Shown here: positions 1 through 64,000 of the stretch, one piece after another
Numbering within the stretch: position 1 is the stretch's first letter
Layout of the letters: every line of letters begins with the position of its first letter
NCBI GenBank assembly: GCA_964187785.1
Contig: OZ076414.1
Coordinates: 26,908,001 to 26,972,000 of the forward strand
Origin: Amphiscolops sp. MND2022
Taxonomy: Eukaryota
Length of the DNA stretch: 64,000 nt
Direction of reading: 5' to 3'
Notes under the pieces: generated by a model
The model's database searches: none
Told to the model about the DNA's origin: nothing
Seen by the model: only the letters and a program-made list of their open reading frames with translations
Program-made: the position numbers and the translations under genes

Positions 1-98
1 TTCGCATTCGTTTGTGTAGTTCACAACTTTTTCAAGATCGAAGGCAGACCTAGAAATCTTTTCTTTTGTAGGAATTACGTTTGACAAATTGGGTGCTT

Positions 99-1201
99 GA
101 TGCGGTAAGCACCCAAGATCAGTAGTCCCCCTTGTCCATTCATGACATTTTCCAACTCTGTTTCAATTGAGTTTGAATTTCCATCACCTAGCATCACGTC
201 CGTACTTCCGTAATCGGATAATATGCCCAACTCTCTCGTTCTCCTCGTTTTAGCGTTTTGCCTCCTTTAGCGTGGTTGAAGGCATCAGAAATTGTACTGA
301 AAGAAAACTTAACAGTTCCTGTTTTCTTTAATGTTTCAACAAAAAACAATCAGTTTCAAGTGAAGGGTGTATAATAATAACAGTTTTGAGAGTCAATCAC
401 GTACTTTTTGCCCTACTTTGGATGACACCCACAAAAGAGACAATCATTGAAATACTAATAGCAACAAATCTAATTGTAGTAACGACATAGATTCTAAAAA
501 TGGACTTTCACGTCAATTGATTTGAAAATTTGTTTTCATTTGAGGTAAGATCAAACAATCTAGCAGCAGGGGGCAACAAGTTGACTAGCTAACCCGTTAT
601 AAAAATACATAAGTAGCTACTAAACAAAGTCAATGTTTCAACAAATACGAATTTGAAAAGCACGTGTCCGGCCAAGTGCCCAACTTTCTAAAACATTGGT
701 GAACAGGGGTTGCTACTGATCACGGGAATTGACTGAGCGATTAATATGGTCTATTATATAAACATCTCTTGTACTGCACTTGAACGTTAGCGCATAAACG
801 CGTTCACATACTACTTTCATAGTCTCAACCGGCTATTCAACTAGGCGTTGAAAGCCTGTTAGGACGCACGTCCTTACTCGGCCAATCCAATCAGCATTAG
901 ATCAAAGCACCAATATCAAGTATATAAATTTATATGAACACTGCGCTACGACTGGCCAATGTGGTCCCTTCCGGACACGTTAGCTATACTGAACAGGCTG
1001 GCATTTGAGCCCGTTTCCTTTCTGCCTTAAAGTAATTATCAACAAATATATGTATGAACTGAAATTTACAAAGTTGAAATTTTAATATAAACTTCAGTTC
1101 AATAACGGCAGTTTTATACTAAGGGATTGTTCCCGGGAGTGTCCCTTGTGGACAGTAGTTGATGGTAGAGTAATTTCCATCGCAGGCGGGGGCCTTCGAC
1201 A
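99..1201 (-). repeat. 3' LTR of element C (left end truncated)
   Basis: Similar to 12001-12657 plus 30818-31188. Ends in ...CGACA at 1201 (TGTCG on minus), followed by ctcccc (PPT complement). Encodes remnants of the LTR-borne ORF (LSDYGSTDVMLGDGN). Confidence 0.75.
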
Positions 1202-1388
1202 CTCCCCATTGCGATACGAGGAAATTGCCAACTTACACACCTTTTAGGAAGGCCGTTCTTCGGGCGTTGAACCTAACCACAGACTCCTCTCCAGGAATGA
1301 CTGTCTCGTGCAAGTAGTCGATTACGGCCTCATCCTGGATCTGCTCTACTGATTTGCCCCCAACTATACAGTCTGAGCGGTTTGTCAG
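1130..1388 (-). pseudogene. Remnant of the small sense accessory ORF of element C (second copy at about 3875-4133)
   Basis: Manual translation gives DCIVGGKSVEQIQDEAVIDYLHETVIPGEESVVRFNARRTAFLKG..APACDGNY, which aligns with the C-terminus of ORF 33130-33867 (DCVVCGRTYEQIREMSALTFL..RRRREAFIAG..AAACDGNY). Confidence 0.75.
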
Positions 1389-1392
1389 GTAA

Positions 1393-3098
1393 TTGATTTC
1401 AGCAAGTCACTTTGCTCGCAAATGGTTAGTTATCGACTCCACTGAATGTTGGGGAGATTGGTTTCAACTGAGCCCAACTTGGCAAGTGTCTCCGGGTGTC
1501 CATCAGTGGTTATCCAAACATTCGACAAGGCTGGCTTCTTCGCACACGGTGTTAAGAACCCTTTCCGGTACGATGTCTTCAACTTCGCACACTCATGTAC
1601 CAGAAGGGGGCTGTATTTTTGACCGGATATACATCTATGCCCAATCGAAGTACCGGGTGCGTGTCTCCATTTTAGGCCCGATGACTACTAGTTGTGCTCT
1701 TCAGGCCATCACTGCTTGCGACCTCGACCCCAAGACTCTCTCAACGGTGTGCAGCGAACTCATTGCCAACTGGAGTGACGTGTTGGACTACATGACTAAA
1801 TTGGCACCAACATTAGAGATGCAACAATTTCGTAGCAAAGTGAGTGTGTTAGTAAATACTCGCACAAAACATCTCATATTTTCAAGCACTAGGTCTGATA
1901 TAGAAAAAAAGTCTAAGGTGATCATTTTTTCAGACTACCAATGCTTTCTTCTATTACAGCGGCAGAACTTTGAATTGACCGTCATCTTGGATGAGTTCTT
2001 CACGGTGAAGTTGGAATTTTTCTCTGGCCTCATCCGTGAGCGTTAGTGGCTTTCTACCTTCATTCAGTTCCAAATATTTCTGGAATTCTCGATCATCTCT
2101 GTTTAGACACAAAGTGCTTTGAGTGAAGCCTGCTTGGGAGAAGTGACATAATTTTCTGTACGTACGGACAGCTCTGCGAAACTATACCCAAACTCTGTTA
2201 GCGGACAATCCTCTCCGAGTGTGTACCTGCAGACACTGACTGGGCCTCATTCATCCAGCTGTCTGTCCAGACCCGCGCAAATTGTCCATCCGCGTCTTCT
2301 TGCATCGACTCAAAGTGAACTCTGATCTCGACAGTTCATGTTGGATCAAAGCCCAGAGCTACCTTAGTCAGCGAAAGGTGTCCACAGCAGACCTGGACTC
2401 TCAGACTGCTGCAGTTGAAGAGAAACTCACTCAAAAGCAAGGCTCGCAGTTACGTGGTTTTTCTGTTGGATAATGTGCTGCAAGTTGTTCGCCTCATTGA
2501 GGACGTAGTGCGCGGGATGGTCTATTTTGACCCGAATGTCTTGATGTCTCTTCCCATGGAACAGGTCTTGTTCTCCTTCACAGCGTTGCTCAAAAATTTC
2601 CGTCTACGCAGCTGGAATGTGTCTTCCCAATTGGATTGCCGAGTAAATGGAATTCGAGGGTTGTCATTGTCACACCTACAAGGATTTCAAGGACAGTCCT
2701 GGTTTGATCAGGACATGGACGTCCGGTTGGCTCCGCTCCCAGCCTTGCGAAGTCGGAAGAAATTGTTTCAATTGTTTCAACTGAGCTGTTTTTGGCTTAC
2801 CGAGACAAGCCCCGAAAGGCCTCGGATTGGCGTCCAGAACGTAGACACTTCTGATGCCCGTTGTCGGCTTTTTCTTGTTTTTCTCCCCACGCAGTCGTAC
2901 TTAGCGAATGTTCACAACCTGATGGTAGTTTGTACCACCAACTCAGCTATGACCAAGTGTCAAGAGATATGCAGCAAACTTGAATCCGACAGTATTGCAG
3001 CTGATCCTTGGGTTCACATTGATTCCTTTGGAAGGGCGCAGTTGTACAGGAACTTGAGCGTTACTCAGAAGTCGCTACTTCGGTTCAAGCTCCGCAAC
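1393..3098 (+). pseudogene. C-terminal part of the spliced antisense accessory gene of element C, copy 1
   Basis: Segments GCPSVVIQTFDKAGFFAHGVKNPF, AITACDL..WSDV..FRSK and RGMVYFDPNVL..FRLRSW..LSCFW..PWVHIDSFGRA align with the element A gene at 37488-39400. GT-AG intron at 1657-1704; donor at 1840. Confidence 0.8.
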
Positions 3099-4137
3099 TT
3101 TCAAGTGAAGGGTGTATAATAATAACTGTTTTGAGAGTCAATCACGTACTTTTTGCCCTACTTTGGATGACACCCACAAAAGAGACAATCATTGAAATAC
3201 TAATAGTAACAAATCTAATTGTAGTAACGACATAGATTCTAAAAATGGACTTTCACGTCAATTGATTTGAAAATTTGTTTTCATTTGAGGTAAGATCAAA
3301 CAATCTAGCAGCAGGGGGCAACAAGTTGACTAGCTAACCCGTTATAAAAATACATAAGTAGATACTAAACAAAGTCAATGTTTCAACAAATACGAATTTG
3401 AAAAGCACGTGTCCGGCCAAGTGCCCAACTTTCTAAAACATTGGTGAACAGGGGTTGCTACTGATCACGGGAATTGACTGAGCGATTAATATGGTCTATT
3501 ATATAAACATCTCTTGTACTGCACTTGAACGTTAGCGCATAAACGCGTTCACATACTACTTTCATAGTCTCAACCGGCTATTCAACTAGGCGTTGAAAGC
3601 CTGTTAGGACGCACGTCCTTACTCGGCCAATCCAATCAGCATTAGATCAAAGCACCAATATCAAGTATATAAATTTATATGAACACTGCGCTACGACTGG
3701 CCAATGTGGTCCCTTCCGGACACGTTAGCTATACTGAACAGGCTGGCATTTGAGCCCGTTTCCTTTCTGCCTTAAAGTAATTATCAACAAATATATGTAT
3801 GAACTGAAATTTACAAAGTTGAAATTTTAATATAAACTTCAGTTCAATAACGGCAGTTTTATACTAAGGGATTGTTCCCGGGAGTGTCCCTTGTGGACAG
3901 TAGTTGATGGTAGAGTAATTTCCATCGCAGGCGGGGGCCTTCGACACTCCCCATTGCGATACGAGGAAATTGCCAACTTACACACCTTTTAGGAAGGCCG
4001 TTCTTCGGGCGTTGAACCTAACCACAGACTCCTCTCCAGGAATGACTGTCTCGTGCAAGTAGTCGATTACGGCCTCATCCTGGATCTGCTCTACTGATTT
4101 GCCCCCAACTATACAGTCTGAGCGGTTTGTCAGGTAA

Positions 4138-5982
4138 TTAATTTCAGCAAGTCACTTTGCTCGCAAATGGTTAGTTATCGACTCCACTGAATGTTGGGGA
4201 GATTGGTTTCAACTGAGCCCAACTTGGCAAGTGTCTCCGGGTGTCCATCAGTGGTTATCCAAACATTCGACAAGGCTGGCTTCTTCGCACACGGTGTTAA
4301 GGACCCTTTCCGGTACGATGTCTTCAACTTCGCACACTCATGTACCAGAAGGGGGCTGTATTTTTGACCGGATATACATCTATGCCCAATCGAAGTACCG
4401 GGTGCGTGTCTCCATTTTAGGCCCGATGACTACTAGTTGTGCTCTTCAGGCCATCACTGCTTGCGACCTCGACCCCAAGACTCTCTCAACGGTGTGCAGC
4501 GAACTCATTGCCAACTGGAGTGACGTGTTGGACTACATGACTAAATTGGCACCAACATTAGAGATGCAACAATTTCGTAACAAAGTGAGTGTGTTAGTAA
4601 ATACTCGCACCAAACATCTCATATTTTCAAGCACTAGGTCTGATATAGAAAAAAGGTCTAAAGTGATCATTTTTTCAGACTACCAATGCTTTCTTCTATT
4701 ACAGCGGCAGAACTTTGAATTGACCGTCATCTTGGATGAGTTCTTCACGGTGAAGTTGGAATTCTTCTCTGGCCTCATCCGTGAGCGTTAGTGGCTTTCT
4801 ACCTTCATTCAGTTCCAAATATTTCTGGAATTCTCGATCATCTCTGTTTAGACACAAAGTGCTTTGAGTGAAGCCTGCTTGGGAGAAGTGACATAATTTT
4901 CTGTACGTACGGACATCTCTGCGAAACTATACCCAAAATCTGTTAGCGGACAATCCTCTCCGAGTGTGTACCTGCAGACACTGGCTGGGCCTCATTCATC
5001 AAGCTGTCTGTCCAGACCCACGCAAATTGTCCATCCGCGTCTTCTTGCATCGACTCAAAGTGAACTCTGATCTCGACAGTTCATGTAGGATCAAAGCCCA
5101 GAGCTACCTTAGTCAGCGAAAGGTGTCCACAGCAGACCTTGACTCTCAGACTGCTGCAGTTAAAGAGAAACTCACTCAAAAGCAAGGCTCGCAGTTACGT
5201 GGTTTTTCTGTTGGAATGTGTGCTGTAAGTTGTTCGCCTCATTGAGGTCGTAGTGCGCGGGATGGTCTATTTTGACCCGAATGTCTTGATGTCTCTTCCC
5301 ATGGAACAGGTCTTGTTCTCCTTCACGGCGTTGCTCAATAATTTTGCGTCTACGCAGCTGGATGTGTCTTCCCAATTGGATTGCCAAGTACATGGAATTC
5401 GAGGGTTGTCATTGTCACACCTACAAGGATTTCAAAGACAGTCCTGGTTTGATCATGGACATGGACGTCCGGTTGGCTCCGCTCCCAGCCTTGGGAAGTC
5501 GGAAGAAATTGTTTCAACTGAGCTGTTTTTGGCTTACCGAGACCAGCCCCGAAAGGCCTCAGATTCGCGTCCAGAACGTAGACACTTCTGATGCCCGTTG
5601 TCGGCTTTTTCATGTTTTTCTCCCCACGCAGTCGTACTTAGCGAATGTTCACAACCTGATGGTAGTTTGTACCACCAACTCAGCTATGACAAAGTGTCAA
5701 AAGATATGCAGCAAACTTGAATCCGACAGTATTGCAGCTGATCCTTGGGTTCACATTGATTCCTTTGGAAGGGCGCAGTTGTACAGGAACTTGAGCGTTA
5801 CTCAGAAGTCGCTACTTCGGTTCAAGCTCCGCAACTTTCTCTCGTCCTGGATCGTCCTCCGAGTCAAGTGTTGGGGATCGTTCCGTGGTACCGTGTCGTG
5901 GCTAATCAAAGAAGACCTATTTCGGCAATTTTCTCCACTGCTGAGATTTCCTAGACTTTTGAGCGGCTCGAATAAAGAATAG
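4138..5982 (+). pseudogene. Antisense accessory gene of element C, copy 2 (includes the native 3' end)
   Basis: Near-identical to 1393-3098; ORFs 4231-4791, 5253-5591 and 5344-5982. Confidence 0.8.
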
Positions 5983-6149
5983 TTGTACCTTTAATACATT
6001 TGTTTTATCCGTTGTGCTTTTGTATATTACTTTGCTTTGGTCTGTTTTATGTATTTTTTCTACTTATCGTTTAGTCCAATAGTCAGTTATGTCCCGCAAA
6101 AAGTATCTATTTTTTAAAACAAAGAGGGGACTTTGAATTTATATATCCG

Positions 6150-9100
6150 ACTTGTATCTGTATTCATCAGTGAAATTGAGGGTGGGGTCATGTCGAAGGT
6201 TGCAGTTCCCTTCTCTAGGACTAGCAGTTTTTTTCATTTTTTAACTGTTTGATATTCCGGGAACAGTAGTTTCTCGGGCTCTTTCTGAAGCGCTGTCAGG
6301 ATCACAATTTCACTTTCTGAGACGTCATTTGGAGTTTTTGCCAAATTAGGAATTTCGTCGCTACAATTTCGACTATCGCGGCTAAAGGTCGTACTCGGTT
6401 TTTCTTCATTTTCGTCTGCAGTGCATTCTCACCGGTTACGTAATTGTCTGCTACGCTCCGTGAAGCATCGCCTGCTTGTCTCGTAACCGTATTCGGACTG
6501 TCTTCTTGTCTGAGCTCGAATACTAGCTTTGACTTTCCTGTCGTATTACTCTTTTCACTTCAGATAGGACCGTAAAACTTTGTGCTTTGTTTTTTCGTCT
6601 ATCAGTACCTGCATGTTGTATTATTTTTCTGCAAATTCCGTCACCAGCGAAAAATCTTTGCTGGGACTAATACGAAGCTTTTGATCCATGAAATTTAGGG
6701 AAAGAGTCTGTGAAAGACTTTATTCGTCTCATATCCAATACTGGAGTAGTAAGACGTATTGTAACTGAGCACGGCTTGTAAATGTTTCGCTTTTTTCCGC
6801 TATAAGTGTAGTTGGCAAAAAAGAAATGTTTGCCAATATATCAATCATCACCTCTGTCGTATTTGAAATTGTTGCCTTATTTAGAAGGTAGGCAAGCAGG
6901 TAGCTTGAAAAAGCATCTTTTGTCGTCATCACAGTCTGTTATCCACCGCTTGTGGGTGTATTCGGTAAGAGGTCAATCTCCGTTGAGTCATCTGGTCCAG
7001 GGTCCAATTCCGTTAAATCGAGCCATTTTGGCGTTTTTGGGTTATTTGGAACACCTTTGTTTTTTGCACAAGTTCCACAATCATCTAACGAACTTTTAAC
7101 GTTGTTTTGCTTTACCCGGGTAGTTGTATTTCTGACGATTTTCCTGTAACAATTTTATTTTTCTGAATAGATTTGCGCAGTTCCCTGTAGCGCCTGCCAA
7201 AACTCTCTTAACAGGTGTTTTGGTGGATAATTTGTTGGTATTTAGCTTGTCTAGTTCCAACATTCATTGTGACGTTTTCGTCCGTTAAGGACAACGCTTC
7301 TCAAGATATACAGGGTTTGTAGCTCCTTTATTGTTTTAGGATCTCTCATGGGTGTTCTTCTGTTTGGAGTTTTGCTTTCAATCGAATCAAATTGAGATCT
7401 TTGGATCGTTCCGAGAGAATTGTTTTAGTTCTATGTGAATTTTAAAATTTCATCCACTGTATTTTCTCATATTGCATTACTTTGAAGTACGGTTGTGTCG
7501 ACCGTGAGGTTATTCTTGATTTTTTGTACGTTCGCAATCAAATTTGAGCCTCCGTTTCAACGTCGCCTTCTGTGGAAAATCGTTTCTCGGAAGCTCCTGC
7601 TGATTTGACATTCACCTGCGTCTCGACATCCTCGCAAACATTTGAGACCAGCTTTTCTTTAGGATCTTTTTCCATACGCGGCATAGAGTCGGCTGCGGTG
7701 ATAACCCTTCCTGGAATGCGGGCTATTATGAAGTTGAATTGGACGGGATTGTCATATGCATTCAAGAGAAATGGAGGTGTTAAATATCATTCGGACCCAA
7801 TATTTGTTCAATAGGAGTTGCTATAGGGCTAGTAACCTGCATTTGTCAAGGTCTGTGTTAACTTCGTTGGACTTCTTTACTAGCTCAGTGGTCACTATGA
7901 CCTTCTTGTCGTTTTTGGAAAGTAGTTGAAAAAACGGTGCTAGCTTTTCAGACAATCTAGGGTGATGTAATCCCTGTGGTATTTGAGGAATCAAAGATAT
8001 CTCTGTAATTCTTTCTCGGAATTCCAAAAACGGTTGTAATTCTTTTCTTTTGCGGCTTCATTCCCTCTGGGGTGATAGTTCTTCCAGAAACAGAAAAAAA
8101 GTCTCGTTTTCCCACCCAAAGGGACACTTCAGCATAGTTGTTTCCAATCCGGCGTTCCGAATGCTATCAGAGGTTGCCTTCAACTTTTGGATGACATGGT
8201 TGGCGTCCTTGGCAGCTATCTCGATGTCGTCGACGTATTGGGCGCATTGATCTCTTATGTATTTGAACATGAGTATTCACGCATAAAACTTGAAAATGCT
8301 TACAGTGCTCTGCAGAGTCCCTGCGCAGGTGTTCTATAGGAGAATGTCATACTAGCGAAATTCAAAGCGAGTATTTCGATCGATCTTTGATTTGCCAATT
8401 GAAGGCAGTGATGAGCTTGCTGCGAGCAGGCAAGTTTGCAAAAGAGTTTTTTTCCGACCATATTATGCGCAGCGTCCTTGAAGGTAGTCACTGGAAGATT
8501 GTTAATGATGTATTCGTCTAATGAGGTTTTTGATTTTACGAAGATCAACTGGACACCCGTATTTTCCCTTTGGGTATTTCCGACGCAAATTTGGAGCTTG
8601 CGTATTTCGAGAATTGTTGTGTTGTTAGTGTGCCATATTTGTGTAGTAGCGCCTTTCCTACCACTATATGTTGTTTTAAACTGACTGGGGTTGAGACACT
8701 TTGACTGTGCGTGAGAGAATCGTCCTTGGGGGTCAATTTGACTGTGAATTCCTGATTCGATGTTATGCCGAACCGATGGCGGGAAATTATGTTGTGGATT
8801 GTTTCTAGGAGCGGTTGGATTCTTCCCAATTCATGCTGTTGAAGCACACTGAGTAATTCCAGTCAAATTTTTGAAAAATTGCTGGAGTGACTTTTCGTTG
8901 TCCTGAAGGTTCAGCTTTTTGTCATCGTGCAGCGCTTGAGTGTTTTGAAAAATCCATTCTTGTTTTGAACTCCTCGTCCTCTGATTTTTTGGATGTTGGA
9001 GACAAATTTTGCACGTTTTGGTCATTGTTTCGGTTTGCCGTCGGGAGGCTGCTGATATGGTAGGTAGCATCTTCCTGGTTTTCATTCAGTAGAGGCGTCG

Positions 9101-9850
9101 TGGACACTTGGTATTTAGGGCCTCGTGGACACTTGGTATTTAGGGCCTCGTGGACACTTGGTATTTAGGGCCTCGTGGACACTTGGTATTTAGGGCCTCG
9201 TCGACACTTGGTATTTATCTGTATGTTTACCAAAACTTCCGACAACGTGACGATTACAGCGGAAAAGATTATGTAACCTTCTCCAAGCAAAAGAACAATT
9301 GGTTGTAATACCCCTATGACCGTGTTGTCAGAGTAGATCAGAGTTTTGATTGCAACAACTGTTCGGTCATAGGGCGGAATTGTAATGTCTTTGGGGCAGA
9401 GCATAGTTTCCAAGATATTTAAACTTTGTAGCCAGCTGTTATAAGTTGCCTAGCAATTAGGGAAAGTTCAAGGGTCCTTGAAACATGGTCAGGACGGCGT
9501 GGTTTCTTTGTCGAAACAAAAGTCCAATTGTCGGTCGTGTAAATTTTTCCCTGACTATGAAAATTTCATCGAACTCGCTGTCTATTACCTCAATTTTCAA
9601 TGTCCTTCGGGTTTTCCAATTGCCAGTCAGCGACCAAAGTTTGGAGGCACAGGACACGTCCTTCTTGAACTATCAATTGTGGCGCCACAAAGCGAATTTT
9701 CTTGACGTCTCCTTCAGGTATCGCACTTGATGAAGCGAAAATGAGGCGAAAATCAGGCCGTCTTTAGTCAGTTCGCCAAACTCCATTGGAAAGTAAAGCA
9801 TCTTGTTTTATTTGAGTCCGAGATTTGTGGAGAGGGTTTTACCTGTCGGT
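6150..9850 (-). pseudogene. pol: pol of element C (protease, RT, RNase H, integrase), heavily frameshifted and partly deleted
   Basis: RT fragments 8545-8847, 8300-8548 and 8058-8270 (YVDD); RNase H tail 7538-7765; integrase HHCC region at about 7050-7240 and core at 6729-6932. Confidence 0.85.
9098..9217. repeat. 25-bp minisatellite TCGTGGACACTTGGTATTTAGGGCC x4.8
   Basis: Four exact head-to-tail units plus a partial fifth, with no spacers; lies inside the decayed pol. Confidence 0.95.
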
Positions 9851-10599
9851 TCTCTTTTTTTTGCTACAAGGACATTGATGAAGGCCTATTCAACCAGTGG
9901 ACCAGGTGCGGCAAATGAATCAACTTTAGGCTTGTTTTCATCTAATTCGTCTGTATTGTTAGTTTCCGGGTTCGGCAGCCAGAGTTCGACGAGTGCTCGA
10001 AATAATTTGTTATCTACTATCTCGGGATTGTCCTCGTGGTCAGTAGGTGGATGATAGTTTCATATCTCAATTGGGCATTTTCCTTATAGTATAAGCACTT
10101 AAGCCAATACGAATCGAAGCCGTATTCGGGATCAATGTGATTTGTTTTATAACCTTTCTGTTTCAAGTGGTCCGAAATGCGTATTGGTGTCTTTAGTGTA
10201 GTTTATTGCGTAGCAAGGATCTGGTTGGTCGCTATGCATTATTTCGTAAGTTTCGTTACAAGCTTTTTCTATCTCTTGCTGCCAGACAACAGAGTGTATT
10301 CATTTTGCATCCTGGCAACAGCTAATGACTGGAGGGTCGGATATGACGTATTGTCGTATCGACATTCGGTCGTGGATCTGTAGCCGTGGCAAAACTAGGT
10401 TTTTGAAACAGGCTTCTTGGAAGTCGTTCAGTTTGATATGAACGATGTAGTTTTGTCCTCGTTGGTAGCCTATCCTTCATCTCCCGAAGCAGCCGTATTC
10501 TTAGCGACTTGTCTAGACCCTTTGGGTCGTAGATGGGTCTCTGCACTTTGTCAACACTTTTCTGCCGCGAAGTTCCTCTTACTGCTAGTTGTATATTCA

Positions 10600-11400
10600 A
10601 GGTATCTCAGACGTTGATGCTTTTTGCCGTTTTTGGCATCCATTTCCATCTTTTTCTACAATTTGAAGCATTTTGGCCACTCACTGATTTGCTTCGCAGT
10701 ACGTGCGTTGAGCATCTTTGCTGGTGTCAATGCCAGTGGATCGTGGATTCCGTGTATTGTTTGATGTTGATGTCAATGTCGCTTTAGTCAAGTTTTCGTC
10801 TTCCTCCAACGCGTTCAGTTCTTTTTCCAGATATGCCACTGTCTCTTCGGAAGTGCCATTTTCTATTCTCGTCATGTTGCAGATCTTTTCATTTTTGGTA
10901 GCAAATTAGCGTACAACAGGCTGTCAATCATGTTTTGCGCGGTTTCTTCGAATGCGTTTTCAGCGCCCAGGTTTAGTTCTCCAAGAAACATGGTAGTTTC
11001 ATAGTATTCGGGTCGAATAAGAATCGATGCCATTTGTGTTCTCCTGTGGCTTGAGATTAGGGTTTGATGTACTTTTGCCTGAACATGAACATAACGTCTT
11101 TCAATGTTTGGTGGTTTGATTGAGTTTTTTCTTTCGGAACATCTTTATTGCGCTTTTTCGCAAAATGAATGAAAACAGTTAATTCTCATCTGTTCTGTAT
11201 ATTGATCATCGTATGAAACAAGTCTTCGAACAATTCGAATTTTTCACTTTTCCCATCAAAGGTTATTGGGCTGGTCTAAAGGTCAATGAATGCGGTTTTT
11301 TTTAGTTTTACCAGGCCTTCAGATCCAGACTGTTGACCGCATCTTGTGTTGGTTCCGACTTCGAATCAGGCTCAGGTAGAAAAAAAGCTGAATCTGGTGA
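10600..11400 (-). pseudogene. gag: gag of element C
   Basis: ORF 10681-10875 (TRIENGTSEETVAYLEKEL) and the FELFEDLFHTM motif match gag of element A. Confidence 0.75.
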
Positions 11401-11428
11401 AAAACTGAATTTTATATTTTTAGATTCG

Positions 11429-11696
11429 TTTCAGAGTGGATTTGTGATGTTTAAAAATTAGGAACCGATTGTTGGGTGTCGTTGGCTACTGTCAACATGT
11501 GAAGATTTACATCAACGTCCTCTCAAACATCAAAGGCACCTAGAGTCTTCCTTTGTGAGATTAATCTCACAAAGGAAGACTCTAGGTGCCTTTGATGTTT
11601 GAGAGGACGTTGATGTAAATCTTCACATGTTGACAGTAGCCAACGACACCCAACAATCGGTTCCTAATTTTTAAACATCACAAATCCACTCTGAAA
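11429..11696. repeat. 268-bp perfect palindrome (134-bp arms, no spacer, centre TT|AA at 11562/11563)
   Basis: The left arm TTTCAGAGTGG...GTGAGATT is the reverse complement of the right arm AATCTCAC...CCACTCTGAAA. Confidence 0.95.
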
Positions 11697-11779
11697 TTGA
11701 CATTAAATGATTTCGATTTATTACTCAGACCTTTGTCACATGACGACGTAACGGCCGTTTTGATTTTAAGGCAGGCTCC

Positions 11780-12657
11780 CATATACTTCGGCGTTCTGGG
11801 ATAACCTTCTCGCTGATGGAGGAACCTATTGCTTTTTTATTTGCGTACGTATCATGCTTATCATAGAGTCCATTTCTTGAGAAAGTCTCATGTTCAATTC
11901 GCCTGATAGTTATTCTACAGAATCTTGGAATCTATCACGTTTTAAGGCTTAACCCGCACTGTCAATATTTTCAACATTGTTTTCCTGAAATGAATTGCTC
12001 TGATGCGGTAAGCACCCAAGTTCAGTGAGTCCCCCTTGTCCGTTCATGACATTTTCCAACTGTTTCATTTGAGTTTGAATTTCCATCACCTATCATCACG
12101 TTCATACTTCCGTAATCTCACTCGGCTTCTCGCTTCAGTGTTTTGTCTCCTGGTCGAAGGCTTCAGAAATTGTACTAAAAGAAAACTTAACAGTTCCTGT
12201 TTTATTTCTTGTTCGAACAAAAAAAACAACCAGTTCCAAGTGAAGAGTGTATAATAATAATTGTTTTAAGTTTCAATTACGTACCTTCATACCCTACTTT
12301 GAATGACACCCAGAAAAGGGACAATCATTGAAATACTAATAGTAACAAATTTACTTATAGTAACGATATAGATTCTAAAAATGGACTTTTACGTTAATTG
12401 ATTTGAGTATTTGCTTTCATGAGCGGTAAGATCAAACAATCTAGCAGCAGGGGGCAATAAGTCGACTAGCCAACCCGTTATAAAATTGTTTAAGCATGTA
12501 ATAAACAAAGTTAATGTTTCCACATATATGAATTTGAGAGACACGCGTCCGGCCAAGTGCCCAACTTTCTTGAACGTTAGGACATAAATGCGTTCACATG
12601 TTATTATGGCTTGTTTTCATCATTTCATTCTACAAGGAGAATAATAGTCTCAACTGG
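11780..12657 (-). repeat. LTR at the 5' end of element C, left part
   Basis: 12001-12657 is similar to 99-832. The minus strand encodes the LTR-ORF remnant LSQEMDSMISMIRTQI, comparable to MSRKLNEIKISLNFQIQDTISSAITEK in LTR A. Confidence 0.7.
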
Positions 12658-14580
12658 TGTCACAACCCGCTCCCGGTCGGTGCAACTCCTGTTGTGAAGG
12701 AATTCACAAATTTGCAACTGGACTTGGCCATGATAGTTGGCTACAACTGTTGAAGAGAAAAGTAAATACCTTACCTTGTTTTTCTTAAGTTACAGCACGA
12801 CAAATTTCTTCAAAAGACGTAACCGTTACGCAAGAATACAAAAAGTGATTTCTGACATGATAGAAACTTCCGGTCTACTAATTCACGCCTAAAATGCTTT
12901 ATTTCCGTCTCACTCCGCACCGTTTTCCATATCAATTTAAACAATTAAAAGGAAACAAAAGAAATAGAGCTATAACTTTTCCACCCTGAAAAACAAAACT
13001 GAGAATAATAATTGAATCCGCAATCCCAACGGATAACATTGTCAAATCTAAAAAGGGAAATACAAAACACAAGAGATGGCACAATAGTGGTTGCAGTAGC
13101 TGTCAAAACATATTAGGATTACAAGTACGTAATCTAAGTAATTATCAACAACGTAATGGACGCGACTTGGACTAAGGCTGACGCTTTTCAATTTCTAATT
13201 CTACGGACCAATAGCGTCGTTTTCTCTAGTTAGTTATTTGAGCTCAATCCAATAGGATGCTAGTTTAGTCTAACAAGAATGTTACCATAGCAACGCCAAA
13301 TAAATAGGAGAAAGAGAATAAATGCCTACGCGCTCCGCTTTATCTCCGACTGCTGTCGTTCAGTTATAACTAATCTTAATACGTACGGAGCAACTACGGA
13401 GCCAATTGAAAACTAAAGGGTGTTAAGCTTGCTATATCCAATCTTAATACGTACGAAGCAGCTACGGAGCAAATTGTAAGATCAAGATTGCTTTAGTCCG
13501 CTATAATTAACAGTATTAGAATCACATCCTTCCGAATATCTTCCGTTTCGCTAGGAATGATTTGGAAAGTCCTGCTGTAGGTTAAGACAAGGAAATTAAC
13601 TATCTTTGTATAGTGTAGTGATACTGAAAAGGTGCTCTTTTCTATTTCTACTTTTTTGCTATGTCAATTGTTTGCTCAGGAAACCTGCTTAATACAATTC
13701 TTGAAAATGTAAAGTTGGTGTAGATTAATACGATGTTATAGAACATGTAAGCCTAATTGTTGTTTTGTGTTCATCATTTTCCAGCATCAATTGTTCCTTC
13801 CATGAAGCAGCTCAAATTTTTTTGGCAGCTTAGCTTAGGAACTTCCGTAATAATATCGGAGTTTTTATCTGCTTGTCATTCTTTTGCCGTGAAGGGATGG
13901 TTTGTCGCTTGTCTTGCGCTGAATCATTGTTCGCGTCAGCGTGTTTTCTTCGGTAGAAACTAAACTAGACGTTTATTCTGACGGGCTGACATAAAAAGGA
14001 TAATTAGGCTTTTTTAGTGGACAAAACCGAGTCCTAGGAATTTTAAGGTGAGGAACAAATGATTCTGAGAAAGTATATATATAGAGCACATGTATATTTT
14101 TATTCAGTCTTTTGCTGTTACGTGAATACGACCTTAGGAAACAAAACATTGTTTTGAAAATTACTAAATTTTCAAAGAACTTTCTTTCCCTCTTTCTGAA
14201 ATGACTACTAGAAGCCAGAAAAGAAAAGCTGTAGAAAAACTGGTTCCTGTTGACCAAGAGACTCCTTTGAGTGGAAATAATCAAAGTGAAAGTCGCGTAA
14301 CCAGAACGAGTAAATCATCAAAGGTACGATCTGAGAACTTAGAGGAAATAAAATCCACTCTTAGGAAAAAGATTTTATCCGATCTTACAAAAATCTTAGC
14401 TGAAAACCAAAAGGAAATGCTCAAATTAAAGGCACCTGTTGTTAAAAAGCAAGCCACTCTGTCCGTTCTAGAAGAAACTGATTCTTAAGCTGAAAACGTT
14501 CCGTTGGCAGTAACATACACACCTGTAAAAGCGAAAACCACTCCGACTATTCTGAAAACTACTCCGGTAAACCGTTGTAA
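12658..14580 (+). repeat. 5' LTR of element B (about 1.9 kb)
   Basis: 13011-14580 is similar to 29131-30810. Contains an internal tandem repeat of about 65 bp (aatcttaatacgtacg..gcagctacggagc) and ORF 14201-14488. Confidence 0.8.
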
Positions 14581-14638
14581 CCGTCTTTATTGACTCCACG
14601 AATCTCGGCAAAAAGAAAACGCGCTCACATCGCTCACT

Positions 14639-15580
14639 TTGTCTGCCACCCAACGACCATCCCTCAACATCGAAACTACTGTTCGCACCAAAACTGGACA
14701 TTTACCAACCGCCAAATTTGCCCCCTATGCCAAAAGCGCTCACAGCATCAATACCAGTGTTTGTTGGCAAGTCCAAAAATTCGAACTTTTCGAAGACTTA
14801 TTCACAAATAATATTAGAATGTATCCGCACCTAACCGAGATACAAAAAATAAACTACTTCCACCCTCTACTCCGTGGCAACGCGCTTCAAGCGTACTGTA
14901 ACCTAGAAGACGCGAAAAAAGATAATCTTGAAGAGGTAATCACGGCATTCAAACGTCGTTTCGGAGATTTCCAATCGTCCTCCAAAGCCAGATGTGAGTG
15001 GGACTCGCTACAATTTGACCCAACCAAACAAAAACTCCACGATTTCCTAGACGTATTACAAAAAACAGGAAAAGAGGCGTTCGGTCCGAAGATTCATCGA
15101 CAAGTCCATATATGCAAAACTGCCGGACCACGTCTTTAACCGGGCGTACTTAGAACACAAGCCGTATAACGACATCGACCTACATCTCCAAAGAGAGATG
15201 CGCCTCAATGGCGTGGGCGCTCCTGAGGAAACCAGTCTCATACCGCTAAACTCAGTTGACGTTCCCTCACCGGAAACCCAGAAAAAACCGAATCAGCAAG
15301 GAAATTATTTTCACTGTGGCAAATATGGCCAGTATAAAGCGCAGTGCCGCAAACTGACAAAAGACAGGTACTACGAAATTAAAACCCAGAATTGAGCCAT
15401 CAACACAGTTGAACCGCCGAAACCAAAATGTGACACACGTGGAAAAACCCATAAAATAGAGAACTGTTGGAACCGAGCAAACTCGGCAAACGACCCCAGA
15501 AAACGACATGAATTTGCCATACTCAAAAGCCAAATAAACGAACAACCCATTGCCACTATTGAAATCCAGACAAAAAACTG
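14639..15580 (+). pseudogene. gag: gag of element B with degenerate zinc knuckles
   Basis: ORF 14639-15139 (KFELFEDLF..INYFHPLLRGNAL..RRFGD..ARCEWDSL); knuckle-like YFHCGKYGQYKAQC and CDTRGKTHKIENC. Confidence 0.85.
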
Positions 15581-16353
15581 TGATCGTCGCGCCTACGTAG
15601 ACGTAGCAAACAGTACGTCGCGCCTACGTAGAAAAAGTAGACTCGAGGGCATATACAGTCGAGGATCCCCCAAATCGATTTGAACAAGATGTCATGACTG
15701 AGTGTAAAGAAGAACCAAGCCAAGATTGGCAACGGTGATGGAACGTCGGCATGATCCTCCACCACAACGCCAGACATCGGGATGATCCAAAACCACTCCC
15801 CATGTGGATAACGGAATCACCCAATAACTATGCTACACTCAAACGACCATTGCCAGAATCGAAAACTGACAGTATTTGTATTTACGACAAGGATTACCGA
15901 TGTGACCCGTGGGACGAACCAACAATCTATGACGCAAACGCCCTCTCGTTCAAAATACAGATCACAAATCCACAGGAACACAGAAACGATATCGAAATTC
16001 CCCCCAACACTGTCACCGATCCTAAAAAAATCAGATCCAACTCCCGTCACTATCCAACTCCCGTCAAACGGCGCCCGTCGCTATCTCGTCTACACCAATA
16101 GATGCCGAGGACATCATTTGTATCGAAGACAAAACGGTTTGGTCACGACAAGCAAAACAACAAAGAGAGGATTTCCCTCCCCACCACCAAAACCGCACAT
16201 ACAACGGACGCATCTAACAATAACAAAGACGTAGCAGAATGCCCACAACGACTGCCTTACGACCTCAATATCATTAAAGAATTCATACAACACGATAAAG
16301 ATGATGATTACATCCCGTTAATGTCAGCAAATACACTCAAGTAGACAAAGAGG

Positions 16354-16548
16354 ATGTTTTTCATCCCCCTTGAGTTCCAGAAGGTCAAAATCTACACTCT
16401 AGTTGACTCAGGAGCCTATATGAATGTCATCAGCGAACGAGACGCGGAGAAAATACAAATGAAGCAAACGCATCCATATTTGAAAGGTCACCACCAACTC
16501 TTTTCAAAATACAATACGCCAACACCGAACTTGCCTCATACACGCTGA
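16354..16548 (+). pseudogene. pol: Aspartic protease of element B
   Basis: LVDSGA catalytic motif in MFFIPLEFQKVKIYTLVDSGAYMNVISE. Confidence 0.85.
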
Positions 16549-16592
16549 AATTCAAGATCGAAGACTATACCCTCGAAAAAACCTTCATCCTC

Positions 16593-19500
16593 ATGACCAA
16601 AACGTCCAACCCAAAAGTTGGTCTGTCTTTCCTCCGAAAACATTCCGCAATACTCGACACCGCACAAGGCCCTACTGACGTCCCGAAAATACAAATCACC
16701 TTGGCTCTAACAGACGAGATGCAGAAGTGCAACCCGAAACCGATAACCATCAAGACCGAGGGGAAACACACCTTTCCGGCACAGGAAATAATCCAAGTGT
16801 CTGCAACTGTGAGTAATGACCACCCAATAACTGGGACAGTACAACCTCTAGCACAGTTTGATGTGACAGCAAAACTCATTCTAGCCCCAGCAAAAACAAC
16901 AGAGCGAAACAAACGCGTAGCCATAAAAGTAGCCAACACAACATATTTACACTACATAATTAACACCCACACCAAATGGGCAGAACTATAAAGACTAAAG
17001 CCCGAAGAAACGAAATCGATACCGCCGGTAGACAGAGCAGCACTCAACCTCCTCACAGAAGACGACGACGTTGTTGCGTATGTCAACGCCCTAATGCAAC
17101 TCGATTCCCCAGAAGATACAGAAGAAAAATCCTGGTTCCCAACTCTCGAGAATCCCGGAGATGAGTCAGACCACTCCCCCATCCAGCAACGATTTCTCAG
17201 GGAGCTACGAGAATTACAGAAACTCTCTCCTCTCCAAAAACGCCAGCCCCATCGTTTCCCATCGCAAACCTAACGGAAAACAGCGTCTACTAGTGGACTT
17301 GCGGAAGATCAACGCCCTCATCTCCGATGACTACATCAACAGCAACCACCCCATCAGCACCTTCTCAGACGCTGCGCAACACCCAGTGGGGGAAAATGTT
17401 CAGTAAACTCGACTGCTCTCAAGCTTACCACTGCCTCCAAATGACAGACCAAAGGTCAGTAGAACTGCTTGCGTTTAATTTTGCTAGTAAGACGTTTGCA
17501 TACCGTATGCTGGCCCAAGGACTTAGTAGGGCCTCCTCAGCGTTCTCGAGCTTCATGCGGGAATATCTTGACACAGTTATCAAAGCAGACCAATGTTCCC
17601 AAAACGTGGACAACATTGGGATTGCCGCCAACACGACGAAACAACTCATAAAGAACATTCGATCAGTTTTCAAACGCATACGCAAAGCTGGCCTAAAACT
17701 GACAATCGAAAAATGCCACTTTGGCGTCACTCAAGTTGAATTCCTAGGCAGAACTAATACTCCCAACGGAATAGCCCCTCAATACATTAAAATCGCCAAT
17801 TTCATGTTCAAAACTTGATTTCCTAAATCAAAGAAACAAGTCCAAAAATACATTGGATTCGTCAACAACTACAGAAACTACAGATCCAACTGTCAGAAAA
17901 GATGATTTTAGAGTACGAATTATTAAAAGCATACGCAAAAAACACCATTTTAGAAGAACTCCTCAAAGACTTCAAATCCATCAACGCAAGCCTTGCGGAG
18001 ACATCCCGTCGCCGGAAAACAATACGTGCTTATGGCGGATGAAAGTTTCAGAGCATCCAGATACGCAAAAATGATTGAGGAAAATAACGATAAAAAATTA
18101 CTGTCTAAGAGAAGAACGTTCGCCCCAGTTGCATTTGGTTCACGCGTGTTCTCCCCGTCACAACTAAAAATGTCAATATATTGCTAAGACTTTCTTGCCA
18201 TCTACCACGCGTTTCTAGAGTACAGTCAAATCCTATGGAAAACAACTCTGCCGACACTAGTACCAACAGACAACAGATCGGTAACGATGTTTTTTAATCA
18301 AAAACCACCCCACTTAACTTATGGATTGCCTGTGACTACGGTCAACAATTCCACACCAAGCACTTAGCGGGATCGCAAAACACCGCCGCCGACTTTCTCT
18401 CCCGAATAGAACTAAACCCTAAAGAAAAAGTTCAACTCAAACTACGTGACGACATCTTAACGGCGCCCATCGATGTTAATCTACAATCAACAGATGTCGC
18501 CGATGAAGAACTACTTTTTTCCTACCAGACGAAGTAGAAGAATCAGTACAAAAAATTTTCGCCAGGAAAGCGCTTAGTAAACAACGAGCAATTGAAGGAG
18601 GAAAAGAACAAAATAACCTTTTTACTGAAGTAACAGAATCAGTCAAAATACCACTCAACGCAGCATTTTACGCATTTGGAGCGATCAAAGAAAACGCTCG
18701 AATACGTCACGAACAAGACCTAGACCCGCTCCTGAAAGCGCTAAAGTCGCGCCAACTACACGAAGAATACGATAAGCATCTCCCAAAGACTGAACCTAGA
18801 GGGAGAAATCTCCAACGCCAAGAAGAAAGAATATTAGTCAAAGATGGAGTCCTCATGCGAAAATACTACGGAGAGGACGGTACAGTCACGCATCACCAAA
18901 TTCTGATACCAAACAAATAGTATCAGAATTACTATCAACGTTACATGGAAAAATGAATAAACATCCAGGAATCACCAAAATGATCCAGGAATGCCTAGCG
19001 AATAATTTTTACCCGGGACTAGCACGGAAGATTAGGGCAGGGTCATAAACTGCCCTGACTGCAAAGCAAACAAACGCTTAGATATACGCCAAATACGCCC
19101 GAAAAGGCTTAGCAAACCAGAAGTTACATATGGAACCGAAGATTGCTTGGAAATTGATATGCTACCAAACCTATCTTCATCAAACTTCTACAAGCTTAGT
19201 ATAACGATGATGGATGTTTTCTTCCGATATCTCTTCGCATACCCTACCAAAGACATGACAGGCAAGACAGTCGGCTGTTGCATAGTCGATGTAATGACAC
19301 GCCATTGCTACCTACCAACAATGATCCTCACAGATAAAGGGTAACAATTTCGTTCAGACGTCGTAAACCAAATAGCTCAGACTCTCGACATACGGATCAG
19401 CCACGCAATGACAAAACATGCCCAATCAATAGGGATACTTGAAAAGACACATGCAGCACTAAAAGCGACCCTAAAAATATCGACGGGAGAACGACACTCA

Positions 19501-20215
19501 ATGTGGCATAGGAATGTACAAATTGCAGTCATGAACTATAATACAAGTTATCATGAGAGTCTAGGCTGCGAAGCGACAACAGTGTTTAACGGACGAATTC
19601 CGTACAACATCTTGGACATCAAACTGGGACTAAAAACAGAATGGAAAAAGAGGACAACGCAGAACTTACGGACGAATTACAGAAACAGATAGCTGAAATC
19701 CACCAAGCTGCCAAAGACAATCTCATGCAATCCTACTTGAAATATAATCGATATTATGATAAAAGCTACAACAACGCCATTGAAAGTCAATGACTATTGC
19801 TATGTCCTGAACCCGAAGGCTGATAACCAGTCAATGAAAATCGCATTCAAAGATTGCATTTGGACCAGTCCCTACGTTGTAGTCAAAGTTCTCTCCAACA
19901 ACAACTACGTCGTACGAAGAATAGGAACACGATACACTCAAACCCTCCAAAGAGTTCGCGTAAGGCTTTAGGCGCCCAATCTGCGAGTACCTGATGTAAC
20001 AGTCAAAGTGGAAGATCAAATTCCAGACCTTGAGGTTAAAACAACCCATGACGATTGGTAGGCTCAAGCTTGGGAAACCGAAATCAAGAAGTTCTGTTCG
20101 GAAACGCATCGGAAAAAATGAAGAAGCTACGATCACCGAAGTGCTAATTGATGACGCAACTACAACGCAAAATGAAACAGTTATAACAACCGCAGATGAA
20201 AATTCAACAGAATAA
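16593..20215 (+). pseudogene. pol: pol of element B, copy 1 (dUTPase-like spacer, RT, RNase H, integrase)
   Basis: RT 17327-17818 (YVDD mutated to NVDN), RNase H MADES 17993-18187, integrase 19147-19692, GPY-like WTSPY 19756-19971. Confidence 0.9.
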
Positions 20216-20536
20216 AGCATCCTCCGGGGATTTTACGTCATTGAATATGGACGACAGTGACAATCCTTTCAAAATGACCCCGCCGCCTAGCGAAAGCCCC
20301 CATGCACACCCACATTTTCGGATGCTAAACGCTGTCACTGCGGAACAAATGCCTCAATCTCAAGTCTAAATAAAGACAATCAGCTAGCCAAACCGAACCG
20401 AAGAAGCTACGTTAATTTCTCTATATACCTCTGAACTAAAGAAATACAAAAGACATCAACAGCGTCCAAAATCAGAACATACCCAAATACATCAAATGAT
20501 AAAAAACAGTTCTACAAAATCATCGAATAAAAGCAG

Positions 20537-21460
20537 TCATTTAACGTGATGATACACAGGAAGACCATCATCTTTCTTCAGTTTTTTCTTAGGAGTTGTT
20601 GACTTGCTACTGCTAGCCTGCCTCTCGGGTTTCTTCGGTTTGCCAGCACGCTTAGCACTAACGGCCTTCTCAACAGTTTTACTTGCCTCCTCTTTCGCCT
20701 TCCCCACAGATGAACCCGAGCTACTCCGGACAACAGAACTAGTCTTTGATCCCTGCTCGGCGCTTGATAAACGATTGACACGGTTACATTCCGAATCATG
20801 TTCGTCACTCAATCGCCGTCGCTTTGCCAGAAATTCACTATAAAGGCAACAAAAGGCTTCAATAAACGAGTCCACACCAGGGTCAGACAGAACTTTCCAC
20901 ACGTTGAAATCAGATCCAACAAAGAAAACTTCAGCATTGGAAATAGCTGCACGGACCAAACGCAAAGTATGCTCAATGAACAAGGGCTGATGAGAATAGC
21001 CGTCACTCAGGAAATAAGACTGAACAATCCTGAAACACAATTGAACGCACTCTTCAGTGAGCAGGCAACTACTCAAATCTATGGAAAATCAAGCATACTG
21101 GCGATTCGGCTCTCCAACAATCAGGCAACATAATTTGAAAACACGCAGCAAATGTCGTCGTGATTGAAATCCAAAATCGTCCAACAGATAACGACGCACA
21201 TCCGGAATTTCACTAGCTGAACGCTTCAAACGGCAATGCTGCGTTCTCTTCACAATGACGTACGCATTTTATTTGTCCACTGTAGCTTTAGACTCGTCGC
21301 GCGTCAGGGAATCACATCCCTCCAAAACGCCACATAACTCAGCAAACAAGTCGAAGCCAGAATTATCGTCACCTTTCAACATCAACTCTGGGCAAAAACA
21401 ACACAATCCTTTTGAACCACGGAAACGGATGCTAGCGCACTCTACCAGCAAAAAGGCAAT
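20537..21460 (-). pseudogene. 3' part of the antisense accessory gene of element B (duplicated fragment)
   Basis: ORFs 21269-21535 and 20537-21076, with a basic Lys/Ser-rich tail. Confidence 0.7.
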
Positions 21461-24400
21461 ACGTTGTTGCGTATGTCCACGCCCTAATGCAACTCGATTC
21501 CCCAGAAGATACAGAAGAAAAATCCTGGTTCCCAACTCTCGAGAATCCCGGAGATGAGTCAGACCACACCCCCATCCAGCAACGATTTCTCAGGGAGCTA
21601 CGAGAATTACAGAAACTCTCTCCTCTCCAAATACGCCAGCCCCATCGTTTCCCATCGCAAACCTAACGGAAAACAGCGTCTACTAGTGGACTTGCGGAAG
21701 ATCAACGCCCTCATCTCCGATGACTACATCAACAGCAACCACCCCATCAGCACCTTCTCAGACGCTGCGCAACACCCAGTGGGGGAAAATGTTCAGTAAA
21801 CTCGACTGCTCTCAAGCTTACCACTGCCTCCAAATGACAGACCAAAGGTCAGTAGAACTGCTTGCGTTTAATTTTGCTAGTAAGACGTTTGCATACCGTA
21901 TGCTGGCCCAAGGACTTAGTAGGGCCTCCTCAGCGTTCTCGAGCTTCATGCGGGAATATCTTGACACAGTTATCAAAGCAGACCAATGTTCCCAAAACGT
22001 GGACAACATTGGGATTGCCGCCAACACGACGAAACAACTCATAAAGAACATTCGATCAGTTTTCAAACGCATACGCAAAGCTGGCCTAAAACTGACAATC
22101 GAAAAATGCCACTTTGGCGTCACTCAAGTTGAATTCCTAGGCAGAACTAATACTCCCAACGGAATAGCCCCTCAATACATTAAAATCGCCAATTTCATGT
22201 TCAAAACTTGATTTCCTAAATCAAAGAAACAAGTCCAAAAATACATTGGATTCGTCAACTACTACAGAAACTACAGATCCAACTGTCAGAAAAGATGATT
22301 TTAGAGTACGAATTATTAAAAGCATACGCAAAAAACACCATTTTAGAAGAACTCCTCAATGACTTCAAATCCATCAACGCAAGCCTTGCGGAGACATCCC
22401 GTCGCCGGAAAACAATACGTGCTTATGGCGGATGAAAGTTTCAGAGCATCCAGATACGCAAAAATGATTGAGGAAAATAACGATAAAAAATTACTGTCTA
22501 AGAGAAGAACGTTCGCCCCAGTTGCATTTGGTTCACGCGTGTTCTCCCCGTCACAACTAAAAATGTCAATATATTGCTAAGACTTTCTTGCCATCTACCA
22601 CGCGTTTCTAGAGTACAGTCAAATCCTATGGAAAACAACTCTGCCGACACTAGTACCAACAGACAACAGATCGATAACGATGTTTTTTGATCAAAAACCA
22701 CCCCACTTAACTTATGGATTGCCTGTGACTACGTTCAACAATTCCACACCAAGCACTTAGCGGGATCGCAAAACACCGCCGCCGACTTTCTCTCCCGAAT
22801 AGAACTAACCCCTAAAGAAAAAGTTCAACTCAAACTACGTGACGACATCTTAACGGCGCCCATCGATGTTAATCTACAATCAACAGATGTCGCCGATGAA
22901 GAACTACTTTTTTCCTACCAGACGAAGTAGAAGAATCAGTACAAAAAATTTTCGCCAGGAAAGCGCTCAGTAAACAACGAGCAATTGAAGGAGGAAAAGA
23001 ACAAAAGAACCTTTTTACTGAAGTAACAGAATCAGTCAAAATACCACTCAACGCAGCATTTTACGCATTTGGAGCGATCAAAGAAAACGCTCGAATACGT
23101 CACGAACAAGACGTAGACCCGCTCCTGAAAGCGCTAAAGTCGCGCCAACTACACGAAGAATACGATAAGCATCTCCCAAAGACTGAACCTAGAGGGAGAA
23201 ATCTCCAACGCCATGAAGAAAGAATATTAGTCAAAGATGGAGTCCTCATGCGAAAATACTACGGAGAGGACGGTACAGTCACGCATCACCAAATTGTGAT
23301 ACCAAACAAATAGTATCAGAATTACTATCAACGTTACATGGAAAAATGAATAAACATCCAGGAATCACCAAAATGATCCAGGAATGCCTAGCGAATAATT
23401 TTTACCCGGGACTAGCACGGAAGATTAGGGCAGGGTCATTAACTGCCCTGACTGCAAAGCAAACAAACGCTTAGATATACGCCAAATACGCCCGAAAAGG
23501 CTTAGCAAACCAGAAGTTACATATGGACCCGAAGATTGCTTGGAAGTTGATATGCTACCAAACCTATCTTCATCAAACTTCTACAAGCTTAGTATAACGA
23601 TGATGGATGTTTTCTTCCGATATCTCTTCGCATACCCTACCAAAGACATGACAGGCAAGACAGTCGGCTGTTGCATAGTCGATGTAATGACACGCCATTG
23701 CTACCTACCAACAATGATCCTCACAGATAAAGGGTAACAATTTCGTTCAGACGTCGTAAACCAAATTGCTCAGACTCTCGACATACGGATCAGCCACGCA
23801 ATGACAAAACATGCCCAATCAATAGGGATACTTGAAAGGACACATGCAGCACTAAAAGCGACCCTAAAAATATCGACGGGAGAACGACACTCAATGTGGC
23901 ATAGGAATGTACAAATTGCAGTCATGAACTATAATACAAGTTATCATGAGAGTCTAGGCTGCGAAGCGACAACAGTGTTTCACGGACGAATTCCGTACAA
24001 CATCTTGGACATCAAACTGGGACTAAAAACAGAATGGAAAAAGAGGACAACGCAGAACTTACGGAAGAATTACAGAATTAGATAGCTGAAATCCACCAAG
24101 CTGCCAAAGACAATCTCATGCAATCCTACTTGAAATATAATCGATATTATGATAAAAGCTACAACAACGCCATTGAAAGTCAATGACTATTGCTATGTCC
24201 TGAACCCGAAGGCTGATAACCAGTCAATGAAAATCGCATTCAAAGATTGCATTTGGACCAGTCCCTACGTTGTAGTCAAAGTTCTCTCCAACAACAACTA
24301 CGTCGTACGAAGAATAGGAACACGATACACTCAAACCCTCCAAAGAGTTCGCGTAAGGCTTTAGGCGCCCAATCTGCGAGTACCTGATGTAACAGTCAAA

Positions 24401-24610
24401 GTGGAAGATCAAATTCCAGACCCTGAGGTTAAAACAACCCATGACGATTGGTAGGCTCAAGCTTGGGAAACCGAAATCAAGAAGTTCTGTTCGGAAACGC
24501 ATCGGAAAAAATGAAGAAGCTACGATCACCGAAGTGCCAATTGATGACGCAACTACAACGCAAAATGAAACAGTTATAACAACCGCAGATGAAAATTCAA
24601 CAGAATAAAG
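21461..24610 (+). pseudogene. pol: pol of element B, copy 2 (RT, RNase H, integrase)
   Basis: Near-identical to 17068-20215 and carries the same inactivating lesions. Confidence 0.9.
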
Positions 24611-24929
24611 CATCCTCCGGGGATTTTACGTCATTGAATATGGACGACAGTGACAATCCTTTCAAAATGACCCCGCCGCCTAGCGAAAGCCCCCATGCAC
24701 ACCCACATTTTCGGATGCTAAACGCTGTCACTGCGGAACAAATGCCTCAATCTCAAGTCTAAATAAAGACAATCAGCTAGCCAAACCGAACCGGAGAAGC
24801 TACGTTAATTTCTCTATATACCTCTGAACTAAAGAAATACAAAAGACATCAACAGCGTCCAAAATCAGAACATACCCAAATACATCAAATGATAAGAAAC
24901 AGTTCTACAAAATCATCGAATAAAAGCAG

Positions 24930-27900
24930 TCATTTAACGTGATGATACACAGGAGGACCATCAACTTTCTTCAGTTTTTTCTTAGGAGTTGTTGACTTGC
25001 TACTGCTAGCCTGCCTCTCGGGTTTCTTCGGTTTGCCAGCACGCTTAGCACTAACGGCCTTCTCAACAGTTTTACTTGCCTCCTCTTTCGCCTTCCCCAC
25101 AGATGAACTCGAGCTACTCCGGACAACAGAACTAGTCTTTGATCCCTGCTCGGCGCTTGATAAACGATTGACACGGTTACATTCCGAATCATGTTCGTCA
25201 CTCAATCGCCGTCGCTTTGCCAGAAATTCACTATAAAGGCAACAAAAGGCTTCAATAAACGAGTCCACACTAGGGTCAGACAGAACTTTCCACACGTTGA
25301 AATCAGATCCAACAAAGAAAACTTCAGCATTGGAAATAGCTGCACGGACCAAACGCAAAGTATGCTCAATGAACAAGGGCTGATGAGAATAGCCGTCACT
25401 CAGGAAATAAGACTGAACAATCCTGAAACACAATTGAACACACTTCAATGCATATTGGCTTATAAGGAAAACTTAGGCATTTTAGACACGTATATTTACG
25501 CGCACTCTGAAAGTTGTGTCTTGTAATGCTCTTCAGTGAGCAGGCAACTACTCAAATCTATGGAAAATCAAGCATACTGGCGATTCGGCTCTCCAACAAT
25601 CAGGCAACATAATTTGAAAACACGCAGCAAATGTCGTCGTGATTGAAATCCAAAATCGTCCAACAGATAACGACGCACATCCGGAATTTCACTAGCTGAA
25701 CGCTTCAAACGGCAATGCTGCCTTCTCTTCACAATGACATACGCATTTTATTCGTCCACTGTAGCTTTAGACTCGTCGCGCGTCAGGGAATCACATCCCT
25801 CCAAAACGCCACATAACTCAGCAAACAAGTCGATTCCAGAATTATCGTCACCTTCCAACATCAACTCTGGGCAAAAACAACACAATCCTTTTGAACCACG
25901 GAAACGGATGCTAGCGCACTCTACCAGCAAAAAGTCAAGCCGGTCAATAAACTCTCTGCAGCGGCTCCGAAACGTCGCCATCTCACTTGTTTTTGCAGCA
26001 ATCAGTCCCTTCCCAAAATCACAATGAGCCAGGAAATTGTCCTTGGGACAACAGAAAAGCATGAAATCTCCGCGTCCATATACTCTTTCCTTTCGTGGAT
26101 GCCCGGAAGACTTGACAGCACGCGTGTTTTCATCAAAAGACAGTATACAAGATTGCACAATTCACCATAACCCTGAAACGCGTAGTCACTACGTCTTCGT
26201 CTCAGCTTCGGCAATTGGCTATTAACTGAAACAAAGAAACCCCAGTATTGCACCATATCCCAATTAGAAGACCCAGTCTCACAACAAACAAGCAAAACCC
26301 ACCCCCCCCCCCCAGAATTACATAATCAAAACAATTATACTCACAGGTATCTAAGCATCAAGTGTAACAATCCGAAACGATACCCGATCAGACCGTCCTA
26401 AATCACAATAGAATCTATCACCCTCAACTGAAACAACAACACAAGAACGATACCCTAACGGTCACAGGAAAAAAACAAAAGACAACTAACTTGAAGATTC
26501 CAAAAAAAAAAGAGTCAAAGATAAAAGGTAACTACAACTAACACGGTCAGCTTGATTTTTCACATGAGGCAACCCAGTACAACGGATGTATAGGCAACGG
26601 ACCCCTGACGGATGCATTTGCGCAGCAGCACTCTGCCCTCAGTCCATTCCTCGTAGACAGCACTCTTCAACCTGATAACGACATAGTCCACCAAACTTGT
26701 CTCTTCCACCATTCCGAAGACATCCTGATGAGCCTGTCTCATGCATTGTAGAATCCCCAGTAAACTGGCGGTGCACAGTGAACCGCTTTCCATCGCTGCG
26801 ATTGTCCTCTATCACTCGGATCAGCAACGGGCTCGCACCACTGACACATAAAGGAAGACGCGCATTTGGCACACTGTTAACAAACTGGGCCAGAAGAACT
26901 AACTCGGATTTCGGCATTGTCTGATCCAATAATTCCTGCCCAATAGAAATTTTCCTCAAAGAAATATCCAACCAGCACACCACGCAGCGCTTAACGTCCG
27001 CATTTTTCTCGTAAAACAGCGCATACTCATATGTGACCCCACAGCACTAAGAACAAGACGCAGCACACGAGGCGCAAGCCCTTGACAAAGCAACGCCTGA
27101 AACAAAATCGCCACGAAGATCAAGAAGCTTTTAACAGACATATATTACATGGCCTCAAAAAGCAAAACAAAACCCACCGACCCACCAATAACATATTCAT
27201 CAATTATCCTTACCACAGTCGCAGTTCGAATTCAATTTAACTGGTATTCCGGAGTAGTTTCCCCCAAAAAAGCACGAAAACATGCCCAAAGACGTCGCAG
27301 TAGGGAGAAGTGGCCACCATTACGGAGCTACTCGCAAACACAAGAGATTATCGTCATAAATGGGACCTTTGACCCCACTTGAGCATGTTTGGGGGGCAAC
27401 AAGTCCTCGGGAAAAGGAAACCCTTCTGCCAGGTCAACAAACTGACGGGGCTTTGAACTCGGCAATTTGATTAGCTGACAACTCAATAGGCTCTAAAAGC
27501 CCATTATACACAGGAAGACTCGTATGCACTCTTTAGCATGCTTCCCGATTCCAGTGCCCATCCGAAGAGAAGTGTCGTTTGAATTGCCCTGCACCATGCG
27601 CTCTCATCCGCACATCTCGTTGACACACTCGGCAAAAGAAATACGTAGGGTCCCCGCACTTCGCACCACTCACGAAATCTTAGTGATCTCACGCAAAGAC
27701 ACCATCCGTGTATGTAACTGCTTGCGGCTCCCATAACTGCGCACTCGACGCTGACAACGATCTCCAATCTTTTGAGACAGTTTCGTAAATCCTGCAAACA
27801 GCACAATTTACATGACTCCAAAGGAAGAGAAACGACGAAGAACACACCCCCTAAGAAAAGCTACCGATTAACAACCGTACAGCACAAAATGCCAACATAC

Positions 27901-28850
27901 TTGCCTCAATACTCTGCACAGTGCGATTCTCCACCTGTGCAATCCTATGACAACCAAACTGAGCCAAATCGCCAGGGCTTAACGGAGTCCCGTCGGAGAC
28001 GGCTGCAAAACTTTCCCCACCACCTACACAGAAACTAGCTATCACAAATACTTGCACAGAAAAAAGAGAGAAGAAAAGCAGAAGAAAGCCCAGAACAACA
28101 AAACAATCCACAAACGATAGAACAGAATGAAATCATGTTGAACGAAAAAAAACAACTTGTCCAACCCAAAAGCTCCTGCAAAGTAGGAGAATGGCCACCC
28201 TTTCGTTGCGGAGGAGGAGTATTGAATTTCACGGACAGCTCCCGGGACAGCCCTGCTTTCATGCTGTCGGCAGTAATACCTTCGCCTCCCTCTGCATCAC
28301 CTACACCTTTCTTTGTGAACGGCGGATCCGCCTCGGCTCCTCGAGGCTCTTCATCAGCAGTATCGTCCGGCAGTGGGGAAAAAATTCTCTCAGGATCTCG
28401 TGAATCTGCAGGATCAACATCCGGAGCCAACTACAAAACAGCGGAATGAGGCTGCACGGAAGTAGCAAGACCTGATCCAGAAAGCACAGTCGTTCGAGCA
28501 GCATTGATGGACACAGTCGAGAACGCCTCAGTTATAGGAGGAAGCCCCACTGAAACTTCAGTCAGCCCAGCACTTGTAAAAGTGTTGACCCCGGGAAGAG
28601 CAATAGGTTGAGTTACTGAAAACCAAGATCTGGATTCAGACGCGTTGGGTATTCGGGTAAGACTACAAACGTTGATTCCCAAACCAATAGTACAATTACC
28701 CATGGAAGTCAGAAAGATTTTACCAACCTGAAGTAGAACGAGAAATTTCTACATCCGAGGCAATAACGTCATCGTCAGTATAGTTGAACGTTGTCTCATT
28801 CCCTCTGACAAATCCCGCGGCAGTACCAGGGGGAATAAAACCCTCGTCCA
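24930..28850 (-). pseudogene. Antisense accessory gene of element B (zinc-finger protein, possibly hAT-derived)
   Basis: S/P/acidic N-terminus (28035-28703); zinc finger YFFCRVCQRDVRMRAHGAGQFKRHFSSDGHWNRE at about 27545-27645; SGASPLLIRVIED (26639-26983) matches LGASPELIRLLDD in A; KGLCCFCPELML (25748-26158). Confidence 0.75.
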
Positions 28851-29130
28851 TCAGAAAAGACAACCAGAGAAATCTAAAAAAGAAAAAAACAGTTAAGAGA
28901 AGAAAGACCAACGGGGCCACCCCGAAACAATAAGATATCAAACACGTGACCCCTCATTGGAACATTTCCAATCGCTCTCACAATTAAAGAGTCCAACCTT
29001 TACTTCTACCTAAGCCTACTAAGGCGTTGACGGAAGCATATCGCTTTCAAACATTTCAAAGGTGGACCAAACTAATCAGAAAAGCTAAGAGAAGAAAACC
29101 AAGACTAAAAAAGCGAAACGGAGATTACTA

Positions 29131-30812
29131 CTTGAATCCGCAACCCCAACGGATAACATTGTCAAATCTAAAAAGGGAAATACGAAACACAACAGAGATA
29201 GCTCAATAGTGGTTGAAGTAGCTGTCAAAACCTAGAACGATTACAAGTACGTAATTCAAGTAAACATCGACAACGTAATGGACGCGACTTGGACTGAGGC
29301 TGACGCTTTGCAGTTTCTAATTTTACGGACCAATAGCGTCGTTTTCTCTAGTAAGTTAATTGAGCTCAATCCAATGGGATGTTTGTTTAGTCTAACAAAA
29401 ATGTAGCCATAGCAACGCCAAATAAATAGGAGAAAGAGAATGAATGCCTACGCGCTCCGCTATATCTCCGACTGCTGTCATTCAGTTATAACTAATCTTA
29501 ATACGTACGGAGCAGCAACAGAGCAAATTGTAAGATCGAAGATTGATAAGCTCGCTATAACTAATCATAATACGTACGGAGCAGCTACGGAGCAAATTGT
29601 AAGATCAAGATTGCTTTAGTCCGCTATAATTATCAGCATCAGTATCATATCATTCCGAATGTCTTCCCTTTTGTTAGAAATGATTTGGAAGGTCGTGCTG
29701 TATGTTAAGACAAGGACATTAACTATTTTTGTATAGTGTAGTGCTACTGAAAACGTGCTCTTTTCTAGTTCAACTCTTTTGCTATATCAATTGTTTGCCC
29801 AAGAAACCTGCCTATTACAATTCTTGATATAGTAAAGTTGGTGCAGATTAATACGATGTTATAGAACATGTAAGCCTAATTGTTGTTTTGTGTTCATCAT
29901 TTTCCAGTATCGTTTTTTCCTTCCATGAAGCAGCTCAAATATTTTTGGTAGCTTAGCTTAGGATTTTCCAATATATTTTCGGAGTTTTTATCTGCTTGTC
30001 ATTCTTTTGCCGTGAAGGGATGGTTTGTCGCTAGTCTTGCGCTGAATCGTTGTTCGCGTCAGCGCGTTTTCTTCGGTAGAAACTAAACTAGACGTTTATT
30101 TTGACGCCATTTTTTTGGCTGAAGGAAATGGAATTGTTGAACAAAAATGTTTTCAACAGCCGCTCCGTAAGAGAGTCGCGACTAGGAATTTTGAAACCTG
30201 AAATAATGATCGAAGGGCTGACATAATAAGGATAATTAGGCTTTTTTAGTGGACAAACCGAGTCCTAGGAATTTTAAGGTGAGGAACAAATGATTCTGAG
30301 AAAGTTTATATATCTAGAACACATGTAAAGTTTTAATCAATCTTTTGCTGTTACGTAAATACGACGTTAAGAAACAAAACATTTTCCTTGAAAAATTTCA
30401 AATATTTCAAAGAACTTTCTTTCTTTCTAGAATGACTACTAGAAACCAGAAAAGGAAAGCTGTAGAAAAATTGGTTTCTGTTGACCAAGAGACTCCTTTG
30501 AGTGGAAATAATCAGAGTGAAAATCTTGTAGCCGGAACGAGTAAATCACCTAAGTTTCGAACTGAGAATTTAGAGGAAATGAAATCCACTCTTAGGAAAA
30601 AGGTTTTATCTGATCTTACAAAAATCTTAGCTGAAAACCAAAAGGAAATGCTCAAATTAATGGCACCTGTTATTAAAAAACGAGCCACTCTGACCGTTCC
30701 AGGAGAAACTGATTCTGAATCCGAAAGCGTTCCGATAGCAGTAACATCTAAAACTGTAAAAGCTAAAACCACTGGACTACTCTCAAAACTACTCCGGTAA
30801 ACAGTCGTAATA
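29131..30812 (+). repeat. 3' LTR of element B (first ~350 bp and PPT not recognisable)
   Basis: Similar to 13011-14580, including the MTTRNQKRKAVEK ORF; ends at the ACTGG TSD. Confidence 0.8.
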
Positions 30813-30817
30813 ACTGG

Positions 30818-31188
30818 CTAAACAACTAGGCGTTAAATCCCGGTTAGCACGCACGGGCCTACTCGGACTTTTCAATCAGCATTAGCAGCAAATGAACATC
30901 TTAACAAATTTATATATTTATGATTGGCCAATATGGCCTCTTCCGGACACGTTAGCTATACTGAAGAGGCAGGCATTTGAACACGTCTTTTTGCTTGTCG
31001 GTATATCTTTGCTGTCCAATATTATTCAACATATACTTTTATGAACTAAAATTTACAAAGTTGAAAATTTAATATAAAACCCAGTTCAATAACGGCAGTT
31101 TCAGACTATCGAGATTAATCCCGGAAGTCTCCATTACTGACTGTGCTGATGGTGTAGAAGTTTCCATCGCAAGCGACAGCCTGGAACA
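30818..31188 (-). repeat. Right part of the C-type LTR interrupted by element B
   Basis: Similar to 833-1201. The terminal catcgcaagcgacagcctggaaca aligns with the LTR A terminus catcgcaggcggcagcctgcgaca. Confidence 0.7.
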
Positions 31189-31720
31189 GATTGATGGGAC
31201 TATTTAGGTCTCAAGTATTTTAAAATTTGTAGTTCCATGACTTACTTGCATAGTCAAACCATTCTACTAATTTTTTTCCTGAACTTTTAGCTCTTTGTAA
31301 CAAAGAGTTGATTTTATGAAACTCGTCCAATTTTTCTGTTCGGTAGGAGAAATGTGTTGGAACACTAGAAAAGATCAGTGAATCTCAATTTTCTGTTTTC
31401 CAGAAAAATCCGTTATTAGGGCTGATATTTGTGACAGGCAAAATATCGGAAACATCAAAAACACCTAATTTTGCTCACAACAATTGCATGTAGAACCTTG
31501 TTTGAAACTTCCGGTGCCACTTTGTGGACGAAAGAGGCTTGGAAAGGCTATTTACGTTTAAGGCATTAGCCAATTGAACAACGGAACAACGATCCATCAA
31601 AGTTCATTTTCCGTTTTCATATATACGGTTAATTGTTATCTTGTGATAGCATTTCAAGTTCGCCTTGCGTAAAATGGGGAATGCTATTCAAACAAAAAAA
31701 GCCATGACTACTTACCCATA

Positions 31721-33221
31721 TGTCGCCATTTTGTTCGCCACTATAAGATTCTACTGAACTTTGTCGAGACATTTGTCTACCATTCTCCTGTATAAAACAC
31801 CTTTTCGAACGACTTTCCCATAATTTATGGCCATTATCCACTTCGGCGTTCCGTTGTAGCTCACCGGACCTCCTGTCTCCCATAGTGGAACTAGCCACAT
31901 TCGTTCTTTTCTGTAGCCCGACGGACCCTCGGTCCATTGTGGGATAATTAGCTCTCCCCTGCATTTCTAATGTATTTTGAATTGAAGGGAGTATTTTCTC
32001 AGTGATTGCGCTGCTGATCGTGTCTTGTATTTGAAAATTCAAACTAATTTTGATCTCGTTCAATTTCCTTGACATCTGAATTTATTCACTAATCATCCTG
32101 GTAGTGTCAATGGTAATTTCACTATTTTCTCTGCTGTTTGTATTTAGTAACGACCTAAAATCTTCTCCTATCACATTTGAACTTTGCTGTGGCCGATTAG
32201 ACCCTGAGTCCAAATAGGCCTCAGTCTCATCTGCATTGTTGTCTTTATCTTCTCTAGAATAACTCCCTAGCAGTATGTCAACGTTTTCTACGTCAGACAA
32301 CATGTCTAATTGTCTAGAGCGTCGCTCCTTTGCCTTTTGCTTGCGGGTAGAAGGCATTGAAACTTGAGTTCAGTCAACAATGAATTTGAAGATAATATTA
32401 TCAACAGAACAAAACTAAGCAGGTACAAGTGGTATCAAATCACAATAGAACAATTGTCTGGTTATGTGTATCATTTGAAAGCATATGAAATTCCGCGTCC
32501 CGCACTTTAAGTTTCCCTCTTTATATAGGTTCAGTTGCATGACACGCCCAAGTTTGCTGATCATGTTACTATGAATAGTAGCACCCTAGATGACATCATT
32601 TATCTAATAATAGCCATCATGACGTCATGGCAGAAGGACGGTTGGTTATATTAGCACTCCCTGGAAGAGGGGAAGTGAAAGGAAAAAAGGGGGGTCATAT
32701 CTAACATGACAATATATAATACAAGCATTATCCAATCAGTAAGCTATATTTTTATCATAAGTAAGCATTTCATGACTGTGACGTCAGCAATACTTAATAC
32801 TGCAGTGGACCTGACGTCCAATGAGCTACAGTAAATATGAACGCACTCTAATACTACTGGCTATTACAAATACGGACTGCGCGTCTAGTTGGCTTTAGCA
32901 CCGCCATACTTGAACGCGTTTCCTTTTCTTCTGCAAGTTGCTTTAGTCTAATTGCTTCAACTTTGCATCAATTTGTTAAACATATACATTGTATTGATCC
33001 GCATGCATAATTTTGAACCCAAGTATATTAGCACAAATTGTGGTTTATGAAACTAATAATACTGATAGTAAGTTTTGAATAATTAATTGGGTAATTCGGT
33101 AAGGCTCCGTGGACGTCGAGTCCAGTTCGTTAAATTGGCAGTACTCCTGGCATTGGGTTTGTATTATCACCATCTGCTGGGATTTGATAGTAATTTCCAT
33201 CGCAGGCGGCAGCCTGCGACA
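31721..33221 (-). repeat. 3' LTR of element A (about 1.5 kb)
   Basis: Termini TGTCGC...GCGACA (6-bp inverted repeat). 31721-32512 is similar to 45912-46704 in the opposite orientation. Contains ORFs 32082-32357 and 31629-32075. Confidence 0.8.
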
Positions 33222-33934
33222 GTCCCCTCGGGACAAGAAGAACTGTCCCGGTTTCTATTCCGGCAATGAAAGCTTCCCTCCTTCGTCGTCTTTCTGCATA
33301 AGTTTCGTTGCTGGTGGTTGTCGCTTCTAGGAAAGTAAGTGCGGACATTTCCCTGATTTGCTCGTAAGTCCGGCCACAAACAACACAGTCTCCAAAGTTG
33401 GCGAAGTTCGTTCGCCACATTTGACATTTGTTCGACACTCTAATACTAATTCCTTGTATGTGGGAATTAGTAGCACAATAGTTGTTCGTCACAATTATGC
33501 CAGAGTATTCACCTTCTGGATAACTTGGTCCCCTTTCGTGTAAAGGGGGCGATATAGGCGAATCAGGAATAGGTGGCAGCCCCGCACATTGACTAACCTC
33601 ATATCCGTTGGTACCGTCACGGACTGGGGGGCCCGCTCCCATAACCGAATAGTCGTAGTCAGCTTGTAGTAATTGCTCAATGATATCGTCACCAGGCCAC
33701 AGAGACGATGAATCGTCGCCAAAGCATTGTGTAGTATCAATAGTCTTTTGTCTGCCAGCAACGGAAGTTTCTGAGAAGGCCGGTTGTTCCCGGTAGCAGG
33801 CGATTACTTGAATGTCGCTATCATCCGACCCCGGCAGCGGATATTGAGTCAATTTCCATAGGGTCATCAGATGAGAAGTAACTCGGAATATCTAGTGGGG
33901 CTCGTAAATCATCAAGATAAAATGTTAGACTCAT
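33130..33934 (-). CDS. Small sense accessory ORF (about 245-270 aa, CxxC-containing) overlapping the PPT and U3
   Basis: ORF 33130-33867 is open for 245 codons. A probable true start MSLTFYLDD at 33934 is joined by one frameshift. A homologous remnant is present in element C. Confidence 0.65.
33222..33232 (-). promoter_or_regulatory. Putative polypurine tract (CCCGAGGGGAC) next to the 3' LTR
   Basis: Short G-rich tract directly before TGTCGC on the minus strand; the equivalent in element C is AATGGGGAG before TGTCG at 1201. Confidence 0.55.
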
Positions 33935-34999
33935 TGTTGTTCTATATCTGTTCGAGAAGATTTTCTTCGCATTTTTGAATTTGCAACTGCTCAGGCTGGG
34001 CTTAAGACAAAAATGATTTTCTCTCGCCGTATGGACTCCCGGTCCCCTCTCAATTGCGCGGGAATTTTCGGAGGGTAAACCCATATTTGATTCTTCCACA
34101 ACATTTCGGAAGTTTCCTTATAAGTTAGGCTATGATTTCCCGAATTATTCTCCCTTTTCATCTATAAAACTGGAGAGCTCTTGACAGTTGCTCTATTGTT
34201 TGCTTTGTCGCTGATCATCACTAGATAACTACCATTTAAGGGCCATCAAGCTTTGGTGATGATGCTTACTAACACTTCTCCAATATTATCACTCTGCTTC
34301 AAAGGACTTAAGGTCCACTGAGCGACAGCTAAAAATTGACCAATCACTATGTTCAGATAAATAGGTAGAATCGCAATTGATTTCCTCCAAATTATGAATG
34401 AAAGTATTAATGAAGAATAATAAGTAGAACTTTGAGATTGGTGAACAAATTTTTTTTACCGCACACAAAGTGTGAAGTGTTGAAAAAAAAACAAAATGAT
34501 TTCACTGGCAGGCTCCGTCCATGATAAGGGAGTATAATTAAGAGACTTAATTGGTGTAGATGTACTCTCACCATGGTAGAAAAGGGGTTAATTGGTGAGC
34601 CACGACTTCTTTTGATTGAGTAATAATTGTTGTCGAAAGTAAAATAGTTTAGTATTTCAAGTCGGTATTCGATCAATATATTAGTATATAGTATATTATC
34701 ACATTTTGTGCTTAACAGACTTTGTGTTTCTTATCCCCATAGTAACCCAGTCATTAAACTTCCTTCAATTGATTTTACATTCAAGTTCTCTAATCGACGG
34801 ATATTCTACTCTGTCGCCTCGACAACAACAGTTTCCAGTAGTAATCCTGCTTCTAATTCTTGTGGATTCCACAGCTTTAAACAACTCAAAGACCCTAGGT
34901 CTAACGAGCTTTAACAACAAAGCAGATTTGGTTGCCCTGGACTAGATTAAATACTTCTGGAAGCAAAATTCCGTTTTTCATCATGGAAAAAACGTCAGG

Positions 35000-37900
35000 T
35001 TGGTTCTTTCAGTGTTGTCTAAGCTAAACTTGATCAGGGTTCAGATTAGATTTTTGAACTTCCTCCATCGTGAAATGATTTCATTGAGAAACATTGGTTT
35101 TGAACCAACTTCCGGAAGATTTTCAAACCGCGGTAAAATGGATTTGTTTGCAGGAAGTGAACCGCGTAATTTTATCTCTTTTCATTTAGATAAAGAGCAA
35201 ACTGGCCAACCGCTCCAAGAAGAGAAACAAGTCTCAGAACAAGACATCTCTGAGTTAGATTCAACGGGTGCTGAGGATGCAAAGGACCAATCTCTAGTTC
35301 CAGTGCAAGAATCTACCACCCAAGATACGAACCAGATTTCCTCAGCAGGCCTTACTGACGAACTGATGGATATTCCGACCCTTGAGTGTACTGCTGATTT
35401 TTCCACAGGCGATAGCAACAACTCCTTTGGTACAACAATGGAAAATCCCGTCGTGGACCTCAAGTCTGATGAGCCTGACGCTAACGTCTCTACTCAAGAG
35501 ACAAGTGAAGCGTTCAAAGCCCAACAGGAGCTCAATTCCCCAGCTTTGACAAGTCTCCTGGCTAACAATGAGTCTGCTTTGCAAGAGTCTAGCAGTTCAC
35601 AAGAAAGCTGTCAGACATACTTCACTAGGCGCATGGAGGAGTTAGGGGCAGGTGACGCCACGATCCATATTCTCGAGGTGACCGTATTGCCCGAGAAACA
35701 GAGTTTCAGTGGTCACCTCGAGCTCCTGGTGACAATCAAGTGACCTTCAACGAAGTCGGATTCACTTTGTACCCCCTTGTCCATTTCCTGGACTCCGACC
35801 ACTCCTTCTGCAAGGATCCTCATAAGCCACGTGAGACTCCGCCAGTAAAGAAAACCAGCGTCATAGTTGACACTTCTGGACTACAGGAACACTCTCCCAG
35901 CACGGATCCAAAAGCTAATTACTCTCCCGCAATAGACGATGACGTCTTCCTAGCGGAAGGTGAGCAAGAACCAACTGTTACGGAAGGTCTTTCTGGCTAC
36001 ACTAGCGGAACTGATTTCTCCGTACGTTCTGGAGCTACTTCTGGTGACCAAGCTAGATCTACGTTAGAAGACGCCTTGGCCTTACCAGCTAAAGGTGGAA
36101 GAATTGCTCTAGTTGGGGTATCCGAATCCGATGGAGTAGAGTCAACAACTGCTGGAGAGACTAAAGAATCTGGCACCCACCAACTTAGCAGGTCAAGCCG
36201 AGCTTTGGTCAACCACTGCCTTCAACATGCCACTGCATACAGTTTGCCCAAGGACCACCTCACGATTTCCCTCAATTCGGAGCAGATGCAAACTATCCTT
36301 AGGGTGGTTGCCGATGAAAGTGCCCGTGCGTCCTATGCCATGATGGAGGACATAGTTAAGAGGGCGAGCAGGTTAACACTGGGACAGGGTTTAGAGGATC
36401 AGAGGAACCTGCATTCCAACTCATCTGTTGGAGGAAGTGTCTACCCCTGTTCTGAAGGAGAAACCCTACCGGGGGATTGTACTGGCAGAGAGGGTAGCGT
36501 CACTAGTGGGGCACTCCGCAGTCATAATGACTCCAATAGCATTGGGTACAGCTTTGAAAGGAACCCACCAAGCGTCATTGCCATTGCCAAACCCCCTGGT
36601 GGGGAGAAACGTTTACAGGAGGACCCAAAGTCCGCGGAGCCACAGACTCAAACTGAAAGCCCAGAAGCGCAAACCCTAGCATCCTTGAAGGCGGAGGCGC
36701 TCAAGGATCAGCAATCAAAAGGACGCAAATCCAAAGTCCCCAAGAAACCACAGACTACCCGTAGGCGAGTAACCAGAGCCTGTAAAAGAACGAAGGAGGA
36801 AAATTTTGAAGGAATGGCTTTGACTAGGACCTTGGTCTCTGGGCCCCTTGATCCCCAATGGAATCCTTACAAATTCTATTGCCAGATTTGTAAGGGAACG
36901 TCTCGATTTACGGGAAAGGTGCCAGAGAAATCCTTCGCCACTAGGCCACTGAGAGACACCTGAGAAGGGACCAGCGGTGGCGCTATGAACACCTTGGCAT
37001 CGAGGACCCCATTTCAAACGCGATTCACAATTATGTTCGCGGGAAGAACGGGAAAAATCTCACATCGTACCAATTGGAGCTAGAATTGCCGAAATTTATT
37101 GGAGCCCCTTTAATCGACATTGGAGAGAAATTCCCCTTTTATGAGGAATTTAAATTTATGGCTGGCTCTCAACACATGGCGTCTTCTTCCGCAAACCGAG
37201 CAAGGGTCCAGATCTCTGCCCTTGGACACTACATCCATTCTTTTGGTGACATCAAAGCCCTTAGAGGACTCTGGAAGGACATTGGTGTGGTTGTGAACCA
37301 CCAAGCCCTGTTTGCAGATTTCAACTGGGGAAAAGAACGGATTACAGTGAGTATCTCAGTATAGCTCATTGTACCTTGAGTCCATTTCCAATCAACTCCT
37401 GTGATAGTTAACATCCTATGTCCTAGCACCTATTCTTGATCTTTTGTTTGCTTTTAGGCACTATTCCACCATCTTTTTCTTCAGCTGATGGAAGACATCG
37501 GGAGCCATGTCGTTGAGAACGGACACTACACGCTTGAGTTCCAGATCAATGGAGTGTTTCTCAATCTGTATACTAGCTTCTGGCACGAAGAACAACTGGT
37601 CCGAGTCTTCTTAAAGCGGACTGGAAGGAAACAAGGGAAAACTCTTGCAGAATTAGGTTTTGTTTCCCATGCGATGGCCGCCATCTCCACTCGCCCTGGC
37701 ACTGTGGCTTGTCTCGGCGCCTCTCCTGAGCTCATCCGTCTCCTTGACGATTGTAAATTCTTCGACCACGGAGTCCAGAGTCCTTTCTGCCTTGACATCC
37801 TCTTAGTGAAAGCTCTCATGCACAAGAAGAAATACAGTGTTTTTGGTAGAACTGACTTCTTCACTGTACCTCAATTCCTGGTTATCAGTCTCAGTCGAAG

Positions 37901-39510
37901 CTTGGTCCTGGAGTGGACGCTCTTGGCACCTGAAATAACTAAGGTAGTTCCCTTTTGCATTATTTATACTCTTTTCCTACTACAAAGCGTAATCCGTTGG
38001 TTGTTTATAGGCTATCAAACCGTGCAAGCTCGAAGTCGTGAACCTTCCATAGATGTGCCAGGAAATCCAGACACACTGGTCTTCAATCAGTTCCTTCCTT
38101 AGTGCTAACGCCACTTCCCATGAGATGCATTCCGTGATCAATCAGGTTTGTTTCTTGTAGCTCAGGGGAACTTTAGTCTACTAAATAGGAGACCATAAAT
38201 CCGATTTAGATATGCAGCAAAGCCTTGAATGGACCATAATTCATGACGATCTATTCACCACTCGGCTGGAATTCTTGCACGAATTGATATGAGATTGTGA
38301 GTATAGTTCTTGGCGTTCCAGTACAAGTTTCCTTCCGGGGTTTGCATTTTCACATGTTTAGACGTCAATAGCTTCACTATCAGATTTGGAGGACAGCGAG
38401 ACAGGTCCTTTCACTACTACAGAGAGCTCTGCAAGTAATTGTTTGCGATCGCCAAACGATGTGTCAACGCTAAGAACTTCCCTCAGAAGCGGATTTCACG
38501 AAAATCCTTTACTTACCCATTGCTGAAGCCAAAGCACTCAATGTCACGGAGTTCCTATCCCGAATGAAGTTCGGAACAAAGTTCGATCATGCTTGTAAAG
38601 TCAAGGCGGAGGGAGAAAAGCATGACAAGAAGTACCAAAAGAGCCTCTAGAATCAGTCATCAAGTCTGTCAAGAAGGAGTTTGGTCGACTAGCGCGGAGC
38701 TACCTAGTTTACCTCCTAAGTGAGACCCAAAGTCTCAAGGGCCTCACCACAAACATTATCCGTGAACTGTGTGCTTTTGACCTGAACACGCTTCTGGTTG
38801 ATCCCTTGGAACTGGGTACATATTGCTTTGGCCAATTGTTCAGTAGTTTCCGTCTACGAGGTTACTATACCATTACTGAGGAGTCCCAATGCCTCGATGA
38901 GTACGTCACCTTTGTGGATGATCTTCGACAACGGTGTACTTGAAGGAATCAACCCACTTTCTTCATCCCTGATTCAATAGAGTTCCTGTTAGGACAAGAG
39001 ACCCTGCAGTCTCGGCCCCTCCTCCACAAAATCTTCCGGCTGAGTTGCCTATGTATCGATGAGCTCTTTGTAGAGCTCCCAGTGATCACGTTTTGGGATT
39101 TCAATTCGGACGACCCTACTAGTCAGCTGATTGACCTTATTCAACCTGTCCTGTCCTACTTCACTAATGTGGCACGAGGAGTGGAAGTCATGACTAGAGA
39201 AGAGTCTGTGTCCAAGTTTCTTGCACTGGAACCCACATTCGGTACTTCTGCACTTAGTGATGTTTACTGCCCATGGTTGAGCGTTGCCTTCTTTGGGAGA
39301 GCTCGGATTCTCGAGGGGTTGTTTCCTGCCAAGTCATGCCAGCGCGACGCCGGGTCCCCAAGCAAGTCCTGTGGAGTTGAGTCGATCGAACCGCCCAAGA
39401 CCATTTAAATTCCCCGAGGAAAGAAACACCCGTAAGAGTACTTCAAGTCGTGATCGCTCATCTTCTGGCGACACCCTCCATGCTTGTACTAGTGCCAGTA
39501 AATCTTAATT
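35000..39510 (+). pseudogene. Multi-exon antisense accessory gene of element A (disordered N-terminus, zinc finger, hAT-transposase-like body)
   Basis: ORFs 35000-35743, 35740-36963, 37074-37364, 37488-38102 and 39082-39408 join through frameshifts and phase-0 GT-AG introns (37347-37457, 37944-38010, donor 38146). Zinc finger FYCQICKGNVSIYGKGAREILRH*ATERH at about 36875-36960, reconstructed across a 1-nt frameshift. Confidence 0.82.
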
Positions 39511-39688
39511 GTACATAGAGTACAATTGTACTTTCACAGACATTTGATTAAATAAACTTGTTTGAAGTTTGTAGTTATTATCTGATCGTACGAGTACTAT
39601 CTTTTGTTCATTCTATACAAGAAAGTCTCTCAGTCAGTGGAGTCTCCTACAAGTTAGTTAATAAAAAGACTGTAATTTCTACGTCTGA

Positions 39689-41250
39689 CTAATATCTGTA
39701 TTCATCAGTGAAGTTGGGGGTGGGGTTAGGACAACGGTTATATTTCCCTCCTCTAGGACTTTCATTTTCCGCAGTCATATCTTCTTCATCATCTAATACT
39801 TCGGGCACGATAGTATCGCTCTCTCCTGATGATTGGTGGTCATCAAGCCAATCAATCGTGCTTTCTGAGGGTGCTTTTTCAAGCGGTTCGGAAATGCTAT
39901 TTTCATGTCGCCCGGTGGACCGAAAGTCCACATTGGTAAAAATTTCGTCTGGTGAGCTGGCGTTGTCCACAATACCATGAGAGGCGTCTGCGGTATCGAG
40001 ACGCGTGGGATATATGACTTCGTCGGTTGAATCGGGAAATTCTCCAAAATTGGTTTCCCACGTGATGACGTACAGGTCATCCTGCGGGATAATGATTTCA
40101 TCGTCCGGTTGTAAATTGCCTTCCGTTCTGATATCTTGTAGTACATTGTTCGGTTCATATTTGCGTAGTCTGATACGGTGTAAAAATTGCGTTTTGTTGG
40201 AATTGAGTTTTCTGACTATATAATTTTCATTCGGTAACGCTTTTTTCACAATATAGGGTCCTGTCCATCGATATTCGGCCAACGGAATTTTCGATCCTTG
40301 ATGGTCAGCAAAAGGTTGGAGTATAAAACAGTAGTAATTTTTTCTTAGAGGAGCTGTTTTGGCCTTTCGGTCGTAATATTCTTTGTATTTCAATTAGGAT
40401 TGCATGATGTTTTTCTTTGTCGAGTCTAGTAATATTTGCGTGCGTCTTTGAAATTCATCTGCAAAGTCTGTAGTCGGGAGGACCTTCGGGTTTGGATAAA
40501 GGCCCATTTTGTGATCTAGAATGTTGTATGGGATTCTTCCGTGGACGATTTTGGAAGGTTCACAGCCCAGGGTAGCGTGATAAGTCGTGTTGTAATTTAA
40601 TACAACTAAAGGCAAGTGTTTATGCCACTGTCGCCTGTAGTCCTCTGAGGCCATCTTGAGAATCGTTTCGAGACTAGCGTGAGTCCGCTCTAATTTGCCG
40701 ATGGTTTGCGGATCTTTTGTTGTTGCACATTTCACTGCAACTCCCAAAATTTGAGCAACTTCGGCTACTAATTTGGACGTAAAGGCTGTCCCCTTGTCCT
40801 TTATCAAGGTAGTAGGTAAGTAAGTATGTTTGGTCATTATGTCTATAATGACCCTAGCCGTATTTGTGGCTGAAGCGTCGGTGACTGGATATGCAAAAAG
40901 ATATCGTGAAAACACGTCCATTGCGGTTATGGTATTTTCGTATCCACCGCTTGGGGGCAGGTTTGGTAAAAAATCAAATTGCATTGCGTCTTCTGGACCT
41001 AAGTCCCATTCAGGCAGATTTAGTAGTTCAGGTGTTATGGATGCGTTTAGAATTCTTTTGTCTTTTATACAAATTTCGCAACCTTGAACCGATTTTTTTA
41101 CTATTGTAGCAATGCCCGGGTATTATAATTTTTGACGAATTTCTATGAGCATCTTGGATATGCCAGAGTGTTTATTACCTTTGCCGTGTAAGGATTCAAG
41201 CAGTTCTTGAAACAGATGTTTTGGTAATAGCACTTGATTGTATTTGACGG
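39689..41250 (-). pseudogene. pol: Integrase of element A (HHCC, DDE core, GPY/F motif)
   Basis: H..H..CxxC region at about 41060-41225; core 40394-40984 (DFLP..DKG..LERTH); WTGPY in 39689-40393. Confidence 0.92.
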
Positions 41251-41301
41251 ATCCCGTTCGTCAAAATACCGTCTAGAGATAATTTCATCCGTGACGGATA
41301 G

Positions 41302-43110
41302 TCAGTCCATTTGGCGACAGTATTGTTGGTAACGGTTATCTTGCAATAGGATGGTTTCTGAGTAGCTTTTTCTCAATGTTTTTAAGCGCAGTTGTTGTGA
41401 AATGACATCGTTGTTTTGTTCTACTGCTATAGAGTTCATGTATGACAGTTTTTGAAGTGTAGAGAGTTTGTGGTAATCACTTTTGCGTGTAGTGAATTTT
41501 TCGAATGAGATTTCGAGTAATTGGTTTGCTGGATGGTTCCTAGCGTCTTTCTTACATTGTAAAATTTGTTCCTCTGTTTCGTCGTACTCCTCTGTGTAAA
41601 CGATTTGTTCCTCTTCGGACACTCCGGCCGATTGGACGTGTAGTTCAATTGGTGTTGTAGGGATATCCTCCTTCATTCTGAAGATTAATTTCTCTTTTGG
41701 AGAGATTTCCAGACGTGAGAGGTAATCAGCGGCTGTGTTGTTTTTACCGGGAATATGTGCTATTGTGAAATTGAACTGAATAACATAATCACAAGCATTC
41801 CATAGTGTTGGCGCAATAATTTTTGTCTGAAAAAATCGCGTGACGGACTTGTTGTCTGTGAGTATAATCACCGGTTTTGGGGTTCCCCAAAAGATATATC
41901 CAAATTCTTTGAAGGCAAAGACGATTGCCAAGAATTCTTTCACGTAGATGGACATCTTCAATTGGGTAGAACTAAAGGTCTTTGATCCGTAAGCTACTGG
42001 TGCGAAAGATTTCCTCGTTGAGGTATAATTTTCAGAGGGATCGTCTTCGATGAGAACTGCATACCCTGCGGCCGAAAAACTGGCATCCGTCATAAGGGCT
42101 ATTTGTTTGTTTGGCAAGGGCTGTTTGAGTGCCAGTTCACAACATCGATCAAGAGCCTTGTTGATCTCGGTGAATTTTTCCAATAGGTCTGGTGTTACCA
42201 GGACTTTTTCATCTTTAGGGAGTAATTTGAAAAACGGTGTTAGTTTTTCTGATAGCCTTGAGATGTAATTCCGATAATAGTTCAGGAATCTTAAGTAACG
42301 CTGCAGTGCTTTCTTGGATTTTGGGAATTTTGTATTCTCTAGGAAGTTTTCGACCCGTGGTCTCTGTGGCTTCACTCCAGAAGGAGTGATGTTACGTCCC
42401 AGAAAATCAATTTCCGTTGCACCAAAGTGACATTTATGCATGGTAAATTTCAGACCAGCCTTTTGAGTGCACTGAAATGTGGCCCTCATGTTACTGATAA
42501 GTTGTTCGGCATTGTTGGCAGCGATGCCAATGTCATCTACATATTGGGCACATTGGTCTGCTTTGATGACGTTGTCCAAATATTCACGCATAAGTCTCGA
42601 AAAGGCCGATATGGCTCTACTAAGTCCTTGTGCCAAACGTCGATATGCGAAGGTTCTGCTGGCAATGTTGGAAGCAAGCATTTCGATGGACCTCTGGTCG
42701 GCCATGTGTAAGCAATGATATGCTTGCGAGCAGTCCAGTTTGCAACATAGTTTTTTACCAGCCATGTGTTGGGCTGCTTCTGTGAGTGTACTCACGGGAT
42801 GGTTTTTATTTATATAATCGTTAGAAATAAGATTATTGAATTTGCGCAAATCGACTAGCAGTCGTAATTTGCCATTAGGTTTCTTTTGGGCAAAAATTGG
42901 ACTCGCGTATTTGGAAAATGGGAGTGTGGTAATTATCCCGTAGCGATGTAGGAATGCTAATTCCACAAGGATGTCTTCCTTGAGGTTGATCGGTGTTGGT
43001 AAACTTTGACTATAGGCCGGGGAGTCATCTTTGGGCGTCAATTTGACCTTGAAGTCTTCGTTCATACCTATGTCAAATCGATGTCTTGAAGATGTCGTGG
43101 AATTCGACAA
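41302..43110 (-). CDS. pol: Reverse transcriptase and RNase H of element A (602-aa open frame)
   Basis: YASPIFAQKKPNGKLRLLVDLR, KLDCSQAYH, QYVDDIG; RNase H TDAS..KEFLA..LTDNK..AADYLSR. Confidence 0.95.
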   Translation of the reverse strand: MSNSTTSSRHRFDIGMNEDFKVKLTPKDDSPAYSQSLPTPINLKEDILVELAFLHRYGIITTLPFSKYASPIFAQKKPNGKLRLLVDLRKFNNLISNDYINKNHPVSTLTEAAQHMAGKKLCCKLDCSQAYHCLHMADQRSIEMLASNIASRTFAYRRLAQGLSRAISAFSRLMREYLDNVIKADQCAQYVDDIGIAANNAEQLISNMRATFQCTQKAGLKFTMHKCHFGATEIDFLGRNITPSGVKPQRPRVENFLENTKFPKSKKALQRYLRFLNYYRNYISRLSEKLTPFFKLLPKDEKVLVTPDLLEKFTEINKALDRCCELALKQPLPNKQIALMTDASFSAAGYAVLIEDDPSENYTSTRKSFAPVAYGSKTFSSTQLKMSIYVKEFLAIVFAFKEFGYIFWGTPKPVIILTDNKSVTRFFQTKIIAPTLWNACDYVIQFNFTIAHIPGKNNTAADYLSRLEISPKEKLIFRMKEDIPTTPIELHVQSAGVSEEEQIVYTEEYDETEEQILQCKKDARNHPANQLLEISFEKFTTRKSDYHKLSTLQKLSYMNSIAVEQNNDVISQQLRLKTLRKSYSETILLQDNRYQQYCRQMD

Positions 43111-43690
43111 GTAATTCCTCTATGCGAGAGATTTCGGCGGTTCGTAGCATAGAGTCTGCCCTGTCAAAATTGGACAAAAATTGTGGTCTTGACTCATGGT
43201 CATCTTGAGGACTGAGTTTCTCTAATTCTTGGAGATTGATGAGCTCGGACAAAATTCTTTTCTGGACTGGCGTATGATGCTGAGGATCCCCAGGGTCTCT
43301 TGGTGTGGGAAACCAGTAGTTTTCCTTGATGTCCTCAGGTTTTGTAGATTTGATCAGGCTACTCGCATAGTAAGCATCATTCTCTGGTTTAGCCTGCAAT
43401 AGGTGCCATGTGGTCACGGGGTCTATTGGTTTGACATATTTCATCTGTTCTAGTGTTAGGACAGTGAATTTAGCGACCTGTGTGCTCCTTTTGAGGGTGT
43501 AGGGACTGTCGGTAAAATTGTTCAGGTGGATTGATACTTGACCATTGGTCAAGGTGACTAGAGCAGCACAAAAGGCAAAATCGCCATCGTCACTGATGTT
43601 GTTGCTCGGTTGAAGGATCCCAGTAACTGTAGTGTTCTCGTACAGTTGTGAAGCCATTAGGACCGAGTGTCAGTCATTAGGTGGGATGGT
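43073..43690 (-). pseudogene. PR-RT spacer domain, possibly a degenerate dUTPase-like fold
   Basis: DVTIPPND..GILQP..AALVTL..IHLNNFTDSPYTLKRSTQVAKF pattern; no clear intact dUTPase catalytic motifs. Confidence 0.35.
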
Positions 43691-44239
43691 TACATCTTCC
43701 CTAACGCAAATGGGTTCCATGACGTTGGTATATTTGTGGTCAGCGGTCTTTAATTGCATGGAGAAGAAAGGGAAGTTCAGGACTCCTTGTCTCATGTCCA
43801 GAATAGTATTGTTCCGTTGAAGGAACGAAAGACCGATTAATGGACTAGTGAGTTTTTCCATGACTACAAATATCTCGTGGAATTCTATGTCGCCTACTTC
43901 AAATTTCAGCTCGACCGTGCTCTTGGGGGTCTCCAGCTGCCCATTAGCAACCATGATTTGGAAGCTGGGTGCCGGGCCCTCTTTGACAATAGACTGAGGG
44001 GCTAGTAATCGGATTTTACGTAGATCAGCTTCTGGGATTGCACTAGATAGTGCTCTCGTGTCTACAAGGCCATCTAATGTAAGTTCTCCAAAATCCATTG
44101 GGAAATTGAGCATACGGCGCCTATATTTGAGGCCAAGATTGGTTGTCAGCGGTACATAGTCTGGTTCCCCCTGTCTGGTGACTAGGGTGTTCACAAAGCG
44201 TGCTGCAACGGCTGTCGCCAAGGAGACCTGTGGACCCAC
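43670..44239 (-). CDS. pol: Aspartic protease of element A (repeated at 50326-50895 and 57071-57640)
   Basis: LVDTRA (DTG with Gly to Arg) and LIGLSFL flap/GxD-like motif. Confidence 0.88.
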   Translation of the reverse strand: MGPQVSLATAVAARFVNTLVTRQGEPDYVPLTTNLGLKYRRRMLNFPMDFGELTLDGLVDTRALSSAIPEADLRKIRLLAPQSIVKEGPAPSFQIMVANGQLETPKSTVELKFEVGDIEFHEIFVVMEKLTSPLIGLSFLQRNNTILDMRQGVLNFPFFSMQLKTADHKYTNVMEPICVREDVTIPPND

Positions 44240-44719
44240 ACGGTGAGATTCATCGTCAGCTACGGAGTGGGTCGTTTGATGAATGGGGTGAGTACCATGT
44301 TGCCATGGACAACTCGGGCCTTTGCAAGGACCGTGTTCAATGCTCGATCAGTTTCATAAGAATCTGCCTCAATGTTTTGGTTCGGCTTGTTAAAGTTATG
44401 GTAATAGTATAGATGATGTTGATTGTAGGAGTTAGCGTCCCAATAGGGGTCAAAACCATGGTCAGGATCAAAGTAATATGGGTTATAGTCATCAATGAGA
44501 GGTATTATAAGTCGTATAGTAGTAGTTTCGTTTTGTAGTCTGATGGACATAGGGTCCGAAGTGTTGGAAAATGTAGGAGGGGTCTTCACCTGCTGCTGCC
44601 AGTCAGCTAATGATGTGTCTTTAAGTGAGGTATAATATTCAGTATAATATATGTTTGGATGGTCAGATATTATGTTTCGCCGGCACGGAGTTTTTCATTT
44701 ATTTGGAGTCGTGGCAAAT

Positions 44720-45830
44720 CTAGTTTTTTGAGTTTTTCAAAATAGAAGTTGTTTGTTTTTTTTGGGCTTCGTTGTTACTTGTGGACGCCTCCTCAGTTTT
44801 AGAATCCTCTAGTTTGAGGTTTTTGGGCTTGAGGTGGGCTCCTGCGCATTTCCAACATCGTTCCGCCGGGTGGTTTGTTTTGCCGCAAGTTGGACATTTT
44901 GGATCTTTTTTCTTGGTATCCTGCCCGTCATTGCGGCGTTGCTACTCCTTTCTTTTGAGTTTGCGACAGTCAGCTTTGACATGGCCGGGTTTTTTGCAAT
45001 AGTTGCAAGTAATAGTTGGGTCTATTCCCGAGGAAAGAGGGCCAGTTCCCGGTCGTGTTGCTGTGGGGGCAGTGGACATTTTTGGTACTGGAATGTCGTC
45101 CCCCTCCTCAAGTCCATTGAGCTCTAGTTCTCGTTTTAAATGAGTGACAGTTTCGTCATAAGAAGCGTTTTCGAGTCTAGCCATATTGACTGAGCGTTTC
45201 AATTCCGGCGGCAATTTGGCATATAGAAGACTATCGGTCATTGGCTGGGCGTTTTCGGCAAACGCTTTTTCGGCTCGTTGATTGAGTTTTTCAAGGAAGT
45301 TTCGCAATTTCATGGTTTTTTGGTCAAACACCAATCTATGCCATTTGTGTTTGGCGGTAACCTGGGACTCAGGTTTGACGTATTTCCGACGATGTCTTCC
45401 AAGGTTTGCCTGTTTGCCGTATTGATGTTACGGAAAGTTTGTGGGGCATTCTTTTGTAAAAATGAATGAAAATGATTCATTTTCATTGTTTTGGTCATAT
45501 CAGGTTGCATTTTGATCATTGTGTGAAAGAGATCTTCGAAGAGTTCGAATTTCTCTGACTTTCTGTCGAACGCCAGTGTAGTTGTGCTAACTGGGCGTAC
45601 CGTCAGTGTTTGAGCTGATGGACGGTTTTTCATGCCAACTAGTACTTCTGCCAGTCGGTGAAGGGGGTCAGAAGAAGTAGTTGGTGTTGTATCCTCAGGG
45701 ACCTGGGGGGGGTTGTGTCCTGAGGTTCGTCAATGTTGGAATTTTGGTGTTGCGGAGGTTCTCGGGATTGCATGGGACGTCCAGTGAGAAATTCAGGAAC
45801 CATATGTGGGGTAGGTTTGGCTCCTGTCAC
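44720..45830 (-). pseudogene. gag: gag of element A with two CCHC zinc knuckles (repeated at about 51377-52486 and 58122-59229)
   Basis: KFELFEDLFHTMIKMQP, LLYAKLPPELKRS, CNYCKKPGHVKADC, CPTCGKTNHPAERC. Confidence 0.9.
44723..44729 (-). promoter_or_regulatory. -1 ribosomal frameshift slippery heptamer A-AAA-AAC before the gag stop
   Basis: Minus strand reads TCA AAA AAC TAG, and the -1 frame continues LDLPRLQINEK. The same heptamer occurs at 51380-51386, 58125-58131 and in element B at 15572-15578. Confidence 0.7.
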
Positions 45831-45832
45831 CA
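45819..45832 (-). promoter_or_regulatory. Primer binding site TGGTGACAGGAGCC directly after the LTR CA
   Basis: ...CGCGACA|TGGTGACAGGAG. One mismatch from the complement of the common eukaryotic tRNA-Leu 3' end (TGGTGTCAGGAG), so the primer identity is inferred. Confidence 0.75.
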
Positions 45833-45911
45833 TGTCGCGTTTTTGTTCGCTACTATAAGATTCTACTGAACTTTGTCGAGACATTTGACTACTATTCTCC
45901 TGTATAAAACA

Positions 45912-46704
45912 AAAAGTGCGGGACGCAGAATTTCATATGCTTTCAAACGATACACATAACCAGACAATTCTTCTATTGTGATTTGATACCACTTGTACCT
46001 GCTTATTTTTGTTCTGTTGATAATATTATCTTCAAACTCATTGTTGACTGAACTCAAGTTTCAATGCCTTCTACCCGCAAGCAAAAGGCAAAGGAGCGAC
46101 GCTCTAGACAATTAGACATGTTGTCTGACGTAGAAAAAACTGACATAATGCTAGGGAGTTATTCTAGAGAAGACGAAGACAACAATGCAAGTGAGAATGA
46201 GGCCAATTTGGAGTCAGTGTCTAATCGGCCACAGCAAAGTTCAAATGTGATAGGAGACGATTTTAGGTCGTTACTAAATACAAACAGCAGGGAATTAGTG
46301 AAATTACCATTGAAACTACCAGGATGATTAGGGAGGAAATTTCTAATCAGATGTCAAGGAAATTGAACGAGATCAAAAATAGTTTGAATTTTCAAATACA
46401 AGACACGATCAGCAGCGCAATCACTGAGAAACTACCCCTTCAATTCAAAATACATTAGAAATGCAGGGGAGAGCTAATTATCCCACAATGGACCGAGGGT
46501 CCGTCGGGCTACAGGAAAGAACGAATGTAGCTAGTTCCACTATGGGAGACAGGGTGTCCAGTGAGGTACAACGGAACACCGAAGTGGATAATGGCCATAT
46601 ATTATGGGAAAGTCGTTCGAAAAGGTGTTTTATACAGGAGAATAGTAGACAAATGTCTCGACAAAGTTCAGTAGAATCTTATAGTAGCGAACAAAATCGC
46701 GACA
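45912..46704 (+). repeat. Inverted fragment of an A-family LTR (repeated at about 52568-53360 and 59311-60103)
   Basis: Reverse complement of 31721-32512; ORFs 46064-46327 and 46461-46727; ends CGCGACA. Confidence 0.9.
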
Positions 46705-49700
46705 CCATCCGATATCGCTGTTTATGATTTTCAATATAATTTTGTCTAATCTTTATTTAATCACAACATGTCAGCTACGGTTTTCTGCTATCGGTTTCCT
46801 ATTACCACAAAGTCAATCCCGAGACGTATTTCGTTACTTTTTTCCGTTGGAAGAAAAAATGATTCAACTCGAATAACATAATTTTGTTCCTAAAAAAAAA
46901 TTCACGTTTTCAACGCTTTCCACCACCACATACTCTCATCAACGTCCATCGTCCCTGGTCCTTTCCACGACATATACCCCTTTTCCACTTGACATGTTCG
47001 TTTGAACGAGGAGAAAATTAATCGCAAGTTGAACGATGACTTTTCTTTGTGATGATTCAATCTCGATGAATTGAGAAAAGATCCATCGGAGATCTGAAAA
47101 AAATGAAACGTCGCACAAAAAACGTCAGGTTCGTCAGTACACCCACAAACAGTTTTCACTGAGCACTTTTCGGCAAAGTTGCGCTCAACGACTTTTTATC
47201 CTTGCCATCAAAAATGTAGAAGTCGGTGAATCAGTCTCCAATTGTTCCAATGGACCACAAGGTAGTCCATGAAAAATTATTCCGGTTCTTGTTCTTCCAA
47301 TTTCACATGCGAGAAGTTATAACGCTTTTGATTTCGTTGAAAACTTCATACTGAGCGCTTTTCAATCCAGTAAGAATCATTGTAGTGTATTTCATGTTTA
47401 AAACCCTAGGACCATATTCCTTGTCCCTCCGCGAGTTACACCTTGTTTCTTATCCCCCAACACGAAAACAACATTCTTGCCGATAAAACTTCTTTGGCGA
47501 ATGAAAATGGTTCATTAAATTTTTGATACACAAAAGATTGTCCCTAGAGCTGTTTCGATGCTTGCTACAAACTATCCATACTTTTTGATATCTTTTGACA
47601 AAAAAAAACAAAAATTCACCCCTGGAACAAGCTAAAATTGTATACGAAAGCACCTATTTTTACGCAAACTTCATCGGCCAGAACTTAAAATGAGCAAATT
47701 TTAACTGGGGATCAATGTGAAACATACAAAAAAAGAATAATTATCGACATTAATTAATTCTTTAGACGGAATTGTCAGCGCAAACGTCGAGAGACTGGTA
47801 TTTGAACTTTGTTACTTATTCCCAAGAACGCCGCTTTAGTGAGAGATGGTCCAACCTACTTTTTGGTGACGTCACAATTTCGAATTCAATCGCTCGATGC
47901 AAAGTTTGGCAATTTCTCAAATTTTTCGAAATTCCATCTTCCTTCGTCAATACGAAGTGAATCAAGCAGTGCCGAAAATCGGGCGTCTACAGTGCTTTCT
48001 GTCTAGAACTCAAAAAATGCATTTAGTCAAACTTTTGCGTTTAGTCAAACCTGTAAACAAAAAGTTCATAGGAATTTTAAATGCTGTGAGTTGTCTATCA
48101 TTCAGCATAAAGGAAATGCAGCGAAAACAAATTTCAGATGGGCAAATCATTTGGTTTTTCGTTGTTATTTTGACACAATTGTTCATACTAGCTGTTTGAC
48201 TAGCTGAAATGCTCAAATAACTTCGCGAAGTCAGTTTCGCCAGGACGCAGGAGCTGAAGTTTAGAATGACGACATATATGGGCAATTTTTTCCAAAGTTA
48301 AAATTCCAAAAAGTCTTCCGTGATTTTGTCAAAAAAATTCGAATAAGCTTTCCGGTAATACTTTCTGCACGTCGAACTACAGTGTGAAACTTCGAAGACC
48401 ACGTGTCCTTAAATTGGCGGCTGTGTATAATTGTTCAATAATGCCAAGTTAGGTAATAATTTTGGGGATGAATGATGACACTAGCTTGTCCAATTTAATG
48501 GCACAAGTATTGACTCTACCTCGGAATATAGTGGAGAGTTTTCTGAATGTTTTGAAAATTTGTTTTGATGTGTAACGACATCCTTACCTCCACTCCTAGT
48601 GAGAGTCAGTGCCCGTAAATGTGCGTTGTCTGATTTGAGGAAGCACGTGGCGTGGATAGTGTAGTACGGGCTGTTAATTTCACTCATATGTGAGGTTTTT
48701 GAACTTTGAATGTAGATGATGAAAATATGTGGTTTTTCAGTAACGGAAAACAATTTTTTAAAACCATTTTTATTATTTGGAACGTGCTCAGACGGTCATA
48801 AATATTGCAGTCTGAAAAAAGATATCCACTTTCACAGTTTCCGCTTAGTATCCCATTCTCAATGCCTCGATTTGTCGCCGTTTCCGAGCATTTATCTGAT
48901 AGCGTATATGTGCCACGGATGAACAAGTTGACTTTGCATTATCGAATGGGACAAGTGAGCTGGTAGTTTGTTCTGAGCCACGGGTCTCAATGGCTCTTCA
49001 GGGCGGTGATGCGGCACGTGTTCGAGAAAGAGCGACGAGGATGCAAAAGAGAATTTTAATAATGTAGTTTTTGTCTGATGGATTTAGCAACAGGCTTGTC
49101 AAGAATTTTTTCCCATGGGCTCTGCTGGGATATTATTTGGAATGAGTAGTGAGTCTTGATTTGCATTTTCTCAATGTTTCCTTTCGGTTGCAGACCATTG
49201 GTGTGTGTGCTGTCTCCCTTCTGACGTGATGACCAACGTGGCACCGGATCATTGAAATATGTCACCTGGGAAAGGAAAAAATGATTTGTCATCTATAAAC
49301 GTTACTGTCGAATGATCGAATCCTCAACCTTTGTCTTCATTCGTGATGATAAAGAATTTGATTTTGTTTCATCCGTGAAAATGGGCCAGCTGTTTGATAA
49401 ACAATTTCCCACATCAGCAAGGAGCACACGAAGTGAATTAAAAGGTTCATGGGTTATCACTTCCGAATAATACAGTATTCTGTGATACCAAAACAATTAA
49501 CAAATGAATACGCTCTGCAAGAAAATATTTCATTTTTCTCTCAGACGTTGGTCATCTTGTTTTGAGAGGTTACACACAAACAATAAATGAGTATAAGAAA
49601 TTAGCGTTATCAGAATATTGAGTTTCTGGAACGGCTGTCATGATTAGTAGAACACTGGTCTAGCAGCTGTTCCTGATGATCAATGCCATCAGATGAACGA

Positions 49701-52700
49701 TTCACCAACGTGCTGATGTTTCATTTTTCCTTGTTGTTATTGCTTCGGTGACACTTTCTAGAAATTTTTGCACAGCATATTTGCTTAAACATGCTTAAAC
49801 AATGAGTTAAACACAGATATTAAGCATACATAAAGCACGTTCTGTCCGCTGATTTTTCATGCACCGGAGGCACAGTTCGGTCGGTGACCAAAGCAATGAA
49901 AGATTGCATACTTTCAAGATTTTTCTCTGATAAAGTTTCGTTTCACCTCCCCCTTTAGAAACATCCAGAAATGCCGCTGCTTACTACTCGAGGTAAGAAG
50001 TACTAGTCACCTAGAAAGCCCGAGGTAACCATGATCATGCAACTGCGACCCTCATACAGAAAACTTAATTCCCTACTGAATCATGCCGCCCTGAAATGAA
50101 GTCAAACCTTGATAGGAACTAAGGCGTTAGTCACCTGGTGCTAATGAACACGCGTATCATCCTATCCATCTTTTATTTTCATGTATTCAAATGCAAAAGT
50201 CTTTCAAATTTTGATCAGCAATACAAGGATATTTTTTGTTTAGAAATCGAATCAAAGTTGCTCGGTTGAAGGATCCCAGTAACTGTAGTGTTCTCGTACA
50301 GTTGTGAAGCCATTAGGACCGAGTGTCAGTCATTAGGTGGGATGGTTACATCTTCCCTAATGCAAATGGGTTCCATGACGTTGGTATATTTGTGGTCAGC
50401 GGTCTTTAATTGCATGGAGAAGAAAGGGAAGTTCAGGACTCCTTGTCTCATGTCCAGAATAGTATTGTTCCGTTGAAGGAACGAAAGACCGATTAATGGA
50501 CTAGTGAGTTTTTCCATGACTACAAATATCTCGTGGAATTCTATGTCGCCTACTTCAAATTTCAGCTCGACCGTGCTCTTGGGGGTCTCCAGCTGCCCAT
50601 TAGCAACCATGATTTGGAAGCTGGGTGCCGGGCCCTCTTTGACAATAGACTGAGGGGCTAGTAATCGGATTTTACGTAGATCAGCTTCTGGGATTGCACT
50701 AGATAGTGCTCTCGTGTCTACAAGGCCATCTAATGTAAGTTCTCCAAAATCCATTGGGAAATTGAGCATACGGCGCCTATATTTGAGGCCAAGATTGGTT
50801 GTCAGCGGTACATAGTCTGGTTCCCCCTGTCTGGTGACTAGGGTGTTCACAAAGCGTGCTGCAACGGCTGTCGCCAAGGAGACCTGTGGACCCACACGGT
50901 GAGATTCATCGTCAGCTACGGAGTGGGTCGTTTGATGAATGGGGTGAGTACCATGTTGCCATGGACAACTCGGGCCTTTGCAAGGACCGTGTTCAATGCT
51001 CGATCAGTTTCATAAGAATCTGCCTCAATGTTTTGGTTCGGCTTGTTAAAGTTATGGTAATAGTATAGATGATGTTGATTGTAGGAGTTAGCGTCCCAAT
51101 AGGGGTCAAAACCATGGTCAGGATCAAAGTAATATGGGTTATAGTCATCAATGAGAGGTATTATAAATCGTATAGTAGTAGTTTCGTTTTGTAGTCTGAT
51201 GGACATAGGGCCCGAAGTGTTGGAAAATGTAGGAGGGGTCTTCACCTGCTGCTGCCAGTCAGCTAATGACGTGTCTTTAAGTGAGGTATAATATTCAGTA
51301 TAATATATGTTTGGATGGTCAGATATTATGTTTTGTCGGACACGGAGTTTTTCATTTATTTGGAGTCGTGGCAAATCTAGTTTTTTGAGTTTTTCAAAAT
51401 AGAAGTTGTTTGTTTATTTTGGGCTTCGTTGTTACTTGTGGACGCCTCCTCAGTTTTAGAATCCTCTAGTTTGAGGTTTTTGGGCTTGAGGTGGGCTCCT
51501 GCGCCTTTCCAACATCGTTCCGCCGGGTGGTTTGTTTTGCCGCAAGTTGGACATTTTGGATCTTCTTTCTTGGTATCCTGCCCGTCATTGCGGCGTTGCT
51601 ACTCCTTTCTTTTGAGTTTGCGACAGTCAGCTTTGACATGGGCGGGTTTTTTGCAATAGTTGCAAGTAATATTTGGGTCTATTCCCGAGGAAAGAGGGCC
51701 AGTTCCCGGTCGTGTTGCTGTGGGGGCAGTGGACATTTTTGGTACTGGAGTGTCGTCCCCCTCCCCAAGTCCATTGAGCTCTAGTTCACGTTTAAATGAG
51801 TGACAGTTTCGTCATAAGTAGCATTTTCGAGTCTAGCCATATTGACTGAGCGTTTCAATTTCGGCGGCATTTTGGCATATAGGAGACTATCGGTCATTGC
51901 CTGGGCGTTTTCGGCAAACGCTTTTTCGGCTCGTTGATTGAGTTCTTCAAGGAAGTTTCGCAATTTCGTGGTTTTTTGGTCAAACACCAATCTATGCCAT
52001 TTGTGTTTGGCGGTCACCTGGGACTCAGGTTTGACGTATTTCCGACGATGTCTTCCAAGGTTTGCCTGTTTGCCGTATTGATGTTACGGAAAGTTTGTGG
52101 GGCATTCTTTTGTAAAAATGAATGACAATGATTCATTTTCATTGTTTTGGTCATATCAGGTTGCATTTTGATCATTGTGTGAAAGAGATCTTCGAAGAGT
52201 TCGAATTTCTCTGACTTTCTATCGAACGCCAGTGTAGTAGTGCTAACTGGGCGTACCGTCAGTGTTTGAGCTGATGGACGGTTTTTCATGCCAACTAGTA
52301 CTTCTGCCAGTCGGTGAAGGGGGTCAGAAGAAGTAGTTGGTGTTGTACCCTCAGGGACCTGGGGGGGTTTGTGTCCTGAGGTTCGTCAATGTTGGAATTT
52401 TGGTGTTGCGGAGGTTCTCGGGATTGCATGGGACGTCCAGTGAGAAAATCAGGAACCATATGTGGGGTAGGTTTGGCTCCTGTCACCATGTCGCGTTTTT
52501 GTTCGCTACTATAAGATTCTACTGAACTTTGTCGAGACATTTGACTACTATTCTCCTGTATAAAACAAAAAGTGCGGGACGCAGAATTTCATATGCTTTC
52601 AAACGATACACATAACCAGACATTTCTTCTATAGTGATTTGATACCACTTGTACCTGCTTATTTTTGTTCTGTTGATAATATTATCTTCAAACTCATTGT

Positions 52701-53608
52701 TGACTGAACTCAAGTTTCAATGCCTTCTACCCGCAAGCAAAAGGCAAAGGAGCGACGCTCTAGACAATTAGACATGTTGTCTGACGTAGAAAAAACTGAC
52801 ATAATGCTAGGGAGTTATTCTAGAGAAGACGAAGACAACAATGCAAGTGAGAATGAGGCCAATTTGGAGTCAGTGTCTAATCGGCCACAGCAAAGTTCAA
52901 TTGTGATAGGAGACGATTTTAGGTCGTTACTAAAAACAAACAGCAGGGAATTAGTGAAATTACCATTGAAACTACCAGGATGATTAGGGAGGAAATTTCT
53001 AATCAGATGTCAAGGGAATTGAACGAGATCAAAAATAGTTTGAATTTTCAAATACAAGACACGATCAGCAGCGCAATCACTGAGAAAATACCCCTTCAAT
53101 TCAAAATACATTAGAAATGCAGGGGAGAGCTAATTATCGCACAATGGACCGAGGGTCCGTCGGGCTACAGGAAAGAACGAATGTGGCTAGTTCCACTATG
53201 GGAGACAGGGTGTCCAGTGAGGTACAACGGAACACCGAAGTGGATAATGGCCATATATTATGGGAAAGTCGTTCGAAAAGGTGTTTTATACAGGAGAATA
53301 GTAGACAAATGTCTCGACAAAGTTCAGTAGAATCTTATAGTAGCGAACAAAATCGCGACACCATCCGATATCGCTGTTTATGATTTTCAGTATGATTTTT
53401 GTCTAATCTTTATTTAATCACAACATGTCAGCTACGGTTTTCTGCAATCGGTTTCCTATTACCACAAAGTCAATCCCGAGACGTATTTCGTTACTTTTTT
53501 CCGTTGGAAGAAAAAATGATTCAACTCGAATAACATAATTTTGTTCCTAAAAAATAACTCACGTTTTCAGCGCTTTCCACGCGTATCAGCTCCACAAACC
53601 CCGGGTGG

Positions 53609-53664
53609 TGTACTGTTAGGTGGAAGGTTTAGGGGGCCCCCTAAACCTCACACCTAACAGTACA
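53609..53664. repeat. 56-bp hairpin (28-bp arms, 2 mismatches, centre GGGGG|CCCCC); second copy at 60352-60407
   Basis: TGTACTGTTAGGTGGAAGGTTTAGGGGG followed by CCCCCTAAACCTCACACCTAACAGTACA; absent from unit 1. Confidence 0.9.
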
Positions 53665-56600
53665 ACACCACATACTCTCATCAACGTCCATCGTCCGTAG
53701 TCCTTTCCACGACATATACCCATTTTCCACTTGACATGTTCGTTTGAACGAGGAGAAAATTAATCGCAAGTTGAACGATGACTTTTCTTTGTGATGATTC
53801 ATTGTCGATGAATTGAGAAAAGATCCATCGGAGATCTGAAAAAAAATGAAACGTCGCACAAAAAACGTCAGGTTCGTCAGTACACCCACAAACAGTTTTC
53901 ACTGAGCACTTTTCTGCAAAGTTGCGCTCAACGACTTTTTATCCTTGCCATCAAAAATGTAGAAGTCGGTGAATCAGTCTCCTATTGTTCCATTGGACCA
54001 CAAGGTAGTTCGTGAAAAATTATTCCGGTTCTTGTTCTTCCAATTTCACATGCGAGAAGTTATAACGCTTTTGATTTCGTTGAAAACTTCATACTGAGCG
54101 CTTTTCAATCCAGTAAGAATCATTGTAGTTTATTTCATGTTTAAAACCCTGGGACCATATTCCTTGTCCCTCCGCGAGTTACACCTTGTTTCTTATCCCC
54201 AACACGAAAACAACATTCTTGCCGATAAAACTTCTTTGGCGAATGAAAATGGTTCATTAAATTTTTGATACACAAAAGGTTGTCCCTAGAGCTGTTTCGA
54301 TGCTTGCTACAAACTATCCATACTTTTTGATTTCTTTTGACAAAAAAAAAACAAAAATTCACCCCTGGAACAAGCTAAAATTGTATACGAAAGCACCTAT
54401 TTTTACGCAAACTTCATCGGCCAGAACTTAAAATGAGCAAATTTTAACTGGGGATCAATGTGAAACATACGAAAAAAGAATATTTATCGACATTAATTAA
54501 TTCTTTAGACGGAATTGTCAGCGCAAACGTCGAGAGACTGGTATTTGAACTTTGTTACTTATTCCCAAGAACGCCGCTTCAGTGAGAGATGGTCCAACCC
54601 ACTTTTTGGTGACGTCACAATTTCGAATTCAATCGCTCGATGCAAAGTTTGGCAATTTCTCAAATTTTTCGAAATTCCATCTTCCTTTGTCAATACGAAG
54701 TGAATCAAGCAGTGCCGAAAATCGGGCGTCTACAGTGCTTTTTGTCTAGAACTCAAAAAATGCATTTAGTCAAACTTTTGCGTTTAGTCAAACCTGTAAA
54801 CAAAAAGTTCATAGGAATTTTAAATGCTGTGAGTTGTCTATCATTCAGCATAAAGGAAATGCAGCGAAAACAAATTTCAGATGGGCAAATCATTTGGTTT
54901 TTCGTTGTTATTTTGACACAATTGTTCATACTAGCTGTTTGACTAGCTGAAATGCTCAAATAACTTCGCGAAGTCAGTTTCGCCAGGACGCAGGAGCTGA
55001 AGTTTAGAATGACGACATATATGGGCAATTTTTTCCAAAGTTATAAAATTCCAAAAAGTCTTCCGTGATTTTGTCAAAAAAATTCGAATAAATTTTCCGG
55101 TAATACTTTCTGCACGTCGAACTACAGTGTGAAATTTCGAAGACCACGTGTCCTTGAATTGGCGGCTGTGTATAATTGTTCAATAATTCCAAGTTAGGTA
55201 ATAATTTTGGGGATGAATGATGACACTAGCTTGTCCAATTTAATGGCACAAGTATTGACTCTACCTCGGAATATAGTGGAGAGTTTTCTGAATGTTTTGA
55301 AAATTTGTTTTGATGTGTAACGACATCCTTACCTCCACTCCTAGTGAGAGTCAGTGCTCGTAAATGTGCGTTGTCTGATTTGAGGAAGCACGTGGCGTAG
55401 ATAGTGTAGTACGGGCTGTTAATTTCACTCATATGTGAGGTTTTTGAACTTTGAATGTAGATGATGAAAATATGTGGTTTTTCAGTAACGGAAAACAATT
55501 TTTTAAAACCATTTTTATTATTTGGAACGTGCTCAGACGGTCATAGATATTGCAGTCTGAAAAAAGATATCCACTTTCACAGTTTCCGCTTAGTATCCCA
55601 TTCTCAATGCCTCGATTTGTCGCCGTTTCCGAGCATTTATCTGAATAGCGTATATGTGCCACGGATGAACAAGTTGACTTTGCATTATCGAATGGGACAA
55701 GTGAGCTGGTAGTTTGTTCTGAGCCACGGATCTCAATGGCTCTTCAGGGCGGTGATGCGGCACGTGTTCGAGAAAGAGCGACGAGGATGCATAAGAGAAT
55801 TTTAATAATGTAGTTTTCGTCTGATGGATTTAGCAACAGGCTTGTCAAGAATTTTTTCTCATGGGCTCTGCTGGGATATTATTTGGAATGAGTAGTGAGT
55901 CTTGATTTGCATTTTCTCAATGTTTCCTTTCGGTTGTAGACCATTGGTGTGTGTGCTGTCTCCCTTCTGACGTGATGACCAACGTGGCACCGGATCATTG
56001 AAATATGTCACCTGGGAAAAGAAAAAATGATTTGTCATCTATAAACGTTACTGTCGAATGATCGAATCCTCAACCTTTGTCTTCATTCGTGATGATAAGA
56101 ATTTGATTTTGTTTCATCCGTGAAAATGGGCCAGCTGTTTGATAAACAATTTCCCACATCAGCAAGGAGCACACGAAGTGAATTAAAAGGTTCATAGGTT
56201 ATCACTTCCGAATAATACAGTATTCTGTGATACCAAAACAATTAACAAATAAAAACGCTCTGCAAGAAAAAATTTCAAATTTCTCTCAGACGTTGGTCAT
56301 CTTGGTTTGGGAGGTTACACACAAACAATAAATGAGTATAAGAAAATGGCGTTGTCAGAATATTGAGTTTCTGGAACGGCTGTCATGATTAGTAGAACAC
56401 TGGTCTAGCAGCTGTTCCTGATGATCAATGCCATCAGATGAACGATTCACCAACGTGCTGATGTTTCATTTTTCCTTGTTATTATTGCTTCGGTGACACT
56501 TTCTAAAAAATTTTGCACAGCATATTTGCTTAAACATGCTTAAACAATGAGTTAAACACAGATATTAAGCATTCATAAAGCATGTTCTGTCCGCTGAGTT

Positions 56601-59600
56601 TTCATGCAACGGAGGCACAGTTCGGTCGGTGACCAAAGCAATGAAAGATTGCATACTTTCAAGATTTTTCTCTGATAAAGTTTCGTTTCACCTCCCCCTT
56701 TAGAAACATCCAGAAACGCCGCTGCTTACTACTCGAGGTAAGAAGTACTAGTCACCTAGAAAGCCCGAGGTAACCATGATCATGCAACTGCGACCCTCAT
56801 ACAGAAAACTTAATTCCCCACTGAATCATGCCGCCCTGAAATGAAGTCAAACCTTGATAGGAACTAAGGCGTTAGTCACTTGGTGCTAATGAACACGAGT
56901 ATCATCCTATCCATCTTTTATTTTCATGTATTCAAATGCAAAAGTCTTTCAAATTTTGATCAGCAATACAAGGATATTTTTTGTTTTGAAATCGAATCAA
57001 AGTTGCTCGGTTGAAGGATCCCAGTAACTGTAGTGTTCTCGTACAGTTGTGAAGCCATTAGGACCGAGTGTCAGTCATTAGGTGGGATGGTTACATCTTC
57101 CCTAATGCAAATGGGTTCCATGACGTTGGTATATTTGTGGTCAGCGGTCTTTAATTGCATGGAGAAGAAAGGGAAGTTCAGGACTCCTTGTCTCATGTCC
57201 AGAATAGTATTGTTCCGTTGAAGGAACGAAAGACCGATTAATGGACTAGTGAGTTTTTCCATGACTACAAATATCTCGTGGAATTCTATGTCGCCTACTT
57301 CAAATTTCAGCTCGACCGTGCTCTTGGGGGTCTCCAGCTGCCCATTAGCAACCATGATTTGGAAGCTGGGTGCCGGGCCCTCTTTGACAATAGACTGAGG
57401 GGCTAGTAATCGGATTTTACGTAGATCAGCTTCTGGGATTGCACTAGATAGTGCTCTCGTGTCTACAAGGCCATCTAATGTAAGTTCTCCAAAATCCATT
57501 GGGAAATTGAGCATACGGCGCCTATATTTGAGGCCAAGATTGGTTGTCAGCGGTACATAGTCTGGTTCCCCCTGTCTGGTGACTAGGGTGTTCACAAAGC
57601 GTGCTGCAACGGCTGTCGCCAAGGAGACCTGTGGACCCACACGGTGAGATTCATCGTCAGCTACGGAGTCGGTCGTTTGATGAATGGGGTGAGTACCATG
57701 TTGCCATGGACAACTCGGGCCTTTGCAAGGACCGTGTTCAATGCTCGATCAGTTTCATAAGAATCTGCCTCAATGTTTTGGTTCGGCTTGTTAAAGTTAT
57801 GGTAATAGTATAGATGATGTTGATTGTAGGAGTTAGCGTCCCATTAGGGGTCAAAACCATGGTCAGGATCAAAGTGATATGGGTTATAGTCATCAATGAG
57901 AGGTATTATAAGTCGTATAGTAGTAGTTTCGTTTTGTAGTCTGATGGACATTGGGTCCGAAGTGTTGGAAAATGTAGGAGGGGTCTTCACCTGCCGCTGC
58001 CAGTCAGCTAATGATGTGTCTTTAAGTGAGGTATAATATTCAGTATAATAAATGTTTGGATGGTCAGATATTATGTATTGTCGGACACGTAGTTTTTCAT
58101 TTATTTGGAGTCGTGGCAAATCTAGTTTTTTGGGTTTTTCAAAATAGAAGTTGTTTGTTTATTTTGGGCTTCGTTGTTACTTGTGGACGCCTCCTCAGTT
58201 TTAGAATCCTCTAGTTTGAGGTTTTTGGGCTTGAGGTGGGCTCCTGCGCCTTTCCAACATCGTTCCGCCGGGTGGTTTGTTTTGCCGCAAGATGGACATT
58301 TTGGATCTTCTTTCTTGGTATCCTGCCCGTCATTGCGGCGTTGCTACTCCTTTCTTTTGAGTTTGCGACAATCAGCTTTGACATGGCCGGGTTTTTTGCA
58401 ATAGTTGTTAGTAATATTTGGGTCTATTCCCGAGGAAAGAAGGCCAGTTCCCGGTCGTGTTGCTCTGGGGGCAGTGGACATTTTTGGTACTGGAATGTCG
58501 TCCCCCTCCTCAAGTCCATTGAGCTCTAGTTCACGTTTTAAATAATGACAGTTTCGTCATAAGTAGCGTTTTCGAGTCTAGCCATATTGACTGAGCGTTT
58601 CAATTTCGGCGGCAATTTGGCATATAGGAGACTATCGGTCATTGCCTGGGCGTTTTCGGCAAACGCTTTTTCGGCTCGTTGATTGAGTTCTTCAAGGAAG
58701 TTTCGCAATTTCATGGTTTTTTGGTCAAACACCAATCTATGCCATTTGTGTTTGGCGGTCTCCTGGGACTCAAGTTTGACGTATTTCCGACGATGTCTTC
58801 CGAGGTTTGCCTGTTTGCCGTATTGATGTTACGGAAAGTTTGTGGGGCATTCTTTTGTAAAAATGAATGAAAATGATTCATTTTCATTGTTTTGGTCATA
58901 TCAGGTTGCATTTTGATCATTGTGTGAAAGAGATTTTCGAAGAGTTCGAATTTCTCTGACTTTCTATCGAACGTCAGTGTTGTTGTGCTAACTGGGCGTA
59001 CCGTCAGCGTTTGAGCTGATGGACGGTTATTCATGCCAACTAGTACTTCTGCCAGTCGGTGAAGGGGGTCAGAAGAAGTAGTTGGTGTTGTAGCCTCAGG
59101 GACCTGGGGGGTTGTGTCCTGAGGTTCGTCAATGTTGGAATTTTGGTGTTGCGGAGGTTCTCGGGATTGCATGGGACGTCCAGTGAGAAATTCAGGAACC
59201 ATATGTGGGGTAGGTTTGGTTCCTGTCACCATGTCGCGTTTTTGTTCGCTACTATAAAATTCTACTGAACTTTGTCGAGACATTTGACTACTATTCTCCT
59301 GTATAAAACAAAAAGTGCGGGACGCAGAATTTCATATGCTTTCAAACGATACACATAACCAGACAGTTCTTCTATTGTGATTTGATACCACTTGTACCTG
59401 CTTATTTTTGTTCTGTTGATAATATTATCTTCAAACTCATTGTTGATTGAACTCAAGTTTCAATGCCTTCTACCCGCAAGCAAAAGGCAAAGGAGCGACG
59501 CTCTAGACAATTAGACATGTTGTCTGACGTAGAAAAAACTGACATAATGCTAGGGAGTTATTCTAGAGAAGATGAAGACAACAATGCAAGTGAGAATGAG

Positions 59601-62600
59601 GCCAATTTGGAGTCAGTGTCTAATCGGCCACAGCAAAGTTCAAATGTGATAGGAGACGATTTTAGGTCGTTACTAAATACAAACAGCAGGGAATTAGTGA
59701 AATTACCATTGAAACTACCAGGATGATTAGGGAGGAAATTTCTAATCAGATGTCAAGGAAATTGAACGAGATCAAAAATAGTTTGAATTTTCAAATACAA
59801 GACACGATCAGCAGCGCAATCACTGAGAAACTACCCCTTCAATTCAAAATACATTAGAAATGCAGGGGAGAGCTAATTATCCCACAATGGACCGAGGGTC
59901 CGTCGGGCTACAGGAAAGAACGAATGTAGCTAGTTCCACTATGGGAGACAGGGTGTCCAGTGAGGTACAATGGAACACCGAAGTGGATAATGGCCATATA
60001 TTATGGGAAAGTCGTTCGAAAAGGTGTTTTATACAGGAGAATAGTAGACAAATGTCTCGACAAAGTTCAGTAGAATCTTATAGTAGCGAACAAAATCGCG
60101 ACACCATCCGATATCGCTGTTTATGATTTTCAATATGAATTTTGTCTAATCTTTATCTAATCACAACATGTCAGCTACGGTTTTCTGCTATCGGTTTCCT
60201 ATAACCACAAAGTCAATCCCGAGACGACTTTCGTTACTTTTTTCCGTTGGAAGAAAAAATGATTCAACTCGAATAACATAATTTTGTTCCTAAAAAATAA
60301 TTCACGTTTTCAACGCTTTCCACGCGTATCAGCTCCACAAACCCCGGGTGGTGTACTGTTAGGTGGAAGGTTTAGGGGGCCCCCTAAACCTCACACCTAA
60401 CAGTACAACACCACATACTCTCATCAACGTCCATCGTCCGTAGTCCTTTCCACGACATATACCCCTTTTCCACTTGACATGTTCGTTTGAACGAGGAGAA
60501 AATTAATCGCAAGTTGAACGATGACTTTTCTTTGTGATGATTCATTCTCGATGAATTGAGAAAAGATCCATCGGAGATCTGAAAAAAAATGAAACGTCGC
60601 ACAAAAAAACGTCAGGTTCGTCAGTACACCCACAAACAGTTTTCACTGAGCACTTTTCTGCAAAGTTGCGCTCAACGACTTTTTATCCTTGCCATCAAAA
60701 ATGTAGAAGTCGGTGAATCAGTCTCCAATTGTTCCATTGGACCACAAGGTAGTCCATGAAAAATTATCCCGGTTCTTGTTCTTCCAATTTCACATGCGAG
60801 AAGTTATAACGCTTTTGATTTCGTTGAAAACTTCATACTGAGCGCTTTTCAATCCAGTAAGAATCATTGTAGTTTATTTCATGTTTAAAACCCTGGGACC
60901 ATATTCCTTGTCCCTCCGCGAGTTACACCTTGTTTCTTATCCCCCAACACGAAAACAACATTCTTCGGCGAATGAAAATGGTTCATTAAATTTTTGATAC
61001 ACAAAAGATTGTCCCTAGAGCTGTTTCGATGCTTGCTACAAACTATCCATACTTTTTGATTTCTTTTGACAAAAAAAAACAAAAATTCACCCCTGGAACA
61101 AGCTAAAATTGTATACGAAAGCACCTATTTTTACGCAAACTTCATCGGCCAGAACTTCAAATGAGCAAATTTTAACTGGGGATCAATGTGAAACATACAA
61201 AAAAAGAATAATTATCGACATTAGTTAATTCTTTAGACGGAATTTTCAGCGCAAACGTCGAGAGACTGGTATTTGAACTTTGTTACTTATTCCCAAGAAC
61301 GCCGCTTTAGTGAGAGATGGTCCAACCCACTTTTTGGTGACGTCACAATTTCGAATTCAATCGCTCGATGCAAAGTTTGGCAATTTCTCAAATTTTTCGA
61401 AATTCCATCTTCCTTCGTCAATACGAAGTGAATCAAGCAGTGCCGAAAATCGGGCGTCTACGGTGCTTTCTGTCTAGAACTCAAAAAATGCATTTAGTCA
61501 AACTTTTGCGTTTAGTCAAACCTGTAAACAAAAAGTTCATAGGAATTTTAAATGCTGTGAGTTGTCTATCATTCAGCATAAAGGAAATGCAGCGAAAACA
61601 AATTTCAGATGGGCAAATCATTTGGTTTTTCGTTGTTATTTTGACACAATTGTTCATACTAGCTGTTTGACTAGCTGAAATGCTCAAATAACTTCGCGAA
61701 GTCAGTTTCGCCAGGACGCAGGAGCTGAAGTTTAGAATGACGACATATATGGGCAATTTTTTCCAAAGTTATAAAATTCCAAAAAGTCTTCCGTGATTTT
61801 GTCAAAAAAATTCGAATAAGCTTTCCGGTAATACTTTCTGCACGTCGAACTACAGTGTGAAATTTCGAAGACCACGTGTCCTTAAATTGGCGGCTGTGTA
61901 TAATTGTTCAATAATTCCAAGTTAGGTAATAATTTTGGGGATGAATGATGACACTAGCTTGTCCAATTTAATGGCACAAGTATTGACTCTACCTCGGAAT
62001 ATAGTGGAGAGTTTTCTGAATGTTTTGAAAATTTGTTTTGATGTGTAACGACATCCTTACCTCCACTCCTAGTGAGAGTCAGTGCTCGTAAATGTGCGTT
62101 GTCTGATTTGAGGAAGCACGTGGCGTGGATAGTGTAGTACGGTCTGTTAATTTCACTCATTTGTGAGGTTTTTGAACTTTGAATGTAGATGATGAAAATA
62201 TGTGGTTTTTCAGTAACGGAAAACAATTTTTTAAAACCATTATTATTTGGAACGTGCTCAGACGGTCATAGATATTGCAGTCTGAAAAAAGATATCCACT
62301 TTCACAGTTTCCGCTTAGTATCCCATTCTCAATGCCTCGATTTGTCGCCGTTTCCGAGCATTTATCTGAATAGCGTATATGTGCCACGGATGAACATGTT
62401 GACTTTGCATTATCGAATGGGACAAGTGAGCCGGTAGTTTGTTCTGAGCCACGGATCTCAATGGCTCTTCAGGGCGGTGATGCGGCACGTGTTCGAGAAA
62501 GAGCGACGAAGATGCATTAGAGAATTTTAATACTGTAGTTTTCGTCTGATGGATTTAGCAACAGGCTTGTCAAGAATTTTTTCTCATGAGCTCTGCTGGG

Positions 62601-64000
62601 ATATTATTTGGAATGAGTAGTGAGTCTTCATTTGCATTTTCTCAATGTTTCCTTTCGGTTGTAGACCATTGGTGTGTGTGCTGTCTCCTTTCTGACGTGA
62701 TGACCAACGTGGCACCGGATCATTGAAATATGTCACCTGGGAAAGGAAAAAATGATTTGTCATCTATAAACGTTACTGTCGAATGATCGAATCCTCAACC
62801 TTTGTCTTCATTCGTGATGATAAAGAATTTGATTTTGTTTCATCCGTGAAAATGGGCCAGCTGTTTGATAAACAATTTCCCACATCAGCAAGGAGCACAC
62901 GAAGTGAATTAAAAGGTTCATAGGTTATCACTTCCGAATAATACAGTATTCTGTGATACCAAAACAATTAACAAATAAAAACGCTCTGCAAGAAAAAATT
63001 TCAAATTTCTCTCAGACGTTGGTCATCTTGGTTTGGGAGGTTACACACAAACAATAAATGAGTATAAGAAAATGGCGTTATCAGAATATTGAGTTTCTGG
63101 AACGGCTGTCATGATTAGTAGAACACTGGTCTAGCAGCTGTTCCTGATGATCAATGCCATCAGATGAACGATTCACCAACGTGCTGATGTTTCATTTTTC
63201 CTTGTTATTATTGCTTCGGTGACACTTTCTAAAAAATTTTGCACAGCATATTTGCTTAAACATGCTTAAACAATGAGTTAAACACAGATATTAAGCATAC
63301 ATAAAGCACGTTCTGTCCGCTGATTTTTCATGCACCGGAGGCACAGTTCGGTCGGTGACCAAAGCAATGAAAGATTGCATACTTTCAAGATTTTTCTCTG
63401 ATAAAGTTTCGTTTCACCTCCCCCTTTAGAAACATCCAGAAACGCCGCTGCTTACTACTCGAGGTAAGAAGTACTAGTCACCTAGAAAGCCCGAGGTAAC
63501 CATGATCATGCAACTGCGACCCTCATACAGAAAACTTAATTCCCTACTGAATCATGCCGCCCTGAAATGAAGTCAAACCTTGATAGGAACTAAGGCGTTA
63601 GTCACCTGGTGCTAATGAACACGAGTATCATCCTATCCATCTTTTATTTTCATGTATTCAAATGCAAAAGTCTTTCAAATTTTGATCAGCAATACAAGGA
63701 TATTTTTTGTTTTGAAATCGAATCAAAGTTTTCGAAATTATATCACGTGGTATTGAGTTTTGGAAATTTCCCAACTTTATTGCGCAATATCTCAAACTTC
63801 TAGTCGGAAAAAAGCTCCCCGATCAGCCTTGACACCATTCTTTAACTTTTATATCCAACACTTTTTCTCAATGTTTTTTTTGGAAAAATAAAAAACAGTT
63901 GTAATTCCGCCGAGTAAAAATTGAAGGACTTGGAATTTTTGATCATTTTGCGGTGTAAATTCTTATGGGAGGCATTTTCGGAAGAAGTGTTAGATTCAAA

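Follow-up and report, generated by a model that had tools for sequence, protein, structure and literature searches.

An intron-containing antisense gene with a predicted hAT-like transposase fold in Ty3/Gypsy retrotransposons of an animal genome

The window analysed here, a 64-kb stretch of a 1.07 Gb genome, consists almost entirely of nested, decayed Gypsy elements. Wnt genes are present in the genome, which marks it as that of an animal. One of them, element A, lies on the minus strand, with gag-pol (zinc knuckle, protease, RT, RNase H and integrase) at 39689..45832, a primer binding site (TGGTGACAGGAG, 45821-45832) complementary to the 3' end of tRNA-Leu(CAG), and a 1.5-kb 3' LTR of the form TGTC...GACA at 31721..33221 (minus strand) that includes the start of gag and the end of a second accessory ORF, orfX. 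Pfam matches on that strand run in the order gag, protease, RT, RNase H and integrase, as in Ty3/Gypsy LTR retrotransposons, and the TG...CA LTR, short TSD and tRNA-type PBS of such elements are also found. Between protease and RT, a conserved domain of ~195 aa (43076-43669, minus strand) has no Pfam match and may be dUTPase-like. The gag end of element A is spanned by three tandem units of ~6.7 kb that are 98% identical (43601-63730), and within this region lies an 870-bp inversion (45833-46704) flanked by 79-bp inverted repeats.

The initial annotation placed about 4.5 kb of coding sequence between integrase and the PPT of element A, on the strand opposite gag-pol. This stretch does contain an antisense accessory gene, in five exons (35138-39408) and in a copy with frameshifts and stops, and it also holds orfX in sense orientation (33133..34000, minus strand), which that annotation had overlooked. 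Exon 1 (35138..37346, this and the following exons on the plus strand) encodes a conserved N-terminal peptide, a low-complexity acidic region of ~480 aa, a basic patch, a zinc finger of the pattern C-x2-C-x16-H-x5-H and a helical region; in the window it carries two frameshifts and one stop. Exon 2 (37458..37943) encodes 162 aa, exon 3 (38011..38145) a helical stretch of 45 aa with one stop in the window copy, and exon 4 (38215..38296) 27 codons plus 1 nt, here with one stop and an offset acceptor. Exon 5 (38362..39408) is all-helical and encodes ~376 aa in intact copies, with frameshifts and stops in the window. The full protein comes to ~1,300 aa, and the gene has up to four introns.

When the exon borders of one intact copy were projected onto 21 A-type copies, window A among them, 77 of 80 donor sites read GT and 76 of 80 acceptor sites AG, and the exceptions all lie in copies that carry frameshifts or point changes. 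The lengths of exons 2-4 are constant across the A-type copies (162, 45, and 27 codons plus 1 nt), and all exons are open in 5/21. Two of the four predicted junctions are joined in nature, in genomic copies that have lost introns by exact in-frame joins: L015 is without introns 2 and 4, and L021 and L023 are without intron 4. B-type elements have intron 1 in common with the A-type and do not have intron 2. These features, taken with the selection described below, support a spliced, selected, antisense accessory gene, as judged from sequence. Intron 1 is in frame and stop-free in some families (L088:757-3360, L091, L132:6389-8032, L145), giving open frames of 430-910 aa, and its retention could yield a second product. 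Upstream of the ATG (34990-35200), non-coding motifs recur across families (CATCAG/GTTGGTTC, CTTGATCAGG, CTTCCTCCATCGTGAAAT and TTCCGGAAG), possibly marking a ~40-nt 5' intron or promoter elements.

Homologous segments occur in the same window in elements B and C, each antisense to its own integrase and RT, and the amino-acid motifs on which the initial annotation based the homology are present at the positions claimed in all three elements. In tblastn comparisons against 40 codon shuffles, A and C matched at 33, 42 and 45 bits (shuffled maxima 24, 22 and 27), and A and B only marginally (23.5, 13.5 and 28.5 bits; shuffled 20.8, 23.1 and 20.4). The B segment (24930..28850, minus strand; profile matches 25038-27682), from a distant clade, is nevertheless clear with family profiles that include B-type relatives (E 1e-12 to 1e-60), and it lies antisense to the plus-strand RT and integrase (21623-24004). 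The 3' part of the B gene occurs again at 20642..21415 (minus strand) in an internal segmental duplication. The C segment (1393-5982) is homologous and antisense as proposed, though it is not one 4.5-kb gene: it comprises two tandem partial copies of exons 2-5, the first decayed (1458..3080) and the second at 4203..5814 (both plus strand), in units 98% identical (354-3102 and 3099-5839), and exon 1 was undetected by profile comparison. Beyond the second copy lie integrase (6701-7085) and RT, in minus-strand orientation. Element C also contains a perfect 134-bp palindrome without spacer (11429-11696).

Exon 2 of A, used as a query against the genome, returned 6130 first-look candidates, of which 150 were scored, figures that should not be read as copy numbers. 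Among 20 A-type regions of 20 kb each, picked by hand from the candidate list for variety, LTR pairs were found in 16, with 88-100% identity, lengths of 1.5-1.7 kb and TGTC...GACA ends. Exact 5-bp TSDs flank 11 of 13 (one has a mismatch and one was not assessable), and in young copies the pol frames are open over 1,690-1,738 aa. The PBS is 12 nt long and complementary to tRNA-Leu(CAG); of three loci scanned, one was confirmed as a tRNA. The elements are laid out as LTR, gag-pol, antisense gene, a ~1-kb spacer, sense orfX and LTR. This plan recurs in two whole B-type elements (LTR identity 99.6-99.7%) and in one element of a third subclade, so that the gene is spread over distant clades: identity of B-type to A-type elements is ~65% in RT, ~49% in IN and only 15-18% in exon 2. 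No consistent polyA signal was found in the spacer. Copies ~14 kb apart (G000:C13:16516615-16544871 and C7:62497440-62527289) suggest head-to-tail arrays of elements with common LTRs. A large tandem array of ~236-296 bp units at G000:C8:35589244-35641273 carries a tRNA-Leu-like 3' motif, which has 835 matches genome-wide.

The gag frame starts 126-216 codons inside the LTR in all seven elements examined; since gag begins there, each 3' LTR and solo LTR carries a gag start. It reads through the PBS, and the end of orfX lies ~30 codons into the LTR (U3), so the LTR is protein-coding at both ends (window 31721-33221; L011, L013, L017, L132 and L134). The product of orfX is ~270 aa long and acidic with a C-terminal CxxC motif; the ORF is under constraint (dN/dS 0.08-0.47), and the window copy has one frameshift. 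In the B clade a different ORF of 250-340 aa stands in its place. Neither the accessory gene nor orfX has a Pfam match above cut-off in scans of 24, 14 and 49 proteins. Peak 19-residue hydropathy is 0.6-1.7 in 20 sequences, five orfX copies included, and the accessory protein has no clear transmembrane segment. With the large gene antisense, this low hydropathy and no env Pfam match, the elements do not resemble the env-bearing, errantivirus-like class.

The accessory gene is under purifying selection, as the initial annotation had supposed. In pairwise Nei-Gojobori comparisons of 18 pairs of natural copies no measurable dN/dS ratio reaches 1: comparisons between families give 0.03-0.18, close copies 0-0.37, the low-complexity part of exon 1 0.18-0.24 and one pair of decayed copies 0.42-0.64. 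In many pairs dS is saturated, and dN there is 0.07-0.49. Its position is also fixed. Integrase lies antisense just downstream of the gene in 31/32 elements, and likewise at 52/54 loci, some of them redundant, with a stop-to-stop spacer of 124-350 bp in 14/14. Inverted repeats in 14 accessory copies are at chance level (longest 8-12 bp, against 8-9.8 bp in shuffles); the TIRs of a hAT transposon are thus lacking, and without them an 8-bp TSD is not placeable.

The claim of vertical inheritance stood for the deep split between A and B and failed within clades, where the gene is exchanged as a module. In trees that omit segments covering <60% of the profile, distances for the accessory gene correlate with those for IN or RT (rho 0.69-0.83; permutation maximum 0.23-0.40), a correlation that owes its strength to the A/B split: for A-type copies alone rho is 0.10-0.36, and of 11-18 supported splits the poorly resolved pol trees recover only 2-4. 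Between L027 and L044, divergence is 5-8% in LTR, gag, IN and orfX but 27-29% in the accessory gene; in this clean swap and in that of L136/L143, IN dS is 0.13-0.27 and accessory dS is 1.8 or saturated. Because a deep-split correlation coexists with clean swaps within A, the gene is old in this Gypsy group yet mobile as a module. Co-evolution of the gene with the LTR was considered and rejected: kinship confounds the rank correlations (0.39-0.67), and one clean swap speaks against the two being locked together.

The best fold match of the predicted accessory protein is the DNA transposase Hermes. The RNase H-like core predicted for exon 2 matches Hermes at about residues 149-268, and the predicted model of exons 4 and 5 aligns to residues 342-609, so that two separately predicted parts fall on consecutive parts of Hermes in the same order. 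Hhalign and HMM comparison with the Ac-type hATs of this genome gave no signal, PDB sequence-profile searches were empty or returned chance matches, the ESM Atlas gave no usable match, and a word-index search of exon 2 against longer proteins gave nothing. Foldseek and the second-look VIA with exons 4 and 5, and exons 2 and 3 against a viral library, gave nothing clear, and PF14291 had no match anywhere, controls included. Among the matches listed in the profile searches, relatives came solely from ENA/JGI, and the most divergent relative, used as a query, found only further Gypsy-borne copies among those examined. There may be a resemblance to Buster-type hATs.

The accessory protein likely has a transposase fold like that of hATs and appears to lack the catalytic aspartates, a probable origin that the initial annotation had not recognised. 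The catalytic residues of Hermes, which we take to be D180, D248 and E572, were placed by reading strand ends against the Hermes sequence, a register that would put the two Asp positions at residues 29 and 86 of exon 2. In this inferred register the positions hold E/A/Q/V/I/L and S/L/T/R/C/V/A, with no D in 35/35 copies, and D occupies both in 0/83 library relatives; no conserved Glu follows the C-terminal helix, so the DDE triad of hATs is not seen. The CxxH motif is absent, there being no conserved C or H at 109-113. Trp W153 is kept in 34/35 copies and lacks the preceding Arg of the hAT RW motif; it and the N-terminal zinc finger are placed as in hATs. The finger (C-x2-C...H-x5-H) is conserved at 90% or above, has no zf-BED Pfam match and pairs weakly with a hAT finger in hhalign (E 0.15). 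The hAT protein Kat1 loses its activity when these residues are mutated, according to the part of that report available (PMC4763223); since the catalytic D/D/E residues appear to be absent, the accessory protein is probably not a nuclease. Five hATs resident in the genome (L103, L104, L105, L124 and L125) have open frames of 597-697 aa with intact D, D and E.

Based on the above, we propose that the five-exon antisense gene between pol and the 3' LTR encodes a catalytically dead hAT-type transposase that likely serves as a nuclear DNA-binding regulator of the element's expression, a reading to which we give a probability of about 0.5. Under this scenario, the source would be a hAT-like transposon or a hAT-derived host gene that inserted backwards into an ancestral element. 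Because the gene is antisense, its introns would stay in the genomic RNA and survive reverse transcription, so that the whole gene is copied; it would be transcribed from the ~1-kb spacer, across which it stands head-to-head with orfX, and then spliced. Cutting chemistry and transposon ends would have been lost, the zinc finger and transposase scaffold retained, and a long acidic low-complexity N-terminus gained. The protein may then bind a short motif of many families in trans and recruit host chromatin or transcription factors, by which the elements stay transcribed.

Selection still acts on the zinc finger, whose putative recognition helix is conserved, on the scaffold, on the basic patches beside the finger and on the acidic arm, and there is perhaps an even chance that these make up a nuclear DNA-binding adaptor. 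The nuclear role suggested in the initial annotation would be in keeping with the zinc finger, with the basic patches and with the absence of a clear transmembrane segment. Since swaps can replace the gene and leave the LTR as it was, the target is more likely a motif common to many families and bound in trans than one specific to a family. CpG sites show weak decay (transitions 0.017 versus 0.013 per site, 15 LTR pairs), and since it is not marked, a VANC-like anti-DNA-methylation role is not favoured; activation, or shielding from histone or small-RNA silencing, is.

Several alternatives were weighed. The donor may instead have been a different protein of the RNase H fold that also has a helical insertion (a MULE- or P-type transposase), or the Hermes match may be chance; we consider this unlikely given the collinear match of the two predicted parts and the hAT-like placement of zinc finger and W153. 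It is similarly unlikely that the dead transposase acts at integration, binding cDNA/LTR ends or target chromatin and steering or importing the integration complex. The scaffold of a transposase serves to hold the ends of the transposon and its target DNA, integrase neighbours the gene, and nuclear import has been proposed for plant antisense ORFs in the accessible part of one account (PMC7264820), but the swaps show that the gene travels apart from integrase, a separate mRNA gives no obvious route into particles, and the acidic N-terminus would better suit a regulator. Less likely again is an RNA-level factor, either a CERV/Rev-like export or packaging helper or an antagonist of small-RNA silencing that uses the RNase H-like fold. 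The part of the CERV report available describes a spliced accessory protein needed for export of an animal LTR element's genomic RNA (PMC10309623), the finger weakly matches a C2H2 family below cut-off (E 0.0002-0.07), and DNA methylation looks weak in this genome; however, the best predicted fold match is a DNA transposase, and no known RNA-binding family is similar in Pfam scans.

We think it improbable that the protein or its antisense transcript represses the element or competing hATs. An antisense transcript can pair with genomic RNA as dsRNA, as the available text of PMC7264820 notes, and hATs with 600-700 aa open frames are at hand, yet the gene-bearing families are young and abundant (LTR pairs 99-100%; the candidates counted above), selection falls on the protein, and divergence from resident hATs is too great for a profile match. 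The refuting case named in the initial annotation, independent DNA-transposon insertions in each family, has only the transposase-like predicted fold on its side and is refuted by the fixed position and orientation, with chance-level inverted repeats, missing catalytic Asp and, among the copies examined from the most divergent query, exclusively Gypsy-borne ones pointing the same way.

Like plant Retand/Tat, Grande and RIRE2 and fungal Boty, these are Gypsy elements with a long region between pol and the 3' LTR that holds a conserved antisense gene. For the plant and fungal antisense ORFs (TRP28, PF04195) a nuclear regulatory role has been proposed in the portions available of PMC11963269 and PMC7264820. 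The present gene differs in its animal host, its ~1,300 aa, its up to four introns and the accompanying second sense ORF, and PF04195 had no match in our Pfam scans, so TRP28 of Retand/Tat is not represented. The accessible part of PMC7264820 states that the plant ORFs have no similarity to other TEs and are of unknown origin, unlike this gene with its traceable, predicted DNA-transposase fold.

Hermes and other hAT transposases, together with domesticated hAT/ZBED proteins, are among the closest known systems: the accessory protein has the conserved Trp and, as predicted, a zinc finger followed by an RNase H-like core, a helical insertion and the C-terminal helices. The accessory protein departs from hAT transposases in its lack of the Asp pair, CxxH, RW motif and TIRs, its retrotransposon carrier, its long acidic N-terminus and the absence of profile-level similarity; it probably descends from a hAT without being a member of the transposase family. 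CERV of C. elegans Cer1, as described in the part of PMC10309623 available, is a nuclear accessory protein of an animal LTR retrotransposon made from a spliced mRNA, as is predicted here; compared by description, not sequence, it differs in acting in RNA export, our gene being antisense with a transposase-like predicted fold. VANC of VANDAL/MuDR is likewise a TE-encoded accessory factor repurposed from another protein, an anti-silencing one in the available portion of PMC13547354; it belongs to DNA transposons and is MAIN-related, unlike the present gene, which swaps independently of its LTR in a genome with weak CpG decay. Captured non-env genes are also carried by animal Gypsy-like elements such as the rotifer LTR elements, whose ORF3s are a GDSL esterase and a DEDDy nuclease (PMC5408684), and planarian Burro (PMC6431247). 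In the parts of these two papers available, those genes are enzymes or polyprotein domains, and no antisense, intron-bearing, transposase-derived gene is described. We found no report of this element type in the open literature accessible to us; an entry may exist in Repbase, Dfam, GyDB or subscription journals, which lay outside that scope.

Origin and function of the antisense accessory genes of LTR retrotransposons are stated as open questions in the accessible part of PMC7264820. In the present case, from an animal, the origin can be traced, likely to a nested DNA transposase, and the question becomes testable through the many young families, the copies that have naturally lost introns and the swapped cassettes. 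The case also shows how a retroelement can carry a gene with several introns in antisense orientation, and annotation pipelines would miss its exons or mislabel them as host genes. More tentatively, and at somewhat less than even odds, a class I element took and disarmed a class II transposase and kept it with its introns, now essential as a chromatin or transcription factor that acts in trans, the cassette being exchanged between families. If true, one transposon was domesticated by another, suggesting that dead transposases are recruitable by other transposons as well as by hosts, and the cassette may have aided Gypsy expansion in a gigabase animal genome.
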